A stretch of DNA of 64,000 bases. Source: Candidatus Aldehydirespirator sp. Lineage in GTDB: Bacteria; Actinomycetota; Acidimicrobiia; Acidimicrobiales; Aldehydirespiratoraceae. The position numbers were made by a program, and so were the translations under genes. The stretch spans positions 2,956,322-3,020,321 of the forward strand of contig OZ241894.1 in assembly GCA_965203575.1 (NCBI GenBank), in the 5' to 3' direction. The notes under the pieces were generated by a model. That model searched no databases and was not told the origin of the DNA. It saw only the letters and a list, made by a program, of their open reading frames with translations. How positions within the stretch are numbered: position 1 is the stretch's first letter; each line of letters starts with the position of its first letter. Shown here piece by piece: positions 1-64,000 of the stretch.

Positions 1-973
1 AGGTGTCACGGTCTGTCTCGACCTGCACGTCGACCCGTTCGCCGGGGTCGCTGAACTTGACCGCATTGTCGAGGAGGTTGAATACCGCCGACTCGAGGTG
101 CAGCCGGGAGCCTCGCATGGGGGCAAGGTCGGCGGGCATCGACACCACCACCTTGACGTCGCGCTGCTCGGCCGTCTCTGAGATCCGGTCGTTGGCTGCG
201 GCCACGACGGCGCCGATGTCCACCCGCTCGTCCGGCCGGCCTCTCTCGTCCTCCAGCATGGCCAGGGTAAGCAGGTCGTCGATGGTGTTGGCCACTCGCT
301 GGATCTCGATCTGCATCCGGCCCGCGAGCCGCGCCACCACTTCGGGCTCGGTGTCCGCGGCCAGCGAATCGGCCAGCAGGCTCAGAGCCCCGATCGGGGT
401 CTTGAGCTCGTGGCTGACGTTGGCCACGAAGTCCCTCCTCACCGACTCGATGCGGTCATGCTCGGTTATGTCGTGCACCAGTGCGACCGCGCCCAGAATC
501 TCGCCCCCGCGCTCCACCGGCCCGGCCCTCACTTCGTAGCTGCGGCGGGGCTCGGTGTGCAGCTCGACCCTGGTCGTGGCCTGCTCGCCGGATCGGGCCT
601 GCTCGAGCAGCTCCTTGATCATCCGGGTCACGAGGGCTTCGCCGTGTCGGGCCTGGAGGAATTGCGTGGCCGCGGTGTTGTGCGCCACTACCCGTCCGTC
701 GCGGTCGCACAGCACGAGCGCCGCCTGCAGGGCGTCGAGGCTCGCCTCCATCCTGCTGGCCGCGGTCTCGGCCGACACCTGGCTGGCCTCAGCCGACTCC
801 AGGTGCCTCTCGGCGTCCTCGATGACGCGGCGGGCCGACCGCCCCCGGGGGGCCTGGTGGTGCCGCTCGGGGTCACGGTTCCTGATCCATCGTCGCAGGA
901 GCGCCCGGTCCAGGGCGATGCCCACCATTGCGCCGCCCACCATCAGGAGCACTCCGATGATGAGCGAGGTCAT
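1..973 (-). CDS. Sensor histidine kinase, PhoR/SenX3-like; the C-terminal part runs off the window start
   Basis: Own minus-strand translation from ATG 973..971. N-terminal TM helix MTSLIIGVLLMVGGAMVGIAL, H-box FVANVSHELKTPIGAL, N-box FNLLDNAVKFS. There is no stop before position 1, so it is absent from the ORF track. It lies directly downstream of phoU. Confidence 0.8.
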   Translation of the reverse strand, partial: MTSLIIGVLLMVGGAMVGIALDRALLRRWIRNRDPERHHQAPRGRSARRVIEDAERHLESAEASQVSAETAASRMEASLDALQAALVLCDRDGRVVAHNTAATQFLQARHGEALVTRMIKELLEQARSGEQATTRVELHTEPRRSYEVRAGPVERGGEILGAVALVHDITEHDRIESVRRDFVANVSHELKTPIGALSLLADSLAADTEPEVVARLAGRMQIEIQRVANTIDDLLTLAMLEDERGRPDERVDIGAVVAAANDRISETAEQRDVKVVVSMPADLAPMRGSRLHLESAVFNLLDNAVKFSDPGERVDVQVETDRDT

Positions 974-985
974 CGGTGGCCGATT

Positions 986-1756
986 CTAGTCGGCCTTGTC
1001 GTCGCCGTTGGAGGACATCTCCGCCGGGTCGGTGGCCAGTTCCTGCATGCTGGGCTCGTGGCGCTCTTGGCGGACCCGGTGCCGGGCGATCCCGGCCCGC
1101 CACGGCATGATGCCCGAGACCATGTAACGGACCCGGTCGCTGATGTTCACGGCATGGTCGCCGATGCGCTCGTAGTAGCGGGCTATCAGGGCCAGCTGCA
1201 CCGACGGCTGGACGTCGAGATCGTGGGTGCGGCTCGACTCCAGCAGGGTCTTGACGAAGGTGCGGTGCAGGCTGTCGAGCCGGTCGTCGATGTCGTGAAG
1301 CGCGCTGGCCAGCGCGGCGTCGCGCTCGGAGTAGGAGTCCACCGACAACCGGATCAGGCGGATCGCCTCCTCGTTCATCTCCGCGATCAGGCCGCGCAGC
1401 CTGGGGGGCAGCTCGGTGCGGAACATGCGGCGGGCGCCCTTGCAGATGTTGCAGGCCAGGCCGCCGGTCCGCTCGAGCTCGCCCGTGATCCACATGGCGG
1501 CCAGGATCTGGCGGAGGTCGCCGGCCATGGGCTGTTGCAGGGCCAGCAGGCTCTGGCACTTCTCCTCGACCTCGATGGCGGCCACGTCGATGTGGTCGTC
1601 GTCGTCGATGATTTGCTGGGCCTCGACCAGGTCGTAACGCAACAGGGCATCGGTGGCCCTGGCCACCGCGTCGCCGGCCCGGGCCGCGAGCTGGACTATC
1701 AGGTCGCTGATCTCGTCGATCTCGGCGTGGAAGCCTTTGCGGGTCTGCTCGGTCAT
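986..1756 (-). CDS. phoU: Phosphate signalling regulator PhoU
   Basis: C-terminal 256 aa of ORF 986..2155(-), starting MTEQTRKGFHAEIDE (ATG 1756..1754). Shows the PhoU repeat signature ARYYERIGDHAVNISDRV. The upstream part of that ORF overlaps pstB and is Arg/Pro-rich noise. Confidence 0.9.
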   Translation of the reverse strand: MTEQTRKGFHAEIDEISDLIVQLAARAGDAVARATDALLRYDLVEAQQIIDDDDHIDVAAIEVEEKCQSLLALQQPMAGDLRQILAAMWITGELERTGGLACNICKGARRMFRTELPPRLRGLIAEMNEEAIRLIRLSVDSYSERDAALASALHDIDDRLDSLHRTFVKTLLESSRTHDLDVQPSVQLALIARYYERIGDHAVNISDRVRYMVSGIMPWRAGIARHRVRQERHEPSMQELATDPAEMSSNGDDKAD

Positions 1757-1767
1757 GGTCGCCTCGC

Positions 1768-2652
1768 TCAGCCGAATCGTCCGGTGACGTAGTTCTCGGT
1801 GCGCTCGTCGGACGGATTGGAGAACATCTTCTGGGTGGTGTCCACCTCCACCAGGATGCCGGTGCGGGTGTCGTTCTCGGAGTGCACGTCTGCGGTGAAG
1901 AAGGCGGTGGTGTCGCTGACCCGAGCCGCCTGCTGCATGTTGTGGGTGACGATCATGATGGTGTAGTCCTGCTTGATCTCCTGCATCAGGTCCTCGATGC
2001 GGGCGGTGGCGATGGGGTCGAGCGCGGAGCACGGCTCGTCCATCAGCAGCACGTCGGGGCCGACCGCGATGGCCCGGGCGATGCACAGCCTCTGCTGCTG
2101 CCCTCCCGACAGCCCGAGCGCTGAGTCGGTCAGGCGGTCGCTCACCTCCTCCCACAGGGCCGCCTTGCGCAGCGAGTTCTCCACGATGTCGTCGAGCCCC
2201 TTCTTCTGGCCGGCCACCCTCGGCCCGTAGGCGACGTTGTCGTAGATCGACTTGGGGAAGGGGTTGGGCTTCTGGAACACCATGCCGATGCGGCGCCGCA
2301 CCTCGACCGGGTCGACCCGCTCGTCGTACAGGTCGGTCCCGCGGTAGGTGATGGAACCGGTCACCCGCGCCGTTCTGATCAGGTCGTTCATGCGGTTGTA
2401 GCAGCGCAGCACCGTCGTCTTCCCGCAGCCCGACGGGCCGATGAGGGCCATGATCTCGTTCCTGTGGACGTCGAACGAGACGTCGCGCACGGCTCGGAAG
2501 GCGCCGTAGTACACGTTGACGTTGCGTGAGCGGAACACGACGTCGCGCTCGGTGGACAGCGACGGCATCGCCTCGGCCGGACTGGCATCGTTGCCGGCGT
2601 CGACCGAGTGGTCGACGACAGTGTCGGTGACAGTCTCCGTAGGGTCGGGCAT
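1768..2652 (-). CDS. pstB: Phosphate ABC transporter ATP-binding protein PstB
   Basis: ORF 1768..3006(-) trimmed to ATG 2652..2650 (MPDPTETV...). Walker [10 protein letters not shown], signature LSGGQQQRL, Walker B LLMDEP. Confidence 0.92.
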
Positions 2653-2660
2653 CGGGGGTG

Positions 2661-3623
2661 TCAGCCTCGCTTCTTCTCGAATCGATTGCGTAGTCCGATG
2701 GCGGCGGAGTTCATCATCAGCACGAACACGAGCAGCACGACAATGGCACTCGCGGCGGCCGCAGTAAAGCCGACATCGCGGCCCGACTGCACGGTCCAGG
2801 TGGTGATCACGATCGGCAGGGCGGTGAACCGGTCGGTCAGAGCGCTCAGGTCGAGCAGTCCGGGGTCGCTGCCGAGCCTGCCCGAGATCGCACCGACCAG
2901 GATCAGCGGCGCGGCCTCGCCCACCGCCCGAGACATCGACAGCAGTGTGCCGGTGAGGATGCCGGGGGCGGCGTAGGGCAGTACCTGGGTGCGGATCATC
3001 TCCCACTTGGTGGCGCCCACGCCGTAGGCGCCCTCGCGCAGCGAGACGGGCACGGCCCGGACGGCTTCACCGGAGGTGATCACCACGATGGGCAGCGCCA
3101 GTATGGCCAGGGTGATTCCGGCCGACAGAGCGGACGAGCCGCCCGTCAAGCGGTCCAGGCCGAACAGGTTGCCCTTCACCAGCAGGGCCAGACCGAGCAG
3201 CCCGTAGACCACCGAGGGCACGCCGGCCAGATTGCGGATGTTGACCTCGATGAAGGCGGTGAACCGGTTCCTGGGCGCGTACTCCTCGAGGTAGACCGCG
3301 GCGCCGATGCCGACGGGGAAGGCGAGAACGGCCACGATCACCGCGATCCACAGCGAGCCGTACAGTCCCTGGTGGACGCCCAGGCGATCGTCGCTGGACT
3401 GCGAGCGCAGGGTTCCGCTGAGGAAGTCGCCCAGACGGGCGCCGAGCTGGTCGGCGCTGTTGTTCACGACGCTGATGATCAGTACGGCCAGCAGCACCAG
3501 CGTCACCAGCAGGCAGGACTGCAGCAGCGTGCGGAACAGCAGGCCGCGCGTGTCGATGCGGCGTCTCTCGATCGAGGCCGCGATGGCGGCCCGGGACTTG
3601 TCGTCGGAGAGGCGGCTGATCAT
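2661..3623 (-). CDS. pstA: Phosphate ABC transporter permease PstA
   Basis: 320-aa polytopic membrane ORF between pstB and pstC, with an ABC permease EAA-type loop ([16 protein letters not shown]). Confidence 0.88.
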
Positions 3624-3674
3624 CCCGTCGGCCTCTCCGGAACACGCGGACCGTTCATCGTCGTGCCGTCTCCA

Positions 3675-4826
3675 CTAGTACTCCTCGCGTACCCGGGCCA
3701 CGAACCGCGCTGCAACGACGTTGAGGCCCAGCGTTATCGCGAACAGCAGCAGCCCTACGAAGTACAGGCTCTGGAACGTGAGCCCCTCGCCCACCACGCT
3801 GTCCGTGCCCGAGGCCAGTGACGCCATGGCTGCCGTCATTGTCAGGCTGCCCTCGAAGGGCGAATCGGTGAACCGGGTGGCGTCGGCGGCTCCGCCGGCC
3901 AGGAAGACCACCATCGTCTCGCCGATGGCTCGGGAGACGGCCACTATGAAGGCGGCCACAATGCCGGAGATGGCCGCCGGCACGACGACCGTGGTCGCCG
4001 TGGCCATCTTGCGGGCCCCGAGGCCGGCCGATGCCTCTCGCAAGGAGTCGGGCACCGCGGCCATGGCGTCCTCGGAGATGGAGGCCACGAGAGGGATGGT
4101 CAGGATGCCCACTCCAATCCCGGCCGCGGCCAGTGAACCGGCTCGGGCCGGCGCGAACTCGAGCCAGACGTTGAGGAGCCAGGCCGCGGTCAACCCGAAG
4201 ATGGCGACGATCACCGCGATGGCGCCGACGGCGACGATGAGCGCAGACGAATCGGAGCCGCTCTCGCGGTAGTGCTTGATCCGGTTGCGTGCGACCCCGA
4301 TGGCTACGACGGCATACCCCGCCAGGATCATCGCACCGATGACCAGGAAGGTGTTCCTGCCGATGCGCCCGACGAGGTTGGGGGCGATCCAGGTGAGGGC
4401 GAAGAATCCCAGGACGACCGAGGGGATGCCGGCCAGGATCTCCAGCGCCGGCTTCAGCCAGGCTCGGACTCTGCGGTTGGCGTACTCCGACAGGTAGACG
4501 GCCGCGCCCAGGCCCAACGGTCCGGCCACGAGCATGGCGATGGCCGTGACGATGATGGAGGCGATGACGATTGTGGGTATGTCGTACAGGCCCCTCCGGG
4601 GGAACCAGCCCAGCTGTCCCCAGGTGTCGGCCCACGCCACGCCGGTGATGAACGTCCAGGCCTCCGCGACCAGGTTCCAAACGATCAGGGTGCTCACCAA
4701 CACCGACACGAGCGCCGCCGTCAGCAGGCTGAACCGGACGATCACCTCGCGGCGCCGGCGGGCGGGCGCGATCTGGAGGCGTTCGACCGTCAGCGGCACC
4801 GGGTGGGCGACGGTCGCATCGGTCAC
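3675..4826 (-). CDS. pstC: Phosphate ABC transporter permease PstC
   Basis: 383-aa polytopic membrane ORF with permease motif SRAIGETMVVFLAGG, positioned between pstS and pstA. Confidence 0.88.
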   Translation of the reverse strand: MTDATVAHPVPLTVERLQIAPARRRREVIVRFSLLTAALVSVLVSTLIVWNLVAEAWTFITGVAWADTWGQLGWFPRRGLYDIPTIVIASIIVTAIAMLVAGPLGLGAAVYLSEYANRRVRAWLKPALEILAGIPSVVLGFFALTWIAPNLVGRIGRNTFLVIGAMILAGYAVVAIGVARNRIKHYRESGSDSSALIVAVGAIAVIVAIFGLTAAWLLNVWLEFAPARAGSLAAAGIGVGILTIPLVASISEDAMAAVPDSLREASAGLGARKMATATTVVVPAAISGIVAAFIVAVSRAIGETMVVFLAGGAADATRFTDSPFEGSLTMTAAMASLASGTDSVVGEGLTFQSLYFVGLLLFAITLGLNVVAARFVARVREEY

Positions 4827-4871
4827 GGCGTGAAGCTACTTGGCATCAGGACTCGACGGGCACGCCCGTGG

Positions 4872-5978
4872 TCAGCTGATGACGGCCCGGTCGTGCCAGC
4901 GTCCGGCGGTCTCCGCGCGGGCCGCGTCGGTGAGCGGCACGTAGCCCACATCGCTGACCGCGGTGGATAGTGCCTCGGAGACGTAGAAGTCCACGTAGGC
5001 CACTATGGCGTCGTTGGCCGCGGCCTTGTCGGCGTTGACATAGATCCACAGGTCACGGCTGATGGGATACTCGTTCGAGGCAATGCTGTCCGGTGTCGGG
5101 CTGATGCAGCCGGCTCCACCGTCGATCTCGATCAGTTTGACACCCGTGGCGTTGACGGCGAATGCGAAACCGACCCAGCCCAGGCTCGTGTCGCTGGACT
5201 GGATTCCTTGAAGGATCACGTTGTCATTGCCTGAGGGGATGTAGTCGGTGCGGGTGGTGGCGTCCACTCCGGCTTCCTCGGCGAGGTCCTCGAGGACGAT
5301 CTCGATGAAGGAGTCGAAGGTTCCGGACTCCTCGCCGGGTCCGAAGATGTCCAGCGGGGCGTCGGGCAGGCCCGCGGAGGCCTCGGCCCAGGTGCTGGTG
5401 CCCTCGCCGTTGGGGCCGATCAAATCGAAGAGTTGATGGAAGTTCAGACACTCGACCGCGCCGTTGTTGGCGTTGGTCATGACCGCGATTCCGTCGATGC
5501 CCACCTTCAGCTCGATGACGTTGTTGATGCCGTTGGCGAAGCAGTCCTCCTTCTCGGAGTCCTTGATCTGGCGGGAGGCGTCGGAGATGTCGGTCTCGCC
5601 CGCGCAGAACAGCTTGAAACCGTCGCCGGTGCCGGGACCGTCAACAGTCACCGACACATCCGGGGCCGCGTCCTCGAACAGTTCGGCCACCCGGATCGAG
5701 ATCGGCTCAACCGTCGACGAACCCGAGATGTTCACCTCCCCCGAGACCGTCGAGGGGTCGACAGCGGGCTCGGCCATCTCTTCTTCGGTCATGGCTGCGA
5801 CTGTCGTGGTCGGCGCGGCGTCGGCAGCGCCGGTGTCGCCGGTGTCGGCAGTGCCGGTGTCGGAGGCGGCCGATGGGGTAGAGGTGTCTTCGTCGTCTCC
5901 GCCGCATGCTGCGGCCACTAGCGAGAAGCTCACGATGATCACCGGCAGCCAGAGGAGCCGGCGCCTTGAGTTGCGCAC
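4872..5978 (-). CDS. pstS: Phosphate-binding lipoprotein PstS
   Basis: 368-aa ORF with GTG start 5978..5976 and lipobox LVAAACGG. It has an acidic Thr/Asp-rich linker followed by a periplasmic-binding-protein body, and is the first gene of the pstSCAB order. Confidence 0.88.
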   Translation of the reverse strand: MRNSRRRLLWLPVIIVSFSLVAAACGGDDEDTSTPSAASDTGTADTGDTGAADAAPTTTVAAMTEEEMAEPAVDPSTVSGEVNISGSSTVEPISIRVAELFEDAAPDVSVTVDGPGTGDGFKLFCAGETDISDASRQIKDSEKEDCFANGINNVIELKVGIDGIAVMTNANNGAVECLNFHQLFDLIGPNGEGTSTWAEASAGLPDAPLDIFGPGEESGTFDSFIEIVLEDLAEEAGVDATTRTDYIPSGNDNVILQGIQSSDTSLGWVGFAFAVNATGVKLIEIDGGAGCISPTPDSIASNEYPISRDLWIYVNADKAAANDAIVAYVDFYVSEALSTAVSDVGYVPLTDAARAETAGRWHDRAVIS

Positions 5979-6078
5979 TTAGATGTCCCTCCCTTGGGAA
6001 ATGGCATGGCAAGCCCGCACCTGTTGCGGGCCGCAGGCAAGTTAGATGGGGCAAGGTTTCAGACAGCCGGGGCCACCG

Positions 6079-6121
6079 TGAAGCGGGAGTGAATGCCGGT
6101 GAACGGCAGGTGAATTTGTCA
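6079..6121 (-). promoter_or_regulatory. PHO-box-like array: four direct GTGAA (minus strand TTCAC) units phased at 11, 10 and 11 bp upstream of pstS
   Basis: Plus strand reads GTGAAGCGGGA GTGAATGCCG GTGAACGGCAG GTGAATTTGTC, with units starting at 6079, 6090, 6100 and 6111. On the pstS strand these read (G/A/C)TTCACnnnnn, resembling OmpR/PhoB-family direct-repeat operators. The array lies about 100-140 bp upstream of the pstS start. Confidence 0.6.
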
Positions 6122-7336
6122 GGCCAAGTCGTCCAGTGCGTCCTGGAGACGGCCCCGGTTGAAGCTGCTGACCTTCTCAACGACGGTCACGCCCGCGCCG
6201 TCGAGCAGTATCAGGTTGGGGTTGCCGGCCCTGTAGTGGCGCCAAGCGTCGTTGGACTCGCTCCACAGCGTGTGGGGCGGACCCCCAGCAGAGGCCACGA
6301 AGCTCTCGGCCTGGGCGCGGGTGTCCGATCCGCCCACGCCTATGACGATGACCTTGCCCTCGTTGTCTCGGGCGAACTGCCCGACGGGCCCTGCTTCGGC
6401 CCGGCAGATCGGTCAATGGGGGGCCCAGAACCAGAGCAACAGGGGCGTCGAGCCGTCCACGAAGTCGCGGAGGTTGACGGTCGCTCCCGTGCGCACATCG
6501 ATCATGTCCTGAGCCGGCACGTCGGTCTCGATGACCGGCGCGGCGGTGGTTGTGGGCGCGGCGGTCGTCGTTGGTGCGGCGGTGGTTGTGGGCGCGGCGG
6601 TGGTTGTGGGCGCGGCGGTTGTCGTGGTCTCGGCTTCAGCCGCCGCGGCCGCTTCGGCTTCCGCGGCGGCGGCTGCGGCTAGCGCCTCGGCCTCGGCGGC
6701 TGCGGCTTGAGCCTCGGCCTCGGCGATTGCGGCCAGGGCGGCGGCCTCCTCAGCTTCGGCGGCGGCTAGAGCGGCTGCCTCAGCCGCCGCGGCTTGGGCA
6801 GCCGCTTCTGCTTCGGCCGCGGCCTGCGCTTCGGCGGCGGCTTGGGCGGCTGCTTCAGCCTCCGCGGCGGCTTGGGCTGCGGCTTCGGCTTCGGCGGCGG
6901 CTTGGGCGGCTGCGGCGGCAGCCTCAGCCTCAGCTTCGGCTTCGACCTCGGCCTCCGCCGCGGCTCTAGCCGCGGCCGCTTCAGCTTCGGCTTGTGCTGC
7001 TTCGGCTTTGGCGGCGGCTTGGGCTGCTTCTGCTTCGGCCTCGGCTGCCTCGGCCGCGGTTCTGGCCGCCTCCGCCTGGGCTGCTTCTGCTTCGGCGGCG
7101 GCTTGGGCGGCTGCCTCCGCATCGGCGGCAGCGGCGGCTTCTGCTTCGGTGGCGGCTTGGGCGGCTGCTTCGGCTTCGGCCTCGGCTATGAGAGCGGCGT
7201 CATCGGCCGCGCTGGTGGTAGGCGTCTCGGCGGTGGCACCGCTGCCGGAGCTTGGCTCGTCGCTGCCGCAGGCCGCGGCCGCAAGAGCCACGGCCATGAG
7301 CACGGCGACGATCCGGGCGGGGTACGGCATCTTCAT
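6119..7336 (-). CDS. TlpA/ResA-like thioredoxin-fold lipoprotein, predicted selenoprotein (UxxC), with a long Ala/Glu-rich and (TTTAAP)5 spacer
   Basis: ORFs 6413..7336(-) and 6119..6337(-) are in one frame, joined through TGA 6415..6413. The joined sequence reads ...PLLLWFWAPH-U-PICRAEAGPVGQFARDNEGKVIVIGVGGSD...LILLDGAGVTV. Lipobox LAAAACGS. TGA occupies the first Cys position of the FWAxWCxxC motif. Confidence 0.7.
6368..6407 (-). promoter_or_regulatory. Candidate bacterial SECIS: two adjacent hairpins 11-49 nt downstream of the in-frame UGA of gene 6119..7336
   Basis: Minus strand after TGA: GGGCC-GAAGCAG-GGCCC (extendable by CTGCC/GGCAG), then TCGGGC-AGTTC-GCCCGA. The paralog has hairpins at the same offsets. 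Confidence 0.5.
6537..6626 (-). repeat. 5 x 18-bp tandem repeat encoding (TTTAAP)5
   Basis: Units ggcgcggcggtggttgtg start at 6537, 6555, 6573, 6591 and 6609. Units 1 and 4 are identical and the others differ at a few positions. Confidence 0.9.
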
Positions 7337-7339
7337 CGC

Positions 7340-7945
7340 TCAGGTTAGGGCAGCAAGCTGGTCGCTGAGCCTGGCTGCGTCGAAACTGCCGGGGCTGTCG
7401 TCGGCCAGGTTGCCGCCGCTGTCGAGCAGCCGCACGCTCGAGTTCCTCCCAACACCGAAGTGGCGCCACGACTCGTTGGAGTCACTCCACAGCATGGTGA
7501 AGGTGGTTCCGGTCTGGGACACGAACCGCTCGGCATAGGCGAAGTCGTCCTGGGCGCCGATACCCACGACCTTCACCTTGCCGGCGTTGTCTTGAGCGAA
7601 CTGCTCAAGGGCCGGAGCCTCTCTCCGGCAGGTCGGTCAATGGGGCGCCCAGAACCACAAGAGCAGAGGCGTCTCGCCGCTCACCAGCGACTGGAGATTG
7701 ACGGTCTCACCCGTGTACACGCTGACCATGTCGAGGTCGGGCACGTCGCCGGCCGCACTGGCAGCGGCGTCAGGAGCTGTCGCATCGGCACCGGTGGCGG
7801 CCTCTTCGGTGGTGATCGTGACGTCGACCGACCCGCAGGCGGCTGCCACGAGGGCGACCATCACCGCGCAGACAACGAATCGGACGTTCATTCGTCCTCG
7901 GATCTTCATTCGTCCTCGGATCTTCATTCGCCTTTCGATTCTCAT
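7340..7945 (-). CDS. TlpA/ResA-like thioredoxin-fold lipoprotein, predicted selenoprotein (UxxC); start ambiguous among four in-frame ATGs (7945, 7927, 7909, 7891)
   Basis: ORFs 7637..7987(-) and 7340..7576(-) are in one frame, joined through TGA 7639..7637. The joined sequence reads ...PLLLWFWAPH-U-PTCRREAPALEQFAQDNAGKVKVVGIGAQDD...VRLLDSGGNL. Lipobox LVAAACGS. ATG 7945..7943 overlaps the upstream gene's stop (ATGA). Confidence 0.7.
7591..7629 (-). promoter_or_regulatory. Candidate bacterial SECIS: two adjacent hairpins 11-49 nt downstream of the in-frame UGA of gene 7340..7945
   Basis: Minus strand after TGA: GCCGGAG-AGAGG-CTCCGGC (7629..7611), then CTTGAGC-AGTTC-GCTCAAG (7609..7591). Both stems are 7 bp perfect. 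Confidence 0.55.
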
Positions 7946-7958
7946 TCGTCTTTGCTCT
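7887..7958 (-). repeat. 18-bp tandem repeat (2 perfect + 2 degenerate copies), each carrying a purine-rich tract plus an in-frame ATG
   Basis: ttcattcgtcctcggatc at 7887..7904 and 7905..7922, with degenerate copies at 7923..7940 and 7941..7958. The minus-strand unit reads GATCCGAGGACGAATGAA. Confidence 0.9.
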
Positions 7959-8562
7959 TGCCGAGAGCCTTCTGCTCTTTCTTCCATGCCCGCACCCGTT
8001 GTAGCGCCTCCGGGCTGTCGATGTCGGCCACCGACCGGGGCTCGCTGTCGGCGAAGGCTCCGGCCTGCGCCTCCCAGCCGTCGGGACGGACGCCGAAGCG
8101 CTTGGCGAGCACGGCGGTCAGGATCCGGGCCTTCTCGTCCCCGTAGCCGGGGAGGTCCCGCAGTCGCCCGAAGAGATCCTCGCCGTTCGCCGCAGCGTTC
8201 CAGACCGCCCCGGCGTCGCCGTCGTAGTGATCAGCAACATGGCGGCACAGGGCCTGCATCCGTTTGGCCATCGAGGTCGGGAACCGGTGCAGCGCCGGCT
8301 TGGCCCTCACCAGGTCGGCGAAGGCATCGGGGTCCCGCTCCGAGATGTCGTGAGCGTCCAACCCGGCTCCGAGCCGCTCCGACAGGCGGAAGGGTCCCAT
8401 TAATGCCCACTCCATCGGGATCTGCTGGTCGAGCTGCATTCCCAGCAGCAGCGCCAGCGGGTCCGTGTTGAGCAGGCGGTCGGCGGCCTCGTCCCCGGTG
8501 ACCGCCAGGGTGCCCGTCCCGGCGTTCTGCGCTTGATTCTCCGTACCCACTGCCTGATTCAC
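7942..8562 (-). CDS. HhH-GPD-type base-excision DNA repair family protein
   Basis: 206-aa ORF with GTG start overlapping the aceE stop (GTGA). The DLPGYGDEKARIL hairpin-helix-type segment and overall similarity, from memory, point to actinobacterial HhH-GPD-type proteins. Confidence 0.6.
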   Translation of the reverse strand: MNQAVGTENQAQNAGTGTLAVTGDEAADRLLNTDPLALLLGMQLDQQIPMEWALMGPFRLSERLGAGLDAHDISERDPDAFADLVRAKPALHRFPTSMAKRMQALCRHVADHYDGDAGAVWNAAANGEDLFGRLRDLPGYGDEKARILTAVLAKRFGVRPDGWEAQAGAFADSEPRSVADIDSPEALQRVRAWKKEQKALGKSKDE

Positions 8563-11321
8563 TTCGCGGAGGATAACCGTGCGCCGGTGTCCGGGTGGCC
8601 GGGGTCGTCGCGGTCGACGTCGATGCCGTACCGGTCAATGGCGGCCGCCACCTCGTCCGGTGACACCTCGCCCGACTCCATCAGAGCCGACAGCACGGCC
8701 AGCACGATGTGCGGCCCGTCGACCTCGAAGAATCGCCGCAGCGCCTCCCTCGTGTCGGAGCGGCCGAACCCGTCGGTGCCCAACACGTGCAGCGGCCTCG
8801 GCGTGAAGCGGGCGATCTGGTCGGGAACCAGGGTCATGAAGTCGGTCACGGCCACGATCGGCCCGTCCGAGTCGGACAGCCTCCGGGTCACCATCGGCAC
8901 GACGGGCTCGGAGTCCGGGTTCAGCCGGTTGCGGCGCTCCACGTCCAGCGCCTCCCGCCTCAGACTCTGGTACGACGTGGCGCTCCAGAGCTCGGCCGAG
9001 GTGTCGTGATGCTCGGCCAGCAGCGCCTGAGCCTCGAGCGCGGCGCCCACCGACGCTCCCGAGAACAGGATGGTGGCCGAGCGTTTGCGGCCCCCGGGAC
9101 CGTCGTCGAACTTGTACAGGCCGCCGGTGATGTCGGAGTCGGTCACGTGGTCGGGACGGGACGGCTGCCCGTAGTTCTCGTTGTAGATGGTGATGTAGTA
9201 GAAGACGTCGGTGCCGTCGGCGGCGTCCGGCGGGTACATCCGGTGGAGGCCCTCGTCGACGATGGCGCCCAACTCGTAGGCGAAGGCCGGGTCGTAGGCC
9301 TCGCACGCCGGCACCGTCGAGGCCAGCACATGGCTGTGGCCGTCCTGGTGCTGGAGCCCCTCGCCCAGCAGCGTCGTGCGGCCCGCGGTCGCGCCGATGA
9401 GGAACCCCCGGGCCCGGGCGTCGGCCGCGGCCCAGATCGAGTCGCCCACCCGCTGGAAGCCGAACATGGAGTAGAAGGCGTAGAAGGGCACCATGGGCAC
9501 GCCGAGGTTGGCGTAGGACGTGGCCGCGGCCAGCCAGCTGGCCAGCGAGCCGCACTCGGTGATGCCCTCCTCGAGGATCTGGCCGTCGGTCGACTCGCTG
9601 TAGCTCAGCAGCAGGTCATGGTCCACCGGCTCGTAGAGCTGGCCATGGGGCGCGTAGATCCGGAACTCCCGGAACAGCGAGTCCATGCCGAAGGTGCGGG
9701 CCTCGTCGGGCACGATGGGCACGACCCGCCGTCCGAAGCTCTGGTCCCGCATCAGGTCGCGCAACAGGGCCGTGAACGCCATCGTGGTGGAGACCTCGCG
9801 CCCGCCGGAGCCCTTGCGCATGTCGATGAAGGGCCCGTCGGCGGGGAGGGCGATGGGGCGGCGGTCCCGCACCACCCGCCGCGGCACCGCGCCGTCGAGG
9901 GCGCGGCGGCGGTCCATCATGTAGCGGATCTCCTCCGAGTCTGGGGGCGGCCGGTAGTAGGGCGGGATCCCGTCGGCGAGGTCTGCTTCGTCGATCTCGT
10001 CCTCCATGTGCAGCCGCGAGCGCAGTTCCATCAGCTGCGTGGTGGTCATCTTCTTGATCTGGTGGGTGGCGTTGCGGCCCTCGAAGCCCTCACCCAGGGT
10101 CCATCCCTTGATGGTCTTGGCCAGGATCACGGTGGGCTGGCCCTTGACTTCGGTGGCGGCCTTGAACGCGGCGTACACCTTCTGGTAGTCGTGGCCTCCC
10201 CGGGGCAGGACCCGCAGATCCTCATCGCTGAGGTGGTCGACGAGCTTGCGCAGGCGGGGGTCGGGGCCGAAGAAGTGCTCCCGGATGTAGGCGCCGGTCT
10301 CCACCGCGTAGCGCTGGTACTCGCCGTCGACGGTGGTGGCCATCTTGTTGAGCAGGGCCCCGTCGGTGTCGCGCATCAGCAGCTCGTCCCACCTGGTGCC
10401 CCAGATCACCTTGATGACGTTCCAGCCCGCGCCGCGGAACACGCCCTCGAGTTCCTGGATGATCTTGCCGTTGCCCCGCACCGGGCCGTCGAGGCGCTGG
10501 AGGTTGCAGTTGACCACCCACTTCAGGTTGTCGAGGTCGTTGCGGCCGGCCAGGGCGATGGCCCCCAGGGTCTCGGGCTCGTCGCACTCGCCGTCGCCCA
10601 GGAAGCACCACACCGTGCTGTCGGAGGTGTCGTCGATGCGGCGGTTGTGCATGTACCGGTTGAAGCGGGCGTGGTAGATGGAGTTGATCGGCCCGAGACC
10701 CATCGACACCGTCGGGTACTCCCAGAAGTCGGGCATCAGCCGCGGGTGGGGGTAGCCCGACAGCCCGTTGCCGCCCACCTCCATCCGGAAGTTGTCGAGC
10801 TCCTGCTCGCTCAGGCGGCCCTCCAGGTAGGCCCGGGCGTACACGCCGGGAGCGGCGTGGCCCTGGAAGTAGATGTGGTCGCCGACCAGCCCGTCGTCCT
10901 TGCCCTTGAAGAAGTGGTTGAAGCCCACCTCGTACAGGGAGGCCGACGAGGCGAACGTGGACAGGTGGCCGCCGATCCCGTCGGCCGTCTTGTTGGCCCG
11001 GATGACCATCGCCGCCGCGTTCCAGCGGATGAAGCGGCGGATGCGCCGCTCGACCTGTTCGTTGCCCGGGAAGAAGGGCTGCTCGGAGGCGGGGATCGTG
11101 TTGATGTAGGGCGTGGACGTGGTCGGCGGCACGCCCACCCGCTGCTCGTTGGAGCGCTCGAGGAGCTTGGCGACTATGTAGCGGGCCCGTTCCCGTCCGC
11201 CGGCCGCGATGATGGCGTCGAGCGAGTCGATCCATTCCTGGGTCTCGGCCGGGTCGATGTCCGGAAGTTGGCGCAAAAAGTTGTCGGCCACCGCCCTCCA
11301 TGATGGCAGCAAAGCACGCAT
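8559..11321 (-). CDS. aceE: Pyruvate dehydrogenase E1 component (homodimeric AceE type)
   Basis: ORF 8559..11543(-) trimmed to ATG 11321..11319 (MRALLPSWRAVADNFLRQLPDIDPAETQEWIDSL...). About 920 aa with ThDP-binding region GDGECDEPE and a transketolase-like body. The start is uncertain by a few codons. Confidence 0.9.
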   Translation of the reverse strand: MRALLPSWRAVADNFLRQLPDIDPAETQEWIDSLDAIIAAGGRERARYIVAKLLERSNEQRVGVPPTTSTPYINTIPASEQPFFPGNEQVERRIRRFIRWNAAAMVIRANKTADGIGGHLSTFASSASLYEVGFNHFFKGKDDGLVGDHIYFQGHAAPGVYARAYLEGRLSEQELDNFRMEVGGNGLSGYPHPRLMPDFWEYPTVSMGLGPINSIYHARFNRYMHNRRIDDTSDSTVWCFLGDGECDEPETLGAIALAGRNDLDNLKWVVNCNLQRLDGPVRGNGKIIQELEGVFRGAGWNVIKVIWGTRWDELLMRDTDGALLNKMATTVDGEYQRYAVETGAYIREHFFGPDPRLRKLVDHLSDEDLRVLPRGGHDYQKVYAAFKAATEVKGQPTVILAKTIKGWTLGEGFEGRNATHQIKKMTTTQLMELRSRLHMEDEIDEADLADGIPPYYRPPPDSEEIRYMMDRRRALDGAVPRRVVRDRRPIALPADGPFIDMRKGSGGREVSTTMAFTALLRDLMRDQSFGRRVVPIVPDEARTFGMDSLFREFRIYAPHGQLYEPVDHDLLLSYSESTDGQILEEGITECGSLASWLAAATSYANLGVPMVPFYAFYSMFGFQRVGDSIWAAADARARGFLIGATAGRTTLLGEGLQHQDGHSHVLASTVPACEAYDPAFAYELGAIVDEGLHRMYPPDAADGTDVFYYITIYNENYGQPSRPDHVTDSDITGGLYKFDDGPGGRKRSATILFSGASVGAALEAQALLAEHHDTSAELWSATSYQSLRREALDVERRNRLNPDSEPVVPMVTRRLSDSDGPIVAVTDFMTLVPDQIARFTPRPLHVLGTDGFGRSDTREALRRFFEVDGPHIVLAVLSALMESGEVSPDEVAAAIDRYGIDVDRDDPGHPDTGARLSSAK

Positions 11322-11340
11322 TCGCGACCTCGGCGCGCCG

Positions 11341-11868
11341 ATGCGCGACCATCGGGGCGTGGTAGCCGAACCCCTTCCCGGACTCGCTGACGAACCCGCA
11401 GCCGGAACGGCCGCCGAGTCCGCAGCCGAGCCCACGGTCGTGTACACCGACGGCGCCTGCCTGGGCAATCCCGGACCGGGAGGCTGGGCCTGGGCGGTGC
11501 CAGGCGGCGACTGGGCTTGCGGCCCAGATCCCCGCACCACCAACCAGCGAATGGAGTTGCAGGCCGCGCTTGAGGCGCTTCGGGAGTTGGACGGTCCGGT
11601 CGAGGTGGTGTCGGACTCGACCTACGTCGTCAACTGCTTCCGCGACCGTTGGTACGAGGGCTGGCTGAGGCGGGGCTGGCGAAACGCCAACCGCAAGCCG
11701 GTGGCCAACCGCGACCTGTGGGAGCCGCTGATCGAGCTCTACCTGTCCCGGCCCGACGAGATCTCGTTCCGATGGGTCAAGGGCCACTCCGGCAACGAGT
11801 GGAACGAGATCGTGGACCAACTCGCCGTAGGCGCAGCCACCGACCAGCGCCCCCGCCGCGGCCCCTAG
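11341..11868 (+). CDS. rnhA: Ribonuclease HI
   Basis: ORF 11209..11868(+) trimmed to ATG 11341. Motifs YTDGACLGNPGPGGWA, NQRMEL, SDSTYV and KGHSGNEWNE. Confidence 0.88.
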   Translation: MRDHRGVVAEPLPGLADEPAAGTAAESAAEPTVVYTDGACLGNPGPGGWAWAVPGGDWACGPDPRTTNQRMELQAALEALRELDGPVEVVSDSTYVVNCFRDRWYEGWLRRGWRNANRKPVANRDLWEPLIELYLSRPDEISFRWVKGHSGNEWNEIVDQLAVGAATDQRPRRGP

Positions 11869-11884
11869 TTCGAGATCCTCCGAG

Positions 11885-11927
11885 CGCAGGAACCGGACTG
11901 CCACTGCGTTCCCGGCGTTCCTGCGCC
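11885..11927. terminator. Bidirectional terminator-like hairpin between convergent rnhA and the AAA ATPase gene
   Basis: Perfect 10-bp arms GCGCAGGAAC (11885..11894) and GTTCCTGCGC (11918..11927) with a 23-nt loop. No U-tract. Confidence 0.45.
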
Positions 11928-11930
11928 TCC

Positions 11931-13202
11931 TCAGGCTTCGGTGCTGCTCCAGAGACGGTCCACCGGCAGCGCGATGATGCGATCGTCGTCGGCGTAGCGC
12001 ACGCAGTGCGGCCCGGTGTGGAAGACGACCCCAGCGCTGAATCGCTCCCCGAGCGCGTCGCGGAGCTTCCGCAGGCCGCGGCGGTCGGCGGGGTGCACCC
12101 TGGTGCTGGCCTTCACCTCGATGCCGACCACCGCGCCGTCGCGCCCGTCCTCGATTACAAGGTCGACCTCCGCGCCGTCGTGGGTGCGCCAGTGGCCGAC
12201 ATGGGGCCGGTGCTGCATCCACGAGGCCTGCTTGAGCGCCTCGCCCACCACGAACGTCTCGAGCAGATGCCCGAACTGCTGCAGCGAGGTCGGGTCGAGC
12301 CGGGCCAGCTTGTTGGGCGGCAGGCGCAGCAGCCGCGCCGCAAGGCCGGAGTCTGCGATGTGGACCTTGGGGCGGGACGCGGTCGCGGCCCGCACGGTCT
12401 TGCCCCATGCCGGCAGCAGACGCACCAGGAAGCTCAGCTCGAAGAGCCTGATGTAGTCGGAGGCCGTGCTGGCCGGCAGTTCCAGCTCCGCGCCGACCCG
12501 CGACATGTTGAGGATCTGCGCCGTGTGGGCCGCAAGGCGGGCCAGCAGAGGGGCGAGCACTCCGGGTCGACGGACCCGGCCGAGCTCCAGGAGATCCCGT
12601 TCGAGGCAGAGCGCGAGGTAGTCGTCGAACCACCGATCGCGGGCTGCGCCGGTGCGCTGGAGCGCCAACGGGAAGCCTCCCCAGGCGATGCGTCTGGCGT
12701 AGTCGGAGCGGGTGGCGGTCGATGGCTGCGAGGTGACCGCGCTGGCAGGATCGTCGAAGAGCGTCTCGATCAGGCTCTCGTGGCGCGATTCGATCTCGCC
12801 CTGTGACAGCGGGTGGACCTCGATGCGGTGTAGCCGGCCAGTGAGCGATTGCGATACCAGGGGCAGCGAGTCGAAGCGCGTCGACCCGATGATCACGAAC
12901 CGTCGCGGCGACGAGTCGCGGTTCAGTTCAGCCTTGATGGCGTCCAGCAACTCGGGGACGTGCTGGTACTCGTCGATGAACACCGGCGGACGGCCGGACA
13001 CGAACAGCCCGGGATCGTCGGCGACGTTCGCCCGCACTGCCGGATCGTCGAGATCGATCACGCCGGCCCCACCGCCTCCCGCCAGGGCACGAAGCAGCGT
13101 GGACTTGCCGACCGAGCGAGGGCCGTGCAGCAGCAAGACCGGCGCCTCGCCCATCCGCTGCCGCGCGATCTCTTCCACTCGTCGCTGGATCAGTTCCGCC
13201 AC
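11931..13202 (-). CDS. AAA+ ATPase of the COG1373 type (AAA_14 N-terminal domain plus DUF4143-like C-terminal domain)
   Basis: 423-aa ORF with GTG start 13202..13200. Walker A GPRSVGKST and Walker B-like VFIDEYQ. C-terminal segment GAEVDLVIE...GIEVKAS is typical of the PD-(D/E)xK-like DUF4143 region. Confidence 0.75.
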   Translation of the reverse strand: MAELIQRRVEEIARQRMGEAPVLLLHGPRSVGKSTLLRALAGGGGAGVIDLDDPAVRANVADDPGLFVSGRPPVFIDEYQHVPELLDAIKAELNRDSSPRRFVIIGSTRFDSLPLVSQSLTGRLHRIEVHPLSQGEIESRHESLIETLFDDPASAVTSQPSTATRSDYARRIAWGGFPLALQRTGAARDRWFDDYLALCLERDLLELGRVRRPGVLAPLLARLAAHTAQILNMSRVGAELELPASTASDYIRLFELSFLVRLLPAWGKTVRAATASRPKVHIADSGLAARLLRLPPNKLARLDPTSLQQFGHLLETFVVGEALKQASWMQHRPHVGHWRTHDGAEVDLVIEDGRDGAVVGIEVKASTRVHPADRRGLRKLRDALGERFSAGVVFHTGPHCVRYADDDRIIALPVDRLWSSTEA

Positions 13203-13207
13203 AAGCT

Positions 13208-13293
13208 GCTCCCGTGAAACTCAAACAGTTTCTACCATGAAATTTAAGGATACTCTACCGTGAAATCTGAGACCACTCTACCGTGAAATCTGG
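13208..13293. repeat. Four direct repeats of a ~15-nt motif CT(C)TACC(G/A)TGAAAT(C/T)T at 23-bp phasing; putative operator/iteron array
   Basis: Copies at 13208..13222 (degenerate, gctcccgtgaaactc), 13231..13245 (tctaccatgaaattt), 13254..13270 and 13277..13293 (both ctctaccgtgaaatctg). The array lies between the RHH gene stop and the ATPase start. Confidence 0.8.
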
Positions 13294-13356
13294 CAAGAGA
13301 CCGCCGGGGTTCGAACCGATCCGGGATGCGCCCTCGGCGAACCGATGAGCGCTTGG

Positions 13357-13668
13357 CTACCACGACTCGGCATCGGTCAAGGCGATGGCGTTGGCCATCG
13401 CCTGGGCATGGTCGGCCTCGGTCTGGGGTTGCCGTAGGTAGTGGTCTTCGATGGCCTTGCCGACACGATGCCGTCTGAGCGCGTCGTCGTACCAGCCAAC
13501 CGCCTGACGGATGACATCCTCCCGGCAGGTGCCGATCCCCTCGGACACCAGCCGGTCGATGACGGACAACTCCTCCTCGCTGAACCGGGCCCGCACTGAT
13601 CCGCTCGTACCCACCAGTCGGCGGTGCCATGACCGGATTGCCTCAGTGGTTGATCTCATGTCTGTCAC
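13357..13668 (-). CDS. Ribbon-helix-helix (CopG/antitoxin-like) DNA-binding protein
   Basis: 103-aa ORF with RHH pattern VRARFSEEELSVIDRLVSEGIGTCREDVIRQAV. Start is GTG 13668 or ATG 13659. Confidence 0.65.
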   Translation of the reverse strand: MTDMRSTTEAIRSWHRRLVGTSGSVRARFSEEELSVIDRLVSEGIGTCREDVIRQAVGWYDDALRRHRVGKAIEDHYLRQPQTEADHAQAMANAIALTDAESW

Positions 13669-13763
13669 CTTGGATGCGTCGCTGGCCGACTACGACCTAG
13701 TTATACATGAAAGATAGTATTATTCTATGTTGTGAACGCAACCTGTGGGTGGCTGATGCAGCG

Positions 13764-14669
13764 CTAAGCCAGTACGTCCGCGAGGCCGGTGGCGATGTCG
13801 GGGTGGGTGAACCGGAAGCCGCGGCGCACGAGCAATGCGGGCTCCACCCGGGCGCTGCTGTAGAGCAGGGCCTCGGTGAGTTCGCGGCCCAGGCGGGCCC
13901 ACAGAGCCGGCTTGGGTGTGGGCAGCAGCGTGGGGCGGCGCAGGGCCCGCCCCAGAGCCGCAGTCAACTGGCGGTTGGTGACCGGCTCGGGTGCGGTGAG
14001 GTTCACCGGTCCCTCCACGTCGGCGGTCAGCAGCCAGAGCAGGGCCTCGACCTCGTCGCGCAGTGTGATCCAGCTCATCCACTGCCGGCCGCTCCCGATC
14101 CGGCCCCCGAGGCCCAGCCTGAAGAAGGGGAGCATCTCGGCCAGCGCACCCCCCGACTGGCTCAGCACCACGCCGGTGCGGGGATGGGCGACCCGGATGC
14201 CAGCGTCGCGGGCCGGGTCCGCGGCCGTCTCCCAGTCTCGGCACACCTGGGCCAGGAAGTCGCGCCCGCCGCTTGACGACTCGTCGAGGCGCTCGTCGCC
14301 CCGGTCGCCGTAGTAGCCGATGGCCGATGCGGACACCAGGACTGCGGGCGGCTGGTCGAGCCGGGCCAGCGCACCGGCCAGTAGCGCCGTGCCTTGCGTC
14401 CGGCTGTTCGCGATCCGCTGCTTCTGCTCGTCCGACCAGCGGCGCGCCGCGATGGGCTCGCCGGCAAGATGCACTACTGCGTCGATGCCCTCCAAGCCCG
14501 CCAGGTCGATCTCGCCCTGCGATGGATCCCACGTGATTGCGCTGGTGCCCGGTGGGTTGCTGGAGCGGGATGGCCTCACCAGCCGCACCGTCTGATGGCC
14601 GTCGGCCTCCAGACGCTCGACGAGGGCACGGCCGATAAGTCCGGTGGAGCCTGTGACCGCTACGCGCAT
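13764..14669 (-). CDS. Epimerase-family SDR protein (YfcH/TIGR01777-like, NAD-binding Rossmann fold plus DUF1731-type C-terminus)
   Basis: 301-aa ORF with N-terminal VTGSTGLIGRAL. Length and C-terminal conservation are typical of the family. Confidence 0.75.
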   Translation of the reverse strand: MRVAVTGSTGLIGRALVERLEADGHQTVRLVRPSRSSNPPGTSAITWDPSQGEIDLAGLEGIDAVVHLAGEPIAARRWSDEQKQRIANSRTQGTALLAGALARLDQPPAVLVSASAIGYYGDRGDERLDESSSGGRDFLAQVCRDWETAADPARDAGIRVAHPRTGVVLSQSGGALAEMLPFFRLGLGGRIGSGRQWMSWITLRDEVEALLWLLTADVEGPVNLTAPEPVTNRQLTAALGRALRRPTLLPTPKPALWARLGRELTEALLYSSARVEPALLVRRGFRFTHPDIATGLADVLA

Positions 14670-14719
14670 AGTTCTTCCATGATCGTTGGTCTAGCATCGC
14701 CGCGGCCCGGCCGGAGAGA

Positions 14720-15055
14720 TTGAGGGCTGACGTGGATGAAGACCTGACACCCCCGGACGCTGAACCCTTCGACCCAGGATCATTCGGTGCCTCCGACACC
14801 GGCGGCCGCGGCGCCAAGCCTGCGGTGCGGAAGTGGTCGGTCCGGCCCGGGGTGGTCCTGGCCCTGCTGGTTGCGGCGGCCCTGATCGTCTTCGTTGTCC
14901 AGAACGACCGCGAGGTGCCGGTCACCTGGTGGTTCGTCGAGGTGAACGGCCCTCTATGGGCGGTGATCATCGTGGCCGCGGTAGCCGGAGCGGTGCTGGC
15001 CGAGGTTCTCGGCTGGGTGGTCGGCCGTCGCCGTCGCCGCCGCCGCAAATCGTGA
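14720..15055 (+). CDS. Small membrane protein, LapA/DUF1049-like
   Basis: 111-aa ORF with two TM helices (VVLALLVAAALIVFVV, LWAVIIVAAVAGAVLAEVLGWVV) and a poly-Arg tail. Confidence 0.5.
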   Translation: MRADVDEDLTPPDAEPFDPGSFGASDTGGRGAKPAVRKWSVRPGVVLALLVAAALIVFVVQNDREVPVTWWFVEVNGPLWAVIIVAAVAGAVLAEVLGWVVGRRRRRRRKS

Positions 15056-15153
15056 GCACGCGCGGGCTGATATTCGCCGCGCTGTTGTGCGGTCTCGCCA
15101 TTCTGGCGGCCTCGGCCTTCCAGGTGCTGTCGGGCAGATTCGGCTGGTTCTGA
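15052..15153 (+). CDS. Candidate 33-aa hydrophobic micro-protein, translationally coupled (GTGA) to the preceding gene
   Basis: GTG 15052 overlaps TGA 15053..15055. Translation VSTRGLIFAALLCGLAILAASAFQVLSGRFGWF is a single TM helix. No homology evidence is available. Confidence 0.3.
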   Translation: MSTRGLIFAALLCGLAILAASAFQVLSGRFGWF

Positions 15154-15198
15154 AGACGGTAGGAACCGGTAGGGTCGCGCCATCACCCGGGAGGCCTT

Positions 15199-16608
15199 GT
15201 GAGCGACGCAGCACACGACGTGATCGTCATCGGCGGCGGGCCGGGCGGCTATGCCGCGGCCCTGTACGGCGCCAGCGCGGGCCTCGACGTCGCGGTGGTC
15301 GAGAAGAGCAAGGTGGGGGGCACCTGCCTGCACGTCGGCTGCATACCGGCCAAGGAGCTCCTCGAGGCGGCCTCGGTGTACCGCACGGTGGCGAGGGCGG
15401 CCGAGTTCGGGGTGGGCGCCGGCGAGCCCAGCCTCGACTGGTCAACTGTGCTGGACCGCAAGCAGCAGGTCATCGACAAGATGATGGCCGGGCTGTCGTC
15501 GGTGCTGGGACAGCGCAAGGTGACGATCTATGGGGGCGTCGGCGCCCTCGGCCCGTCCGGCACGGTTCTGGCGACCGGGGCTGACGGCTCCGAGCACACG
15601 CTGTCCGGAGGTTCGATCATCCTGGCCTCGGGGTCGACTCCCCGGACCATCGGGGGCTTCGACGTTGACGGCGCGCTGGTGGTGACTTCCGACGAGCTGT
15701 TCTCGATCGGCAGGCTGCCGGCGGAGGCCGCGGTCATCGGTGGCGGCGCCATCGGCTGCGAATTCGCGTCGATGATGGGCGACTTGGGAACCAAGGTCAC
15801 CGTTCTGGAGGCCCTTCCCGACATCCTGACCGGCTGCGATGTCGAGGTGTCCAAGGTAGTGAGGCGGTCGTTCCGCAAGCGGGGAATCGAGGTGCACACC
15901 GGCGTGACGGTGCACGGCCACGAACCCCGCCCGGACCGCTCCGGCACGGTGGTCTCCTTCGGCGAGGGCAAGCAGGTCGACGTTGAGATGGTCGTGGTGG
16001 CGGTGGGCCGACGGCCCCGCACGGAGAACCTGGGACTCGACGCAGCCGGAGTGGAGCTGGACGACCGCGGCTTCGTGGCGGTCGACGGCCGCTGCCGCAC
16101 GACCGCCGAGGGCGTGTGGGCCGTGGGCGACGTGGTCGACAGCCCGCAGCTGGCCCACACCGCCTTCGCCGAGGGCATGCTCGCCATCTGCGACATCCTG
16201 GGCGAAGACCCCGACCCGCTCGACTACCACGGCACGCCCTGGTGCATCTACTGCCACCCCGAGGTGGCCTTCGCCGGGCACACCGAGCAGAGCGCGATCG
16301 ACGCCGGATTCGACGTGGTGACCTCGATGCACCGCTACATGGCCAACGGCCGGGCCCAGATCCTGGGCGAGACCGAGGGCCTGGTGAAGGTGGTCGCCCA
16401 GAAACAGGCCGACGGCACCGGCGGCCGCATCCTCGGGGTTCACATGGCGGGGCCATGGGTGACCGAGCAGCTGGGCCAGGCCTATTTCGCGGTGAACTGG
16501 GAGGCGACGGTCGACGACGTCGCCCGTCTGATACAACCCCATCCGACCATGAGCGAGCTGTTCGGCGAGACGATCCTGTCGCTGACGGGTCGCTCGCTCC
16601 ACGGCTGA
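15199..16608 (+). CDS. lpdA: Dihydrolipoyl dehydrogenase (E3)
   Basis: 469-aa ORF with GTG start. FAD motif VIGGGPGGY, redox-active disulfide GTCLHVGCIPAK and C-terminal HPTMSE. Confidence 0.92.
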   Translation: MSDAAHDVIVIGGGPGGYAAALYGASAGLDVAVVEKSKVGGTCLHVGCIPAKELLEAASVYRTVARAAEFGVGAGEPSLDWSTVLDRKQQVIDKMMAGLSSVLGQRKVTIYGGVGALGPSGTVLATGADGSEHTLSGGSIILASGSTPRTIGGFDVDGALVVTSDELFSIGRLPAEAAVIGGGAIGCEFASMMGDLGTKVTVLEALPDILTGCDVEVSKVVRRSFRKRGIEVHTGVTVHGHEPRPDRSGTVVSFGEGKQVDVEMVVVAVGRRPRTENLGLDAAGVELDDRGFVAVDGRCRTTAEGVWAVGDVVDSPQLAHTAFAEGMLAICDILGEDPDPLDYHGTPWCIYCHPEVAFAGHTEQSAIDAGFDVVTSMHRYMANGRAQILGETEGLVKVVAQKQADGTGGRILGVHMAGPWVTEQLGQAYFAVNWEATVDDVARLIQPHPTMSELFGETILSLTGRSLHG

Positions 16609-16626
16609 CTGGCGGGAGGACTGCTG

Positions 16627-18087
16627 ATGGCCGACGTCATGATGCCGCAGTTGGGAGAGACCGTCACCGATGGGACGATCACCCGATGGTTCAAGCAGGT
16701 AGGTGATGAGGTCGCCCTCGACGAGGCGCTCTTCGAGATCTCCACCGACAAGGTCGACACCGAGGTGCCGTCCCCGGTGGCGGGGGTGCTGTCGGAGATC
16801 CTCGCCAATGAGGGCGACCTTGTGGAGGTCGGGCAGGTCCTGGCCCGCGTCGGCGAGGCGGGAGACGCCCCGCCCTCCGAGCCGCCTGCGGCTGAGCCGG
16901 TGCAGGAAGTGGCCGAGCCGCCGTCTGCCCCCGACCCGCCGTCCGAAGTGGCCGAGCCGCCTGCGGCTGGGCCGGTGCAGGAAGTGGTGGAGCCGCCTGC
17001 CGCCCCCGACCCGCCGTCCGAAGCGGTTGAGACGCCAGCCGAGCCCGAGGAGCCGAAGTCCGCTGGAGCGTTCCGGGGGGCAGGGATCGTGCTGTCGCCG
17101 GTCGTGCGCCGCCTTATCAGCGAGAACAACCTCGATCCGTCCACGCTGACCGGCACCGGCCTCGGCGGCCGCATCACCCGGGCCGACGTCGAGCAGGCCA
17201 TAAGGGCCCGCGCCTCGAGCGAGGGCGAGACAGCCGCCGAGGCGACGCAGACCGCATCGGTGGCCCAAGCCGATGCGCCAGCGGAGCCCCAGCCCCGGCC
17301 GGATGCTCCTTCTGAGCCGAAGCCCTCGCCCCGGCGCCGGCGATCGGCCGTGCCCGCGGTTGTGGTCAGCAGCGGCGACAGCGTGGTGCCCCTCAACAAC
17401 ATCCGGCGGCGCACCGCGGAGCACATGGTGATGTCCAAGCAGACGTCGCCTCACGTCCTCACCGCCATAGAGGTCGACTACGAGGGCGTGGAGAAGGTCC
17501 GCCGGGCCGCCAAGCAGGCGTGGAAGGCGGAGGAGGGCTTCAGCCTCACCTACCTGCCCTTCATCGCCAGGGCCGTGATCGACGCCCTGCGCGACTATCC
17601 GCATCTCAATGCCAGCTTCGGAGGGGACGAGCTGGTGGTCCACGCCGGCGTCAATCTGGCCGTCGCAGTGGACATCGACTTCCAGGGGCTGCTGGCTCCC
17701 GTGATCCACGGTGCCGAGGGCAAGCGCCTCCGCCAGATCGCCCGGGACATCGTGGATCTGGCCAACCGGGCCCGCAGCCGCAAGCTCGGACCCGACGACC
17801 TGGCCGGGGGCACGTTCACCCTCACCAACGCCGGCCAGTACGGGACGATGATGCAGTTCCCGATCATCAACCAGCCCCAGGTGGCCATCCTGAGCACCGA
17901 TGGCGTGTCCCGCAAGCCGGTGGTGGTGACCGACACCTACGGCAACGAGTCGATCGCCATCCACTCGATGGGCGTGCTCGCCATGGCCTGGGACCACCGG
18001 GCGTTCGACGGCGCCTACGCCGCCGCGTTCCTCCACCGGACCAAGGAGATCATCGAGAGCCGCGACTGGGAGGCTGAGATCCGCTGA
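16627..18087 (+). CDS. Dihydrolipoamide acyltransferase (E2) with a single lipoyl domain
   Basis: 486-aa ORF with lipoyl-lysine motif EISTDKVDTEVPSP, a PSBD-like segment LSPVVRRLISENNLD and catalytic DHRAFDG. Confidence 0.9.
   Translation: MADVMMPQLGETVTDGTITRWFKQVGDEVALDEALFEISTDKVDTEVPSPVAGVLSEILANEGDLVEVGQVLARVGEAGDAPPSEPPAAEPVQEVAEPPSAPDPPSEVAEPPAAGPVQEVVEPPAAPDPPSEAVETPAEPEEPKSAGAFRGAGIVLSPVVRRLISENNLDPSTLTGTGLGGRITRADVEQAIRARASSEGETAAEATQTASVAQADAPAEPQPRPDAPSEPKPSPRRRRSAVPAVVVSSGDSVVPLNNIRRRTAEHMVMSKQTSPHVLTAIEVDYEGVEKVRRAAKQAWKAEEGFSLTYLPFIARAVIDALRDYPHLNASFGGDELVVHAGVNLAVAVDIDFQGLLAPVIHGAEGKRLRQIARDIVDLANRARSRKLGPDDLAGGTFTLTNAGQYGTMMQFPIINQPQVAILSTDGVSRKPVVVTDTYGNESIAIHSMGVLAMAWDHRAFDGAYAAAFLHRTKEIIESRDWEAEIR
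16879..17028 (+). repeat. 2 x 75-bp tandem duplication within the Pro/Ala-rich E2 linker
   Basis: Unit 1 at 16879..16953 and unit 2 at 16954..17028, encoding EPPAAEPVQEVAEPPSAPDPPSEVA and EPPAAGPVQEVVEPPAAPDPPSEAV. Confidence 0.85.
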
Positions 18088-18098
18088 GCTCGTCGCTG

Positions 18099-19832
18099 GT
18101 GGCCGCTGACCGGCCCGTGCTGCGGATCCGCTGGCTCGGCCGTGTGGCCTACAACGATGCCCTGGAACTCCAACGCCGCCTTCACGGCCACTCCGCCGAC
18201 GACCACCTTCTCCTGCTCGAGCATCCCCATGTGGTGACCCTGGGCCGCCGGGGCCGGCGCGAGCACCTGCTGGTCGACGTCGAAGCGCTGGGCGGCTCGG
18301 TGGTGGAGACCGACCGGGGTGGCGAGGTCACCTACCACGGGCCCGGGCAGCTGGTGGGCTATCCGATCCTCACCGTGCCCGGCCGGCGCGGCGGCGGGAT
18401 GGCGGACACCGCCGCCTACGTGGGCGGCGTGGAGCAGCTGTTGATCGACGTCCTGGCCGACATGGGACTGGAGGCGGGACGTCTCGAGCGTCACACCGGG
18501 GTGTGGGTCGACCCCGAGGGGCTGCGGCCCCGCAAGATCGCCGCCATCGGGGTGAGGCTGTCGCGGGCCCGCTCCATGCACGGCTTCGCGCTCAACGTCG
18601 ATCCCGACCTGGAGTGGTTCGCCCGGATCGTGCCCTGCGGGATCACCGGTCTGGGAGTGACCTCGCTGGCGGCTGAGGGCATCGACGTGTCGATGCGGGA
18701 AGTCGTGGACCTCGTGGCGCAGCGGGCTGCTGCGACATTGGGCCCGCACGGCCGCATCGACCGGGCTGATGTCGCCCACCGGGTGGCTCCTGCCGACATG
18801 GCCCAGTTCACCCGGGACGCGGCCAACGGCTCTGCTGATGCCGGCACGGCGACGGACGGCAGCCAAGCGGCCGGAGCCGCGGCCGAGGGAGTGTCGCTCC
18901 GCCTGCTGGGCCGCCTGGAGGCTGCCCGGCTGGACGGCGAGAGCCATGAGCCGGTGCCGCTGCGGTCACGCAAGCCGGAGTGGATGCGGGTGCCGCTCAG
19001 CACCGGGCCGACGTTCCACGAGGTCCGCTCCACGCTGCGCGGCCTCGACCTGGTGACGGTGTGCGAGGAAGCCGGATGCCCCAACATCTCGGAGTGCTGG
19101 AACGACGGCACTGCGACCTTCATGATCCTCGGCGAGCGCTGCACCCGGGCCTGCGGCTTCTGCCTGGTCGACACCCGCCGCCCCGGCCCTGTGGACACAG
19201 AAGAGCCGGAGCGAGTGGCCACCGCCGCGGTCCGGATGGGCCTCGAGCATGTAGTCGTGACGATGGTGGCCCGCGATGACCTGGTCGACGGGGGAGCGGC
19301 CGTCGTGGCGGAGACGGTGGCCGCGGTCCGGCGCCGCCTGCCCACCGCCCGTGTCGAGACGCTCATCAGCGACCTCGGCGGCGACGCCGACGCCCTCCAG
19401 ACCGTGTTCGATGCCCGTCCCGACGTGCTCAACCACAACATCGAGACCGTGGCCCGGCTGCAGCGGGCCGTGCGACCGTCGGCCGGCTATGCCCGCAGCC
19501 TGGCCGTGCTGGCCAGGGCCAAGGCAGCGGGACTGACCACCAAGTCGTCGATCATCGCGGGCATGGGCGAGACCCACGGCGAGGTGGTCCAGACCCTCGC
19601 CGACCTGCACGCAGCCGGAACCGACATCGTGACCATCGGCCAGTACCTGCGGCCCAGCGCCCGCCATCTGCCGGTTGATCGCTGGTGGCCGCCGGAGGCA
19701 TTCGAGCGGTGGAAGGAGATCGGCGAGTCGATGGGCATCAGCCATGTCGAGGCCTCGCCCCTGACCCGTTCCAGCTACCACGCCCGCCAAGCCGCCGACG
19801 CCGCCGTCGAGGCGAGCGCGGCACAAACCTAG
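18099..19832 (+). CDS. lipB/lipA: Fused octanoyltransferase LipB - lipoyl synthase LipA (single 577-aa ORF)
   Basis: GTG start 18099. LipB motifs RGGEVTYHGPGQLVGYP, KIAAIGV and IVPCGI. After a ~60-aa Ala/Gly-rich linker come LipA motifs RKPEWMRV, CEEAGCPNISECW and CTRACGFC (radical SAM). There is no stop codon between the two halves. Confidence 0.85.
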   Translation: MAADRPVLRIRWLGRVAYNDALELQRRLHGHSADDHLLLLEHPHVVTLGRRGRREHLLVDVEALGGSVVETDRGGEVTYHGPGQLVGYPILTVPGRRGGGMADTAAYVGGVEQLLIDVLADMGLEAGRLERHTGVWVDPEGLRPRKIAAIGVRLSRARSMHGFALNVDPDLEWFARIVPCGITGLGVTSLAAEGIDVSMREVVDLVAQRAAATLGPHGRIDRADVAHRVAPADMAQFTRDAANGSADAGTATDGSQAAGAAAEGVSLRLLGRLEAARLDGESHEPVPLRSRKPEWMRVPLSTGPTFHEVRSTLRGLDLVTVCEEAGCPNISECWNDGTATFMILGERCTRACGFCLVDTRRPGPVDTEEPERVATAAVRMGLEHVVVTMVARDDLVDGGAAVVAETVAAVRRRLPTARVETLISDLGGDADALQTVFDARPDVLNHNIETVARLQRAVRPSAGYARSLAVLARAKAAGLTTKSSIIAGMGETHGEVVQTLADLHAAGTDIVTIGQYLRPSARHLPVDRWWPPEAFERWKEIGESMGISHVEASPLTRSSYHARQAADAAVEASAAQT

Positions 19833-19842
19833 GCTTACGGCC

Positions 19843-20946
19843 ATGTTCGCCAGTCGGCTGGGCAGGGCACGGGAACTGATGGCCGAGCAGGGCGTGGACG
19901 TGCTGATGCTCTCGGTGGGTGCAGACCTGCCGTACTTCTGCGGCTACGAGGCCATGCCGCTGGAGCGTCTCACCATGCTGGTCGTGCCCCGCGACACCGG
20001 GGCCACCCTGGTCGTGCCCCGGATGGAGGCGCCGCGGGTGGTGGACCGTCCCGAAGTGTTCGGGATGAGGCCCTGGGACGAGACCGAGGACCCGGTGGCC
20101 ATCGTGGCCAGCCTGGCCGGACCGGCGTCCGTGGCCGCAGTCGGGGACCACATGTGGTCCCGGTTCCTGGTGGAGTTGATGACGGCCATGCCGGGCGCGG
20201 CCTGGAGGCGCGGCTCGGATGTCACTGCTCCGATCCGCTCCGTGAAGACTGCCGATGAGATCGAGCGCCTGCGAGCCGCAGGAGCCGCGGTGGACAGGAT
20301 CGCAGGCCGGCTCCAGCGGGGCGAGATCGAGCTGGTGGGGCGGACCGAAGCCGAGGTCTCGACCGAGTTGGGCCGCCAGATAGTGGCTGAGGGCCATGAC
20401 CGGGTGAACTTCGCCATCGTGGCTGCCGGCGCCAACGCGGCCAGCCCGCACCACGAGCCCGGACCGAGAGTGATCGGCACCGACGAGGTCGTGCTGTGCG
20501 ACTTCGGCGGCACGATGGTGGGCGACGACGGCGTGGGGTACTGCTCCGACATCACCCGCTGCGTGTACACCGGCGAGCCGCCGCTGGAGTTCGTCGAACT
20601 CTACGACGTGCTGTTCGAGGCACAGGCCGCTGGCGTGGGCGCAGTAGCGGTGGGCACCCCGGCCCAGGATGTGGACCGGGCGGCGCGCTCGATCATCGCC
20701 GCGGCGGGGTACGGCGAGTATTTCGTGCACCGCACCGGCCACGGGATCGGGACCGAGGCCCACGAGGACCCCTACATCGTGGAGGGCAACGCCCGGCCGC
20801 TGGCGGCCGGCAACGCCTTCTCGGTGGAGCCGGGGATCTACGTGCCCGGCTGGTGGGGGGCCCGCCTGGAGGACATCGTGGCCGCGTCGCCGGCCGGCCC
20901 CGACCCCCTCAACCGCGCCGACCACAACTTGGCCGTCGTCGCCTGA
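19843..20946 (+). CDS. M24-family Xaa-Pro dipeptidase/aminopeptidase
   Basis: 367-aa ORF with a creatinase-like N-terminal domain. Metal ligand motifs DFGG, HRTGHGIG, VEPGIY and ARLED. Confidence 0.85.
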   Translation: MFASRLGRARELMAEQGVDVLMLSVGADLPYFCGYEAMPLERLTMLVVPRDTGATLVVPRMEAPRVVDRPEVFGMRPWDETEDPVAIVASLAGPASVAAVGDHMWSRFLVELMTAMPGAAWRRGSDVTAPIRSVKTADEIERLRAAGAAVDRIAGRLQRGEIELVGRTEAEVSTELGRQIVAEGHDRVNFAIVAAGANAASPHHEPGPRVIGTDEVVLCDFGGTMVGDDGVGYCSDITRCVYTGEPPLEFVELYDVLFEAQAAGVGAVAVGTPAQDVDRAARSIIAAAGYGEYFVHRTGHGIGTEAHEDPYIVEGNARPLAAGNAFSVEPGIYVPGWWGARLEDIVAASPAGPDPLNRADHNLAVVA

Positions 20947-20965
20947 CCGCGCCGCGGAGCCTCTG

Positions 20966-21820
20966 ATGGTCGAACTCGACGCCGCCACGCTGCTGGTCGG
21001 CTGGGCCGCCGGCGGGTGGTTCTTCCTGTGGGTGACCACCCGCCGCCGCGAGGTCGGGCTCGGATACGGATGGCTGATGCGGGGAGTGTTCCTGGCGCTG
21101 GCCACCGGCTCTCTGGTCACCGCGCTGTTGGCCGAGCCGACCTGGAGCCGCGAGGCGGCCACCATGGTCTTCGTCTGCGTCGGGCTGATCGCGGGAGCGG
21201 TCTCGGTGGCGCGCCGGTCGGCGGGCGTGGCCGGCCAGCGGGCCCAGGTTGCCCGTCGATCGGCCCGGGTGGCGGAGATGACCGGCATCGACCGGGCAGA
21301 GACCCGCTTCGATCCCGATGCGCCCGAGTTCCCTCCTGTGCTGGATCTGGTCGCGGCGGCGGCCGGCCTGCTCGCCGTCCTGCTGGGGGCGTTGGCGGCC
21401 GGGGGTCCGGCGGGGCTGGCCGTGGCCCGAACCCTGGTGGGGGCTCTGTTCATCGGGGCCGTGGTCGACGCCATGCTGCTGGGCCACTGGTATCTGGTGC
21501 AGCCCGGCCTGGCCCGCGGGCCGCTGCTGGAGATGCTGCGGGCCGCGGCCGTGCTGTGGCTGCCCGAGACGGTGGTGATGCTGTGGCCCACCGGCATGGT
21601 GTCGGTGCTGAACGGAACCATCGACGACGGCTACAACGGCCTGCTCGGCTGGTTCTGGGTTGCCAGCGCGGTCATGACCATCCTGCTGGTGGTGGTGGCC
21701 AGGGCCGCCCTGCGCGAGCGCCAGTACTCGGCCGTGATGGCGGCCACCGGTCTCGTCTACCTGGCCATAGTCACCGCCTTCGGCCAGGACCTGGTGGCCC
21801 GCATCCTCTTGACACCCTAA
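20966..21820 (+). CDS. Integral membrane protein of unknown function
   Basis: ORF 20669..21820(+) trimmed to ATG 20966 (MVELDAATLLVGWAAGGWFF...). Several predicted TM helices and no recognisable motif. Confidence 0.5.
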   Translation: MVELDAATLLVGWAAGGWFFLWVTTRRREVGLGYGWLMRGVFLALATGSLVTALLAEPTWSREAATMVFVCVGLIAGAVSVARRSAGVAGQRAQVARRSARVAEMTGIDRAETRFDPDAPEFPPVLDLVAAAAGLLAVLLGALAAGGPAGLAVARTLVGALFIGAVVDAMLLGHWYLVQPGLARGPLLEMLRAAAVLWLPETVVMLWPTGMVSVLNGTIDDGYNGLLGWFWVASAVMTILLVVVARAALRERQYSAVMAATGLVYLAIVTAFGQDLVARILLTP

Positions 21821-21897
21821 ACTGATTCAGGCGGTGCGGAGGCCTGCGCGCCGAGTCCTGGCTACGCCGGGCTCGGGCCGATGCGAGGAGGCCGACA

Positions 21898-22773
21898 GTG
21901 CCGAGAGTGATCTGGAAGGGATCGATCAGCTTCGGACTGGTCACGATTCCCGTGCAGCTCTTCAGCGCGGTGAGCCGCAAGAACGTGCGCTTCAACCAGC
22001 TCGACGCCGAGACGGGGGCCCGGGTGCGCCACAAGAGGGTGTCGTCGGCCGACGGGTCGGAACTGCCGCCCGAGCGGATCGTCAAGGGCTACGAGCTGCC
22101 TTCGGGCGACTATGTCACGGTCACCGACCGCGAGCTGGAGGAGCTGGCCCCGGTCGCGGTCCGCACCATCGACATCGACGCCTTCGTCGACCTCGCCGAC
22201 ATAGATCCCGTCTTCTACGACAGCGCCTACCACCTCGTTCCCGACGAGGCCGCGGCCAAGCCCTACAAGCTGCTGGCCGAGGCCATGGACGAGGCCGACA
22301 AGGTGGCGGTCTGCCACTTCGTGATGCGCTGGAAGCAGTACCTGGCCGCCGTCCGTCCCGTCGACGGGCGGCTGATGCTGTCGACCATGGTGTACGCCGA
22401 CGAGCTGGTGGCACCGGACGAGATCGACGGCCTTGACGGCCTCGGAGACATTGAGGTCGATGAGCGGGAGACGGCCATGGCCCACCAGCTCATCGTCGCC
22501 CTCGAGGCCGATTTCGAGCCCGACCGCTACACCGACTCCTACCGGGAGGCGGTGCTGGAGCTGATCGAGCGCAAGGCCTCCGGCGACACCACGGCCACGG
22601 TGGCCGCGGCGGCTCCGACCTCGGACACGGTCGTGGACCTGATGGCCGCGCTGGAGGCCTCGGTGGCGGCGGCCAAGGAGGCCCGCAAGCGTCACCCCAC
22701 CGGGGGCAAGGCCGCCGCGGAGCCGGAGGCGAAGCCCGAGGAACCGGCGAGGAAGATCCGCAAGTCGGCTTGA
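21898..22773 (+). CDS. ku: NHEJ DNA end-binding protein Ku
   Basis: 291-aa ORF. N-terminus VIWKGSISFGLVTIPVQLFSA is the hallmark of bacterial Ku. Basic C-terminal tail. Confidence 0.92.
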   Translation: MPRVIWKGSISFGLVTIPVQLFSAVSRKNVRFNQLDAETGARVRHKRVSSADGSELPPERIVKGYELPSGDYVTVTDRELEELAPVAVRTIDIDAFVDLADIDPVFYDSAYHLVPDEAAAKPYKLLAEAMDEADKVAVCHFVMRWKQYLAAVRPVDGRLMLSTMVYADELVAPDEIDGLDGLGDIEVDERETAMAHQLIVALEADFEPDRYTDSYREAVLELIERKASGDTTATVAAAAPTSDTVVDLMAALEASVAAAKEARKRHPTGGKAAAEPEAKPEEPARKIRKSA

Positions 22774-22810
22774 GAGGTCGAGCGGGGCGGGTCGCGGTTC
22801 GGGCGGATCA

Positions 22811-23728
22811 GTGAGCGCACCCGAGCGCGTGGCCGTCACCATCGATGGGCGCCGGCTGTCGGTCAGCAACCTCGACAAGGTCATGTACCCGCTGACCGGG
22901 TTCACCAAGGCGCAGGTGATCGACTACTACGTTCGGGTCGCGCCGGTGATGCTTCCCCATGTCGGCGACCGGGGTGTGACCCTGCGGCGCTGGCCCGACG
23001 GCGTGACCGCCGAATCGTTCTTCGAGAAGCGCTGCCCGAAGCACCGGCCCGACTGGGTTCCCACGTGCCGTGGCCCCGGCGACAGGGGAGGGCCGATCGA
23101 GTACTGCCGGCTCGACTCGGTGGCTGCGCTGGCCTGGTCGGCCAACCTGGCCGCGCTGGAGATCCACGCCCCGATGGCTCGCTGCGGCGACCTCGACGCT
23201 CCCACCATGGTCGTGTTCGACCTCGACCCGGGCAAGCCGGCCACGATCGTCGAGTGCTGCCAGGTGGCCCTTCATGTCCGCGACGTCCTGGAGTCGGTCG
23301 GGCTGGCGGGATGGCCCAAGACGTCGGGCAGCAAGGGGATGCAGCTCTACGTGCCTCTCAACCGGCCCCACTCCCACGACCACGCAGCCGGGTTCGCCCT
23401 GGCCGTGGCCCAGCTGCTGGAGAAGCGACTGCCGGCTCTGGTGGTGTCGGTGATGAAGCGCAGCCTGCGGCCTCGGAAGGTGTTCATCGACTGGAGCCAG
23501 AACGCCCGCTTCAAGACCACCATCGCCCCCTACTCGCTGAGGGGCCTGGATCGTCCCACCGTCTCCACGCCGATCACCTGGGACGAGGTGTCCGACGGCG
23601 CCGACGGGGAGCCGCTGACGTTCACTGCCCCCGAAGTGCTGGACCGTGTCGAGCAGTTCGGCGACCTGTTCGCCCCCACGCTCACGGTCGAACAGGACCT
23701 CCCCGCCCCGTCGCCTTCCTCCAGCTAG
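22811..23728 (+). CDS. ligD: Stand-alone LigD polymerase/primase domain protein (NHEJ)
   Basis: 305-aa ORF with LSNLDKVMYP, motif TSGSKGMQLYVPL and IDWSQN. No ligase or phosphoesterase domain is present in this ORF. Confidence 0.85.
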   Translation: MSAPERVAVTIDGRRLSVSNLDKVMYPLTGFTKAQVIDYYVRVAPVMLPHVGDRGVTLRRWPDGVTAESFFEKRCPKHRPDWVPTCRGPGDRGGPIEYCRLDSVAALAWSANLAALEIHAPMARCGDLDAPTMVVFDLDPGKPATIVECCQVALHVRDVLESVGLAGWPKTSGSKGMQLYVPLNRPHSHDHAAGFALAVAQLLEKRLPALVVSVMKRSLRPRKVFIDWSQNARFKTTIAPYSLRGLDRPTVSTPITWDEVSDGADGEPLTFTAPEVLDRVEQFGDLFAPTLTVEQDLPAPSPSSS

Positions 23729-23748
23729 GCGCCAGTTAGCCTGACCGG

Positions 23749-25215
23749 ATGCCGATCACAGTCCATGCAGTCCGTTCAGTGCCCAAGGCGGCCACCACCA
23801 GCGTTTCTCTTGTCACCGCCGAGGATGTCGAAACCGGTGTAGACGGCTTCGACGGCGCGGTGCTGGACACCGCCGGATTCGCGGGCAAGGCCGATCAGGT
23901 CTACCTGCAGCCCGTCGACGGTGGTTTCGTCGGGCTGGCCGGCCTTGGTCCGGCCGCGAACGTGACGGAGGCCACCATCCGCCGGGCCGGAGCGGCGCTG
24001 GCCCGCTCGTGCTCCCGCCACTCCAGGGTGGCGGTCCGGCCGGCCGACGGCATCGATGTGGCATCCGGCCCGGCCCGCCAGGCCCTGGCCGAGGGCGTGG
24101 TCCTCGGCAACTACAGCTTCACCAGCTACAAGTCGGCCGCGGGCAACAGCGACGGAGAAGGCAGCCGGCCCAAGCTGGCCCGGGTAGACGTGGTGGGCAG
24201 CACGTCGGCTGCGGCCAAGGACGCGCTGGCCCGCGGCTCGGCCATCGCGGCCGGCGTGTGCGTGGCCCGCGACCTGTCCAACGAGCCCGGCGGCTCGCTG
24301 ACGGCCCCGGTATTCGCCGACAGGGCTGAGGCCATAGCCGGCGAGGCCGGGCTGCAGTCGACGGTCTGGACCGGGGACGACATCAAGAAGGAGCGCCTCG
24401 GGGGACTCCTCGGCGTCAACCGGGGCAGCACGAATCCGCCGCGCTACGTGGAGCTGACCTACGAGCCCGAGGGCGACCCGGCCGCCACGCTGGCCTTCGT
24501 GGGCAAGGGGATCACCTTCGACGCCGGGGGCCTGTCCATCAAGACCGCGCAGGGAATGATGGCCATGAAGATGGACATGTGCGGGGCCGCGGCCATCATC
24601 GGGGCCATGTCGGTGCTGCCCGCAGTCGGCGCGCCGGTCAGGGTCAAGGGGTACCTGCCCATGACCGACAACATGCTCGGCGGCGACGCCACCCGGCCGG
24701 GCGATGTGCTCACGATCCGCAACGGCAAGACCATCGAGGTGCTCAACACCGACGCCGAGGGGCGGCTGATCCTGGCCGACGCCCTTTCGCTGGCGTGTGA
24801 GGACGAGCCCGACGCCATTGTCGATCTGGCCACCCTCACCGGTGCCTGCATGGTGGCGTTGGGACCGTCGATAGCCGGCCTGATGGGCAACGACGAGCCG
24901 CTGATCGACGACGTGCGGGCCGCCGCGGGCCGCGCCGGGGAGCGGGTGTGGCCGCTGCCGCTGCCGGCCGACTACGCCAAGCAGTTCGACTCCAACGTGG
25001 CCGACATGAAGAACATCGGCGGCAACTACGGGGGCGCGCTGACCGCGGGGCTGATCCTGCAGCAGTTCGTGGCCGACGGGATTCCCTGGGTCCACCTCGA
25101 CATCGCCGGGCCGGCCCGGGCCGAGTCCGACGACGGCGAGGTCTCCAAGGGCGGCACCGGCTTCGGCGTGCGCACCCTGGTCGAGTTGGCCTTGTCGTTC
25201 AGGGCGTCCGACTAG
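23749..25215 (+). CDS. pepA: Leucyl aminopeptidase (M17)
   Basis: 488-aa ORF with signature NTDAEGRLILADAL and GKGITFDAGG. Confidence 0.9.
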   Translation: MPITVHAVRSVPKAATTSVSLVTAEDVETGVDGFDGAVLDTAGFAGKADQVYLQPVDGGFVGLAGLGPAANVTEATIRRAGAALARSCSRHSRVAVRPADGIDVASGPARQALAEGVVLGNYSFTSYKSAAGNSDGEGSRPKLARVDVVGSTSAAAKDALARGSAIAAGVCVARDLSNEPGGSLTAPVFADRAEAIAGEAGLQSTVWTGDDIKKERLGGLLGVNRGSTNPPRYVELTYEPEGDPAATLAFVGKGITFDAGGLSIKTAQGMMAMKMDMCGAAAIIGAMSVLPAVGAPVRVKGYLPMTDNMLGGDATRPGDVLTIRNGKTIEVLNTDAEGRLILADALSLACEDEPDAIVDLATLTGACMVALGPSIAGLMGNDEPLIDDVRAAAGRAGERVWPLPLPADYAKQFDSNVADMKNIGGNYGGALTAGLILQQFVADGIPWVHLDIAGPARAESDDGEVSKGGTGFGVRTLVELALSFRASD

Positions 25216-25241
25216 GCCGATTCGCGTCGTACGGTGTGATA

Positions 25242-25346
25242 CCCGCTCTTGTTCGCTGCGACCTGAGGGCCGCTCGGGCCGTGCCGCCGCTCTTGTTCGC
25301 TGCGCTCACGGGCCGCTTTGGCCCAGGGGCCTCGCAAGCTCGGCCT
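25242..25346 (+). repeat. REP-like intergenic element, two tandem copies (short form + long form)
   Basis: Core CCCGCTCTTGTTCGCTGCG(C/A)(T/C)C(A/T)(C/G)(G/A)GGCCGCT(C/T)(G/T)GGCC at 25242..25280 and 25285..25323. The second copy extends ...CAGGGGCCTCGCAAGCTCGGCC. The same element occurs at 28061, 50930 and 60925/60969. Confidence 0.85.
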
Positions 25347-26398
25347 CAGAGCAGGTCGGGCAGGCTCAGCTCGTCGGCGGCGCGCTCGAACCGCTCGAAG
25401 GTGGCCTCCAGCAGCCCCCGCTGGCGATCGTCGGTGAGGTCCATGCCCGCACCCGCGATCATCGGGTAGCACACGCAGAACAGCACCGCGCCGCGGTAGA
25501 TGTCCCACATCCCGTCGAGCTCCGACTCGGGCGCCCCCTCCGATGCGAGGGCGTTGAGCCAGCGTTCGTAGAGGGACTGCTCGATCTCCGATGCGGTGGC
25601 GGGGGCCAGGCTTCCGGTGACGAAGTAGGCCAGGTCGCCGACCGGCATGGACTCCCCGATGACCTGGAAGTCGAGCAGCACGACCCGCCCGTCGTCGTCG
25701 AAGAACATGTTGTCGGCCCGGTAGTCGCCGTGGACCAGGGTGCTCGGCGTGGTGCCCAGCGACCCCAGCATGTGGGGGAGGGCCTCCACCCAGCCGTCGG
25801 CGACCCTCTCGACGACCTTCGGGACGCTCATGGCGCCCCGTACCTTGGCCCAGCCGTCGGTGAACACCGGTGGCAGCAGCGTCGGGTAGATGGGATCGCG
25901 GATCGCCATGGCGGTTCCCCGCTCCACTATCGGGCCGGCCGCGCCCCACCAGTGGGCGTGCCACGCGGCCAACTCGTCCACAGCCTGTTCGGCGTCGGCG
26001 GAGCCCATGCCCTCGACCTGGTTCACGGCCCGGTACGAGCCCACGTCCTCGAGCACCAGCACGAACTGGTGGGTCTCGGGGTCGACCGCGCCGAAGTGGC
26101 AGTGGGGAACCCGGATGGGGCTCTCGGCGGCCAGCTCGCGGTAGAAGCCGACCTCACGGATGTTGAGGCGCAGGATCTGGGCCGTGAAGCGGGCCGTCTC
26201 GTCGAGGCCGGGCATCTTGAAGACCACCGTGTCGGGGCAGTCGCCGTCGAGCGTGGCCCGGTAGATGGCGCCGATCATCCCGACCCCGGTCCCGATGTCG
26301 TCGATGCCGGTGATCCGCACAGGCGAACCCATGGCCTGCGACAGCCACTCGTCGTCGATGTCGTCGATACCGGCGGGTATTCCGGGCTCCATGTGCAC
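25346..26398 (-). CDS. Phosphotransferase-family protein (APH/choline-kinase-like fold)
   Basis: 350-aa ORF with catalytic loop LVHGDYRADNMFF and DFQ metal-binding motif. Confidence 0.75.
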   Translation of the reverse strand: MHMEPGIPAGIDDIDDEWLSQAMGSPVRITGIDDIGTGVGMIGAIYRATLDGDCPDTVVFKMPGLDETARFTAQILRLNIREVGFYRELAAESPIRVPHCHFGAVDPETHQFVLVLEDVGSYRAVNQVEGMGSADAEQAVDELAAWHAHWWGAAGPIVERGTAMAIRDPIYPTLLPPVFTDGWAKVRGAMSVPKVVERVADGWVEALPHMLGSLGTTPSTLVHGDYRADNMFFDDDGRVVLLDFQVIGESMPVGDLAYFVTGSLAPATASEIEQSLYERWLNALASEGAPESELDGMWDIYRGAVLFCVCYPMIAGAGMDLTDDRQRGLLEATFERFERAADELSLPDLL

Positions 26399-26483
26399 CC
26401 CCTGACCGGTGCCGACGCTACATCACATCGAGCACCGGGCGCGGTGTCAGCCCCCCAGCGCGGTCACCTACCAGCGACGGTTC

Positions 26484-27110
26484 TCAGGCCGCCTCGGGGG
26501 AAGACCGTCCGTGATGGAGGCTCCACGCCCAGCGGACCGCCTCGGCAACGATGGCGGGATGGAAGCTCATCTGAGCCAGCTGCCTCTCTGCCTGGTCGAA
26601 GCTGTCACCGCACTCGATCAGGCACACGGCCAGCCGCCGGACCCGCGACTGCTGCCGGCACACCGCGTCGTGACTCAAGTTGACCGCAATGAACTCTCCA
26701 TGGCGTCGCTGTGCCGGTTCGGGCAGGCGCTGCACCTGGCGGTAGCTGAGTTGCGGCAGTCGAAGGCGGACGGCCAGGGTTGCAGACCCCACGGATCGGG
26801 CCGCTCGGAACCGGCAGGCTCGAGCAATCGTCTTGGACATGGAGCTGCGAGAGCCGCCCTCGTGTCCGATACCCAGGCTGCTGGCTGCTTCCCGCAGATT
26901 GACGGCCGTGCTGTCGGTGGTGTCGAGCAGGTTGGCGCAATAACGCAGGAACCAGGTGGTGGAAGGGCCCAGCGTTCCGAGCCAGTACTGCTCGACGTAG
27001 GTGGATCTCGGGTCGTGACCGAAGGCGTCGACGCGGTGGTCGATCCACGGGATCAGCGTGATCACCTCAGAGCAGACGACTGCAGGCGGGAGGTTGATGG
27101 ACGTAGTCAT
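26484..27110 (-). CDS. Conserved hypothetical protein (possible DNA-binding/wHTH; function unknown)
   Basis: 208-aa ORF with a strong RBS (GGAGaaacatcATG). The EQYWLGTLGPSTTWFLRYCANLL segment resembles actinobacterial hypothetical proteins, from memory only. Confidence 0.45.
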   Translation of the reverse strand: MTTSINLPPAVVCSEVITLIPWIDHRVDAFGHDPRSTYVEQYWLGTLGPSTTWFLRYCANLLDTTDSTAVNLREAASSLGIGHEGGSRSSMSKTIARACRFRAARSVGSATLAVRLRLPQLSYRQVQRLPEPAQRRHGEFIAVNLSHDAVCRQQSRVRRLAVCLIECGDSFDQAERQLAQMSFHPAIVAEAVRWAWSLHHGRSSPEAA

Positions 27111-27130
27111 GATGTTTCTCCAAGAATGCG

Positions 27131-27146
27131 GGCGCTCGCGAGCGCC
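27131..27146. promoter_or_regulatory. Perfect 16-bp palindrome GGCGCTCGCGAGCGCC in the 5' leader of gene 26484..27110
   Basis: Self-complementary as read. It lies 21-36 nt upstream of ATG 27110. Confidence 0.4.
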
Positions 27147-27291
27147 TCAGTTGCAAGATGTCCGGGGGGAAGTGTCAATGTTTGAACATATGTTGAGGGT
27201 CGATGCTTGTCAAACAGAAATCTCAAGACCTTTTCTCTGCTGATTTATCAGGCCAGGCCGATGGTCGCACCGGCTCGGCTACTCTGGCGGC

Positions 27292-28098
27292 GTGCTCGCG
27301 GATGCTGCGGCCGCGGTTGCCGCGGCCCGCCGGATGGTCGATGCCGCCGAACGCGTGACAGTCCTCACCGGGGCCGGCATCTCCACCGACAGCGGGCTGC
27401 CCGATTTCCGGGGCCCCAAGGGATTGTGGACGCGGGACCCGGCGGCCGAGCGGGCCTCGAACATCAACGTCTACGTGTCGGATCCCGAGGTTCGCCGCAG
27501 CAACTGGGCCCGCCGAGCCGAGGGCGCCCTGTGGGCCGACGTCGAGCCCAACCGGGGCCACGAGGCCCTGGTCCATCTGGAGGGGCGGGGCAAGCTCCAT
27601 CTGCTGATCACCCAGAACGTGGACGAGCTCCACCAGCTCGCCGGCAGCGACCCCGAGCTGGTGGTGGAGATACACGGCACGACCCGCAAGGTGCAGTGCC
27701 TGTCGTGCGACTACCGCGACGACATCGAGGTCGCGCTGGAGCGGGTGAGGGCCGGGGAGCCCGACCCGCAGTGCCCCCTTTGCGGCTGGCTCCTGAAGGC
27801 GGCCACGGTGTCGTTCGGACAGAGTCTCAACCACCTCGACCTGGTCCGAGCCGAGCGGGCCGCCCTGGAGTGCGACCTGTTCATGGCGGTGGGCACGACG
27901 CTGGCCGTGTCGCCCATCAACATGACCGCCCCGCTGGCCGCGCAGTCGGGGGCCGGCCTGATCATCGTGAACGGCGAACCCACCGAGTTCGACGCGCTGG
28001 CCGACGTGCTGGTGGGCGGATCCATCAGCGAAGTCCTGCCCGTCATCTGTGGTCTGGAGGCCGAGCCTGCGAGGCCCCTGGGCCAAAGCGGCCCGTGA
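27292..28098 (+). CDS. cobB: NAD-dependent protein deacylase, Sir2 family
   Basis: 268-aa ORF with GTG start. Motifs GAGISTDSGLPDFRG and QNVDELH, and zinc cysteines CLSC...CPLC. Confidence 0.88.
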   Translation: MLADAAAAVAAARRMVDAAERVTVLTGAGISTDSGLPDFRGPKGLWTRDPAAERASNINVYVSDPEVRRSNWARRAEGALWADVEPNRGHEALVHLEGRGKLHLLITQNVDELHQLAGSDPELVVEIHGTTRKVQCLSCDYRDDIEVALERVRAGEPDPQCPLCGWLLKAATVSFGQSLNHLDLVRAERAALECDLFMAVGTTLAVSPINMTAPLAAQSGAGLIIVNGEPTEFDALADVLVGGSISEVLPVICGLEAEPARPLGQSGP

Positions 28099-28119
28099 GC
28101 GCAGCGAACAAGAGCGGGC
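28061..28119 (-). repeat. REP-like element (long form, inverted orientation) overlapping the 3' end and stop codon of cobB
   Basis: The reverse complement matches the 25285..25345 copy at all but 2 of ~61 positions as aligned by eye. Confidence 0.85.
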
Positions 28120-28152
28120 ATCGGGGAAGCTGAAACACCCCTTGCTGGATGT

Positions 28153-28186
28153 GGCTAAATCCTGACAAGACAGGTAGGATTTAGCC
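28153..28186 (+). promoter_or_regulatory. AT-rich perfect 10-bp-stem hairpin abutting the ATG of the rhodanese-MoeB gene (RBS-occluding structure)
   Basis: GGCTAAATCC (28153..28162) and GGATTTAGCC (28177..28186) with a 14-nt loop containing CAGGTAGGA. ATG at 28187. Confidence 0.5.
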
Positions 28187-29347
28187 ATGGCGAGCTTCAG
28201 AGAACTATTGCAGCAGGCCAAGGCTGAGATCCGCGAGGTCGACACCGCCGGCGGCGAGCAGCTGCTGGCCGAGGGCTGGACCCTTCTCGACGTGCGCGAG
28301 CCCGACGAGTACGAGCAGGGCGCGATTCCCGGCTCCGTGCACATCCCCCGGGGCCAGCTCGAGTCGAGCATCGAGAACCGGGTAGCCGACCGGTCCACCC
28401 CGCTGGTGGCCATGTGCGCGGGCGGCGTGCGCTCAGCCTTCGCGGCCGTGACCCTTGAGCAGATGGGCTACACCGACGTGGTGTCCATGGACGGCGGCTT
28501 CAACAAGTGGAAGGACGAGGGCCGGGCCTGGGCGCGGCCCCGCACCCTGTCGCCCGACCAGCGCAACCGCTACCAGCGCCACCTGCTGGTGCCCGAGGTG
28601 GGCGAGGAGGGCCAGCTCAAGCTGCTCGACGCCAAGGTCCTGCTGCTCGGCGCGGGCGGCCTCGGCTCCCCGGCGGCCCTTTACCTCGCGGCCGCTGGAG
28701 TGGGCACCATCGGCATCATCGACATGGACGTGGTCGACGAGTCCAACCTCCAGCGTCAGGTCCTGCACAACGTCGACCGGGTGGGCGACCGCAAGGTGGA
28801 CTCGGCCAAGAAGACCCTCACCGCGCTGAACCCCGACGTCAACGTGGTCACCTACGACGCCCGGCTCGGCGCCGACAACGTCATGGAGATCCTCGACGGC
28901 TACGACGTGGTGGTCGACGGGGCCGACAACTTCCCGAGCCGCTACCTGCTCAACGACGCCTCGGTCAAGCTGGGCATACCGGTGGTCCACGGGTCGATCT
29001 TCCGCTTCGAGGGCCAGGTCACCGTGTTCGACCCCCGAAACGGGCCCACCTACCGCGACATGCTGCCCGAGCCGCCGCCGCCCGAGATGGCGCCGAGCTG
29101 CGCGGAGGCCGGGGTGCTGGGCGTGCTGCCCGGCATCGTCGGCAGCGTGCAGGCCCTCGAGGCCATCAAGCTGATCCTGGGAGTGGGGGATTCGCTGCGG
29201 GGCCGCCTGGTGGCCTTCGACGCGCTGGAGATGAGCTTCCGCGAGTTCAAGCTGCGGCCCGACCCCTCCAACGAGGTCACCTACGACAACCGGGACCGCA
29301 TCCAGGTCGGCGAACTCGACGGCCTCTGCATGCCGACGCTGTCATAG
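28187..29347 (+). CDS. Rhodanese (N-terminal) - MoeB/ThiF E1-like adenylyltransferase fusion (MoeZ-like function, inverted domain order)
   Basis: 386-aa ORF. Rhodanese active-site loop CAGGVRS at about aa 77-83. E1 domain motifs LLGAGGLGSP, DESNLQRQ and PSCAEAGVLG. Confidence 0.8.
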   Translation: MASFRELLQQAKAEIREVDTAGGEQLLAEGWTLLDVREPDEYEQGAIPGSVHIPRGQLESSIENRVADRSTPLVAMCAGGVRSAFAAVTLEQMGYTDVVSMDGGFNKWKDEGRAWARPRTLSPDQRNRYQRHLLVPEVGEEGQLKLLDAKVLLLGAGGLGSPAALYLAAAGVGTIGIIDMDVVDESNLQRQVLHNVDRVGDRKVDSAKKTLTALNPDVNVVTYDARLGADNVMEILDGYDVVVDGADNFPSRYLLNDASVKLGIPVVHGSIFRFEGQVTVFDPRNGPTYRDMLPEPPPPEMAPSCAEAGVLGVLPGIVGSVQALEAIKLILGVGDSLRGRLVAFDALEMSFREFKLRPDPSNEVTYDNRDRIQVGELDGLCMPTLS

Positions 29348-29424
29348 CTCCCTACGGCCGCCTCTCCTAGCTTCTCCTAGACTCCGGGGGTTCGTTTCCC
29401 TGGAAGGACCGCGCCATCGGACAG

Positions 29425-30699
29425 TTGCTGAACAATCTCCGGGTGCGCCTGCGGAGCCTGCTGCCGTTCGGAACCTCCTGGATTCTCTGGGGTCTGGTCT
29501 TCAACGGGCTCACCACCTACGGGTACCTGGTGGTGGCCGGGCGCGCCCTGGGCGACGACGGCTACGGCAGCCTGGCCGTGCTGTGGGCCCTGGTCAACAT
29601 CGGCGGCTTCGGCCTGTTCCAGCCCCTCGAGCAGGAGGTGGCCCGGGCCACCGCCGACCGGGCCAGCCGGGGCGTGGGCAGCGCACCGGTCCTGAGCCGG
29701 GCGGGTGTGCTGGGCGCGGCCCAGTTCGTGCTGGTGACCGCGGGCCTGCTGGCGGCCTGGCCGCTCGGGCTCGACCAGCTGCTCGACGGCCGGCCGGAGC
29801 TGCTCCTGGCCCTCGTTCTCGCCCTGGGCGCATTCGCCGGCTCCCAGCTGGTGCGGGGCGTCCTCGGGGGCCGCCACATGTTCGACCGCTACGCGTGGTA
29901 CTTCGTGGTCGAGGGTGGGGCCCGCATGGCCTTGGCCGTAGCGCTGCTGGTCGCCGGGGTGGCCGCGGTGGGGGCCTACGGGCTGGCCATCGCCTTCGCG
30001 CTGGTGGTCGCCACCATCGCCGCGGCCGGCCCCCACCGGCCCTTCGTGCGGTCCGGGCCGCCGGCCTCCTACCGCGAGCTCACGCCCGCCCTGGGCTTCC
30101 TGCTCATCGCCGCCATCGGCGAGGCCTTCATCCTCAATGTGGGGCCGGTGGCGGTGGACATCGTGGGCGGCGACGAGCTGGGGGCCGAGGCGCCCGGCGT
30201 GTTCCTCAACGGCATGCTCATCGCCCGCATCCCGCTGTTCTTCTTCCAGGCGGTGAAGGCCAGCCTGCTGCCCAGCCTGGCCACGCTGGCCGGCCGGGGC
30301 GACCTCGTCGGGTTCCGCAACATGCAGCTCAAGATCGTGGCCGCGGTGGCGGCGGTGGCCCTGGCGACCACAGTGGTGGCCGGGGTGGTGGGGCCGCCGA
30401 TCGTGCGGGTCGTGTTCGGTGACGAGCTGGGCCGCAGCGACATGGCGCTGCTGGCTGCCAGCGGGGGAGGCCTGATGCTGATGCTGTCGCTGACGCTGGG
30501 CCTGGTCGCGCTGGATCACACCCGCCTGGCGGTAGTCGGATGGATAGCCGGGATCGCGGCCTTCGCGGTCGTGGTCAGCTTCGACTTCGAGCCGTTCCTG
30601 CGGGTGGAGCTGGCCCTGGTGGCCGCGGTGGCTGCCGGCTCGCTGGTGGCCGGCGGCCTGTTGCGCCACCAGTACGCGGCCCACGCCCGCGACGCCTAG
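29425..30699 (+). CDS. Polytopic membrane protein, putative MOP-family (Wzx/MurJ-like) flippase
   Basis: 424-aa ORF with TTG start and about 12 hydrophobic segments. The family call is from general appearance only. Confidence 0.45.
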   Translation: MLNNLRVRLRSLLPFGTSWILWGLVFNGLTTYGYLVVAGRALGDDGYGSLAVLWALVNIGGFGLFQPLEQEVARATADRASRGVGSAPVLSRAGVLGAAQFVLVTAGLLAAWPLGLDQLLDGRPELLLALVLALGAFAGSQLVRGVLGGRHMFDRYAWYFVVEGGARMALAVALLVAGVAAVGAYGLAIAFALVVATIAAAGPHRPFVRSGPPASYRELTPALGFLLIAAIGEAFILNVGPVAVDIVGGDELGAEAPGVFLNGMLIARIPLFFFQAVKASLLPSLATLAGRGDLVGFRNMQLKIVAAVAAVALATTVVAGVVGPPIVRVVFGDELGRSDMALLAASGGGLMLMLSLTLGLVALDHTRLAVVGWIAGIAAFAVVVSFDFEPFLRVELALVAAVAAGSLVAGGLLRHQYAAHARDA

Positions 30700-30708
30700 G
30701 TGTTCCTA

Positions 30709-30742
30709 GGACGGGATCCGCGACCGCTGGTCCGTGCCGAGT
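30709..30742 (+). repeat. Left copy of a 34-bp imperfect direct repeat (31/34 identical to 34856..34889)
   Basis: GGACGGGATCCGCGACCGCTGGTCCGTGCCGAGT, compared with GGACGGGATCGCCGACCCCTGGTCCGTGCCGAGT. Confidence 0.9.
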
Positions 30743-30778
30743 CGAGATAGAGCCTTCGTGGCCGATCAGCCGCGGCTT

Positions 30779-32422
30779 TCACACTTCAAGGTTCAGTTCC
30801 CACCGGTTGCGCCGGTTCTTGCGCGTCGGCTCGGTGGAGCGAACCAGGCCGCGGTCGGCCATTTGGTTGAGCCAGCGCAGGATTGCCTGCTGGGATATGC
30901 CGATCAACCCCGCCAGTTCGCTTGAGCTTCGGGATCCACCCGCGAGAAGATCGATGATTTCACGCTCGCGTTGCGACAACCTCGGAGCTTGCTCGGTGGC
31001 TTCGGTGGATGACAAAGGCCCACGGCGCGTCGGAGGGCGTGCCCCATCGGGTGGCCACGGGTCGTGATTTCCGCCTCCTGGGATCCGAACGCGTGTCCCA
31101 TCATGTGACAGTGGTCGCGGGCTGGGGTGGGCGCGGCGATCGTGGATCACCACCTGAAGCTCGCTCACGTCATCCGTGATGACCGGTGTCGAGAGGCCCG
31201 CCTGGCGCAGAACCGCCACTGCGGCCCGCAGGCCCGATCCGCGGTTCTCGCAGACGGGCCGGCCGGTGTCGGGGATCACCACGTCCTCGAGCAGCTTCGC
31301 CAACCGGGCGTTGCGCGTGGCGGTGACACCCCGCCTGATCAACTCGTCCACATCGGACCTGCCCGCGTTGGCGCCGTGAAGCCCGCCGGCGCTGCAAACC
31401 TCGAATCGGTCGGGAAAGAGGGCAATCCGTACTTGGCTGCCGTGGGCAGACGGGTGGTAGTCGCGGTGCATCAAGGCATTGGCGACGATCTCGCGGACCG
31501 CCTCGATCGGGTAGTCCCAAGAGTCCTCGCGCCCGGCGCCGACGACGACTGAGCGGCGTCGCATGTTGCGGCGCATGGCATCCAGAGCCCCCGACACGAC
31601 CATCGGAATCGGCCCGTCAAGAGGTTGGTTGTCGAGGAAGCGGGTGCCGTCGGCCATCGGCTCGCCGCTGACGGTGGGCAGCACGACGAACGAAGCGGCG
31701 AGTTGAGGGAGGAACCGTTGGGGGAAGCGCCCGAGCGCGAGCAGGCCCGCCAGCGTCACCGCGGACTCGGCCTCGGGCTCAGCGATCACGCCCATCATGT
31801 GCAGGACCTCCTCGTCGCTGGACTGCGCGAACACGGCGCCGCGCGTCTCGCGCAGCCGTTGGAGCAGCGCTTGGGTCAACCGGGGGTCGAGATCACCGAT
31901 CCCCGAACGCTCGACGGGCGCCTCGTCCTCGGCTGGCTGGCCCCGTCCCGAGACCATCACATGAACCTCGTAGGAGTTCAATCGCCGGTCGCCGTCGTGA
32001 GTCCTCAGGTACGACCCCCTGTCCATGCCCTTCGACAAGAGGTAACACGGCCTCCTCTGGTACTCCAGGGCCTCGACGCGGGCCACCACCACGGGGCGGC
32101 CATCCACCGACGCGATGTCGATCTCGGGCCGCACGGCAGGCGCCAACCCGTCCGAGCAGACCGAAGCGAGGTGGGCGGCCAGTCCCGCCGCGTCGATGTC
32201 GACCGGACTGAAGTCGCCGTCGGTCAGTCCGAGGATGAGGAGGCCGCCGGCGGCGTTGGCGAATGCGCACACAGACTCCAGTGCCGTGCTGGGCAGCCCG
32301 CCTGCGGCCCGCTTGACCTCCACCGCCTGCAAGTCCGTGCCCGCGGCGCGCAGCCGTTCGACGGCGGCGTCAAGCACGCCCTGCAAGTTGGAGGGGACCG
32401 AGTCCGAGGTATTCCGCACCAA
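30779..32422 (-). CDS. AlbA_2 (Schlafen-like) + HATPase_c_4-type ATP-binding protein with C-terminal wHTH; putative transcriptional regulator
   Basis: 547-aa ORF. N-terminal ESVCAFANAAGGLLILG (AlbA_2 signature), central REIVANALMHRDY (GHKL-like N-box) and C-terminal LSQREREIIDLL...SSELAGLIGISQQAILRWLNQM HTH. Confidence 0.7.
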   Translation of the reverse strand: MVRNTSDSVPSNLQGVLDAAVERLRAAGTDLQAVEVKRAAGGLPSTALESVCAFANAAGGLLILGLTDGDFSPVDIDAAGLAAHLASVCSDGLAPAVRPEIDIASVDGRPVVVARVEALEYQRRPCYLLSKGMDRGSYLRTHDGDRRLNSYEVHVMVSGRGQPAEDEAPVERSGIGDLDPRLTQALLQRLRETRGAVFAQSSDEEVLHMMGVIAEPEAESAVTLAGLLALGRFPQRFLPQLAASFVVLPTVSGEPMADGTRFLDNQPLDGPIPMVVSGALDAMRRNMRRRSVVVGAGREDSWDYPIEAVREIVANALMHRDYHPSAHGSQVRIALFPDRFEVCSAGGLHGANAGRSDVDELIRRGVTATRNARLAKLLEDVVIPDTGRPVCENRGSGLRAAVAVLRQAGLSTPVITDDVSELQVVIHDRRAHPSPRPLSHDGTRVRIPGGGNHDPWPPDGARPPTRRGPLSSTEATEQAPRLSQREREIIDLLAGGSRSSSELAGLIGISQQAILRWLNQMADRGLVRSTEPTRKNRRNRWELNLEV

Positions 32423-32562
32423 GAAGAGACTCTACGTCGCCGTCACGATTGCTACAACTTTTCTACAAGATATTTTCAACTTATCTGAAAACAAACTGCG
32501 ACTGCCTACTATCCGGACATCGCCGCCGAGGACCTGCTCGACGGCTGCCGGCCCCGACGCTG

Positions 32563-34776
32563 TCACACGCAGGACAGCGGGCCCAGGGCAGTGGCAGCGC
32601 CGGTGACGTTGAACTCCATGCCCTCAGCGTTGCCGACTGTGCTTCCGGGGATGACGGTGAGATACAGCGTGCCCGCTTGGGTGGTTGCCAGCCTGGAAGC
32701 GAGCGACGACCGCTCCGACGCCCACACCGCGCTGTCCGGGTCCTCGTTACTCCACCAGTCGTTCTCAGTCACGGGCGTTGACATCGCCGGGGCGATGCGC
32801 CACCTGACTGTTGAACGGTCGTATGTGAAATCGTTGAAGATCAAGAACGGTGTGATCACGAAGACAGCGTCGTTTCCGGACGCTCCACGGGTGCCGCACC
32901 TGATGACCAACACCGGTGGTTCTTGCCAGTCGTAAGCTCCGTATGCCCTGCCTTGAACGAACGCGACCACGTAGGAACCGTCTATGTTCTCACCTGACTG
33001 CGTGTTCCATTCGCCCCCTGTCGACTGGCCGAACGGCCTGGGCGGAGCATTCGTGGGCCAGTCGCATGAATGCCTCAAGAACGAGACAGCGTCTTCCACG
33101 CCACGCAACGAGAACTCTGAGCGGATGGCTAGCCGCTCCCTGTGGTCCTGCCCCTCAAAGACGAGCCTGTCCGCTCGTCGCAGCGGTGAGGTGAAACCTC
33201 GAGCGTGGCCGTCAACGGCGACGGAATGGGCGCCGTCTTGGCTCACCCACCAGTTCCTCTCGGTCTCGGTGCCTCCATCGAACGAGTACACGACTTGGAC
33301 TCGGCCATCGGCGTTCCCTCTCACCGGCAGGCCGCCCCACCAGACTCCCAGCCAGTAAGGAGTCTGAAGGTTGGTGGAAGAGCAGGACAGGTACAGGTAC
33401 GGCTCCCAGTCGCAGCCGTCCATCAAGGCGTCGTCATGGTCGGTGATGGTGTACTTGTCGGTCCACAGATATGCAGACCCGCCGTCCGAGTCCCTGTGAT
33501 GCCACCATCCTCCGGTGCCCTCAGTCCATCCAGGCTCATCGACGGTTCCTGGCTCTTCACCGAAGCACTCAACCCACGATAAGCCGCCGGATACTCTCGA
33601 CGGTCCTCCGGTCGTGATCCGGGGCATCCGCTCGGTGAGGGTCGATGAAGCTATGGCGTACGAGATGCCCTCAACGTCCAGGTGGACCAACTTGGCGACG
33701 ACCATGCCCACGACTCTGCCGCATGAGTCCAGCAGCGGTCCTCCGCTGTTGCCCGGGGACACGGCTGCGTCGGTGACGATCAAGGTGCCCAGATCATCGT
33801 CCTCATCAATGCGTGACACCACGCCGCGCGTGATTGACGCACTGGATCCGTGACCGAGCGGGAACCCGACGGCGTAGACGGTGTCGCCCGGTTCGATGTC
33901 GGACATTCTCCCGAACTGCATGACCGGTATGCCCTGCCCACTGGCTTGAAGAAGCGCCACATCAGCCGCCAGATCCCCGCCGAGTATGGAAGCGTCCCTG
34001 CTGATGTCTCCCAGAGCGAGCCTCACTTCAGTGCTGTTCTGCACGACATGGGCCGCTGTCAGCCATCTCTGCCCGCCCACATAGAATGCCGAGCCGGTCC
34101 CGCCGCCGGTGTCGACGCGCCAGACAGCCTTCGTCGCTTGGGAGGACGAGAACACACATTCACCCGTGCCGACCTGAGAATCGTCAGGATCCTCGCCTGG
34201 CGGTGCAGTCCTCCACCCGGGCAGGGATCCGTCCGGCAGAGGCACCTGATCGAAGTAGCCCAGACCCGCCAAACAGTTCAACGCGTCTCGCTTGAAACTG
34301 CTCTCAGAAGAGAGGTCCACGAATCGGTCAGCCGACGCGCAGCCACTCAACGCAGCACGGCCCCCGGGCATCTCGTCACGCACGAACTTGTAGGTGAGCA
34401 CACCGAACCAGCCTTTGGAGAGCCTCTGGTCCGGATGGAACAACCTGCCCTGACTGGGTGACCCGCTGGGCGCGGGCACTTCGTCGAAGTAACCCATGTC
34501 CGCCAGACAGTTCAAGGCGTCTCGCTTGAACTGAGACTCATCGCCCAAGTCATCGAAGCTGTTGGACTGGTCGCACTCGCTGAGCGCTGCGGCACCGCCC
34601 GGCATCTCGTCACGCACGAACTTGTAGGTGAGCACTCCGAACCAGCCTTTGGAGAGCCTCTGGTCCGGATGGAAGAATTCGCTCGTCACCGCAGCCGCTG
34701 AAACGGGTACGACGCTCAACGTGACGATCGCGACAAGAACGGTGACCTTCACCGAGAGCTTCAAGAATGAGGCCAT
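32563..34776 (-). CDS. Secreted multidomain trypsin-like (S1/HtrA-type) serine protease
   Basis: 737-aa ORF with signal peptide MASFLKLSVKVTVLVAIVTLSVVPVSAAA. Two ~78-aa SLH-like repeats. Protease core motifs TAAHVV (His), DVALL (Asp) and GNSGGPL (Ser). About 330-aa C-terminal region with two related Trp-rich, Cys-bracketed modules. Confidence 0.8.
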   Translation of the reverse strand: MASFLKLSVKVTVLVAIVTLSVVPVSAAAVTSEFFHPDQRLSKGWFGVLTYKFVRDEMPGGAAALSECDQSNSFDDLGDESQFKRDALNCLADMGYFDEVPAPSGSPSQGRLFHPDQRLSKGWFGVLTYKFVRDEMPGGRAALSGCASADRFVDLSSESSFKRDALNCLAGLGYFDQVPLPDGSLPGWRTAPPGEDPDDSQVGTGECVFSSSQATKAVWRVDTGGGTGSAFYVGGQRWLTAAHVVQNSTEVRLALGDISRDASILGGDLAADVALLQASGQGIPVMQFGRMSDIEPGDTVYAVGFPLGHGSSASITRGVVSRIDEDDDLGTLIVTDAAVSPGNSGGPLLDSCGRVVGMVVAKLVHLDVEGISYAIASSTLTERMPRITTGGPSRVSGGLSWVECFGEEPGTVDEPGWTEGTGGWWHHRDSDGGSAYLWTDKYTITDHDDALMDGCDWEPYLYLSCSSTNLQTPYWLGVWWGGLPVRGNADGRVQVVYSFDGGTETERNWWVSQDGAHSVAVDGHARGFTSPLRRADRLVFEGQDHRERLAIRSEFSLRGVEDAVSFLRHSCDWPTNAPPRPFGQSTGGEWNTQSGENIDGSYVVAFVQGRAYGAYDWQEPPVLVIRCGTRGASGNDAVFVITPFLIFNDFTYDRSTVRWRIAPAMSTPVTENDWWSNEDPDSAVWASERSSLASRLATTQAGTLYLTVIPGSTVGNAEGMEFNVTGAATALGPLSCV

Positions 34777-34855
34777 CAGATCGAGCGAGCAACGGGCACG
34801 CCACCCAGTCTAAGTCCGCACGCTGGATCGGCTGTTGTGAGGGACGGCGAACTGC

Positions 34856-34889
34856 GGACGGGATCGCCGACCCCTGGTCCGTGCCGAGT
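34856..34889 (+). repeat. Right copy of the 34-bp imperfect direct repeat
   Basis: See 30709..30742. Confidence 0.9.
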
Positions 34890-34894
34890 TGCGC

Positions 34895-35350
34895 TCAACT
34901 GTGGTTGATCGGAGCCACGCCCTTGAGCTTCAGAAGCAGCCATCGACCGAGCTTCAACCACGGGTAGCCCAGACGCGCGGCCACCGGGGAATTGAACGCC
35001 AGCCGGTTGATCCTGTTGAACACGCCGCGGCTCTCGGCGAGGAGCGCAAGCTCGTTGAGCGCCTCGTGACCGACGTAGTAGCGCCCGTCCACTATTGCGA
35101 CCATGCCGTCGTTGAGATCGTGCGGCAGGCCGCGAACCTCCTCCACGACCGGACCGCCCTGGCGAGCATCGATGAGGGTGAGTTCCTTGACCGACTGCTT
35201 GAGCCTCAGGAATTGGGCGTAGTTGCTGCACAACGGGCACTCGCCGTCATAGACCAACCGAATCTGGTCGACCCGCCCGCGCTGGTCCGCCGATCGGAGG
35301 CGCTTCACCGCGCGGAAGGGTATACCAATGATCGGCAGGGACTGCATCAA
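34895..35350 (-). CDS. DCC-family (DUF393) thiol-disulfide oxidoreductase
   Basis: 151-aa ORF with the family motif YDGECPLCSNY. Confidence 0.8.
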   Translation of the reverse strand: MMQSLPIIGIPFRAVKRLRSADQRGRVDQIRLVYDGECPLCSNYAQFLRLKQSVKELTLIDARQGGPVVEEVRGLPHDLNDGMVAIVDGRYYVGHEALNELALLAESRGVFNRINRLAFNSPVAARLGYPWLKLGRWLLLKLKGVAPINHS

Positions 35351-35394
35351 CGCTATCCGCCAGGCAGTTCAAGGCTAGTGCTGTGCGGATCGTC

Positions 35395-38376
35395 CTAGGG
35401 CGGGGATATCCCGGCAAAGCCCAGGTCGAGGCCGTCGCGCGTCTCGCTGGCTCGGCCCAGGAAGTGGCTGTCGTCGACGGTCCAGGTGTGCTCGTCGCCG
35501 TGTCGCACCCGCAGGTATCCGGCACCGTGGGTCCAGTAGATCCTGCCTCCCACCGCGGCGACGTCTTGGGCGAGGGCGATGTCGACCCGGCGCGGCACGC
35601 GGCGCCAGCCGCCCGCGGCGCCGAGATCGTGCCGTGCGATGATCAGCACGCCCCCGGACACGCCGACGAACGGTATGAAGCGTTCCGAGAACCTCTGACG
35701 GTGGGCGTCTCGCACCGTCTTATCGAGTCTCGCCAGGTACACGTACTCGGCTGACTTCCCCACCAACTCGGCCCGGGAGTACTCGTGGGCCAGCACCAGG
35801 TCCCAGACGTGCTCGCGGGCATAGAAGTCGTCGTCGTCCATCTTGGTGAGCAGCGTGCCCGAGGATGCTTCGACGGCCGCGTTGAGAACGGCCCCGAGAG
35901 GCCTGTCGGCATCCACTCGCACCACTTGCACCGGATGCTGCAGGGTGCCGGTGAGCGCGGCGATCTCCGAGTCGCCGCCGAAGCCGTCACCGTGGAGGGC
36001 AAGAACCAGCTCCAGGCGCGGATAGGTCTGGGACCGCACGGTGTCGATGACCTCGCCCAGTCTCTCGGGCCGCCTCGTGGGCGCGAGGATGGAGACCTCC
36101 GGCCCGGGAGCGTCCATGCCCGTCGCGTCCAGAATCTGTCGGGCGCGGCTTCGCAGCGAGTGGTCCCGCAGCGCGCAGCGCCGCATGGCGATGCTCAACA
36201 GCTCCCGCTCATGGGCGGAGGCACGCGCCAAGGCCGGGCCGGCCAGCAGGTCGTGCAGCTGCTCGCCGAGGCACTCCTTCAGGTCGGCGTCGGGATCGGG
36301 AACGCTGACCAGGACGCCGGCCGCGGCCAGAGCGGCCAGAGTCGCCGCCCGCTGCTGGGCGCTCCGGTGGAATGTCGCCCGATCCTCTAGGTGGTGCAGG
36401 GAACGCAGCTCGTCCAGAAGGTCTCCGCCGATCCGATGGCTGAAGATCCCGCGCCCGGCGGGGGGAAGCTGCGAGCGCAGCGTCGCGGATGCGGGCTCGT
36501 GAGCCGCCGACCACCCGATGGGGTTCACCGCCTCGGCGTCGAATGCCTGAACGGAGAGTCGGGGACTCAGCTCGTCCAGCACCGCCACCGCCGGGCGGGA
36601 GTGGGCGGTCGGCCTGCTCGCGACCGAGAGCGCCGCTGGGGGTGAGTCGACCAGCACGACGTCCACATGGTGGTCGCCGGCTGAGGAGGTCACCCTGGCC
36701 GATGCCGCCAGCACGGCCGACGCGACCCTCCCGGAGGCAGTTATCTCGGCCCCGAGCGGGTAGCGGGCCAGTCGAGGGACGTAACGGCGGCTCCTGGCCT
36801 GCAGGCCCAGCCAGATCTTGAGACGCTTACGAACCCGCCGCAACCTCCAGCGGACATTCCGGAGGCGCCACCAGACGGCGCGGACGATCATGGCCGCGAG
36901 CCGCCCCACATCCGGAAGGCTGCGGATCCGTAGCGCGGTTCCGAACACGGTCGTTACATGCCGCCGGAATCGAGTCCAGACTCCCAACAGAGCCTTGACG
37001 GGTCCACGCAGCCGAGCAGCCAGCCGACTCTGGGGTTGCGGTTCCTGGATGACCCTGAGCGAGTCCACATCCAACTCGACGACACTTCCGACATCGGATA
37101 AGGCCAGGTTGCAGCGTCGGGCCCGATTGAGTGCCCAGGCCCTGGTGATGGTGACCCGGTGTCCCGAGGCGAGGTCGGACTGACCCGAGGCGGCCTCTCC
37201 GAGCTGCTGGCGCAACCGCCCGATCATCCTGGGCGTTACCTCGGCACCGGCGGGAACCGTGGCGAAGAACGCGGCTGCCGGATGGGCCCGCGCCGCGCCT
37301 CCGGCCGCCCCGACTTCTATCCGCGGGTCCGGGTCGAGCAGCCGGTGGAGCCTCTCCAAGCGCTCCGTTGGACGCTCCTCGACCCAGACGAACAGGTCGT
37401 GCACGTCGCTCGCCAGGACCTGCTCGACGGTCGTCAGGATGACGTCGGACTCAGCGTGGCCCGGGTCCACCGCCACCACGACCTGCGGAACCGTGAAGGA
37501 CCGTCCCGGCGCGGCGCAGCGCAGCCGCCGGTCGGGGATGAGATGCGACACCTTGTCGCGCTGCTGGTCCAGGCTGGCGGTCTCGCTCTCAGTAAGGGCA
37601 GCGCCGGGACCCTGGTGCCAGCACAGGGCGCCGCGCTCGGGGGCCAGCACCGCTCCGAGGGCGTAGGCCCGCCATCCGAACTCGATGTCCTCGGCCCCCC
37701 ACTGCGTGAACGACTCGTCGAACATTCCCACCTCGGCGAAGAACGCGGCCGACACGCCGAAGTTCCCGCTGGTGACGACCCTGAAGATGTCGTCGGAGCC
37801 GTCTGTGAGGTCGTCGGTGCGAGCCATCCGGCGCTCTATCCATTCGGGGCGCTGCACCGGTCGCTCTGCGAGGAGCTCCTCGAGAGAGCCGGGCCGGCCC
37901 CTGACCGCGCCGGCGTCGATGCCTTCGAAGTCGACGTGCCGGCGGAACCCGAGAGTCACGACATCGCAGGCCGCGTGGTGCCAGCGGGCGTGGGAGGCCA
38001 GCCATCCGGCTTCGGGCACCATGTCGCAGTCGAGGAACACGAGGATGTCTCCGTTCGCCGCTCGTGCTCCGTTGTTCCGGGCTCGAGCCGCCCCGAAGCC
38101 GAGGTCCTCCTGGTGGATCACCCGCACCCGCGACGATGTCGGCCGGCCCAGCTCCAGCGGCGGGTCCGAGCCGTCGTCCACCACGACCACCTCGAAGAGT
38201 TCCCGCGGGTAGGTCTGAGCCTCGAGCCCGGCGAGTGTGAGGGCCAGCTCCTCGGGCGCCTCGAAGTAGGGGATCACGACGGTGACGGCCATGCCGGGCT
38301 CGAAGAGCTCGACCGGCGCGACCGGCAGCGAGCGCCAGTCGTTTCCGCGCACTCCTGCGGGAGGCGGGGCGGTCAT
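35395..38376 (-). CDS. Large (~993 aa) dual-GT2 glycosyltransferase, putative glycopolymer synthase (paralog A)
   Basis: ORF 35395..39057(-) trimmed to ATG 38376..38374, which overlaps the upstream stop (ATGA). N-terminal GT2 motifs VVIPYFEAPE, VVVDDGSDPP, LDCDM and QWGAEDIEFGWR. C-terminal GT2 motifs SILAPTRRPE, SQTYPRLELV and TKMDDDDFY. Confidence 0.8.
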   Translation of the reverse strand: MTAPPPAGVRGNDWRSLPVAPVELFEPGMAVTVVIPYFEAPEELALTLAGLEAQTYPRELFEVVVVDDGSDPPLELGRPTSSRVRVIHQEDLGFGAARARNNGARAANGDILVFLDCDMVPEAGWLASHARWHHAACDVVTLGFRRHVDFEGIDAGAVRGRPGSLEELLAERPVQRPEWIERRMARTDDLTDGSDDIFRVVTSGNFGVSAAFFAEVGMFDESFTQWGAEDIEFGWRAYALGAVLAPERGALCWHQGPGAALTESETASLDQQRDKVSHLIPDRRLRCAAPGRSFTVPQVVVAVDPGHAESDVILTTVEQVLASDVHDLFVWVEERPTERLERLHRLLDPDPRIEVGAAGGAARAHPAAAFFATVPAGAEVTPRMIGRLRQQLGEAASGQSDLASGHRVTITRAWALNRARRCNLALSDVGSVVELDVDSLRVIQEPQPQSRLAARLRGPVKALLGVWTRFRRHVTTVFGTALRIRSLPDVGRLAAMIVRAVWWRLRNVRWRLRRVRKRLKIWLGLQARSRRYVPRLARYPLGAEITASGRVASAVLAASARVTSSAGDHHVDVVLVDSPPAALSVASRPTAHSRPAVAVLDELSPRLSVQAFDAEAVNPIGWSAAHEPASATLRSQLPPAGRGIFSHRIGGDLLDELRSLHHLEDRATFHRSAQQRAATLAALAAAGVLVSVPDPDADLKECLGEQLHDLLAGPALARASAHERELLSIAMRRCALRDHSLRSRARQILDATGMDAPGPEVSILAPTRRPERLGEVIDTVRSQTYPRLELVLALHGDGFGGDSEIAALTGTLQHPVQVVRVDADRPLGAVLNAAVEASSGTLLTKMDDDDFYAREHVWDLVLAHEYSRAELVGKSAEYVYLARLDKTVRDAHRQRFSERFIPFVGVSGGVLIIARHDLGAAGGWRRVPRRVDIALAQDVAAVGGRIYWTHGAGYLRVRHGDEHTWTVDDSHFLGRASETRDGLDLGFAGISPP

Positions 38377-39752
38377 CCGTCCGCGCCCGATGACTCGCTG
38401 TGCGGCGCGGCTGCGGCCGATGGCTCCGCGGCGGCAGGGGCCGGTCTGAGAGCAGCGGCCATCAGCAGCACCCAGATGTAGGAGAACCATAGGACGAAGC
38501 TCTCCGTGAGGTTCTCCACGATCAGGAAGGTTACGAGGGCGGCGCCGAACCATGTGTCGGGGCCGGGGCGCCGCCACAGGGCCGAGCCGGCGTTGCGGGC
38601 GGCCAGCAGGACGATCACCGTGAACGGCACCGCGCCCAGCAGCCCCAGTCCCAGGCCCACCTCGACGAGGCTGCTGTGGGCGCTGCCCCGGCGCAGGAGC
38701 GCGTGCTGGGTCAACTCCTCGATGTCCCAGAACGTGAAGAAGCCGTGCCCGAGCACCGGGCGTTGCACGATCCGGTCCCACACCAGGCCCCATATCTCGC
38801 GCCGCTGGCTGAACGTGGGCACGTCCCACTGCACGGCTACTGCCGCGACCGTGGCCGTGGTGGTCAGGGCCGCCGTCGTGACCGTCACTGTCCTGGCCGT
38901 AGCGGCGCGGCAACGTCGGCTGAGCCAGGGGTGAGACCCGACCACGGTTGCAGCCGTGGCCGCAACCGCCAGCGAGATCCATGCAGTGCGACTTCCGGCG
39001 CCGGCGAGCACTGCGACTGCCACGGCCGCACCGCCTGCCGCGGCGACGCGTCGCCAACCTGGGGACGCCAGCAGGTAACGGACGCTGACCAGGACTCCGA
39101 CCGCGGCCAGCGGTGCGAGCGAGTTGCGGTTGGTGTAGACGCCCTTCCAGTTGCCGTCAGGATCGAGTCCCAAATCGGGGCGCAGCCATACCAGGAGGAG
39201 GCTTGCTGCCACGGCGGCGCCCGCGACCGCAGACAACACCGCGGCCGTCTCGTCGTAGTCGAAGCCGGCGACCGCCCAGGCCAACAGGGCCATGCCCGCA
39301 TAGACGGACGAGCGCCACGCCGTGGCCGCGGGATCGACGCTCCACAGCGTGGACGCCACCGCGGCCAACGTGAAGCAGCCCACTGCGGCCACCGCAACCC
39401 GCGAGGAACGATCCCGCGGCCGGCCGGTGGCGCCCAGCACCCGGCGTGCGGCCAGGACCGCCCCGCACATCGCGGCTGCAGCCAGCACCGGCCAGACCGC
39501 GTGGTCCTCCCATCGGCCGGTGCGATCCAGCACACGCTTGGAGAACAGCAGAACCGGGCCGTTGGTGAAGACGAGCAGAGCCCCGGCGGCGACCGCCGCG
39601 GCCCCCCAGTGAAATGAGGTGGTGCTCCCGGAGGTCTCGGACGGTGTCGCCCGGCGGGATGAGGCGTCCCGCCCGGCAGCTTCAGGCGACGCCGGCGAAG
39701 CGGAGGTCGCAGCCGTCGTGAACCTCGGCGGCCTGCTCCAGGAAATACTCAT
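38373..39752 (-). CDS. O-antigen ligase/polymerase-like (Wzy_C family) polytopic membrane protein
   Basis: ORF 38373..39839(-) with motifs GVYTNRNSLA, GSRTAW and a periplasmic-loop HSSLVEVGLGLG. The start is uncertain: in-frame ATGs at 39839, 39782 and 39752 all lie inside the upstream gene's 3' end, and there is no ATG downstream of 39682 before the first TM helix. Confidence 0.65.
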   Translation of the reverse strand: MSISWSRPPRFTTAATSASPASPEAAGRDASSRRATPSETSGSTTSFHWGAAAVAAGALLVFTNGPVLLFSKRVLDRTGRWEDHAVWPVLAAAAMCGAVLAARRVLGATGRPRDRSSRVAVAAVGCFTLAAVASTLWSVDPAATAWRSSVYAGMALLAWAVAGFDYDETAAVLSAVAGAAVAASLLLVWLRPDLGLDPDGNWKGVYTNRNSLAPLAAVGVLVSVRYLLASPGWRRVAAAGGAAVAVAVLAGAGSRTAWISLAVAATAATVVGSHPWLSRRCRAATARTVTVTTAALTTTATVAAVAVQWDVPTFSQRREIWGLVWDRIVQRPVLGHGFFTFWDIEELTQHALLRRGSAHSSLVEVGLGLGLLGAVPFTVIVLLAARNAGSALWRRPGPDTWFGAALVTFLIVENLTESFVLWFSYIWVLLMAAALRPAPAAAEPSAAAAPHSESSGADG

Positions 39753-42700
39753 CGTCGGCCTCCCAGGTGTGTCCGCCAGCATGCCGCACCAGCAGGTAGC
39801 CGCGTCCGTGGGTGCGGTAGAGGCGGCCCCCGCCGGCAACGACGTCGTCCATGAGCGCCTGGTCGACGCCGGAGGGCACCGGCTGCCATCCCACCACCGC
39901 GTCGATGTCGCGGCGCGCGATGATCATCGCGCCGCCTGCCAGCGTCAGCTTCGACCCGAAGCGCTCGGCGCTGCCGCGGAACCGGCGAAGGGTGCGGTCC
40001 GCTCCCTCCAGGTACACATACTCGGCCGCCTTGCCGACCAGTGTGGCCCCGGAGTACTCGTGAGCCAGCACCAAGTCCCATACGTGCTCCGGTCCGTAAT
40101 AGTCGTCGTCGTCGAACTTGGTGACCAACTCTCCCCGGCTGTGATCCAGCGCCTCATTGAGCACCTCCCCCAGCACGCGTCCGGCGGGCACGGCCAGCAC
40201 GCGGGCGTCCGGGCCGCTGCCGGCGGCCAGCGCCTCGAGCCGGGCGCGGTCGAAGCCGTCGCCGTGCGCGGCCAGCACCAGTTCGATGCGAGGGTAGGTC
40301 TGGGCTGCCACCGAAGCGACGGCATCAGCCACCCGGTCGGGCCGGCGGGTGGCCAGCAGCACCGACACCCGGGGCAGGGGTTCCACGTCGACTGACGCGG
40401 CTTCGCACACCTGACGGGCTCGAGCTCGCAGCGAGTGCGTGCGGAGCGCCTCACGTCGCATCTCTACGCTCAAGGCCTCGCGCTCAGCCTCCGGGGCTGT
40501 CTCGATGCGAGGATCGGTGAGAAGGGCGAAGAGCCTCTCGCCCAGCAGTCCGGCCACCTCGACGCCGCCGTCGGCGAGGCGGACCATTGCGCCGCTGGCC
40601 GCCAGCGCCGCCACCGCGCCCGCCCTGGCCTGCGCGTTGGCGTGATACGCGGCCACATCGTCCAGGTGGTGGTAGCGGCGTGCTCTCACGAAGTCGGCGG
40701 CGTCCACCTTCCTGGAGGTGGTGTGCCCGATCGGCAGCGCCTTCCTGGGTCCGAGAGCGGCTGCCCGCCTCAAGGGCGCGGGCCAGTGGGCGGGGTTGAC
40801 CTGCTCGGCGTCGAAGGCGGGCGTGGCTGCGGTCGGTTCCATGCCGCGCAGCGAGATCACCGCCGCACCGGCCCTGGGGGTCCATGTGCTCGGGAGGGGC
40901 CAGTCATCGCACAGCACGATCTGGGCGGGGGCCGAGGACTCGACGTGGAGCCTCATCCAGGCGGAGAACACAGCCGCCGACCGCGGGCCGCACGCTGCCA
41001 TGGACGGACCGAGGCGGTATGTGGCCGGCCGGATCGTCCTCGAGCGAGGCCGCCCTCTGGAACCTCTGCGTACTCGCAATGCGGCTCTGCGCACCCGCCA
41101 CGCGGCCCTTCGCACTAGCAGCGCAACCCTGCGGTAGCGCCAGACGATCCATCTCAGGCGCCAGCCCGCGGCCCGGACGATCCACGCGCCGACGGTGCGC
41201 GCCAGCCGTGCGGCGTCACGCGGGCGGCGCACTAAGCGTGCCTCGGTAGCGGTGTAGGCGGCGATGCGTCCCAGCTTCCGCAGCCTGGGCAGACGCCCGC
41301 CGTACGCGGCGCGCGCCGGTTCCCGGATCACCGCCGGAGTGTTCTTGGGCACACTCCCGGTGTCTTTGGGGCCGCGTCGTGGTGGGGCCGGCTCGTCCGG
41401 CACATCCGGCTCGTCGAGTTGTCGCGGCGCAGCAGCCGGGTCTGTCGACGCGCCATCCGCGAGCGGGGGCACGTCCGCAGCCACCTTGGCGTCGCCTTGG
41501 AGGCTCGACCCGGGGGTGGGGGTCAACGCCGCCCGGTGCCGCAGCAGCCTTGACGCCAGCGTGTCCGCGGTGATCGATTCTTCGTCGAGCCCCAGGCGCA
41601 GTTCGCGGTGCAGCCTCCTGGCCCTCACCAGCATGGCGACGCTTCCGTCGCGCTGAGACGCAGTGGCCCACTCCGCAGTGCCCAACTGCTTGCGGAGCCC
41701 GGACACCAGGTCGGCGGCGACGGGTGTGCCGGCCTGCACGAAGATGTGGAACTGTGATGCGGGGAACGCGCCCGGCGCGCCGCCCCGCGGGCCGAGTCGA
41801 ACCCTCGGGTCGCCCCCGAGGAGGCGTCTGACGATCTCGGCCGCGTGAGCCTCCTCCTCGCCGTCCGGCTGCCCCTGCTCGATCCAGACGACCAGGTCGT
41901 GGACATCGCCCCCCAGGAGGCTCTCGACGGTGTCGAGCAGGGCGTCGGTTCCGGCCCCGCCGTTAGCGACGCTGACCACGTACTGGGGGACGGTGAAGCT
42001 GCGGCCCGGCTTGGCTCCTCTGAAGCCGTGGTGGGCGATCAACTGCGACAGCTTGGCCCGCTGCTGTTCAAGGCTGTGCGCCTCCGCGACGCTGGGCGTG
42101 GCGCCTTCGCCCTGGTGCCAGCACAGCGCCCGGCGCTCGGGAACGAGAAGCGCGCCGAGCGTGAAGGCCCGGTAGCCGAATTCGACATCCTCAGCGCCCC
42201 ACTGGGTGAACGACTCGTCGTTGCCTCCGACCTCCCAGTAGAAGTCGCGCGACATGCCGAGATTCCCGCCCGAGGCCACGCGGAAAAGGTCGTCGTGATC
42301 CGAGGTCAACTCGGCGGTGCGGGTCATGTGGGACTCGATCCATTCGGGCCGGTCCCAGGGCCGGCCGGCGAACATCTCGTCGAGCGTTCCGCTGAAGGTG
42401 CGCACATCGCCGGCCGAGACGCCGGTGACGTCCAGGTGACGACGGAAGCCGATCGACATGGCGTCGCTGGCGGCGTGGTGCCACTGGGCGTGGGCTGCCA
42501 GCCACTCCTTGGCGGGAATCATGTCGCAATCGAGGAAGACGACGATGTCCCCTTGAGCGGCGCGGGCGCCGTTGTTGCGGGCGCGGGCCAGGCCGAACCC
42601 GAGGTCGGGCTGATGGATCACACTGACGTTCAGCGGCGACGGCTCGGACATCGCCAACGGCGGGTCCGACCCGTCGTCCACCACGATCACCTCGAAGAGG

Positions 42701-42927
42701 TGACGCGGGTAGCTCTGGCGCTCCAGACCGGCCAGGGTGAGGGACAGCGCGTCCGGCGCTTGATAGTAGGGAACCACCACCGTGGCCCGCAGGCAGGGCT
42801 CGAACCTCTCCAGGGGGGTAGTGGCGAGGGATTTCCAGTCGTTGCCCTCGACTATCGCCGGCTTCGGCGTGAGGGGTGCCGCGGGCACGGCGGCGGCGCC
42901 TTCGCCGCTCCCGGCGGGATCAGTCAT
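39682..42927 (-). CDS. Large (1081 aa) dual-GT2 glycosyltransferase, putative glycopolymer synthase (paralog B)
   Basis: Colinear with paralog A. N-terminal motifs VVVPYYQAPD, IVVDDGSDPP, LDCDM and QWGAEDVEFGYR. C-terminal motifs SVLLATRRPD, AQTYPRIELV and TKFDDDDYY. Confidence 0.8.
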   Translation of the reverse strand: MTDPAGSGEGAAAVPAAPLTPKPAIVEGNDWKSLATTPLERFEPCLRATVVVPYYQAPDALSLTLAGLERQSYPRHLFEVIVVDDGSDPPLAMSEPSPLNVSVIHQPDLGFGLARARNNGARAAQGDIVVFLDCDMIPAKEWLAAHAQWHHAASDAMSIGFRRHLDVTGVSAGDVRTFSGTLDEMFAGRPWDRPEWIESHMTRTAELTSDHDDLFRVASGGNLGMSRDFYWEVGGNDESFTQWGAEDVEFGYRAFTLGALLVPERRALCWHQGEGATPSVAEAHSLEQQRAKLSQLIAHHGFRGAKPGRSFTVPQYVVSVANGGAGTDALLDTVESLLGGDVHDLVVWIEQGQPDGEEEAHAAEIVRRLLGGDPRVRLGPRGGAPGAFPASQFHIFVQAGTPVAADLVSGLRKQLGTAEWATASQRDGSVAMLVRARRLHRELRLGLDEESITADTLASRLLRHRAALTPTPGSSLQGDAKVAADVPPLADGASTDPAAAPRQLDEPDVPDEPAPPRRGPKDTGSVPKNTPAVIREPARAAYGGRLPRLRKLGRIAAYTATEARLVRRPRDAARLARTVGAWIVRAAGWRLRWIVWRYRRVALLVRRAAWRVRRAALRVRRGSRGRPRSRTIRPATYRLGPSMAACGPRSAAVFSAWMRLHVESSAPAQIVLCDDWPLPSTWTPRAGAAVISLRGMEPTAATPAFDAEQVNPAHWPAPLRRAAALGPRKALPIGHTTSRKVDAADFVRARRYHHLDDVAAYHANAQARAGAVAALAASGAMVRLADGGVEVAGLLGERLFALLTDPRIETAPEAEREALSVEMRREALRTHSLRARARQVCEAASVDVEPLPRVSVLLATRRPDRVADAVASVAAQTYPRIELVLAAHGDGFDRARLEALAAGSGPDARVLAVPAGRVLGEVLNEALDHSRGELVTKFDDDDYYGPEHVWDLVLAHEYSGATLVGKAAEYVYLEGADRTLRRFRGSAERFGSKLTLAGGAMIIARRDIDAVVGWQPVPSGVDQALMDDVVAGGGRLYRTHGRGYLLVRHAGGHTWEADDEYFLEQAAEVHDGCDLRFAGVA

Positions 42928-43177
42928 GGCGGCATCTCAGTGTCGGCGGCGGCGCTCGCAGTCAGCGCGAGAAGGTGGTCGGCGCTGATCAGACAATAGT
43001 CGCCTCGCGATACAAGAGCATGACGGCGAGAGTCGTCGGGGAAGAAGTCGGCCTCGAACCTCACGCCTCAGACCTGCGGGGCATCGAGCCGTTGTGCGCT
43101 AGGTGCTGTGCTGTGAGGTGCCGGCTTCGTGCCACGGTTGCATTATTGCCGCGACGGACGCTCCTAGGATCGTAGTC

Positions 43178-44005
43178 GTGAGCGATCCCGACCAGCAGTT
43201 GGTCGACCTAACGCAGCCCTCCCCGCCCGCCGCCTATCTCCGGGAGGTCTGGCGGAGACGGGACTTCGCCATCCTGGTCCCCGTCCAGGACCTTCGGGCC
43301 CAGAACATGGGCTCTGTGTTGGGCCAACTCTGGCATCTGCTCAACCCGGCGCTGATGGTCGCGGTCTACTTCCTGATCTTCGGACTGATCCTCGACACCA
43401 GCCGCGGCGTGGACAACTTCCTGGGCTTCCTCGTCGTCGGGGTGGTCTGGTTCCATCTCACGCAGCGGGTCGTGCAGGACGCCGCGGTGTCCATCCCCCG
43501 CAATCTGGGACTGATCCGGTCCGTGCAGTTCCCGCGGATCCTGCTGCCGGCGGCAGCCGTCATCGGCCAGACCGCCGCGTTCGTGCCCGCGCTCGTGTTG
43601 GCGCTGGCAGCAGTGATCGCCACCGGCGAACGTCCTTCGCTGCGGTGGCTGGCGCTGATCGGGGTGCTGGCCGCGCAGTTCGTGTTCAACTTCGGGGCAG
43701 CGCTTCTGGTGGCCCGCATCGGGGCGGCTGTGCCGGATGTGCGCCAGTTGCTGCCGCACGTGTTCAGGCTGCTGTTCTACGCCTCGGGCGTGATCTTCAG
43801 CGTCGATGCGTTCGTCACGAGCGAGTCCTGGCGGCGGGTGTTCGCCCTGAACCCGCTCTACGACGTGATCACCTGCGCCCGATGGTGCCTGCTCGGTGAA
43901 CCGGCCGACTCTTGGGCGGTGGCTGGAATGCTGGCGTGGGGCGCCGCGCTGCTGGTGGCCGGATTCGCGGTCTTCTGGAGATCCGACCAGCGGCTGGGGG
44001 CGTGA
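43178..44005 (+). CDS. ABC-2-type polysaccharide/teichoic-acid exporter permease (Wzm/TagG-like)
   Basis: ORF 43103..44005(+), probably starting at GTG 43178. Has the YLREVWRRRDFAILV N-terminal motif typical of ABC-2 permeases and 6 TM segments. Confidence 0.8.
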   Translation: MSDPDQQLVDLTQPSPPAAYLREVWRRRDFAILVPVQDLRAQNMGSVLGQLWHLLNPALMVAVYFLIFGLILDTSRGVDNFLGFLVVGVVWFHLTQRVVQDAAVSIPRNLGLIRSVQFPRILLPAAAVIGQTAAFVPALVLALAAVIATGERPSLRWLALIGVLAAQFVFNFGAALLVARIGAAVPDVRQLLPHVFRLLFYASGVIFSVDAFVTSESWRRVFALNPLYDVITCARWCLLGEPADSWAVAGMLAWGAALLVAGFAVFWRSDQRLGA

Positions 44006-44751
44006 TGGCTGCCGGTCGGGCTGTCACGGTGCGCGTGGACGATGCCCACGTCTACTACCGGGTGTACGAGGATCCGGCTGCGGGTATCAAGCAACTGTTC
44101 TCGAGCGGGCGGACCGGACGGCGTTACCAGACGATCCGGGCGGTGCGTGGCGTGAGCCTGGATCTCCACGAGTCCGAGACATTGGGCCTCATCGGGGCCA
44201 ACGGGTCGGGCAAGTCGACGCTATTGGCGGCCATGACCGGGCTGCTGCCGCTGGCATCCGGCACGATCCTAGGCCGGAGCAGGCCGTCGCTGCTGGGAGT
44301 GTCTGCCGCGCTGCGCTCTGCTCTCTCCGGCAGACGAAACATCCTGATCGGTGGGCTTGCCCTGGGCTTCACCCGAGCCGAGGTGGAGAGCCGCATGGAC
44401 GAGATCATCGACTTCGCCGGACTCCGCAACGCCATAGACCGGCCGTTGCGCACCTACTCGTCGGGGATGAGGGCTCGGCTGAACTTCGCGATCGCCACCG
44501 CCCGGATCCCCGACATCCTGTTGATCGACGAGGCGCTGTCCGTAGGGGACGAGGGTTTCCGGGCCCGCAGCGCCGAGCGCATCGACGAGGTGCGCTCGGC
44601 GGCCGGCTCCGTGGTTCTGGTGTCGCACAACATGGCGGAGATCGAGGGGTCCTGTGACCGCGTGGCATGGCTCGACGCTGGCACTCTTCGGGCGGTGGGT
44701 GAGCCGGGTGACGTCGTCGCCGCCTATCTGGCCTCCGACGCGGTGCGCTGA
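44005..44751 (+). CDS. ABC polysaccharide exporter ATP-binding protein (Wzt/TagH-like, short form)
   Basis: ATG 44005 overlaps the permease stop TGA 44003..44005. Walker A GANGSGKST, signature YSSGMRARL, Walker B LLIDEAL. No C-terminal carbohydrate-binding extension. Confidence 0.85.
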   Translation: MAAGRAVTVRVDDAHVYYRVYEDPAAGIKQLFSSGRTGRRYQTIRAVRGVSLDLHESETLGLIGANGSGKSTLLAAMTGLLPLASGTILGRSRPSLLGVSAALRSALSGRRNILIGGLALGFTRAEVESRMDEIIDFAGLRNAIDRPLRTYSSGMRARLNFAIATARIPDILLIDEALSVGDEGFRARSAERIDEVRSAAGSVVLVSHNMAEIEGSCDRVAWLDAGTLRAVGEPGDVVAAYLASDAVR

Positions 44752-45746
44752 TCCGGCCGCCGGCCGCGGCTGGTCCGGCCCGCCAGGAATCCCGCGCCCC
44801 AACAGATGTGCATCACCGCGAAGGCGGCTGCGGCCCGGGCCCGGTCGAGCCCGTCCCCCAGCGAGTCGCGCAGGCGGGTGGCGGCCACCGCGCAGGCCGC
44901 GGCATACAGCACCGGCAGGGCCGCGCCCCGCCAGCGTCCCAGGGCCAGTCCGAGCGCGGAGCACGCCAGACCAGCGGCCAGCGCGGGAGCGGCCAGCTGG
45001 CGGATGCGGAGCGACCGGGGATTGCGCACCAGCATGGTGCGCTTCCATGCGCCGTACGAGAAGTACTGGCGGGCGAGCCCCCGGTAGTCGGAGCGGGGCA
45101 CGTAGTCGACCACGAGGCTCGGATCGAGCCACACGGTGTGGCCCTGCTCGCGCAGCCGCCAGTTGAGCTCGTAGTCCTGGTTGCGTCCCAGGGTCTCGTC
45201 GAAGCCGCCGACGGACGCCAGCGCGTCGCGGCTGAACACGCCCAGATAGACGGTGTCGGCCGGTCCCGAGTGCCGGCCCCGGCGGAAGGCCGCAGGACCG
45301 CCGCCGAAGGCCGACCCCATCGCGGCCGCGATGGCGCCGGTCAGGTCGGCGTCGCCGACGGGGCGCTGCACACCGCCCACATTGGCTGCACCGGTGCGGG
45401 TCAGCGTGGACACGGCCCGTTCCAGGTAGTCGGGTGGGATCCGTGATTGAGCGTCTACCCGGGCCACGACGGTGCCCTTGGATGCTGCCACCGCAATGTT
45501 GAGGCCCGCCGCGGCGGTGCCCGCGGGATTCTCGACAACTTGCAGGGGCAGCCCGATGCAGCTACCGGCCAGTATCTGCTCGGTACCGTCGTGGCTGGGT
45601 CCAACCGCCACGGTCACGTCGATCGGCCCCCGATATGTCTGCGAACCGATAGCCGAGAGGCACTCCGGTATCAGCGCCGCGCAGTCCCGGGCCGGTACCA
45701 CCACCGAGATGTGCGGCAGGCGGTCATGGGCCCCTTCGGTGTTCAC
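44724..45746 (-). CDS. GT2-family glycosyltransferase with C-terminal TM segments
   Basis: 340-aa ORF with GTG start overlapping the upstream stop (GTGA). Motifs ISVVVPARD and RVDAQS, plus QDYELNWR. Confidence 0.8.
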   Translation of the reverse strand: MNTEGAHDRLPHISVVVPARDCAALIPECLSAIGSQTYRGPIDVTVAVGPSHDGTEQILAGSCIGLPLQVVENPAGTAAAGLNIAVAASKGTVVARVDAQSRIPPDYLERAVSTLTRTGAANVGGVQRPVGDADLTGAIAAAMGSAFGGGPAAFRRGRHSGPADTVYLGVFSRDALASVGGFDETLGRNQDYELNWRLREQGHTVWLDPSLVVDYVPRSDYRGLARQYFSYGAWKRTMLVRNPRSLRIRQLAAPALAAGLACSALGLALGRWRGAALPVLYAAACAVAATRLRDSLGDGLDRARAAAAFAVMHICWGAGFLAGRTSRGRRPDQRTASEAR

Positions 45747-47059
45747 CGGCCGGACCCTCGGGCCATCACGAGGAGGCTCTTCACCATGATCTCCCAGTCG
45801 AGCAACGGCGACCAGTTCACAACGTATTGCAGATCGTGACCGAGCTTGTAGGCGGCGTCCGTCTGGTAGTGACCCTGAGTCTGAGCCAGACCGGTTATGC
45901 CGGGAGGGATGTCGTGACGCCGGCCGTATCCGGCGATCTGCTCCTCGAGTCGGGCCACCAGCGCCGGTCGCTCGGCCCGGGGCCCGACCAGCGACATCTG
46001 ACCGGTGAGGACATTCCAGAGTTGCGGCAGCTCATCGAGCCGGCTCTGCCGGAGCCAGGCCACACCGGCGATCACCCTGGGATCGTCGGCGACGGCCAAC
46101 TCCGGCCCGGCCTGCTCGGCGTCCGGCGTCATGGTCCGGAACTTCACCATGACGAACGTCCGGCCCTCCATGCCCACCCGTTCCTGGCGGTAGAGCACGC
46201 CCCGACCCGCCCGCAGGCGCACATAGAGGGCGACTGCGAGCGTCAGCGGTATCGCGAACGGAGCCAGCACCAGCAGGTAGACGAGGTCGAGGAGGCGCTT
46301 GAACCGCAGCCGGCACGCGGGCAGGGCATGGGCTCGCAGCGCGACGAAGGGCATGCCGCCGATCTGGCGGGTGCGCTGAAGTCCCAGCAGGGTGTCGGAC
46401 GGCGTGATGCGCCGGTAGACCCCCACCTGGCGTCCCTCCAGCTCGGCGAGCGGCTCGGGATAGATGATGTCCAGCGACTGGCGCGACAGCAGCAGCAGAT
46501 CGGTGGCGGCGCACCGGTCCACCTCTGCGGCGACGTCGGAGAACGTGCCAGCCTGGCCGGCGATCTCGGTGGCCTGCCTCGACTCGGCCAGATGGCGCCG
46601 CGCCGAGTCCACATCGGCGGCGTCTCCCACCAGCAGCACGCGGGGACGCCCGAAACGGCGCATCCTCACTTGCCGGGCCAGCCAGCGGTTGAACGACACC
46701 ACGAGGCTCGCGGCCACGGCCAGGATCACGAGGTTGGCCCTGGGCATCAGGTAGCGGCCGCTGAGCAGCGACACGGTGGCGTCGGCCCCCACTGCCAGCA
46801 GGGTCAGCATCGTGGCTCGCGGCAGCCAGGGAGGCCGGCCGAGCCGCTGCTCGTACTCGTAGAGGCCGCCGAAGTAGTAGACGGCCATGTGCAGGCCGGT
46901 TGCCACCGCGAAGCCGACCGCATAGTGCGACAGCGGGTAGGTCGGCCAGTCGAGCCCGAAGCGGACCGTTGTGATCGCGACCATGAGCCCGAAGAGCGTG
47001 GTCGCGTCGATCAGGTACAGATAGCGGAATCCCAGTCTTCGCAGGAAGCCGGTCCTCAC
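45743..47059 (-). CDS. Polyprenyl-phosphate sugar-1-phosphate transferase (WbaP/ExoY bacterial sugar transferase family), priming enzyme
   Basis: ORF 45743..47641(-) trimmed to GTG 47059..47057, which overlaps the upstream stop (GTGA). N-terminal TM block and C-terminal catalytic motifs KFRTM and DELPQLWNVLTGQMSLVGPRAERP. Confidence 0.85.
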   Translation of the reverse strand: MRTGFLRRLGFRYLYLIDATTLFGLMVAITTVRFGLDWPTYPLSHYAVGFAVATGLHMAVYYFGGLYEYEQRLGRPPWLPRATMLTLLAVGADATVSLLSGRYLMPRANLVILAVAASLVVSFNRWLARQVRMRRFGRPRVLLVGDAADVDSARRHLAESRQATEIAGQAGTFSDVAAEVDRCAATDLLLLSRQSLDIIYPEPLAELEGRQVGVYRRITPSDTLLGLQRTRQIGGMPFVALRAHALPACRLRFKRLLDLVYLLVLAPFAIPLTLAVALYVRLRAGRGVLYRQERVGMEGRTFVMVKFRTMTPDAEQAGPELAVADDPRVIAGVAWLRQSRLDELPQLWNVLTGQMSLVGPRAERPALVARLEEQIAGYGRRHDIPPGITGLAQTQGHYQTDAAYKLGHDLQYVVNWSPLLDWEIMVKSLLVMARGSGR

Positions 47060-49035
47060 GGCGATCGCATCAGGGGCGGCAACGGCACGTCGAGGTCGAA
47101 CGCTCCCGGTGCCGCGGCCAGGTTCCACACCAGCATGGCCATCCGGGCTCGATCCACGTTGTCGCCGGGGTTGAATTCCGTCGGGCCGTCGCCGGGCGGC
47201 TGGAAGTCCGCGCCGATCCAGAGGCGATGCTCCACCAGCCATCGGACGGCCTCCAGGTAGAAGTCGTTGATCCCGATGTCGGTGAACGGCACGGGGTGGT
47301 TGCTGTAGGTGCGTCCGGCGAAGCGCCACAGGAAGGCCGCCAGCTGCGCGGCGTTGAGCCGATCGTTGGGACAGAACAGCGCTGAGCCGCCGCCGCATCC
47401 CAGAGTGATGCTCTGGTCCACCATCCACCCCACGGCCTGCGAGTAGAAGCTGTCGGGCTCGATGTCGTCGAAGGTCAGGGATCCGTCGGCCGACTGCGGC
47501 TCGCCCGCGAAGCGCCACAGGAACGTGGCGAACTGGGCTCGGGTCATCGAGCGCTCGGGAGAGAACGTCGTCGCCGTCGTGCCCTGGGTGATCTCCGTCT
47601 CGAGCATCCAGAGCACTGCTTCGGCGTAGGGAGCGTCCCATCGGACGTCGGTGAAGGGAAGCGTGTGGACGGTGTAGCCGTCGCCGGTGTGGGAGCCCTG
47701 CAGCGTCAGCTTGGTGGACAGCAGGGGACTGCAGCCGGGCGTGCGGCGGCAGCCCCGCACCAGGGCGAAGTAGAAGCGATAGCCGTACGGATCACCGTCC
47801 TCGTTGCGGACCTCCAGCGTGCGGTCCGATCCCACCAGGGTCACTAGGGCGTCGTCGATGCGGCCCGAGGGTCCGGGACCCGAGATGTAGATCTCCACTA
47901 TCTCGCCCACGTCCAAGTCGGCGAAGGGGTACTCCGCGAGCCACCCGCGGATCTGCTCGGCCGTGTAGGTGCGCTCCCAGGAGTGGTTGGCATTCTGGGG
48001 TTCGCCGTCGGCGTCGGGAGCGGCGTCGAAGGGGTCCGGCTTGGCCAGCAGGTACGGCACGGACTCCCGCCGGGGCTCCTCGTTGGCCGCCGTGTAGCCG
48101 CCGTTGGAGGAGCTGTAGTAGGCGACGATCACCTCGGGGTCGCCCCCGCCGGCCGGCTGGTGGGTGAGCACGGCATCGTCGGTGGCGCCCACCTGGCTCG
48201 CCCAGGCCTCGTGGCCGGTCTCGCTCTCGAAGTCCCAGGCCCTGTACTCCTGGTCCTGGGTCGAGGCGTAGAGGTCGAACGGCGAGGACCAGCGGGCCCG
48301 GCGCTCCATGGTGGCGACGGCGTAGCTGCGGGCCGCGACGGCCTGGGCCTTGAGGGCCTCCGCCGGCCAGCTGAGGGGCACCTCCTTGATGCCGTAGAGG
48401 TACTGCTGCATGGTCATGTCGCCGATCACGAGGCAGTACTGGTTGGAACTGGCGTTGCCGCAGTTGGCCACGCCTGCGGCGGCCGGGGTGAGCTGGAACT
48501 GCCCGTGCGCGTAGCGCTCGGCGCCGTTGCTCGTGCTGGAGACCCGGACGGCCTCGCCGTCGTTGAAGCCCACCGTCAGCACGGTCCCGCTGCAGAAGCC
48601 CCGGCACCAGTCGATGTTGCTGGAGTTGATGTGCCAGCCGCCGTCGCCGCGGCGCACGGTCAGCGTGTTGACGGTGGTGTCCAGGAACCGGCCGTCCATG
48701 GCCACGGTCAGCAGGCCTGAGGGTCTGAACACCGTCGTGTTGTGGACGGCGATGCGCACATCGACGTCGTCGGGCACCAGGCCTGGATCGGTCGTCAACG
48801 TGGTGCTGTCGTAGTAGAAGGCGAGGATCTCCTGGTAGGTGTGGCCCGCCTGCGCTCGCCCGAGGGCGCCGTACTGGCTCATACCGCTGCCGTGTCCCCA
48901 ACCCCCGCCGATGAAGGTGAACTCGTCATCGGATGGGCCGTGGGGGTGGGCTGCGGCCGGCGCGGCGAGAACCCCGGCGCAAACCGCAGCAGCCACTAGC
49001 AGGCCTACGAGCGAACGAATGGGATGGGAGGGCAT
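47056..49035 (-). CDS. Secreted SpoIID/LytB-domain protein with three C-terminal SLH repeats
   Basis: 659-aa ORF with a signal peptide. GGGWGHGSGMSQYGA and AQAVAARSYA...YYSSSNGGYT are SpoIID signatures. Three SLH-pattern repeats start at FTDVRWDAPYAEAVLWM, FDDIEPDSFYSQAVGWM and FTDIGINDFYLEAVRWL. Confidence 0.8.
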   Translation of the reverse strand: MPSHPIRSLVGLLVAAAVCAGVLAAPAAAHPHGPSDDEFTFIGGGWGHGSGMSQYGALGRAQAGHTYQEILAFYYDSTTLTTDPGLVPDDVDVRIAVHNTTVFRPSGLLTVAMDGRFLDTTVNTLTVRRGDGGWHINSSNIDWCRGFCSGTVLTVGFNDGEAVRVSSTSNGAERYAHGQFQLTPAAAGVANCGNASSNQYCLVIGDMTMQQYLYGIKEVPLSWPAEALKAQAVAARSYAVATMERRARWSSPFDLYASTQDQEYRAWDFESETGHEAWASQVGATDDAVLTHQPAGGGDPEVIVAYYSSSNGGYTAANEEPRRESVPYLLAKPDPFDAAPDADGEPQNANHSWERTYTAEQIRGWLAEYPFADLDVGEIVEIYISGPGPSGRIDDALVTLVGSDRTLEVRNEDGDPYGYRFYFALVRGCRRTPGCSPLLSTKLTLQGSHTGDGYTVHTLPFTDVRWDAPYAEAVLWMLETEITQGTTATTFSPERSMTRAQFATFLWRFAGEPQSADGSLTFDDIEPDSFYSQAVGWMVDQSITLGCGGGSALFCPNDRLNAAQLAAFLWRFAGRTYSNHPVPFTDIGINDFYLEAVRWLVEHRLWIGADFQPPGDGPTEFNPGDNVDRARMAMLVWNLAAAPGAFDLDVPLPPLMRSP

Positions 49036-49131
49036 GAAACCACCCTTTTCTGCCGACGCCCGCAGGGCGAAAGGCTAGCGCCTGACCAGCCCTGTGGCGT
49101 GGACGGTCGCGGCGCCCCAGGTCGCTCTCAT

Positions 49132-50922
49132 TCAGCGGACGATCGCGATGGTGTCGCCGGCGCCCACCGAGTCGCCCACCTTCACCAGGATCTCGGCGAC
49201 TGTTCCGGAGCGGCCCGCGGCGATGTTGTTCTCCATCTTCATGGCCTCGAGCACGGCCACCGGCTGCCCGGCTCCCACTTCGTCGTCCACATCCACCAGC
49301 AGCTTGATGATCGTGCCCTGCATCGGGACGGTGACCTCCGCGGCGCCGCCGCCGAGACTCGCCGGCCCCCGGGCCCTCCGGCGCGATGCGCTCGGGCGCT
49401 CGGAGTCGTCGCCGTCGGCCTGCGGGGTCCACAGCGCGACGCTGAAGCGCTTGCCGTCCACCTCTGCCTCGATCTCATGGTGCACCCTGGATCCAACCGC
49501 ACTGGCGTCGGCACCGGTCGCCGACGGCGGCGACTCGGGCAGAGACGTGAAGTCGAGTCGTTCCTCCACCCAGCGCGTCGAGTGGGTCACCGACGCGAAG
49601 TCCGGGTGAGCCAGGATGGCTTGCGCGGCCGGGATGGTGGTCGCCACGCCGGTGATCCGCGTCTCGGACAGGGCCCGCAGCGCGCGGCTGATGGCGACGT
49701 CCCGGTCGCGGCCCCAAACGACGAGCTTGCCGATGAGGTTGTCGTAGTACGGGCTGATCCTGTCGCCCGCCTCGTAACCGCCGTCCCATCGGGTGGCGTA
49801 GCCCTGGGCGGGCCTCAGGTCGGTGACGGGTCCGGGGCAGGGGAGGAACGCGCCGCCGGCCGGATCCTCAGCGTTGACGCGCACCTCGATGGAGCAGCCG
49901 TCGATCGCGATGCCGGGCTGGGTGAGGGTCAGTGGCTCGCCGGCCGCGATCCGCAGCTGCAGCTCCACCAGGTCTACGCCGGTCACCATCTCGGTCACGG
50001 GATGCTCGACCTGCAGCCTGGTGTTCATCTCCAGGTAGTAGAACGAGCCGTCGGCGTAGAGGAACTCGACGGTGCCTGCGTTCACGTAGCCGCAGCCGCG
50101 GGCCACCGCCACCGCCGCCTCGCCCATCGCCTCCAGGACGGCCGGGTCGATCCTGGGCGCGGGCGCCTCCTCGATGAGCTTCTGATGCCGGCGCTGGGCC
50201 GAGCAGTCGCGGGTGCCGAGGTGCACGCAGTTGCCGTGGGCGTCGGCGAGCACTTGCACCTCCACGTGGCGGGCCAGGTCGAAGTAGCGCTCCATGTAGA
50301 GCTCGTCGCGCCCGAAGTAGGCGAGCGCCTCCCGCTGGGCCGACTCGACCGCGGCGGCCGCCTCCGCGGCCTGGTGCACCACCTTCATGCCCCGGCCCCC
50401 GCCCCCGTAGGCGGCCTTGACGGCCACGGGCCAGCCGTGGGCCGCACCGAAGGCCTCGACCTGGGCCGGGTCGACGATCGGCTCGGTGTTGCCCGGGACC
50501 GGTTCCACTCCGGCCCGGACGGCCGCCTCCCGGGCTGAGATCTTGTCGCCCATCACCTCGATCGCATCCGGCGGCGGTCCGATGAAGGTGACGCCCTGGG
50601 CGGCCACGGCGCGCGCGAAGTCGGCGTTCTCGCTGAAGAACCCGTAGCCGGGATGGACCGCGTCGGCACCGCTCCGCTCGATTGCGGCCACGATGGCATC
50701 GGTGCGGAGATAGCTCTCCGCGGCGGCCGTGCCGCCCAGCGAGTAGGCCTCATCCGCCAGGCGCACGTGCATCGCGCCCCGGTCCTCGTCGGAGTAGACG
50801 GCGGCCACCGCTATGCCCATCTCGCGGCAGGCTCGGATCACGCGGACCGCGATCTCGCCCCGATTGGCCACCAGCACCTTCGAGAAGGCGCGGGCAGATG
50901 ATGCTGCGTCGCTGTGAGGCAT
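49132..50922 (-). CDS. accA: Acyl-CoA carboxylase alpha subunit (biotin carboxylase + BCCP)
   Basis: 596-aa ORF with an ATP-grasp biotin carboxylase body and C-terminal biotinyl motif EAMKMEN. Confidence 0.9.
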   Translation of the reverse strand: MPHSDAASSARAFSKVLVANRGEIAVRVIRACREMGIAVAAVYSDEDRGAMHVRLADEAYSLGGTAAAESYLRTDAIVAAIERSGADAVHPGYGFFSENADFARAVAAQGVTFIGPPPDAIEVMGDKISAREAAVRAGVEPVPGNTEPIVDPAQVEAFGAAHGWPVAVKAAYGGGGRGMKVVHQAAEAAAAVESAQREALAYFGRDELYMERYFDLARHVEVQVLADAHGNCVHLGTRDCSAQRRHQKLIEEAPAPRIDPAVLEAMGEAAVAVARGCGYVNAGTVEFLYADGSFYYLEMNTRLQVEHPVTEMVTGVDLVELQLRIAAGEPLTLTQPGIAIDGCSIEVRVNAEDPAGGAFLPCPGPVTDLRPAQGYATRWDGGYEAGDRISPYYDNLIGKLVVWGRDRDVAISRALRALSETRITGVATTIPAAQAILAHPDFASVTHSTRWVEERLDFTSLPESPPSATGADASAVGSRVHHEIEAEVDGKRFSVALWTPQADGDDSERPSASRRRARGPASLGGGAAEVTVPMQGTIIKLLVDVDDEVGAGQPVAVLEAMKMENNIAAGRSGTVAEILVKVGDSVGAGDTIAIVR

Positions 50923-50929
50923 CTTGTTT

Positions 50930-50980
50930 CCCGCTCTTGTTCGCTGCGCTCACGGGCCGCTCGGGCCACGGCCTCGCTGA
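50930..50980 (+). repeat. REP-like element, single copy, upstream of accA
   Basis: CCCGCTCTTGTTCGCTGCGCTCACGGGCCGCTCGGGCC at 50930..50967, plus a GC-rich tail. Confidence 0.85.
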
Positions 50981-51093
50981 GCGCCTCGCGAATCCTAGTT
51001 AGGCACCGCCCATCCGCTCGGCCTCTGGTGAGAACATCACCGCATTGGATAGCCGATCGCGGCCCGGATCACACGGAATGTCCTCCGATGTCG

Positions 51094-52728
51094 CTATTGC
51101 GGTAGCAGCTTCGAGGCGGAGATGACCACGAAATCGTTGTGAGCGGCAAGCGGGTCGCTCAGCGCTCCCTCCGGGAAGAAGTCGGGCACCCGATCCGCTC
51201 TGAGAACCACCACATCGGATTCGTCCAGGTCGTCGAGACGGTCCTCGTCGAGGAGCATCACCCGCATGGGCAGGTAGTAGGAGATCCATGTGGGACTGGT
51301 CACCGGGCGTACAGACCATGCCAGTTCCGAGCCCGGCAAGCTCCCCACCCGCTCCAGCGCGGCTCCCGCGTCGGCGGGATCGGTGATGTAACGCTGCCGT
51401 GTCGAGCCGCCGACCACCGCGACCAGGGTGGCCGCGATCACCACGGCCGCGAGCGCAGCCGGCAGCGGGCGCCAACGGCGGGGGATGAGCCGGCGGGCCC
51501 AGTCGGCGAGAGCCGCGAAGCCGATGGTCACCGGGGCCAGCCACGGGAAGTTCCACAGCCTGTGCACCCAGGCGCCCTGCTGGACCCCGAACGTGAGCGC
51601 AGCCGCGACCACCAGCGTTATGGCCGCGGGTGCCCGTGTGCGCCGGTCGATCAGCCCGGCCAGGAGGCAAGGCACCAGAAGAACGCGTAGCCACACCGGC
51701 ACGAGCATCTCCTCGGTGGCGAAGCGCCATTGCCGGGCCAGGAACTCGCGGAAGGTGAAGGTCAGCGACTCGCTGGCGCCTCCCACCTCGTTGCCGGTGC
51801 GTATGACCACCTGGTTCCAGAGATCCTCGACTCCGACGGCGTTGAGCATCCACAGCGCAGTGGCGCCGGCGCCGAGCGCCGTGCCCGCGGCGACCGCGGC
51901 GAGCAACCGCTGACGGCCGCCCGACAGCCACGACACCGCCGGCCCGCGCGGCCGTGCTGTGACAGCCGCGCCGACGCCTCGCTCCCCGCGGACGCCTGGC
52001 CCCGAGCCGCCTTCGGGCTGCTCGCCACCGTGGCTGGGCCCGGCGGCGAGCAGCCACAGCATCACGAGCAACATGGCCGCTATCCCGATCCAGGACTGCA
52101 TCGCGGCCAGCGCGGCGCATCCGGCCACGACGAGGGCGTCCCGACGGCGCGGGTGGGCGCTGCGCAGCGCCCACGAAACCGCCGCGATGGCGGCCAGCTG
52201 CAGCGAGAAGCTGATGCTGATCCGCCCGTACACGTAGTAGAAGCCCGTGCTCGCCATGGCCGCCACAGCCAGCAAGGTGGGCCCCCAGGCCAGGCCCCGG
52301 CCGCGAAGCAGCGACGCCATGAACACCACCGTCGCCGCGCCCACCAGCAAGCCGGGCACCCGCAGCGCCGTGGCGCTGTCTCCGAGAACGCCGGTCGACA
52401 CCACCGACATGAACACCTGGAGAGGCGGATGATGGGCGTAGGTGACGGCGACGGGTGGCGGGGCGGCTCTGGGAGCTACGTCGTACACCGCCCTGACGTA
52501 CGGCTCGACCACCGCGCCGAAGCGCGAGTCCACGGCGCCCAGCTCCCAGAAGTTGCGGGCCTGAAGGCCGAACATGCCCAGTATGCGGCCGTCGTCACTG
52601 TTGCCGAGAGGCAGGTCGAGATCGGGCAGCCAGGCAGCCACGAGGGCAGCCGCGATCAGGGCCACAACAGTCCATCCAGACGAGAGGCGTGCTGCCAGGA
52701 AGCCGAGGGCCGCTCTCAACGTGGACAC
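51094..52728 (-). CDS. Polytopic membrane protein, putative GT-C fold (ArnT/PMT-like) glycosyltransferase
   Basis: 544-aa ORF with GTG start and many TM segments. It is paired divergently with a polyprenyl-phosphate glycosyltransferase-like GT2. The family call is by architecture and context only. Confidence 0.5.
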   Translation of the reverse strand: MSTLRAALGFLAARLSSGWTVVALIAAALVAAWLPDLDLPLGNSDDGRILGMFGLQARNFWELGAVDSRFGAVVEPYVRAVYDVAPRAAPPPVAVTYAHHPPLQVFMSVVSTGVLGDSATALRVPGLLVGAATVVFMASLLRGRGLAWGPTLLAVAAMASTGFYYVYGRISISFSLQLAAIAAVSWALRSAHPRRRDALVVAGCAALAAMQSWIGIAAMLLVMLWLLAAGPSHGGEQPEGGSGPGVRGERGVGAAVTARPRGPAVSWLSGGRQRLLAAVAAGTALGAGATALWMLNAVGVEDLWNQVVIRTGNEVGGASESLTFTFREFLARQWRFATEEMLVPVWLRVLLVPCLLAGLIDRRTRAPAAITLVVAAALTFGVQQGAWVHRLWNFPWLAPVTIGFAALADWARRLIPRRWRPLPAALAAVVIAATLVAVVGGSTRQRYITDPADAGAALERVGSLPGSELAWSVRPVTSPTWISYYLPMRVMLLDEDRLDDLDESDVVVLRADRVPDFFPEGALSDPLAAHNDFVVISASKLLPQ

Positions 52729-52791
52729 GCCCCGGCGTTCATCGGGTCACCCTAGCCCTGGCGTTCACCGCAAAACTCTAGACTGTGGCCC

Positions 52792-53535
52792 GTGAGCGCC
52801 TCGGACGGCTGCCTGTCGGTGGTAATGCCCTGCTACAACGAGGTCGCCACCATCGACGAGATCGTCTCCAGGGTGCTTGCCAGCCGCTTCACCGGCGAGC
52901 TGATAGTGGTGGACGACGGTTCGACCGACGGAACGCGCCGTCGGCTGTCCCAATACGACGATCCCCGGGTGAGGGTCCTGCCGCAGCCCGAGAACCGCGG
53001 GAAGGGCGCCGCGGTGCGGCGGGGCTTCGTCGAGGCGAGCCGTGAATTCGTGGTGATCCAGGACGCCGACCTTGAGTACGACCCCGGCGACTGGGAGGCG
53101 CTGCTGGCGCCTCTGGCGCGCGGCGACGCCGACGTGGTGTACGGGACCCGTATGCAGGAAGGCCCGGAGCACAGGGTGCCGTACTACTGGGCCATGATCT
53201 GCAACCGGATGCTGACACGACTGTCGAACATGCTCACCGGTCTGTGGCTGACCGATGTGGCGACCTGCTACAAGGCGTTCCGCCTCGAGGTCGTGCGGTC
53301 CCTCGACCTGCGCGAGAACCGCTTCGGGATCGACACGGAGATCACCGCGAAGGTGGCCGCCGGAGGTTGGCGCATCTGGGAGACCGGCATCTCCTACACG
53401 AGCAGGAACTACGCTGAAGGCAAGAAGATCACATGGAAGGACGGCATCGCCGTCTTCGTGTGCATCGTTCGCTACGGGGTCTCCGTACGCCTTCGCCCGT
53501 TGGTCCAATCGGCGAGGACTTCGAGAATCTCCTGA
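52792..53535 (+). CDS. GT2 polyprenyl-phosphate sugar synthase-like glycosyltransferase (DPM1/GtrB/ArnC-like)
   Basis: 247-aa ORF with GTG start. Motifs VVMPCYNE, VVDDGSTDGT and QDADLEYDP. Confidence 0.8.
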   Translation: MSASDGCLSVVMPCYNEVATIDEIVSRVLASRFTGELIVVDDGSTDGTRRRLSQYDDPRVRVLPQPENRGKGAAVRRGFVEASREFVVIQDADLEYDPGDWEALLAPLARGDADVVYGTRMQEGPEHRVPYYWAMICNRMLTRLSNMLTGLWLTDVATCYKAFRLEVVRSLDLRENRFGIDTEITAKVAAGGWRIWETGISYTSRNYAEGKKITWKDGIAVFVCIVRYGVSVRLRPLVQSARTSRIS

Positions 53536-54623
53536 GACGGGCTTGACTGCGGCAGCCTCCGAGCGCGCCGGAAGCGTTCGGGGTCCGCCAGGAACGCTTC
53601 CACCACTCCGGGGTCGTAGCGGCTCAGCACGGCGTTCTCACCGAGGCCGTCGGCCCGGTCGGTCCGGTCTCGCCACAGCAGCACGGGCACCCCCAGCAGC
53701 GCGCACTCCTCCTGGATGGAGCCTCCGTCGGTGATCGCGAACGGCGCCCCTGCGAGCGCCCTCACGAACTCGGCGTAGGGGAGCATCGGCACAAGCTCCA
53801 CGCCGGAGGCTTCAAGGCCGGCCAGATCCGCGGACCTGAGCGCCCGACGTGTGGGCTCGTGCACGTACCAGCGCACCGGGGTCGTCTGCGCCAGCCGCGT
53901 GATCGTATGCACCAGCGCCTGTCTCCGCCGTCGCCGGTGCAGGTTCTCCACCCGGTGCATGGTCACCACCACGGGGCGTGGCCGGCGCGGCGAGCTGTGC
54001 GAGCGAGCGCCTCCCGACATGTCGAGCGTGGTCGGCATGCCTGCATCGCCCGGATCCAGGGCGGCGCGGAGCGCATCGCTGATCGTGTTGGACGATCCAG
54101 TGATGATCCGCCCTCTCACCCGGCGCTTGCGCAGTTCCTCGGCTGCCGCGCCGTCTGGCGCGAAGAGCAGGTCGGCGAGCCTGTCGACGGCGACCCGGAC
54201 GATCTCCTCCGGAAATGGGTGCAGCCACCGGTGGGTGCGAAGGCCCGCCTCGACATGGGCCAGTGCCAGCCCGGCGCGCTTCGCCATGAGCGCGCCGATC
54301 AGCGTCGTCGGCGTGTCGCCGTGAACCACGCATATCCCCGGGCGCCCGCCGAAGACGGTTCGGTTGAGCCGCCTCCGCAGCGCCAGCCTGCGGCCGAGTC
54401 CCGCCGCCCACCACAGAGCAGCAGGCACCGAGTCGACGCTGCGCGCGCCCCCCATCGTGTAGTCGGGCGCCCGCAAGCCCAGCTCGTCGCGGAACGATTC
54501 CGACCGGTCGGCGTGCTGCCCGGAGTCGATCAGACGGTAGGGGAGGCCGGCCGACTCCATGCGCCACAGCAGGGGCGCCATCTTGATGTACTCGGCTTGG
54601 GTGCCGACGAGGACGTGGATCAA
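53472..54623 (-). CDS. UDP-N-acetylglucosamine 2-epimerase family protein (WecB/MnaA-like)
   Basis: ORF 53472..55580(-) trimmed to TTG 54623..54621, which overlaps the upstream stop (TTGA). Motifs VLVGTQAEYIKM, VHGDTPTT and HVEAGLRT. Confidence 0.75.
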   Translation of the reverse strand: MIHVLVGTQAEYIKMAPLLWRMESAGLPYRLIDSGQHADRSESFRDELGLRAPDYTMGGARSVDSVPAALWWAAGLGRRLALRRRLNRTVFGGRPGICVVHGDTPTTLIGALMAKRAGLALAHVEAGLRTHRWLHPFPEEIVRVAVDRLADLLFAPDGAAAEELRKRRVRGRIITGSSNTISDALRAALDPGDAGMPTTLDMSGGARSHSSPRRPRPVVVTMHRVENLHRRRRRQALVHTITRLAQTTPVRWYVHEPTRRALRSADLAGLEASGVELVPMLPYAEFVRALAGAPFAITDGGSIQEECALLGVPVLLWRDRTDRADGLGENAVLSRYDPGVVEAFLADPERFRRARRLPQSSPSQEILEVLADWTNGRRRTETP

Positions 54624-55675
54624 GGCTCCGTGCCATCCGAACGCTGCACCGGATCCGCTTCGACCGCCGTGCGCCTCGTGGCGAGGAGCTCCGAGACGGC
54701 CGCGGCCAGCAGGTCGCGCAGCAGCAACACCAGCCTGAAGCCGAATATCAATAGGCCGAGAGCCAGAGGATCGGCTGCGCCGAGCAGCGACGGGACGGTT
54801 ACCTCCACCACGCCGATCCCCTGCGGCGCGATCACAGAGAGGAATCGAAGGCCCCCCCAAGTGAGCACGAAAGCACCGGCGAGCCGGGCCGTGGAGAAGC
54901 CGTCGGCGGCCTCGAAGGCGCGCATGTACAGGCAGAACACGGCGGCTGCCCAGGTCCAGTAGCAGGCCGATGCCGCGATCATGTGCAGATAGCCCGGCCA
55001 TGTGAATCCGCTGACCGGGGCCAGGCTGTCCAGGTCGCGTCGCCGCGCCACCGCCGCGACGACACGTCCCGCCACCGAGGGCGAAGCAGCGACGATCACC
55101 CCGACCGCGGAGACGATCGGGATTGCAAGGCCTCCGGGCAGTTCGCCGGCCCAGCCGAGCAGCACCAGGCCATAGGCCACCGAGACGGCGAGGCTCACCG
55201 CCATCTCGAGCGCAGCGGTGAGGGCGAGAGGCGCCGCCGGAACGCCGCGGCGCTGCATCAGAGCCACGCGGCTGACCGCGAACGTGACCATCAGCGGCAC
55301 GTACCTGGCCGGCAGGGAACGAGCCGCGGTGGCGGTCAGATCGCGGAAGAGCGGGCGCTGGCCGAGCAAGCGCAGGCTCACGAGCCAGAAGTACGCACTC
55401 AGCGCTATCAGCACGAACCCCGTCGCGAACGACGCCGCCACGAGCACATGCCTCGCACCTGCGAGGTCTCCGAGAAGGTCGGCCACTTCGTCCCGGCGCG
55501 CCAACACCACCACGGGCACCGCGACGGCGAGCAGGGAGAGGTATGCGATCCTCAGCCACTTCAGAAGGCGTCGCTGCCACGGGCGGCCTGTCATCGGACT
55601 AGCGGCAAGAGGCCCGCCGGGAGTCGCGCGACGCGTGGCCGAGACAGTAGCCGACGGCTTGACGCGCCTCATCAA
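54620..55675 (-). CDS. UPF0104 / LPG-synthase-TM-type (flippase-like) membrane protein
   Basis: 351-aa polytopic ORF. The start is uncertain (an alternative Met precedes TGRPWQRRLL). The family call is from general appearance. Confidence 0.5.
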   Translation of the reverse strand: MMRRVKPSATVSATRRATPGGPLAASPMTGRPWQRRLLKWLRIAYLSLLAVAVPVVVLARRDEVADLLGDLAGARHVLVAASFATGFVLIALSAYFWLVSLRLLGQRPLFRDLTATAARSLPARYVPLMVTFAVSRVALMQRRGVPAAPLALTAALEMAVSLAVSVAYGLVLLGWAGELPGGLAIPIVSAVGVIVAASPSVAGRVVAAVARRRDLDSLAPVSGFTWPGYLHMIAASACYWTWAAAVFCLYMRAFEAADGFSTARLAGAFVLTWGGLRFLSVIAPQGIGVVEVTVPSLLGAADPLALGLLIFGFRLVLLLRDLLAAAVSELLATRRTAVEADPVQRSDGTEP

Positions 55676-55744
55676 GCGGCTGGGGCGACGGGTCGGAGGG
55701 GCGGCCGCGACTGGCTCAACTTGGCTCGACGCTCCGTCAGCAGG

Positions 55745-56941
55745 TCACTGGATCAGCTCAAGCAGATCGTCGAGCGCAGCGTCGTTGACCTTCAGGCGCG
55801 CCCGCAGCAAGCCGCGTGCCTCGGCTGCCCGGTGCGACTTGTCCTGCGCCTCGTTAGCCGCGTCGATGAGCGTGCGGGGCTCGAAGCGGCCGGCGTCGAG
55901 CGGAGCCAAGTCGACGAGTGAGGCCCAGCCGCCGCCTTCAGCGGCGAGCGACTTCATTTTCGGAGAGTAGTCCAGCACCACCGCCGCCTGGCCGTTGAGC
56001 AGAGCTGCGATGGCGCCGTGATAGCGCATGGTGACCACGAAGCGACTCCGGGCGACCTCGGCGAGCACATTGTCGATGTTGAGCGTCACCAGCTCTGCGT
56101 CCGTTCTCAGCCTCTGTCGCAGCGCCGCGAGCATGGGGGTGTCCTGGCTCGGCTGAAAGGGCAACAGGCGCAACGTCATGCCGCTGCGCTCGGCCAGTGC
56201 GTCCAGGGATCGCGCCAGTTGATCCGTCCATGGCTGCCAGGACGTGCGGGCCTTCGCCGCAGCCGTGCGGATGCCCCGGCGATTCGGGGGGCGCAGGATC
56301 ACGCAGATCGTGTCGGTGGAGTCGCTGCGAGAGCGCGTCGAGCCCGTCGGCTTCGGCGGGCGCGGGTGCGGCGGTCGGGCCGCGGCCGCCCGGCTCGAAA
56401 CGAGCGCGGCGTCTCCGGCCAGCACCGGGTCGGCGCCGATCGCCACGTCGGGCACGCCCCAGTCGCGCAGGCGTCGCGCCGAGTCGGCGTCTCTCGTCAC
56501 GACGTTGCAGGCCCGGCGCATCTCCGCGACCGCCATGCGCCGGCTGCCGGCGCCCCGGACGCGTCCCGCTCCCAGGCCGATGGCCGCGACCGCGGCCCGC
56601 GGTCGGCGGGTGGACGGAGCCGGCACCGACCGCCTGTAGGCGCGAAGGCGTGACATATGGAACCACATGTTCCACGGCGACGTCTCCGACTGCACCACCC
56701 CTCCGGAGAGGACCATGGCGTGCGCACTGCACAGCGACCGGCGCAGCGCTGCGCTGTCCAGGGGCGAGCGATGAACCACCGCCTCAACCCCATGGACGGC
56801 GGCAGTCCGCTCGGGATCGATTGACACGGCTATCGGCTCCACCCCCCGGGCACGCAGGGCGGCGGCCATGCAACTCAGAATCATCTCATCTCCCAAGTTG
56901 TCCGACCCGTACCAACCGGCAAGGGCGATCCTCAGGGCCAT
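55745..56941 (-). CDS. csaB: Polysaccharide pyruvyl transferase, CsaB-like
   Basis: ORF 55745..58546(-) trimmed to ATG 56941..56939. N-terminus RIALAGWYGSDNLGDEMIL matches the CsaB/PS_pyruv_trans pattern, and C-terminal MRYHGAIAAL also fits. Confidence 0.7.
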   Translation of the reverse strand: MALRIALAGWYGSDNLGDEMILSCMAAALRARGVEPIAVSIDPERTAAVHGVEAVVHRSPLDSAALRRSLCSAHAMVLSGGVVQSETSPWNMWFHMSRLRAYRRSVPAPSTRRPRAAVAAIGLGAGRVRGAGSRRMAVAEMRRACNVVTRDADSARRLRDWGVPDVAIGADPVLAGDAALVSSRAAAARPPHPRPPKPTGSTRSRSDSTDTICVILRPPNRRGIRTAAAKARTSWQPWTDQLARSLDALAERSGMTLRLLPFQPSQDTPMLAALRQRLRTDAELVTLNIDNVLAEVARSRFVVTMRYHGAIAALLNGQAAVVLDYSPKMKSLAAEGGGWASLVDLAPLDAGRFEPRTLIDAANEAQDKSHRAAEARGLLRARLKVNDAALDDLLELIQ

Positions 56942-57040
56942 CCTGCAGTCTCCCAAGTGCTTGTCAAGCCGTGATTCTATCGTGTGCCGGGAATCGGGCT
57001 CTTTCGCGGATTCTCCACCGAAAGGCGGGCATCGCACAGA

Positions 57041-57859
57041 ATGTGTCCCGTGGGATCGGTCACGCCGCGGTCGCCGTCGGCCGCCAAGCACCTGCCGCTC
57101 GGCTGCGCGGCAGCCCGCCGCGCGGGGCTGGGCGAGCTGCGCCACGCGGTCGCGACGGGCTCCACGAACGATGATCTGGCCCAGGAGGCCCGGCTCGGGG
57201 AGCGGTCGCCGGCGGTCCTGGTGGCCGATCACCAGACCGCGGGAAGGGGTCGGCTGGGGCGTCGCTGGTCCGACGCGGCCACCGGCCCCCACGCCGGTGG
57301 GGCGTCGCTGCTTGTCAGTTTCCGGCTTGAGGCGTCCGTGGCCAGGGCCTTCGACCGAACCGCCGCGGTCTCGGCCGCCGCGCTCCTGGCCGCGTCGGGC
57401 ACGCTCGCAGACGGGGGAGCGGCGGTGCGGGCCAAGTGGCCCAACGACTTGCTCATCGAGTCCCGGGACGCGTCCGGCAAGGTGGCGGGCGTGCTGTCGG
57501 AGATTGTCGACGGCGATCCCCCGTTGGTGGTGGTGGGTCTGGGCCTGAATGTCGCGGAGGCGCCCCCGGAGCCGGGAGCGGTCTCGCTCGCTCAGGCGGG
57601 CGGCACCGCTACCCGCGATGAGATTCTGGCGTCGCTGATCGACGCCCTGCCCGGCTACCTGGCCGACTCCAGGCGGGCTCGCGAGGACCTGAGGGCTGCG
57701 TCGGCGACGCTGGGGAGGGAAGTGAGGGTGCAACGCACCGACGGCACATCGATCGTGGGCACGGCCGTCGATATCGACAGTTCTGGCCGCCTGGTCGTCG
57801 CCGGGGCTTCCGGCGAGGTCGCGATCGACGCTGGAGACGTGTTCCACCTGCGTTCTTGA
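57041..57859 (+). CDS. birA: Biotin-[acetyl-CoA-carboxylase] ligase (class I, no HTH)
   Basis: ORF 56984..57859(+). Motifs GRGRLGRRW and KWPNDL. The start (ATG 57041) is uncertain. Confidence 0.85.
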   Translation: MCPVGSVTPRSPSAAKHLPLGCAAARRAGLGELRHAVATGSTNDDLAQEARLGERSPAVLVADHQTAGRGRLGRRWSDAATGPHAGGASLLVSFRLEASVARAFDRTAAVSAAALLAASGTLADGGAAVRAKWPNDLLIESRDASGKVAGVLSEIVDGDPPLVVVGLGLNVAEAPPEPGAVSLAQAGGTATRDEILASLIDALPGYLADSRRAREDLRAASATLGREVRVQRTDGTSIVGTAVDIDSSGRLVVAGASGEVAIDAGDVFHLRS

Positions 57860-57910
57860 CGGTGTGAGGCCCTCGATCATCCAAAGGGCACAGGGGGACC
57901 GGCGGTACGC

Positions 57911-59584
57911 TTGGCTGCCGTGACCGACCAAGGCAAGCCGCGCTTGAGGCGTACTTGGCCGCAGCGCCTGGTGGTGGTCGCGAGCCTCCTGGTGATCGTC
58001 TCGGCCGTGGCGTCGGCGAGGACCGTGCAGTACGTCGAGGAGGTCTGGCACGAGTTCAAGCCGGTGTACTTCCGCGACACCGTCCAGTACGGCCGCGACC
58101 TGCTCGTCACCGACACCGAGCCGGGCGAACCCGTCAATTTCCTCCTCGTCGGCATCGACAGCAGCATCGACGTCCGGCCGGACGCCGAGGCCGACGGCGC
58201 GGGCGGCGTCGCGGCGGGCGGGAGGGCTCTGGCCGACGTCATCATGCTCGTGCGCCTGGACCCCGGGGCGAAGTCCGCGTGGGTCTTGTCCATACCGCGG
58301 GACCTGTGGGCCGAGATCCCGGGAGCGCAGGACCACAAGATCAACTCCGCACTGCTCATCGGCGGCGCCCCGCTGCTGGTGGCGACCGTCAGATCCATGT
58401 TCGATGTGGAGATCAACCACTATGTCGAGATGGACTTCGCGGGGTTCGAGCAGGTCGTGGACACGCTCGGGGGAGTGCCCGTCTGGTTCCCCAATCCGGC
58501 CCGTGATCCCAAGTCCAAGCTGAACATCGAGACGCCGGGATGCCATGTGCTCGGAGGCGAGCAGGCGTTGCAGTACGTGCGGAGCCGCACATACACGGAG
58601 TTCATCGACGGGCGCTGGAGGATCACCGGCGGCGACGACTTCAGTCGCATCGCCCGCCAGCAGGACTTCCTGGTGCTCGCCCTCGACCGGGCCATCAGCC
58701 GCGGGGCCAGGAACCCGACCACCATCGTCGGCATGATCGAGGCCGGAGCCGCCTTCGTCGCGTTCGACCAGGACGTGACCCTCGGCGAGCTGGTGTCACT
58801 GGCCCAGGACTTCTCGGACTTCAACCCCGAGAACCTGCAGAGACAGCGACTCGAGGTCTACACGCTGTTCTGGCCCGACGGCCGCTACAAGGGCGAGGCG
58901 GCATACCGGCAGGCGAACGAGCCGACCCTCGACGTCTTCCGGGGGGAGGCGGACTCGTTGAGTCCCTCCGAGGTGTCGTTGACCGTCGCCGGGTTCAACG
59001 ACTTCAGCCGCGAGGACGCGTCCGCGTCGCTGGCCGGCGAGGGCTTCGACGTACAGGGGTCCCTCTCGTCTCCAGCCATTCCCGAGACCGTCGTGCTGCA
59101 CGGTCCCGACGACGCCAAGGCGGCCATGACTGTGGCCCGCTACCTCGAGCCGGTGCCCTACGTCGTGGCCGACGACGGGGTCGACGGCGTGGTGGTGGTG
59201 CTCGGCGCCGACTACCGCGGGGTGCTGTTCGCCTTCCAGGAGCCCATGAGCGTGGTGCGCGACCAGGTACGGGCTCGCGGCATCCCTCCGGTCCGGCCCG
59301 ATCCGGTCGCGGGGTTCTCTCCGGTGGCCACCGGCAGTGCTGCACCGGTGCCGGCCACTTCCGGGGCGGCCTTCGTCGGAGGTCCGGTGGGTGCGAGTGC
59401 CGCCATGGCCGGTCCGCGCATCCTGGGAGCCGTGCTGACGGGAGGTCCGGCGACCTTGGGAGCGGCGTTGGCCGGGGGTTCCGTGGCTGGGGGCGCCGAC
59501 TTCGTCGCCGCGCAATCGACTGAGACGGATGCCGACCCGGTCACCATCCTGGGCCGTCCGCCCGAGGGCGAGTCCTGTGGCTGA
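57911..59584 (+). CDS. LytR-CpsA-Psr (LCP) family glycopolymer-peptidoglycan ligase with a LytR_C-like domain and Gly/Ala-rich tail
   Basis: 557-aa ORF with an N-terminal TM anchor. LCP motifs FLLVGIDS, DVIMLVRL and SIPRDLW. Confidence 0.85.
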   Translation: MAAVTDQGKPRLRRTWPQRLVVVASLLVIVSAVASARTVQYVEEVWHEFKPVYFRDTVQYGRDLLVTDTEPGEPVNFLLVGIDSSIDVRPDAEADGAGGVAAGGRALADVIMLVRLDPGAKSAWVLSIPRDLWAEIPGAQDHKINSALLIGGAPLLVATVRSMFDVEINHYVEMDFAGFEQVVDTLGGVPVWFPNPARDPKSKLNIETPGCHVLGGEQALQYVRSRTYTEFIDGRWRITGGDDFSRIARQQDFLVLALDRAISRGARNPTTIVGMIEAGAAFVAFDQDVTLGELVSLAQDFSDFNPENLQRQRLEVYTLFWPDGRYKGEAAYRQANEPTLDVFRGEADSLSPSEVSLTVAGFNDFSREDASASLAGEGFDVQGSLSSPAIPETVVLHGPDDAKAAMTVARYLEPVPYVVADDGVDGVVVVLGADYRGVLFAFQEPMSVVRDQVRARGIPPVRPDPVAGFSPVATGSAAPVPATSGAAFVGGPVGASAAMAGPRILGAVLTGGPATLGAALAGGSVAGGADFVAAQSTETDADPVTILGRPPEGESCG

Positions 59585-59600
59585 GGGGGACGTGCCGGCG

Positions 59601-60908
59601 ATGCCCGCCGAGGGCACCGGGAGGCCCGCCGCTCCGGCCGCGGTCGTCGTTGTCGGGGCGGGATACGTAGGTCTGACCACCGCGGCGTGTCTGGCTCGAC
59701 TGGGCCACCGCGTGGTCTGCACCGATGTGGACGAGCACAGGATCATCGGACTGCAGAGCGGCGAGATGCCGATCCACGAGCCGGGGCTGGCCGAGTTGGT
59801 GAGGACCGGCCTCGACACGGCCCGGCTCTCCTTCGTGTGCGGTTCGGCTGAGGCTGCGGCCCGAGCCGACTTCGTCTTCCTGTGCGTGCCCACGCCCTCG
59901 GGCCCTGACGGCGGCACCGACCTCGGCTACCTGGAGGCCGCGGTCGCCGAGATCGGTCCGAGCTTGCGGCCGGGGGCGGTGGTGGTGAACAAGTCCACTG
60001 CTCCGGCGGGCACCGTGCAGCTGCTGGCTCGAGTGCTGGGACGGGCCGACGTCTCGGTGGCATCCAATCCCGAGTTCCTGAGACAGGGCTCGGCCGTTCA
60101 CGACTTCCTCAATCCTGATCGGTTGGTGGTGGGCGCGGCCGACGCCGCGGTGGCCGAGCGGGTGGCCGGTCTCTACGCGGGCATAGATGCGCCTGTTCTC
60201 GTCACCGACCCAGCCTCCGCCGAGACGGTCAAGTACGCGGCCAACGCCTTCCTGGCGACGAAGCTGTCGTTCTCGAACTCGGTCGCGGCGCTCTGCGAGG
60301 CGGTGGGCGCCGATGTCGACGACGTGCTGGAGGGCATGGGATACGACGGGCGGATAGGCCGCGACTACCTGCGGCCCGGGCCGGGATGGGGCGGCTCGTG
60401 CCTTCCCAAGGACACGCGTTCGCTGGTCGCGATGGCCTCGGCAGCGGGCTACGACTTCGCGCTGCTGCGAAGCGTGGTGGATGCCAATGAAGCGCAGTTC
60501 GCCAGGATCGTCGACAAGGTCGCAGGCCGGGTTGAGCTGTCCGGGGCCTGCATCGCGCTGCTCGGCCTGGCCTTCAAGGCCGGTACCGACGACCTGCGAG
60601 ACTCGCCCTCCCTGGAGATTGCCAGACGCCTGGTCGAGGCCGGAGCGGTGGTCCGTGCCTACGATCCGATGATCAACGCCTGCGCAGCCACCGTGCAGGC
60701 CGGTGTGGCTGTTGCGGACGACGTCTACGCGGCCTGCGACGGCGCTTCCGCGCTGGTGGTCGCGACCGAGTGGGACGAGTTCCGGCAACTCGATCTCGAC
60801 CGGGTGGCGGGGGTCATGCACGAACTGCACGTGATCGACGCCCGCAACCTGCTGGACCGCGACGAGCTGGAGCGCCGCGGCTTCACCTACAGCGGCATCG
60901 GCGTGTGA
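59601..60908 (+). CDS. ugd: UDP-glucose 6-dehydrogenase
   Basis: ORF 59529..60908(+) trimmed to ATG 59601. Motifs VVGAGYVGL, NPEFL and catalytic GGSCLPKD. Confidence 0.88.
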   Translation: MPAEGTGRPAAPAAVVVVGAGYVGLTTAACLARLGHRVVCTDVDEHRIIGLQSGEMPIHEPGLAELVRTGLDTARLSFVCGSAEAAARADFVFLCVPTPSGPDGGTDLGYLEAAVAEIGPSLRPGAVVVNKSTAPAGTVQLLARVLGRADVSVASNPEFLRQGSAVHDFLNPDRLVVGAADAAVAERVAGLYAGIDAPVLVTDPASAETVKYAANAFLATKLSFSNSVAALCEAVGADVDDVLEGMGYDGRIGRDYLRPGPGWGGSCLPKDTRSLVAMASAAGYDFALLRSVVDANEAQFARIVDKVAGRVELSGACIALLGLAFKAGTDDLRDSPSLEIARRLVEAGAVVRAYDPMINACAATVQAGVAVADDVYAACDGASALVVATEWDEFRQLDLDRVAGVMHELHVIDARNLLDRDELERRGFTYSGIGV

Positions 60909-60924
60909 ATATTGGAGCGGCATC

Positions 60925-61020
60925 CCCGCTCTTGTTCGCTGCGCTCACGGGCCGCTCGGGCCACGTCTCCCGCTCTTGTTCGCTGCGCTCACGGGCCGCT
61001 CGGGCCCGGGGCCTCGCCCG
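60925..61020 (+). repeat. REP-like element, two tandem copies downstream of ugd
   Basis: Identical 38-nt cores at 60925..60962 and 60969..61006. The second copy extends into CGGGGCCTCGCCCG. Confidence 0.9.
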
Positions 61021-61078
61021 TATGGGCCGGATTCGCGTATCTGCCTGCTCGGCCTCTGGGCCGATAGCGTGACGGCCC

Positions 61079-61816
61079 GTGGCCAAGCCGAGTTCGTCGA
61101 AGAAGGTCCAGCGAGCTGCTAGAGCGGCGGCTGCGTCGAAGGGCGCCCGCGAGCGTCGGGAGATCGCCTTTCCGCTGGCACTGGCGGTGGTGGTGATCCT
61201 CGGGGTGGCTCTCGTGGTGTTCGCCCGATCCTCGCGCACGCCCGCGGCGGCCCCGCGGGTCGGCAACGATCACTGGCACTCGGCCTACGCGATCTACGAC
61301 TGCGACCGGTTCCTGCCCGCCTTCACCAGCGCCGCGGATCCCGACGGCATCCACTCCCACCAGGACGGCGTGGTCCACATACACCCGTGGAACAGTTCCG
61401 CCGCGGGAGATCGGGCCGACCTCGACGTGTTCTTCGAGGCCATGGGGGCCAGAATCACCGACGACGAGATCAGCGGGCCCGGCATCGGCGTGCTGGAGGC
61501 CGGATCGGACTGCAACGGCGAGCCGACCGTGATCAGGGCCGTGCGCTTTACCCGCATCGATCCCGGCACCGACGCCTTCCCCAGCACGCTGTCCGAGATC
61601 TACGAGGCGACCGACACCTACACCGACGACTTCGGCGACGTCCGGCTGCTGGGAGACCTGGAGGCGTTCACGTTCGCCCGCGTCCCGGAAGGGGCCGAGA
61701 TCCCGCCGCCGCCCGAGGACCGGCTCCAGACCGCCCTGGGGGCCTCGGCGGGGAACCTGGTCTCCACCGGGCCGGAGACCGAGCTCGACCCGACGGACGC
61801 CCCCTCCGAGGGCTAG
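61079..61816 (+). CDS. Membrane-anchored His-rich hypothetical protein
   Basis: 245-aa ORF with GTG start, a basic N-terminus and one TM helix. The extracytoplasmic domain has DHWHSAY and GIHSHQDGVVHIHP. Confidence 0.5.
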   Translation: MAKPSSSKKVQRAARAAAASKGARERREIAFPLALAVVVILGVALVVFARSSRTPAAAPRVGNDHWHSAYAIYDCDRFLPAFTSAADPDGIHSHQDGVVHIHPWNSSAAGDRADLDVFFEAMGARITDDEISGPGIGVLEAGSDCNGEPTVIRAVRFTRIDPGTDAFPSTLSEIYEATDTYTDDFGDVRLLGDLEAFTFARVPEGAEIPPPPEDRLQTALGASAGNLVSTGPETELDPTDAPSEG

Positions 61817-61934
61817 TGCTGTGTCTCCGAAATGGCTGGGGCGGCACAGGAAGTCGCAGCCCACTGCCGCAGCGGATCCAGGTGCTCTGACCAAGTCCGC
61901 GACAGACCGCTAGAAGCCGGAGCGGGGCGCCGGG

Positions 61935-62945
61935 GTGCAGGCGATCCTGCTGGTCGGGGGCTTCGGCACCCGGCTGCGGCCCCTGACACTGACCACCCCC
62001 AAGCAGATGCTCCCGGTGATGCACCGGCCCATGATCGAGCACGCCGTGTCCGGTCTGGCCCGCCACGGGGTGGACCGGGTGGTGCTGGCCCTGGGCTACC
62101 ACGACGAAGCGTTCCGGGCTGCCTACCCCGACGGCCGCTGCGCGGGGGTGGAGCTGTGCTGCGTGGTGGAGTCCGAGCCGCTCGACACCGCCGGCGCCAT
62201 CCGCTTCGCCTACGCCGAGTCGGGAATGGAGGACTCGGGGGGCACGTTCCTGGTGGCCAACGGCGACGTGATCACCGACCTCGACGTGACTGAGATGCTG
62301 CGTCTGCACCGCTCGGCTGGGGCCGAGGCCACCATCCACCTGATCGAGGTTGAGGACCCGTCCCGCTACGGCGTGGTGGTGACCGAGGCGGGTGGGCGGG
62401 TCAGCGCCTTCGTGGAGAAGCCGCCGCCGCCCGCGCCGAGCAACTGGATCAACGCGGGGACGTACCTGATGGAACCGTCGGTTGTCGGGCGGATCGACGG
62501 CGGGCGCCGGGTCTCGGTGGAACGCGAGGTCTTCCCCGCCATGGCCGCCGCCGGCACCCTGTGGGCTCTGAGGCAAAACACCTACTGGGTCGATGCCGGC
62601 ACCCCCCAGACCTACCTGCAGGTCCAACTCGACCTGCTCGACGGCCGGCGCGGGCCGGCCGCGGTCGGGGTGTCGCCGGAGGCGTCGGTGGACCCGGGGG
62701 CCGTCGTCGAGCGCAGCGTGGTGATGGCCGGCGCGGCCGTGGGGGAGGGCTCGGTCGTGCGGGGCTCGGCGGTCCATTCGAGCGCGGTGATCGAAGCGGG
62801 AGCGCAGGTGCTGGACTCGGTGGTGGGATCGGGAGCAACGGTCGGGCAGGGTGCCCGGGTGACGGACGGGACGCTGGTGGGTGAGCACTTCGACGTGGAG
62901 CCGGGGGCGACCCTGTCGGAGGCCAGGGTGCCCGAGACGGTCTGA
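61935..62945 (+). CDS. NDP-sugar pyrophosphorylase (mannose-1-phosphate guanylyltransferase-like) with a left-handed beta-helix C-terminus
   Basis: 336-aa ORF with GTG start. Motifs LVGGFGTRLRPLT and EKP. C-terminal hexapeptide-like repeats. Confidence 0.8.
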   Translation: MQAILLVGGFGTRLRPLTLTTPKQMLPVMHRPMIEHAVSGLARHGVDRVVLALGYHDEAFRAAYPDGRCAGVELCCVVESEPLDTAGAIRFAYAESGMEDSGGTFLVANGDVITDLDVTEMLRLHRSAGAEATIHLIEVEDPSRYGVVVTEAGGRVSAFVEKPPPPAPSNWINAGTYLMEPSVVGRIDGGRRVSVEREVFPAMAAAGTLWALRQNTYWVDAGTPQTYLQVQLDLLDGRRGPAAVGVSPEASVDPGAVVERSVVMAGAAVGEGSVVRGSAVHSSAVIEAGAQVLDSVVGSGATVGQGARVTDGTLVGEHFDVEPGATLSEARVPETV

Positions 62946-63955
62946 TGGCGACGCTGGTAACCGGGGGTGCCGGCTACATCGGCAGCCACACCGCTGTCGC
63001 GCTGCACGACGCGGGGCGCGACGTGGTGGTCCTCGACGACTTCTCCAACGCCTCGCGCCGGGTGGTCGACGCCATCCGCAGCCTCACTCGCTCGGACCTG
63101 CCGGTGGTGGAGGGCGACGCGGGCGATCCCGACGACCTGGAAGCGGTCTTCGGCAGGCACCGGATCGACTCGGTGGTCCATTTCGCGGCCCGCAAGAGCG
63201 TGGCCGAATCCGTGAGCGACCCCCTCGGCTACTACCGCAGCAACCTCGGCTCGGTGGTCGCGTTGGCCGCCGCGGCCGTCGACCGGCGCGTCCGGCGGGT
63301 GGTGTTCAGCTCCTCGGCCACCGTCTACGGGTCGGCGTCGACGCTTCCGGTCACCGAGGACTCGCCGGCCGTCCCCGAGAGCCCCTACGGCGAGACCAAG
63401 CTGATGGGCGAGCGCATCCTGGCCGACGCCGCGGCTGCGTCGGAGTTGACCGCGGTCACGCTGCGCTACTTCAACCCGGTCGGTGCGCACTCTTCCGGCC
63501 TGATCGGGGAGGATCCGGTCGGCGAGCCGGCCAACCTGGTACCCCGGATCATGCAGGTCGCCTCCGGCCGGCTGGCGCGGCTCAGCGTCTTCGGAGACGA
63601 CTACTCAACGGTCGACGGCACCGCGGTGCGGGACTACGTGCACGTCATGGACCTGGCCGAGGGCCACGCGGCTGCCCTGGAAACCGACATCACCCCGGCC
63701 AGCAGCCGGGTCTACAACCTGGGCACCGGCTCGGGAACCACCGTGCTCCAGGTGGTGGCCGCAGCCGAGGAGGTGCTCGGGACGCGCATCCCCTACGAGA
63801 TGGACGGCCGCCGCCCCGGCGACATAGAGGCTTCCTGGGCCGACTGCACCCGTGCTCGCGACGAGTTGGGCTGGCAGACCCGCCGAGATCTAGCGCAGAT
63901 GCTGACGGACCATTGGAACTTCGCCCGCCACCACCCCGACGGCTTCGGCCGCTAG
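62945..63955 (+). CDS. galE: UDP-glucose 4-epimerase
   Basis: 336-aa ORF with ATG overlapping the upstream TGA. Motifs VTGGAGYIGSH, SSSATVYG and YGETK. Confidence 0.9.
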   Translation: MATLVTGGAGYIGSHTAVALHDAGRDVVVLDDFSNASRRVVDAIRSLTRSDLPVVEGDAGDPDDLEAVFGRHRIDSVVHFAARKSVAESVSDPLGYYRSNLGSVVALAAAAVDRRVRRVVFSSSATVYGSASTLPVTEDSPAVPESPYGETKLMGERILADAAAASELTAVTLRYFNPVGAHSSGLIGEDPVGEPANLVPRIMQVASGRLARLSVFGDDYSTVDGTAVRDYVHVMDLAEGHAAALETDITPASSRVYNLGTGSGTTVLQVVAAAEEVLGTRIPYEMDGRRPGDIEASWADCTRARDELGWQTRRDLAQMLTDHWNFARHHPDGFGR

Positions 63956-64000
63956 ACATTCAGTCCGAACCTGGGACGAGTGGTTGCAGGGTGTGGCGGT

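Follow-up and report, generated by a model that had tools for sequence, protein, structure and literature searches.

Paralogous two-domain glycosyltransferases with a repeat-built helical spacer in a variable surface-glycan locus of a sponge-associated actinobacterium

How can two large glycosyltransferases (GTs) with two catalytic domains each, a membrane protein of the Wzy_C family and an ABC exporter, all encoded close to one another, serve in the making of a glycan? The question is raised by a locus of an Acidimicrobiia bacterium, whose nearest relatives are metagenome-assembled genomes with sponge-symbiont names (Candidatus Aldehydirespirator). The first-pass annotation of the stretch analysed here (64,000 nucleotides, hereafter the window) placed this mixture outside the textbook pathways. 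According to the data presented below its observation is confirmed, and its interpretation is supported in part.

Two paralogs and the order of their modules

Paralog A (39682..42927, minus strand, 1081 aa) was delineated by ORF, Pfam and BLASTP data, and paralog B (35395..38376, minus strand, 993 aa) is the more widely conserved type of the two. Their presumed colinear kinship was reproduced by BLASTP as two blocks following in the same order, with 56% identity at residues 21–447 (E 6e-144) and 46% identity at residues 622–1081 (E 1e-97). Pfam Glycos_transf_2 (cut-off 23.3 bits) matched both proteins at two stretches. The C-terminal ~257 aa taken alone scored 44.0 and 35.2 bits in the two paralogs, which together with structural matches of this module to generic GT2 enzymes bears out the supposition that the C-terminal halves are glycosyltransferases. 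DXD motifs are intact in the N-terminal and C-terminal GT2 domains (GT-A fold) of both paralogs. All motifs quoted at the first reading, namely DDGSDPP, LDCDM, QWGAED(V/I)EFG, TRRP(D/E), QTYPR(I/L)ELV and TK(F/M)DDDD(Y/F)Y, were found in both translations and hardly vary, if at all, among 52 homologs. Judged by their sequences, the dual GTs are genuinely paralogous, and both GT-A domains have kept their catalytic motifs in each of them. A hydrophobicity scan registered no strong hydrophobic segment in either of them.

Sequence and structural model show one order of modules in each paralog: K4CP-like GT-A, small Rossmann-like domain, Arg/Trp-rich helices, alpha/beta domain and second GT-A. In paralog B, where all modules lie on the minus strand, the first GT-A (37507..38295, residues 28–290) has invariant DDGS, DCD and WGxED motifs and resembles both the first GT-A of K4CP chondroitin polymerase and polypeptide GalNAc-transferases. 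It is followed by the small alpha/beta Rossmann-like domain (37075..37482, residues 299–434), which carries 'PAGA' at the expected position of DXD, lacks the DXD itself and is probably non-catalytic. Two long Arg/Trp-rich helices (36790..37032, residues 449–481 and 487–529) form a spacer of variable length. The next, conserved alpha/beta and helical domain (36112..36771, residues 536–755) gave neither a Pfam match nor a clear fold match in PDB; in the model it packs against the second GT-A, and the C-terminal half is predicted with pTM 0.85. The second GT-A (35398..36099, residues 760–993) has the generic GT2 fold and invariant TRRP, QTYP, K-x-DDDD-x-Y and HTW. In paralog A the GT-A domains occupy residues ~47–290 and ~850–1081, and the linker of ~190 aa consists of an acidic/Pro-rich segment and Arg/Trp-rich helices, after which the middle domain comes. 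The sequence that separates the GT2 domains, initially taken as about 400 aa, actually measures ~470 aa in paralog B and ~570 aa in paralog A.

K4CP (KfoC) is a single polypeptide with two GT-A catalytic domains alternating the transfer of GalNAc and GlcA (PMC13411425). The N-terminal GT-A found here shares with it both sequence, including DGS, DCD and WGxED motifs (phmmer E 2.9e-27), and fold (Foldseek E 2e-27 over ~520 columns, running beyond the first GT-A). A gene for UDP-sugar 6-dehydrogenase in the 64-kb window may be counted as one more likeness to K4CP and the Pasteurella glycosaminoglycan synthases. The comparison with such synthases drawn earlier is weakened, as the resemblance to K4CP is confined to the N-terminal module; the active GT-A domains are not adjacent and are parted by the degenerate domain, the helical spacer and an extra domain. 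At the position of the second catalytic domain of K4CP the dual GTs have a truncated domain without DXD, while their own second active GT-A, which follows ~470–570 aa later, shows no more than a general GT2 likeness. The surroundings differ as well: a polyprenol primer and Wzm/Wzt are encoded here instead of the KpsMT capsule system.

Cationic helical spacer

The spacer varies from 104 to 226 aa among homologs, with 18–33% of Arg and Lys. In both paralogs the peak hydrophobic moments, with a net charge of +8/+9, fall into this region. Within paralog A TRF detected a 21-bp tandem repeat (41064..41124, minus strand, 2.9 copies), which corresponds to a protein period of 7 at residues 599–621 and encodes the Arg-rich heptads LLVRRAA, WRVRRAA and LRVRRGS. 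The tandem repeats of the spacer are in phase, with units of 7, 11 or 18 residues, and their copy number differs between close relatives.

The Arg/Trp-rich region might be regarded as no more than a low-complexity, fast-evolving linker without specific function, where repeat variation reflects neutral slippage. Poor conservation of its length and sequence agrees with that, as do the pLDDT values of the predicted helices (only 60–70, with flanks below 50). Nevertheless, we find this explanation very unlikely, because periods of 7, 11, 14 or 18 residues, that is, whole helix turns, were measured in 43 of the 48 repeats, and this holds for at least 11 unit sequences unrelated to one another. Besides, the helix opposes a basic face to a small/apolar one in every repeat unit examined, and stand-alone C-modules keep the last spacer helix (matches begin at ~481–537 of paralog B). 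Taken together, the periods, the preserved faces and the retained helix point to selection for a continuous amphipathic helix. The spacer may serve as a tether to the anionic membrane surface, as a ruler setting the distance between catalytic modules, or as both.

Wzy_C-family protein, exporter and the proposed pathway

The Pfam family Wzy_C unites WaaL and O-oligosaccharyltransferases and also matches some Wzy polymerases; a conserved His in the H-x10-G context is typical of WaaL. The gene of this family between the two dual GTs (38373..39752, minus strand) scored 44.1 bits against the cut-off of 31.7 and encodes a polytopic, WaaL/O-OTase-like protein with ~10–11 hydrophobic segments, in line with the 10 or more reported previously. 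Its stop overlaps the start of paralog B as ATGA at 38373–38376, exactly as was noticed at first sight. The start of the gene is uncertain: ATG 39752 gives 459 aa, reaches 71 nt into the upstream gene and retains the conserved first transmembrane segment; ATG 39470, selected by the automatic gene caller, gives 365 aa, and there is no start codon from 39681 to 39534. R255, R317/R318, R331, H350, R355 and H359-x10-G370 are conserved in ≥95% of 38 homologs with 43–87% identity, and this Arg/Arg/His pattern agrees with the described WaaL/PglL signature (PMC3643930). A PDB sequence search with the protein returned no relative.

The ABC-2 pair is indeed divergent from the glycosyltransferase operon. 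It consists of the permease Wzm (43178..44005, plus strand, 275 aa, 6 hydrophobic segments) and the ATPase Wzt (44005..44751, plus strand, 248 aa), which has no C-terminal carbohydrate-binding domain; their nearest NCBIfam models are galactan and teichoic-acid exporters. Next on the minus strand lie a single-domain GT2 (44724..45746, 340 aa), a candidate adaptor glycosyltransferase whose start codon and the primer-gene stop share the letters GTGA, and the primer itself, a polyprenyl-phosphate glycosyl-1-phosphate transferase (45743..47059, 438 aa, start GTG 47059; Bac_transf 185 bits, TIGR03025 290 bits, just below the cut-off of 295.55). The primer gene is translationally coupled through GTGA to a gene of a secreted SpoIID and SLH-domain protein (47056..49035, minus strand, 659 aa). 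Farther away are a polytopic GT-C-like protein (51094..52746, minus strand, 550 aa, 8 hydrophobic segments) and, divergently, a GT2 of the polyprenyl-phosphate-sugar synthase type (52756..53535, plus strand, 259 aa), whose top NCBIfam models (AglJ, PpgS and dolichyl-P-hexose transferase) all score below cut-off. The GT-C assignment of the former is tentative, as its PMT_2 match, 22.7 bits, is also under the cut-off of 26.1. An LCP (LytR-CpsA-Psr) protein (57860..59584, plus strand) is a candidate ligase of glycopolymer to peptidoglycan.

Based on this gene content we consider it moderately probable that the locus provides a polyprenol-linked cell-envelope glycan, synthesized in the cytoplasm, exported by Wzm/Wzt and ligated by the Wzy_C protein in accordance with ABC-transporter-dependent logic. 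Domain content, paralogy, gene order with its conservation and the repeat structure are seen in the data themselves, and the order of action and the ligase role of the Wzy_C protein, as well as any substrate or acceptor, are our inference. Polyprenyl phosphate would be primed by the Bac_transf enzyme and receive an adaptor sugar from the 340-aa GT2. Both dual GTs would then elongate the glycan on the cytoplasmic side; two intact GT-A domains in each of the two paralogs allow for up to four linkage specificities. The finished lipid-linked glycan would leave via Wzm/Wzt, and the WaaL- or WsaB-like Wzy_C protein would detach the whole chain from its lipid carrier and hand it over en bloc to a protein, a lipid or another glycan as possible final acceptors. 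Outside the membrane the GT-C-like protein with the polyprenyl-P-sugar synthase probably decorates the glycan, and the LCP enzyme may link it to peptidoglycan. Acidimicrobiia are Gram-positive by lineage and thus have no lipid A-core acceptor, which counts against a ligase; the role of the Wzy_C protein is also less fixed because the LCP enzyme could already perform wall attachment.

Related loci, alternative routes and known systems

The comparison set comprised 72 related loci around dual-GT homologs, all from metagenome-assembled genomes, nearly all of Acidimicrobiia and many with sponge-symbiont Candidatus names. The trio of two dual GTs with Wzy_C between them recurs exactly in seven of them (L001–L006 and L009) and is thus conserved elsewhere as a unit. 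Wzy_C is found together with a dual GT in 36 of the 72, with Wzm in the same stretch in 35 of these 36; it is absent within 10 kb from half of the set, and hence is not obligatory for dual GTs. Wzm or Wzt occurs in 52 loci, the primer in 45 (40 have it next to the SpoIID and SLH gene) and a GT-C-like gene in 53, in many cases directly upstream of a dual GT. The glycan locus of ~25 kb occupies a fixed chromosomal site, with modular and hypervariable content. The dual GTs themselves fall into at least eight clades, with one to three copies per locus and additional stand-alone C-modules, which resembles serotype-like module diversification.

A conserved gene next to ThiF delimits the variable locus. 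It encodes a MOP-superfamily (Wzx-like) membrane protein (29425..30699, plus strand, 424 aa, 10 hydrophobic segments, weak Polysacc_synt match), which leaves room for a Wzx/Wzy route. In this case a second glycan would be built from repeat units by the Bac_transf primer, this flippase and the Wzy_C protein as a Wzy-type polymerase. Dual GTs and Wzm/Wzt would make a separate backbone, and the GT-C-like or LCP enzyme, whose genes are nearby, would unite the two chains on the outer side of the membrane. Lactococcal and enterococcal rhamnose-rich wall polysaccharides offer a precedent (PMC9574508), Wzy-dependent routes typically use Bac_transf primers (PMC2943079), and 33 of the 35 MOP-bearing loci also have Wzy_C. 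However, this co-occurrence may be merely phylogenetic because of shared synteny, and the MOP protein (65–94% identity) is far more conserved than products of the variable glycan genes. Translational coupling of the Wzy_C gene between genes of two cytoplasmic dual GTs, its company with Wzm and the WaaL-like His in H-x10-G also disagree with the two-chain scheme, which would have one single-domain GT only to build the repeat unit and no Wzz/PCP co-polymerase among the scanned genes of the window. All this makes it rather unlikely.

Dual GTs may also be something other than polymerases, each domain adding one residue once to give a short non-repetitive oligosaccharide, for instance a protein O-glycan or a linkage unit. 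Repetitive action has no proof in the sequence, and multi-domain GTs with a fixed number of rounds, such as adaptor-forming enzymes, do exist (PMC2943079, PMC11231755). Yet long polymers are the typical cargo of ABC-2 exporters Wzm/Wzt, the nearest solved relative of the N-module, K4CP, is a polymerase, and the serotype-like diversification also speaks against single additions, so that we give this version little credence.

The preferred scheme of ABC export followed by ligation has several precedents. Export of O-antigen by WzmWzt and its ligation by WaaL are described (PMC6379404). In Gram-positives, a WbaP-like primer, multi-domain GTs and Wzm/Wzt occur together with the Wzy_C-domain transferase WsaB in S-layer glycan clusters (PMC2943079), and there are true hybrids too, where an ABC-dependent backbone is combined with Wzx/Wzy-like and GT-C steps (PMC9574508). 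Since ABC-dependent O-antigen and Gram-positive S-layer-glycan pathways normally end with a WaaL-type ligase, the mixture considered unusual at first stays within textbook logic. The same module set occurs in the slg clusters of the likewise monoderm Geobacillus stearothermophilus NRS 2004/3a and Paenibacillus alvei (WsaP/WsfP, WsaC-F, Wzm/Wzt, WsaB/WsfB; PMC2943079), and the SLH-domain protein in the primer operon adds to the likeness. In contrast to slg clusters, the GT architecture is unrelated, rml and S-layer structural genes are absent from the window, no TPR partner was detected for Wzy_C, and GT-C-like and LCP genes lie nearby.

The coiled-coil multi-module enzymes of ABC-transporter-dependent O-antigen assembly, WbdD/WbdA of E. 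coli O9a, WbbB of K. pneumoniae O12 and ORF6 of K. pneumoniae O7, are also large cytoplasmic proteins whose catalytic modules are parted by an extended helical region, as is predicted for the dual GTs. Their polymerase modules too are variably fused or stand-alone, and they serve Wzm/Wzt export and subsequent ligation (PMC11231755, PMC3482155, PMC6379404). Unlike them, the dual GTs have GT-A domains at both ends of the spacer, which is strongly cationic, Trp-containing and made of recent tandem repeats; there is no recognisable kinase, methyltransferase or Kdo-transferase terminator, and Wzt lacks the domain that reads the terminal cap. Loci of lactococcal, streptococcal and enterococcal rhamnose-rich wall polysaccharides have in common with the proposed scheme the variable Gram-positive wall-glycan character, the ABC-exported backbone, extracytoplasmic decoration by GT-C enzymes that a polyprenyl-P-sugar synthase supplies, and ligation by LCP (PMC9574508, PMC7831098), but here rhamnose genes and Rgp-type GTs are absent, the backbone enzymes belong to the new dual-GT family, and a Wzy_C-family protein replaces GT-C enzymes of the WpsI/WpsJ type.

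Thus, in this sponge-associated actinobacterium a variable set of surface-glycan genes appears to obey an already known logic: building inside, ABC export and ligase-like attachment. The locus brings to light a previously unstudied family of dual GTs, whose helical spacer is built of repeats and shifts in length between close relatives.

Architecture of the paired dual glycosyltransferases

Three closely packed genes of the minus strand in the window, the G+C content of which is about 70%, encode two large glycosyltransferases (39682-42927, paralog A, 1081 aa, and 35395-38376, paralog B, 993 aa) and, between them, a membrane protein whose reading frame ends at 38373. The first-pass annotation took the two large genes for colinear paralogs with two GT2 domains each, and the data obtained agree with this: the proteins are 56% identical over residues 21-447 (E 6e-144) and 46% identical over residues 622-1081 (E 1e-97), with a divergent region in between, and Pfam Glycos_transf_2 matches each of them twice. 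The alternative that the C-terminal halves are not glycosyltransferases was ruled out by Pfam GT2 scores, since the isolated C-terminal segments of approximately 257 residues reached 44.0 and 35.2 bits versus a cut-off of 23.3, and by Foldseek matches to GT-A folds. All motif strings quoted previously were found in the translations, and 52 members of the family have their residues unchanged or nearly unchanged. The unassigned stretch between the two domains is also real, but its length, estimated earlier as about 400 aa, amounts to about 470 aa for paralog B and about 570 aa for paralog A. Annotation of each domain with HMMs placed Pfam GT2 at both ends of both proteins and gave no match in the central 445-524 residues.

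Paralog B was modelled with AlphaFold2 on the basis of 52 sequences (mean pLDDT 78), and the model is composed of five parts. The first GT-A domain (residues ~28-290) carries invariant DDGS, DCD and WGxED motifs and is followed by a small alpha/beta domain (299-434), which is similar in strand order to the beginning of a GT-A fold and has PAGA, not DXD, after its fourth strand. Then come two long helices of 33 and 43 residues (449-481 and 487-529, pLDDT 60-70), an alpha/beta plus helical domain (545-755 in this model) and the second GT-A domain (760-993) with invariant TRRP, QTYP, K-x-DDDD-x-Y and HTW. Both DCD and DDDD are invariant in the 52 sequences, and two stretches matching PF00535 are accompanied by two GT-A folds in the model. 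Hydrophobic windows of either paralog are weak throughout (≤1.5) and the modelled structures consist of soluble domains; the chain-extending dual enzymes are therewith predicted to be cytoplasmic proteins devoid of transmembrane segments.

Chondroitin polymerase K4CP was the top Foldseek match of the paralog B model in PDB (E 2e-27, approximately 511-552 columns of the ~600-residue chain), followed by polypeptide GalNAc-transferases and heparosan synthase 2. This alignment is longer than the first GT-A domain alone, which is consistent with the small domain 299-434 occupying the place of the second GT-A domain of K4CP. At the sequence level residues 95-331 of K4CP match the N-terminal module (E 2.9e-27), covering only residues 49-273 of the query. 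Thus, the dual enzymes resemble K4CP and PmHAS/PmCS in having two GT-A domains with DXD in one polypeptide, but differ from them in that only the first GT-A domain matches K4CP, the next domain has no DXD, and the second active GT-A domain lies ~470-570 aa away, with generic GT2 enzymes as its best matches. A separate model of residues 536-993 (pLDDT 84, pTM 0.85) found its Foldseek relatives through the GT-A domain alone (~210-250 columns; CgT 5hea, 6p61, TarS, WrtF, RmlT and SpsA), and no clear structural relative of residues 536-755 was found in PDB. Sequence search of PDB with the middle and C-terminal part of paralog B gave solely weak GT2 matches (E 0.006-0.02). Comparison of the sub-domains by hhalign for traces of a degenerate GT-A fold in the small or middle domain returned nothing significant, being underpowered by narrow alignments to such an extent that even the two GT-A domains were paired with a probability of only 13%. 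Among NCBIfam models nothing exceeded the cut-off and all glycosyltransferase matches were far under threshold, while Pfam and NCBIfam together detected GT2-type domains alone in both paralogs, with no kinase, methyltransferase or Kdo transferase. The enzyme family is new: its members consist of five parts, among them two active GT-A domains set apart from each other, one degenerate domain and one for which no match is known.

The C-terminal module has a wider distribution. Search with the C-terminal half of paralog B across 1.84 billion representatives clustered at 50% identity revealed 664 clusters at E ≤ 1e-30, many of them represented by proteins of 450-680 aa matching the helical subdomain plus the second GT-A domain only. 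Among the relatives checked there were a "GT2 family protein" of one Actinomadura MAG and some proteins in which the match is joined to an FkbM methyltransferase or to a Glyco_trans_1_2 domain. Thus, this module is part of a wider unnamed GT2 subfamily, as follows from its presence in shorter proteins and other fusions, while the full five-part architecture characterises the family from MAGs of Acidimicrobiia.

Export, priming and the Wzy_C protein

The ABC exporter genes, wzm (43178-44005) and wzt (44005-44751), are indeed divergent from the minus-strand trio, as it was described initially. Wzm scores 36.3 bits with ABC2_membrane, for which the cut-off is 26.9, and Wzt 74.6 bits with ABC_tran; in NCBIfam they come nearest to models of galactan and teichoic-acid exporters, whose cut-offs are not reached. 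Wzt is only 248 aa long, consists of the ABC_tran domain and has no C-terminal carbohydrate-binding domain. Upstream there is a second minus-strand operon of three genes with GTGA overlaps indicative of translational coupling. It encodes a secreted protein with SpoIID and SLH domains (47056-49035), a Bac_transf polyprenyl-phosphate glycosyl-1-phosphate transferase, i.e. a primer (45743-47059, 185.2 bits; TIGR03025 290 bits, below the cut-off of 295.55), and a GT2 of 340 aa (44724-45746). Read from ATG 47641, the longest ORF of the primer has 632 aa and shares about 585 nt (47056-47641) with the SpoIID-SLH gene, in another frame; since distant homologs align only from residues ~180-200 and the gene caller gives 438 aa, GTG 47059, forming GTGA with the upstream stop, was accepted as the start.

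Other genes of this half of the window encode a polytopic GT-C-like protein (51094-52746, PMT_2 match below threshold), a divergent GT2 with polyprenyl-phosphate-sugar synthases as best matches (52756-53535) and an LCP ligase candidate (57860-59584). The latter is followed on the plus strand by genes of the UDP-glucose/GDP-mannose dehydrogenase family (UDP-sugar 6-dehydrogenase), a nucleotidyltransferase and an NDP-sugar epimerase/dehydratase (59439-63955). With a uronic-acid-forming enzyme near a K4CP-like glycosyltransferase one can speculate about an acidic polymer, similar to glycosaminoglycans or teichuronic acid. Between the synthase-like GT2 and the biotin ligase/LCP genes there is a 374-aa ORF (54620-55744, minus strand) with 7 hydrophobic segments and no Pfam match, which could encode a further membrane component of the glycan machinery.

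The combination of these functions was initially regarded as lying outside textbook logic. This view was not supported: ABC-dependent O-antigen pathways have the same standard layout, in which export by Wzm-Wzt is followed by ligation (PMC6379404), and so do Gram-positive S-layer glycan clusters, where WsaB, a Wzy_C protein, is found together with WbaP-like WsaP, multi-domain glycosyltransferases and Wzm/Wzt (PMC2943079). True hybrids including Wzx/Wzy-like and GT-C steps have been described as well (PMC9574508). The likeness to ABC-dependent polyprenol-linked assembly comprises adjacent Wzm and Wzt, a priming transferase and glycosyltransferases without transmembrane segments. The pathway logic is already known and the locus therefore overturns nothing.

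The assignment of the middle protein to the Wzy_C type was reproduced, with 44.1 bits (cut-off 31.7) for residues 218-353 of a 435-aa translation (Pfam PF04932) and approximately 10-11 hydrophobic segments. Its stop codon overlaps the start of paralog B as ATGA, in line with the original description. The position of its own start is less obvious. There are no start codons from 39681 to 39534; ATG 39752 overlaps paralog A by 71 nt and keeps the first transmembrane segment LLVFTNGPVLLFSK, which is conserved in Wzy_C homologs that are not downstream of a dual glycosyltransferase, and the automatic gene call for the identical public contig begins at ATG 39470. Across 38 homologs (43-87% identity) R255, R317/R318, R331, H350, R355, H359 (in an H-x10-G context) and E364 are kept at ≥95%. 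The residues R317/R318, R331, H350, R355 and H359 fall within a 57-residue loop (308-364) between hydrophobic segments, while R255 follows the preceding segment. WaaL ligases and O-oligosaccharyltransferases of the PglL type both belong to PF04932 and have catalytic Arg/Arg/His inside the motif in common (PMC3643930), and the polytopic Wzy_C protein with conserved Arg, Arg and His in its large loop resembles this family; the correspondence to R215/R288/H338 of WaaL (PMC3643930) was drawn by motif position, not by structural alignment. Wzy_C was the sole Pfam family reported at E ≤ 0.01, with neither PglL_A nor PglL_B, which sets the protein apart from the PglL-type enzymes of proteobacteria. 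NCBIfam gave no match for it or for the GT-C-like protein, and no relative was found by sequence search of PDB.

In principle the Wzy_C protein could also be a Wzy-type polymerase acting in a Wzx/Wzy route. A Wzx-like MOP protein at the locus border would fit such a route, an LCP ligase is at hand for attachment to peptidoglycan, and a Gram-positive cell has no lipid A-core acceptor. However, ORFs scanned across the window contain no Wzz/PCP domain, and the MOP protein, with its weak Polysacc_synt match, is the sole candidate for Wzx. Judging from gene context we favour the role of a putative ligase, because the Wzy_C gene is translationally coupled between two genes of cytoplasmic multi-module glycosyltransferases, because it accompanies Wzm in 35 of 36 loci, and because the window has no Wzz-type protein. 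A protein or a wall polymer is a plausible acceptor for the glycan, given that a protein with SLH domain is encoded together with the primer.

A fixed chromosomal site with variable content

At least 493 homologs of paralog A were found at E ≤ 1e-10, the named ones being registered as "glycosyltransferase" of Acidimicrobiaceae, Acidimicrobiia or Candidatus Poriferisodalis. Scanning of one genome per species gave 72 related loci, all from metagenome-assembled genomes. Nearly all of them belong to Acidimicrobiia (Ca. Aldehydirespirator, Ca. Poriferisodalis, Ca. Spongiisocius/Spongiisociaceae, or plain Acidimicrobiales, Acidimicrobiaceae and Acidimicrobiia); the exceptions are labelled Dehalococcoidia and Rhodospirillales, one each. 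We know of no cultivated representative of the organisms with this locus. Aldehydirespiratoraceae and Poriferisodalaceae fall in clades each pairing a sponge-symbiotic with a free-living lineage (PMC11706023); literature on the organisms and the family names the genus, and these genes are not covered.

Mapping of the window proteins onto the 72 loci revealed a fixed chromosomal site with varying content. In genomes of the Aldehydirespirator type it is bounded by SpoIID-SLH, primer, GT2, Wzt and Wzm on one side and by the MOP gene and ThiF on the other. The trio is conserved as a unit: its exact order was found again in seven loci (L001-L006 and L009) of the closest relatives, with 79-83% identity for paralog A and 88-91% for paralog B, which rules out that it is unique to this genome. 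Other arrangements include a dual enzyme, a stand-alone C-terminal module, Wzy_C, a GT-C-like gene and a second dual enzyme; Wzy_C followed by one or two dual enzymes; or a stand-alone C-terminal module, Wzy_C and a dual enzyme. Spongiisociaceae have two dual enzymes and GT-C-like genes, Wzy_C being absent. Within the fetched stretches Wzy_C was present in 36 loci of 72 (35 of them having Wzm too), Wzm or Wzt in 52, the GT-C-like protein in 53 and the Bac_transf primer in 45.

In the neighbour-joining tree of 114 C-terminal modules paralogs A and B belong to deeply separated clades, at least eight clades being distinguishable. Orthologs of type B are widespread (64-71% identity in Poriferisodalis and other genomes) and those of type A are restricted to the closest relatives. 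The duplication is therefore old. The loci combine members of different clades in a manner resembling serotype loci. Giant ORFs of 1890 and 1320 aa were observed at 5858-15610 of the locus from the Dehalococcoidia-labelled MAG (L020, OZ243977.1), with five successive copies of the N-terminal module, of which only the last is joined to a C-terminal one, and a full-length family member is present on the Rhodospirillales-labelled contig (L021). Horizontal transfer among bacteria sharing a habitat may explain these occurrences outside Acidimicrobiia, as may errors in binning.

The MOP-type protein gene (29425-30699) adjoins a gene for a ThiF-family protein (28187-29347, plus strand) with 87-99% identity at the locus border in relatives. 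The latter has a rhodanese domain (residues 26-110) before the ThiF domain (129-360). Actinobacterial MoeZ-type proteins have rhodanese at the C-terminus, so the domain order looks reversed. Between this border and paralog B there is a stretch with lower GC-content (30779-35368, 0.64-0.65 vs ~0.70) and three genes. They encode a Schlafen/AlbA_2 protein with HATPase_c_4 and HTH domains, partly similar to pAgo-associated proteins of PADLOC, a 737-aa Trypsin_2 protein, the protease domain of which is similar to the one in the "RT-Protease" models of PADLOC, and a DCC1-like thiol-disulfide oxidoreductase; a DCC1-like gene follows the dual enzyme in 8 of 72 loci. For the Schlafen/AlbA_2 and Trypsin_2 proteins no full-length equivalent was seen in this place in any of the 72 loci, short weak matches to the trypsin-like protein being found in L001 only, and the stretch resembles an insertion on the margin of the glycan locus. 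The remainder of the window contains housekeeping genes, and tRNA genes are absent from the whole window. Elsewhere in it we observed an AAA_14 and DUF4143 protein (11931-13220, minus strand) with a very strong match to the candidate defence family PDC-S01 of PADLOC (E 2.9e-141), a 584-aa ORF (18078-19832, plus strand) with LplA-B_cat, LIAS_N and Radical_SAM domains, i.e. an apparent LipB-LipA fusion adjoining genes for E2 and E3 of 2-oxoacid dehydrogenase, and a non-homologous end-joining pair of Ku and an adjoining LigD primase-polymerase domain protein (21826-23728, plus strand).

The helical spacer and its possible significance

The linker between the two modules, measured from the last conserved residue of the N-terminal module to the start of the C-terminal one, varies from 104 to 226 residues in 52 homologs (115 in paralog B and 190 in paralog A), contains 18-33% of Arg and Lys and includes Trp. 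In both paralogs the helical hydrophobic moment is at its highest for the entire protein in this linker (up to 0.66-0.73 vs a mean of 0.23-0.25, SD 0.13), where the net charge is up to +8 to +9 per 18 residues. Internal tandem repeats are detectable in 48 of 122 family members. Their periods are 18 (26 proteins), 7 (9), 11 (7) and 14 (1), so that 43 of 48 correspond to whole numbers of alpha-helical turns; the few remaining ones are mostly located in an acidic/Pro-rich or Lys-rich segment ahead of the helices. At least 11 unrelated unit sequences are repeated from 2 to 7.1 times, and every unit examined has basic residues on one face and small or apolar ones on the opposite. The last helix is retained by stand-alone C-terminal modules of other loci. 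At the DNA level an identical 54-bp unit is present in 3.3, 5.2 and 6.2 copies with 99-100% match in three Candidatus Poriferisodalis genomes (L023, L025 and L049), 60-bp units were found in two other loci (L036 and L041), and paralog A has 2.9 copies of a 21-bp repeat (41064-41124). Such near-perfect repeats indicate recent change. Overall, tandem repeats are not enriched in the dual-enzyme genes (47 of 215 repeats vs 21% of DNA), and what is conspicuous is their location within the linker and their periodicity. The repeat-built cationic helical spacer, varying among close relatives, is also new in this family.

Based on these sequence properties we read the spacer as a continuous amphipathic helix, cationic and adjustable in length, that is probably maintained by selection. 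It would fit a membrane anchor, holding a protein without transmembrane segments on the inner, anionic side of the membrane, which is also the site of the polyprenol-linked acceptor. By analogy, it would also fit a ruler such as those demonstrated for WbdD and WbbB in ABC-dependent O-antigen assembly (PMC11231755, PMC3482155). Where WbdD, WbbB and ORF6-O7 have an extended coiled coil between catalytic modules, the dual enzymes have the two modelled helices of 33 and 43 residues, with repeats of 7, 11 and 18 residues that hold the helical phase. There is no recognisable chain-terminating module in the dual enzymes, and Wzt of the window lacks the cap-recognising C-terminal carbohydrate-binding domain. 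That the Arg/Trp-rich helices are a genetically tunable molecular ruler, in which the distance between modules or between module and membrane sets the chain length of the surface glycan, we put forward tentatively and consider rather unlikely. If it is true, the WbdD/WbbB principle would be extended to a Gram-positive lineage by means of a cationic repeat spacer, with neither a recognisable terminator nor a cap-reading Wzt. More generally, the repeat-built spacer leads to the prediction that repeat number goes together with the chain length of the glycan or with association to the membrane; confirmation would show how mere expansion of repeats can give rise to control of chain length.

The dual-enzyme family is uncharacterised: it is not represented by a curated NCBIfam model, Pfam models leave about half of its length uncovered, and a solved relative exists for the N-terminal domain alone. 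Its C-terminal module represents a sizeable unstudied GT2 subfamily with at least one member from another actinobacterium (the Actinomadura MAG). This family dominates a hypervariable surface-glycan locus in MAGs of Acidimicrobiia, many of which are named as sponge symbionts, and surface glycans are likely interfaces with host and phage. Were the spacer a ruler, repeat slippage would provide fast heritable variation in glycan length beside the module shuffling that varies composition, with host recognition or phage evasion as plausible uses inside sponges.

Follow-up and report, generated by a model that had tools for sequence, protein, structure and literature searches.

A CsaB-like, UPF0104 and 2-epimerase gene trio likely serving SLH-anchoring pyruvylation in an actinobacterium

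Three minus-strand genes in the window (the whole analysed stretch of 64,000 nucleotides) encode a CsaB-like ketal-pyruvyl transferase, an MprF-flippase-like membrane protein and a predicted UDP-GlcNAc 2-epimerase, and they likely belong to an SLH-anchoring pyruvylation pathway. We lean towards the view that this trio is a conserved module making the pyruvylated amino-sugar epitope recognised by the SLH proteins of the host, and the membrane protein is a plausible, if tentative, candidate for the translocator of a lipid-linked intermediate. The SLH/CsaB anchoring principle is known and has already been noted for a few Actinobacteria; what is new here is a variant of the gene set, without the usual TagO and TagA and with a candidate translocator for the lipid intermediate.

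Gene content of the locus

The relevant features are collected in Table 1. GC3 frame analysis backs the three genes of the trio and the nearby LCP ligase gene, each on its listed strand. The stop of the membrane-protein gene overlaps the start of the epimerase gene (TTGA), as the initial annotation had read in the sequence, and the epimerase gene is convergent with a GT2 gene, the two overlapping by 64 bp. A genome census returned a single PS_pyruv_trans gene, a single Epimerase_2 gene and a single strong LCP gene, all within this window. The host is a sponge-associated, high-GC actinobacterium.

Table 1 Features of the window considered in this study
Feature	Position	Strand	Match or size
Epimerase_2 gene	53472..54623	-	PF02350 E=2.7e-49; 383 aa
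MprF-flippase-like membrane protein, UPF0104 / LPG_synthase_TM / PplT subfamily	54620..55597	-	325 aa from Met27
CsaB-like ketal-pyruvyl transferase	55745..56941	-	PF04230 E=1.5e-25; 398 aa
LCP glycopolymer-peptidoglycan ligase with LytR_C domain	57911..59584	+	PF03816 E=3.1e-35 and PF13399
GT2, polyprenyl-phosphate sugar synthase-like (AglJ / PpgS / ArnC type)	52792..53535	+	PF00535 E=9.5e-34
GT-C fold membrane glycosyltransferase, ArnT-like	51094..52728	-	544 aa; PMT_2 E=1.2e-4, below cut-off
Secreted SpoIID/LytB-domain protein with C-terminal SLH trimer	47056..49035	-	Pfam SpoIID and SLH
Polyprenyl glycosylphosphotransferase, WbaP / WcaJ type	45743..46954	-	Bac_transf E=3.8e-55; TIGR03025 288.5 bits
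Wzm/Wzt (TagG/TagH-like) ABC exporter pair	43103..44751	+	permease 43103-44005, ATPase 43912-44751
Trypsin_2/HtrA-like protease	32563-34776	-	Pfam

Enzymes of the trio, LCP ligase and SLH proteins

The csaB-like gene named in the initial annotation carries a PS_pyruv_trans domain, and the CsaB model TIGR03609 is its only meaningful NCBIfam match (143.3 bits against a cut-off of 213.1), the other match listed being a Sir2 deacetylase model at E=0.073. Because the TIGR03609 score lies under the equivalog cut-off, placement of the enzyme in the CsaB subfamily is suggestive rather than proven. Residues R150, R217, R306-Y-H308 and K328 are invariant among 29 homologues, and R150, R306, H308 and K328 are the counterparts of R148, R306, H308 and K328, on which PEP binding by the CsaB of P. 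alvei depends. Tyr11 aligns to the acceptor Tyr14 of the P. alvei enzyme, with the N-terminus of the latter as encoded by a published primer. With CsaB as sole meaningful match and these residues kept, the grouping with exopolysaccharide-type pyruvyl transferases that had been considered was not observed.

The epimerase gene, also correctly called at the outset, reaches 163.6 bits with the WecB model TIGR00236 (cut-off 210.15) and merely 18.6 bits with the NeuC model; judged by its sequence, its product is a divergent UDP-GlcNAc 2-epimerase of the non-hydrolysing type. The CsaB and WecB scores, both below their NCBIfam equivalog cut-offs, count against our main explanation. The LCP call (LytR_cpsA_psr plus LytR_C) is confirmed, with 120.8 bits for TIGR00350 against a cut-off of 62.3, and the synteny of this gene is kept in about 13 close relatives.

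The SpoIID-SLH protein, recognised from the start as a clear SLH protein, has three repeats by a lineage SLH profile (residues 460-505, 521-568 and 584-634), with the motifs TRAQ, NAAQ and DRAR. It has many companions: about 19 ORFs of the genome together encode 30 SLH domains. The SLH repeats of the genome show TRAQ, TRAE or TRGQ-type motifs, and the Arg of the TRAQ/TRAE-type motif contacts pyruvate in solved complexes. The SpoIID-SLH protein is presumed to be a client of the pyruvylated polymer. A second gene of the window that had been listed as SLH-like was not confirmed as such: it encodes the protease of Table 1, with no Pfam SLH match and only 10.6 bits against the lineage profile.

Comparison with Firmicute systems and proposed pathway

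That this organism shares the anchoring principle of the Firmicutes, as first proposed, is supported; nevertheless, the route differs from the Firmicute one, as no TagO or TagA was found in the genome. The only PF00953 protein is MraY, which leaves no TagO, and without TagA and TagO the known route to the characterised acceptor of CsaB, ManNAc-GlcNAc-PP-undecaprenol, is not available. A WbaP/WcaJ-type priming enzyme, which likely initiates the wall polymer, is found here instead.

P. alvei has a csaB-tagA-tagO operon and uses MnaA, whose gene is located elsewhere, and B. anthracis has csaA-csaB. The PS_pyruv_trans enzyme, its PEP-binding residues included, is shared with both, as are a UDP-GlcNAc 2-epimerase, an LCP ligase and many SLH-trimer proteins with TRAE/TRAQ-type motifs. 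In contrast to both, the present locus belongs to a high-GC actinobacterial host, includes an ABC exporter and a GT2 and GT-C pair, and has a partner membrane protein of predicted MprF-flippase fold, not of the Wzx/MOP type; in contrast to P. alvei, the epimerase gene is physically linked to csaB. The gene for the candidate translocator, lying beside csaB, occupies what we take to be the position of csaA in B. anthracis.

In the proposed pathway, the divergent 2-epimerase would convert UDP-GlcNAc into UDP-ManNAc, and ManNAc, the probable acceptor sugar, would be put on an acceptor linked to polyprenyl phosphate on the cytoplasmic side of the membrane. The CsaB-like enzyme would add a ketal pyruvate from PEP to the lipid-linked ManNAc, a stage that we infer by analogy with P. 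alvei CsaB, whose activity was demonstrated on a PP-linked disaccharide. The UPF0104 protein would carry the pyruvylated lipid-linked intermediate across the membrane. The glycan would then reach the wall polymer, which the WbaP-type transferase would prime and the neighbouring LCP ligase would fix to peptidoglycan, and SLH trimers would dock on it, that of the SpoIID-SLH protein among them.

Neighbouring glycosyltransferases

A refinement of this pathway, which does not contradict it, is possible but on the unlikely side. The GT2 would make polyprenyl-monophosphate-ManNAc from the epimerase product, cytoplasmic pyruvylation of this monosaccharide-lipid by CsaB would follow, the UPF0104 protein would flip it in the role of GtrA or ArnE/F, and the ArnT-fold GT-C would transfer Pyr-ManNAc onto a polymer exported separately by Wzm/Wzt. 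Consistent with this, the GT2 is nearest to polyprenyl-phosphate sugar synthases (AglJ 121 bits, PpgS 82 bits and, lower, ArnC 46.5 bits in NCBIfam, all below cut-offs), and the AF2 model of the GT-C protein has ArnT (5ezm and 5f15), AftA, OST/PglB and PMT as top PDB matches at probability 1.00, even if model confidence is moderate (pLDDT 70, TMq 0.34-0.45). Wherever a close-clade locus has enough flanking sequence, the GT2 gene adjoins the trio, the GT-C gene is syntenic in about 15 close relatives, and a similar pair flanks csaB in about 11 distant-clade loci, where GT2 similarity is nevertheless generic (72-78 bits). Distant members of the UPF0104 subfamily have a GT2 on one side and, on the other, either a large membrane protein or a YfhO-type GT-C, and in one locus the UPF0104 gene adjoins a GT-C gene with no csaB there. 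Archaeal UPF0104 occurs as a fusion with the Dol-P-hexose synthase AglD and has PMT/STT3-like genes as neighbours. The missing TagA and TagO remove the usual PP-linked disaccharide acceptor, and an exporter is available for the backbone (a Wzm-like permease with a TagH/Wzt-like ATPase at 168 bits in NCBIfam and an ABC_tran Pfam match). On the other hand, about 25 loci, roughly half of those with the trio, have no GT2 or GT-C gene within 6 kb, and P. alvei CsaB worked on a PP-linked disaccharide. We know of no pyruvyl transferase for polyprenyl-monophosphate sugars.

The arrangement resembles three-component extracytoplasmic glycosylation (GtrB/GtrA/GtrC; CsbB/GtcA/YfhO; ArnC/ArnEF/ArnT; mycobacterial PpgS with Rv3779) in that a GT2 akin to polyprenyl-P-sugar synthases is clustered with a GT-C and a small polytopic membrane protein. 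It differs in that the flippase candidate has a predicted MprF-type fold, not that of GtrA or SMR proteins, in that the cluster also includes genes for a pyruvyl transferase and an epimerase, and in that about half of the trio loci are without the GT2 and GT-C genes.

The UPF0104 membrane protein

The sequence of the membrane protein itself matches nothing in Pfam (E up to 10) or in NCBIfam (E up to 0.1). The UPF0104 label of the initial annotation holds through its relatives, PF03706 being matched by 9 of 12 in one set and by 52 of 61 subfamily members in another, and through the predicted fold: the only meaningful PDB matches of the AF2 model (pLDDT 77.9) are MprF flippase domains, which fill the top six places (7duw, 9goe, 9j8q, 9j8s, 7f47 and 6lvf; TMq 0.54-0.63). 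The start was less well chosen, since relatives begin at Met27, which makes 55597 likelier than the alternative TTG at 55675.

UPF0104 proteins are lipid translocators, predicted or shown, that are fused to or lie beside GT2 and GT-C enzymes. The present protein is like the MprF flippase domain and the stand-alone UPF0104/PplT proteins (E. coli YbhN, P. aeruginosa GpgF, the C-terminal domain of archaeal AglD) in predicted fold and in the PF03706 matches of its relatives, and like the stand-alone proteins in its size of about 320 aa and in its place beside enzymes building a lipid-linked head group. In contrast to them, its own sequence lies under every Pfam and NCBIfam threshold, its presumed cargo is a polyprenyl-linked anionic sugar and not a phospholipid, and its partners are a pyruvyl transferase and an epimerase, a pairing absent among the architectures and neighbourhoods described for MprF/PplT, archaeal AglD and gpgSDF.

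The linkage is seen elsewhere too. Of 56 actinobacterial loci, 55 have the UPF0104 gene following csaB in the same orientation, and the subfamily lies next to csaB in all 17 family genomes that carry it. An epimerase gene is adjacent in 53 of the 56 loci; it shares the strand of csaB in the close clade, whereas in the distant clade it is convergent. Nevertheless, in this SLH-rich family 8 of the 11 genera have no UPF0104 beside csaB, although csaB is present there and often paired with the epimerase, of the same divergent type; further SLH-positive Acidimicrobiia lack UPF0104 as well. The protein is therefore no general requirement and no general partner of csaB. The candidate flippase role put forward in the initial annotation has the predicted fold and the GT2/GT-C neighbours of distant members in its favour. 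Translocation could alternatively fall to the Wzm/Wzt exporter, to a weak MOP-like gene also present in the window or to a GtrA-like gene outside it.

It is unlikely that the protein moves no glycan intermediate across the membrane and instead holds the soluble CsaB and epimerase there as a tether or scaffold, or is merely a co-expressed phospholipid scramblase. In favour of such a role, both enzymes lack membrane segments and must act on a lipid-linked acceptor, MprF flippase domains contact synthase partners physically, E. coli PplT binds many lipid enzymes, and other genera have the two enzymes without UPF0104. However, the motif A-P-Q-G-x-G-V-x-E near the C-terminal end and a subsequent Arg and Asp are invariant or nearly so in an alignment of 61 sequences with a mean identity of 30%, which suggests an active translocation site and not a passive anchor, and GT2 and GT-C genes, whose products call for a flippase step, are recurrent neighbours of subfamily members.

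Co-occurrence with SLH proteins

In the family sample, SLH was found in 61 of 61 genomes and a homologue of this csaB in 49, leaving 12 SLH-positive genomes that show none. Across the class sample, a pyruvyl transferase occurs in 13 of the 17 genomes with SLH; like the family counts of 61 and 49, this speaks for the SLH link. Conversely, 20 of 33 pyruvyl-transferase-positive genomes are without SLH; the PS_pyruv_trans Pfam domain alone therefore does not imply SLH anchoring. These 20 genomes, the 12 family genomes without a homologue of this csaB, the score under the CsaB cut-off and the known UPF0104 partners of glycolipid synthases (gpgSDF) would fit a pyruvyl transferase acting on a capsule, an exopolysaccharide or a glycolipid that has no part in SLH docking, with the SLH proteins binding something else and the co-occurrence a lineage effect, which we consider improbable given a single pyruvyl transferase in a genome with so many SLH proteins, CsaB as sole meaningful curated match, the tie to a ManNAc-type epimerase, the position of the pyruvyl transferase gene beside the only strong LCP ligase gene, and the pyruvate-binding Arg motif retained in the SLH repeats. 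SLH anchoring is further favoured by five relatives in which SLH genes lie near the module on the same contig.

Organization of the locus

What the locus most likely encodes is the familiar SLH/CsaB mode of anchoring, here in a new form. It is built around three minus-strand genes (the trio), encoding a CsaB-like pyruvyl transferase, a UPF0104 membrane protein that resembles the MprF flippase, and an Epimerase_2 protein. The window (G000:C1:2956322-3020321) belongs to a genome, G000, that consists of a single contig of 3.93 Mb with about 70% GC; the assembly is 95.6% complete and genome searches were run behind a pre-filter, so that a gene reported as not found is not proven absent. Proteins almost identical to those of the window are found in MAGs of sponge-associated Acidimicrobiia; the sponge symbionts that carry the locus are uncultured. 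Gene order and strands are supported by a third-position GC frame plot. Scans for promoters and terminators did not rise above the background of shuffled controls. Three of the four genes named in the initial annotation match the claimed families directly (Epimerase_2, PS_pyruv_trans, and LytR_cpsA_psr), and the TTGA overlap that it described between the stop of the membrane protein gene and the start of the epimerase gene is seen in the sequence.

Features of the glycan locus and of two other genes of the window discussed in the text.
Feature	Position	Strand	Basis
Wzx/MOP-like protein	29371-30699	+	sub-threshold family matches
Trypsin/HtrA-like protease	32563-34776	-	
Wzm-like permease	43103-44005	+	family match
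TagH/Wzt-like ATPase	43912-44751	+	family match
GT2	44724-45746	-	family match
WbaP/WcaJ-type polyprenyl glycosylphosphotransferase	45743 to about 46954	-	family match
SpoIID-SLH protein	47056-49035	-	Pfam and lineage SLH profile
Biotin carboxylase with BCCP	49132-50922	-	family match
GT-C-like protein, 544 aa	51094-52728	-	weak PMT_2 match and predicted fold
GT2, polyprenyl-phosphate-sugar-synthase-like	52792-53535	+	NCBIfam, below cut-offs
Epimerase (Epimerase_2)	53472-54623	-	Pfam
Membrane protein (UPF0104)	54620-55597 or 55675	-	relatives and predicted fold
csaB-like gene	55745-56941	-	PS_pyruv_trans
BirA (biotin ligase)	56984-57859	+	family match
LCP	57911-59584	+	LytR_cpsA_psr and LytR_C
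UDP-glucose dehydrogenase	59529-60908	+	family match
Membrane protein, mannose-1-P guanylyltransferase-like gene, GalE	downstream of UDP-glucose dehydrogenase		

The biotin carboxylase and the biotin ligase are both embedded in this glycan locus. BirA separates csaB from the LCP gene, the carboxylase comes after the GT-C gene, and many close relatives have the same arrangement.

Pyruvyl transferase, epimerase, and LCP ligase

The CsaB-like protein matches PS_pyruv_trans (PF04230) over the complete profile (positions 1-280 of 280) with 91.1 bits against a gathering threshold of 25.3 (E=1.5e-25). Its score with the NCBIfam CsaB equivalog (TIGR03609) is 143.3 bits, below the cut-off of 213.1; this is the only meaningful NCBIfam match, the other one listed being a Sir2 deacetylase model at E=0.073. 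A PDB sequence search gave no match up to E=10. Residues R150, R217, R306-Y-H308, and K328 are invariant in an alignment of 29 homologues, as is Y11. In Paenibacillus alvei CsaB, R148, R207, R306, H308, and K328 have been identified as PEP-binding or essential, with R148, R306, H308, and K328 being the PEP-binding ones, and Tyr14 is the acceptor residue. The correspondence between the two sets was drawn by motif, numbering, and the primer-encoded N-terminus rather than by a full alignment. Alignment of this P. alvei N-terminus, which reads MASKATRIVLSGYYGF in the published primer, puts Tyr14 on Tyr11 of the window protein and Phe16 on Ser13.

The epimerase scores 168.3 bits with Epimerase_2 (PF02350; cut-off 30.6, E=2.7e-49), 163.6 bits with the WecB/MnaA equivalog TIGR00236, which is below the 210.15 cut-off, and only 18.6 bits with the hydrolysing-type NeuC model. 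About 50 residues at its C-terminus are unaligned to the Epimerase_2 and WecB profiles, and the 3' ends of the epimerase gene and the convergent GT2 gene overlap by 64 bp (53472-53535). The LCP protein, which carries a LytR_C domain, matches PF03816 with 122 bits (cut-off 24.6, E=3.1e-35) and TIGR00350 with 120.8 bits (cut-off 62.3). According to the genome census, G000 has exactly one PS_pyruv_trans gene, one Epimerase_2 gene, and one strong LCP gene; all three are in the window, no more than 6 kb apart.

The UPF0104 membrane protein

The sequence of the membrane protein has no Pfam match up to E=10 and no NCBIfam match up to E=0.1. Its homologues, 324 aa in length, begin at Met27, and nine of the 12 aligned relatives match PF03706 (LPG_synthase_TM). 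When 1.84 billion representative proteins were searched with a profile, 524 clusters came up at E≤1e-10; among aligned subfamily members, 52 of 61 match PF03706 (best E=1.4e-16). The AlphaFold model (pLDDT 77.9, pTM 0.76) has as its top six PDB fold matches only MprF structures, each with probability 1.00 and with TMq of 0.54-0.63, every other match having a TM of at most 0.27. The UPF0104 label of the initial annotation therefore holds, because the relatives match PF03706 and the model matches MprF only, and not by virtue of the protein's own sequence. Judged from these relatives and from the predicted fold, it belongs to the MprF-flippase (PplT) superfamily as a divergent member.

Published analyses predict UPF0104 domains as flippases in glycosylation, for example the C-terminal domain of AglD, a neighbour of PMT/STT3-like genes, and GpgF in glycolipid synthesis. 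The csaB-UPF0104-epimerase trio, kept through rearrangements, supplies a specific candidate gene for two general questions, namely what stand-alone UPF0104/PplT proteins carry and how the pyruvylated lipid-linked precursor of SLH-binding wall polymers passes the membrane. Designating the UPF0104 protein as the flippase by elimination was rejected, since a GtrA-like gene, MOP-like genes, and a Wzm/Wzt pair are all present. About 24 kb from the trio, the Wzx/MOP-like gene has sub-threshold matches to Polysacc_synt (22.9 bits) and Polysacc_synt_3 (16.6 bits), and its product is a possible alternative flippase.

Conserved linkage of csaB, UPF0104, and epimerase genes

Scanning a single genome from each GTDB species yielded 56 actinobacterial and four gammaproteobacterial loci carrying the UPF0104 subfamily, and the six-frame ORFs of these loci were searched for neighbours. 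The gene lies directly downstream of csaB in 55 of the 56 actinobacterial loci and is directly followed by an epimerase gene in 53; the four gammaproteobacterial loci (26-31% identity) have neither neighbour. In the close clade (at least 81% identity) the epimerase gene shares the strand of the other two genes, and in the distant clade (38-49%) it is convergent. On metagenome contigs with 38-50% identical homologues, csaB and the UPF0104-like gene follow each other on one strand and a convergent Epimerase_2 gene comes immediately after. Within the window's own family, a homologue of its csaB occurs in 49 of the 61 sampled genomes, and 17 carry the UPF0104 subfamily at 273-320 bits (all of genus g1, all three of g85, and all four of g86), abutting csaB every time. 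In the other eight genera, csaB is 33-41% identical to that of the window and is not adjoined by a UPF0104 partner; weak UPF0104 matches (42-88 bits) were found in only three of their genomes, none adjoining csaB. The linkage that the initial annotation had pointed out is thus seen well beyond the window. Chance adjacency was rejected because the pairing persists even where protein identity is as low as 38%, and because the epimerase gene remains adjacent through the strand switch.

Two types of Epimerase_2 occur across the family, a canonical WecB-like type (287-376 bits), unlinked to csaB, and a divergent type (139-196 bits), which almost always adjoins csaB. Because this holds even in genera lacking UPF0104 (G160, G173, G180, G189, and G197), csaB and the divergent epimerase look like an older core, with the UPF0104 gene lying between them in one subclade. 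In the five genomes just named, csaB and the epimerase gene are immediate neighbours in convergent orientation, and UPF0104 is missing from the junction. This suggests that an older csaB-epimerase pair either received the UPF0104 gene by insertion or lost it.

Two paralogous csaB/UPF0104 modules occur together in several relatives (loci L014 and L038, L046 and L060, L047 and L049, L026 and L032), one copy of the close type and the other of the distant type, about 30 kb apart in CBDCOH010000002.1. G000, unlike these relatives, has a single module.

SLH proteins and their distribution

The genome census of G000 found 30 SLH domain matches in about 19 ORFs, which together with the single pyruvyl transferase makes G000 look like an SLH/CsaB organism, in agreement with the initial proposal. 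The repeats carry motifs of the TRAQ, TRAE, or TRGQ type, and in solved complexes the Arg of the TRAE-type motif contacts pyruvate. The SpoIID-SLH protein, with one Pfam SLH match, shows three tandem repeats when searched with a profile built from the SLH domains of G000 itself (residues 460-505, 521-568, and 584-634, with motifs TRAQ, NAAQ, and DRAR), so its description as a clear SLH protein stands. A second protein, described as SLH-like, turned out to be a trypsin/HtrA-like protease without a Pfam SLH match and with only 10.6 bits for the lineage SLH profile, and the SLH-like label is not confirmed. This secreted protease has two repeats of about 78 aa in its N-terminal region, holding FHPDQRLSKGWFGVL and F(D/V)DL...FKRDALNCLA segments, with a faint likeness to a permuted SLH repeat.

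Earlier literature mentions SLH/CsaB for "a few examples within Actinobacteria". Of 151 genomes sampled across the class, 33 have a pyruvyl transferase, 17 have SLH, and 13 have both. The four SLH-positive genomes without a pyruvyl transferase are all fragmented assemblies. The PS_pyruv_trans Pfam domain alone is not diagnostic, because 20 transferase-positive genomes are without SLH. SLH is present at E≤1e-7 in all 61 sampled genomes of the window's family, and none of the sampled genomes of other families in the same order has it; gain or retention of SLH in this family, compared with the rest of the order, is sharply lineage-specific.

Comparison with the Firmicute pathway

The P. alvei genes csaB, tagA, and tagO are transcribed as a single unit, and CsaB of this species requires the lipid-linked disaccharide ManNAc-GlcNAc-PP-lipid. 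A search of G000 (95.6% complete) with PF03808 (TagA/WecG) gave no match, whereas the positive controls from Bacillus, Synechococcus, Thermus, Deinococcus, and Thermotoga were matched. TagO was not found in G000 either, its sole PF00953 protein being MraY (TIGR00445, 303 bits, cut-off 192). TagA occurs in only three of the 61 genomes of this SLH-rich family of sponge symbionts; this rarity, together with the TagO result, indicates that the textbook Firmicute route to Pyr-ManNAc cannot be the sole one. A complementary distribution, with TagA present where the UPF0104 partner is absent, was rejected, as TagA is rare family-wide. The window also encodes a Wzm/Wzt exporter, and the WbaP/WcaJ-type transferase is the likely priming enzyme.

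The idea that this organism uses the same anchoring principle as Firmicutes is supported for the principle itself and has to be amended for its execution: no TagO or TagA was found, the epimerase gene is linked to csaB, and a conserved candidate translocator of the MprF type is encoded between the two. The reading that the observed families, folds, copy numbers, census, and linkage support best has six steps. UDP-ManNAc would be provided by the epimerase, and a polyprenyl-phosphate-linked acceptor would receive ManNAc, the presumed sugar. CsaB would then pyruvylate this ManNAc from PEP, probably at the cytoplasmic face, and the anionic lipid-linked intermediate would be translocated by the MprF-like protein, the putative flippase. 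The epitope would finally be carried by a wall polymer that the LCP enzyme joins to peptidoglycan, and SLH trimers would bind it there.

Flanking GT2 and GT-C genes

Among NCBIfam models, the GT2 encoded convergently with the epimerase scores best with AglJ and PpgS, both polyprenyl-phosphate sugar synthases; ArnC follows further down, and all scores are below the cut-offs. The 544-aa protein has only a weak PMT_2 match, and its model (pLDDT 70) matches the GT-C enzymes ArnT, AftA, OST/PglB, and PMT. Both genes stand beside the trio in the window and are syntenic with it in the close clade; a possible three-component GT2/flippase/GT-C system would combine them with the small membrane protein. 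In this refinement of the six-step reading, it would be that the GT2 makes polyprenyl-P-ManNAc, CsaB modifies it, the UPF0104 protein flips it, and the GT-C grafts it onto an ABC-exported polymer. In about 11 loci of the distant clade, csaB is flanked by a GT2 and a GT-C-like gene. In about 25 loci the trio stands alone, neither a GT2 nor a GT-C being located within 6 kb. UPF0104 subfamily members that are more distant (about 30% identity) directly follow a GT2 gene in sugar-modification clusters that also hold a large membrane protein or a YfhO-type GT-C, and at locus L032 the UPF0104 gene adjoins a GT-C without csaB. We consider this route unlikely. In its most novel form, equally unlikely, the GT2 and then CsaB would build the SLH ligand Pyr-ManNAc on a polyprenyl-monophosphate carrier, a translocator of the PplT/MprF type would flip it, and an ArnT-fold GT-C would graft it extracellularly onto an ABC-exported polymer. 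If true, this would mean a TagO/TagA-independent, extracytoplasmic installation of the SLH-docking epitope, and a bacterial stand-alone UPF0104 protein would for the first time have a glycan-lipid cargo assigned to it.

Two JGI metagenome contigs (loci L067 and L069) carry distant UPF0104 members in dTDP-sugar modification clusters with an isomerase, an aminotransferase, and formyl- or methyl-transferases. There, two GT2 genes flank the UPF0104 gene, which also adjoins a gene for an unannotated protein of 638-666 aa.
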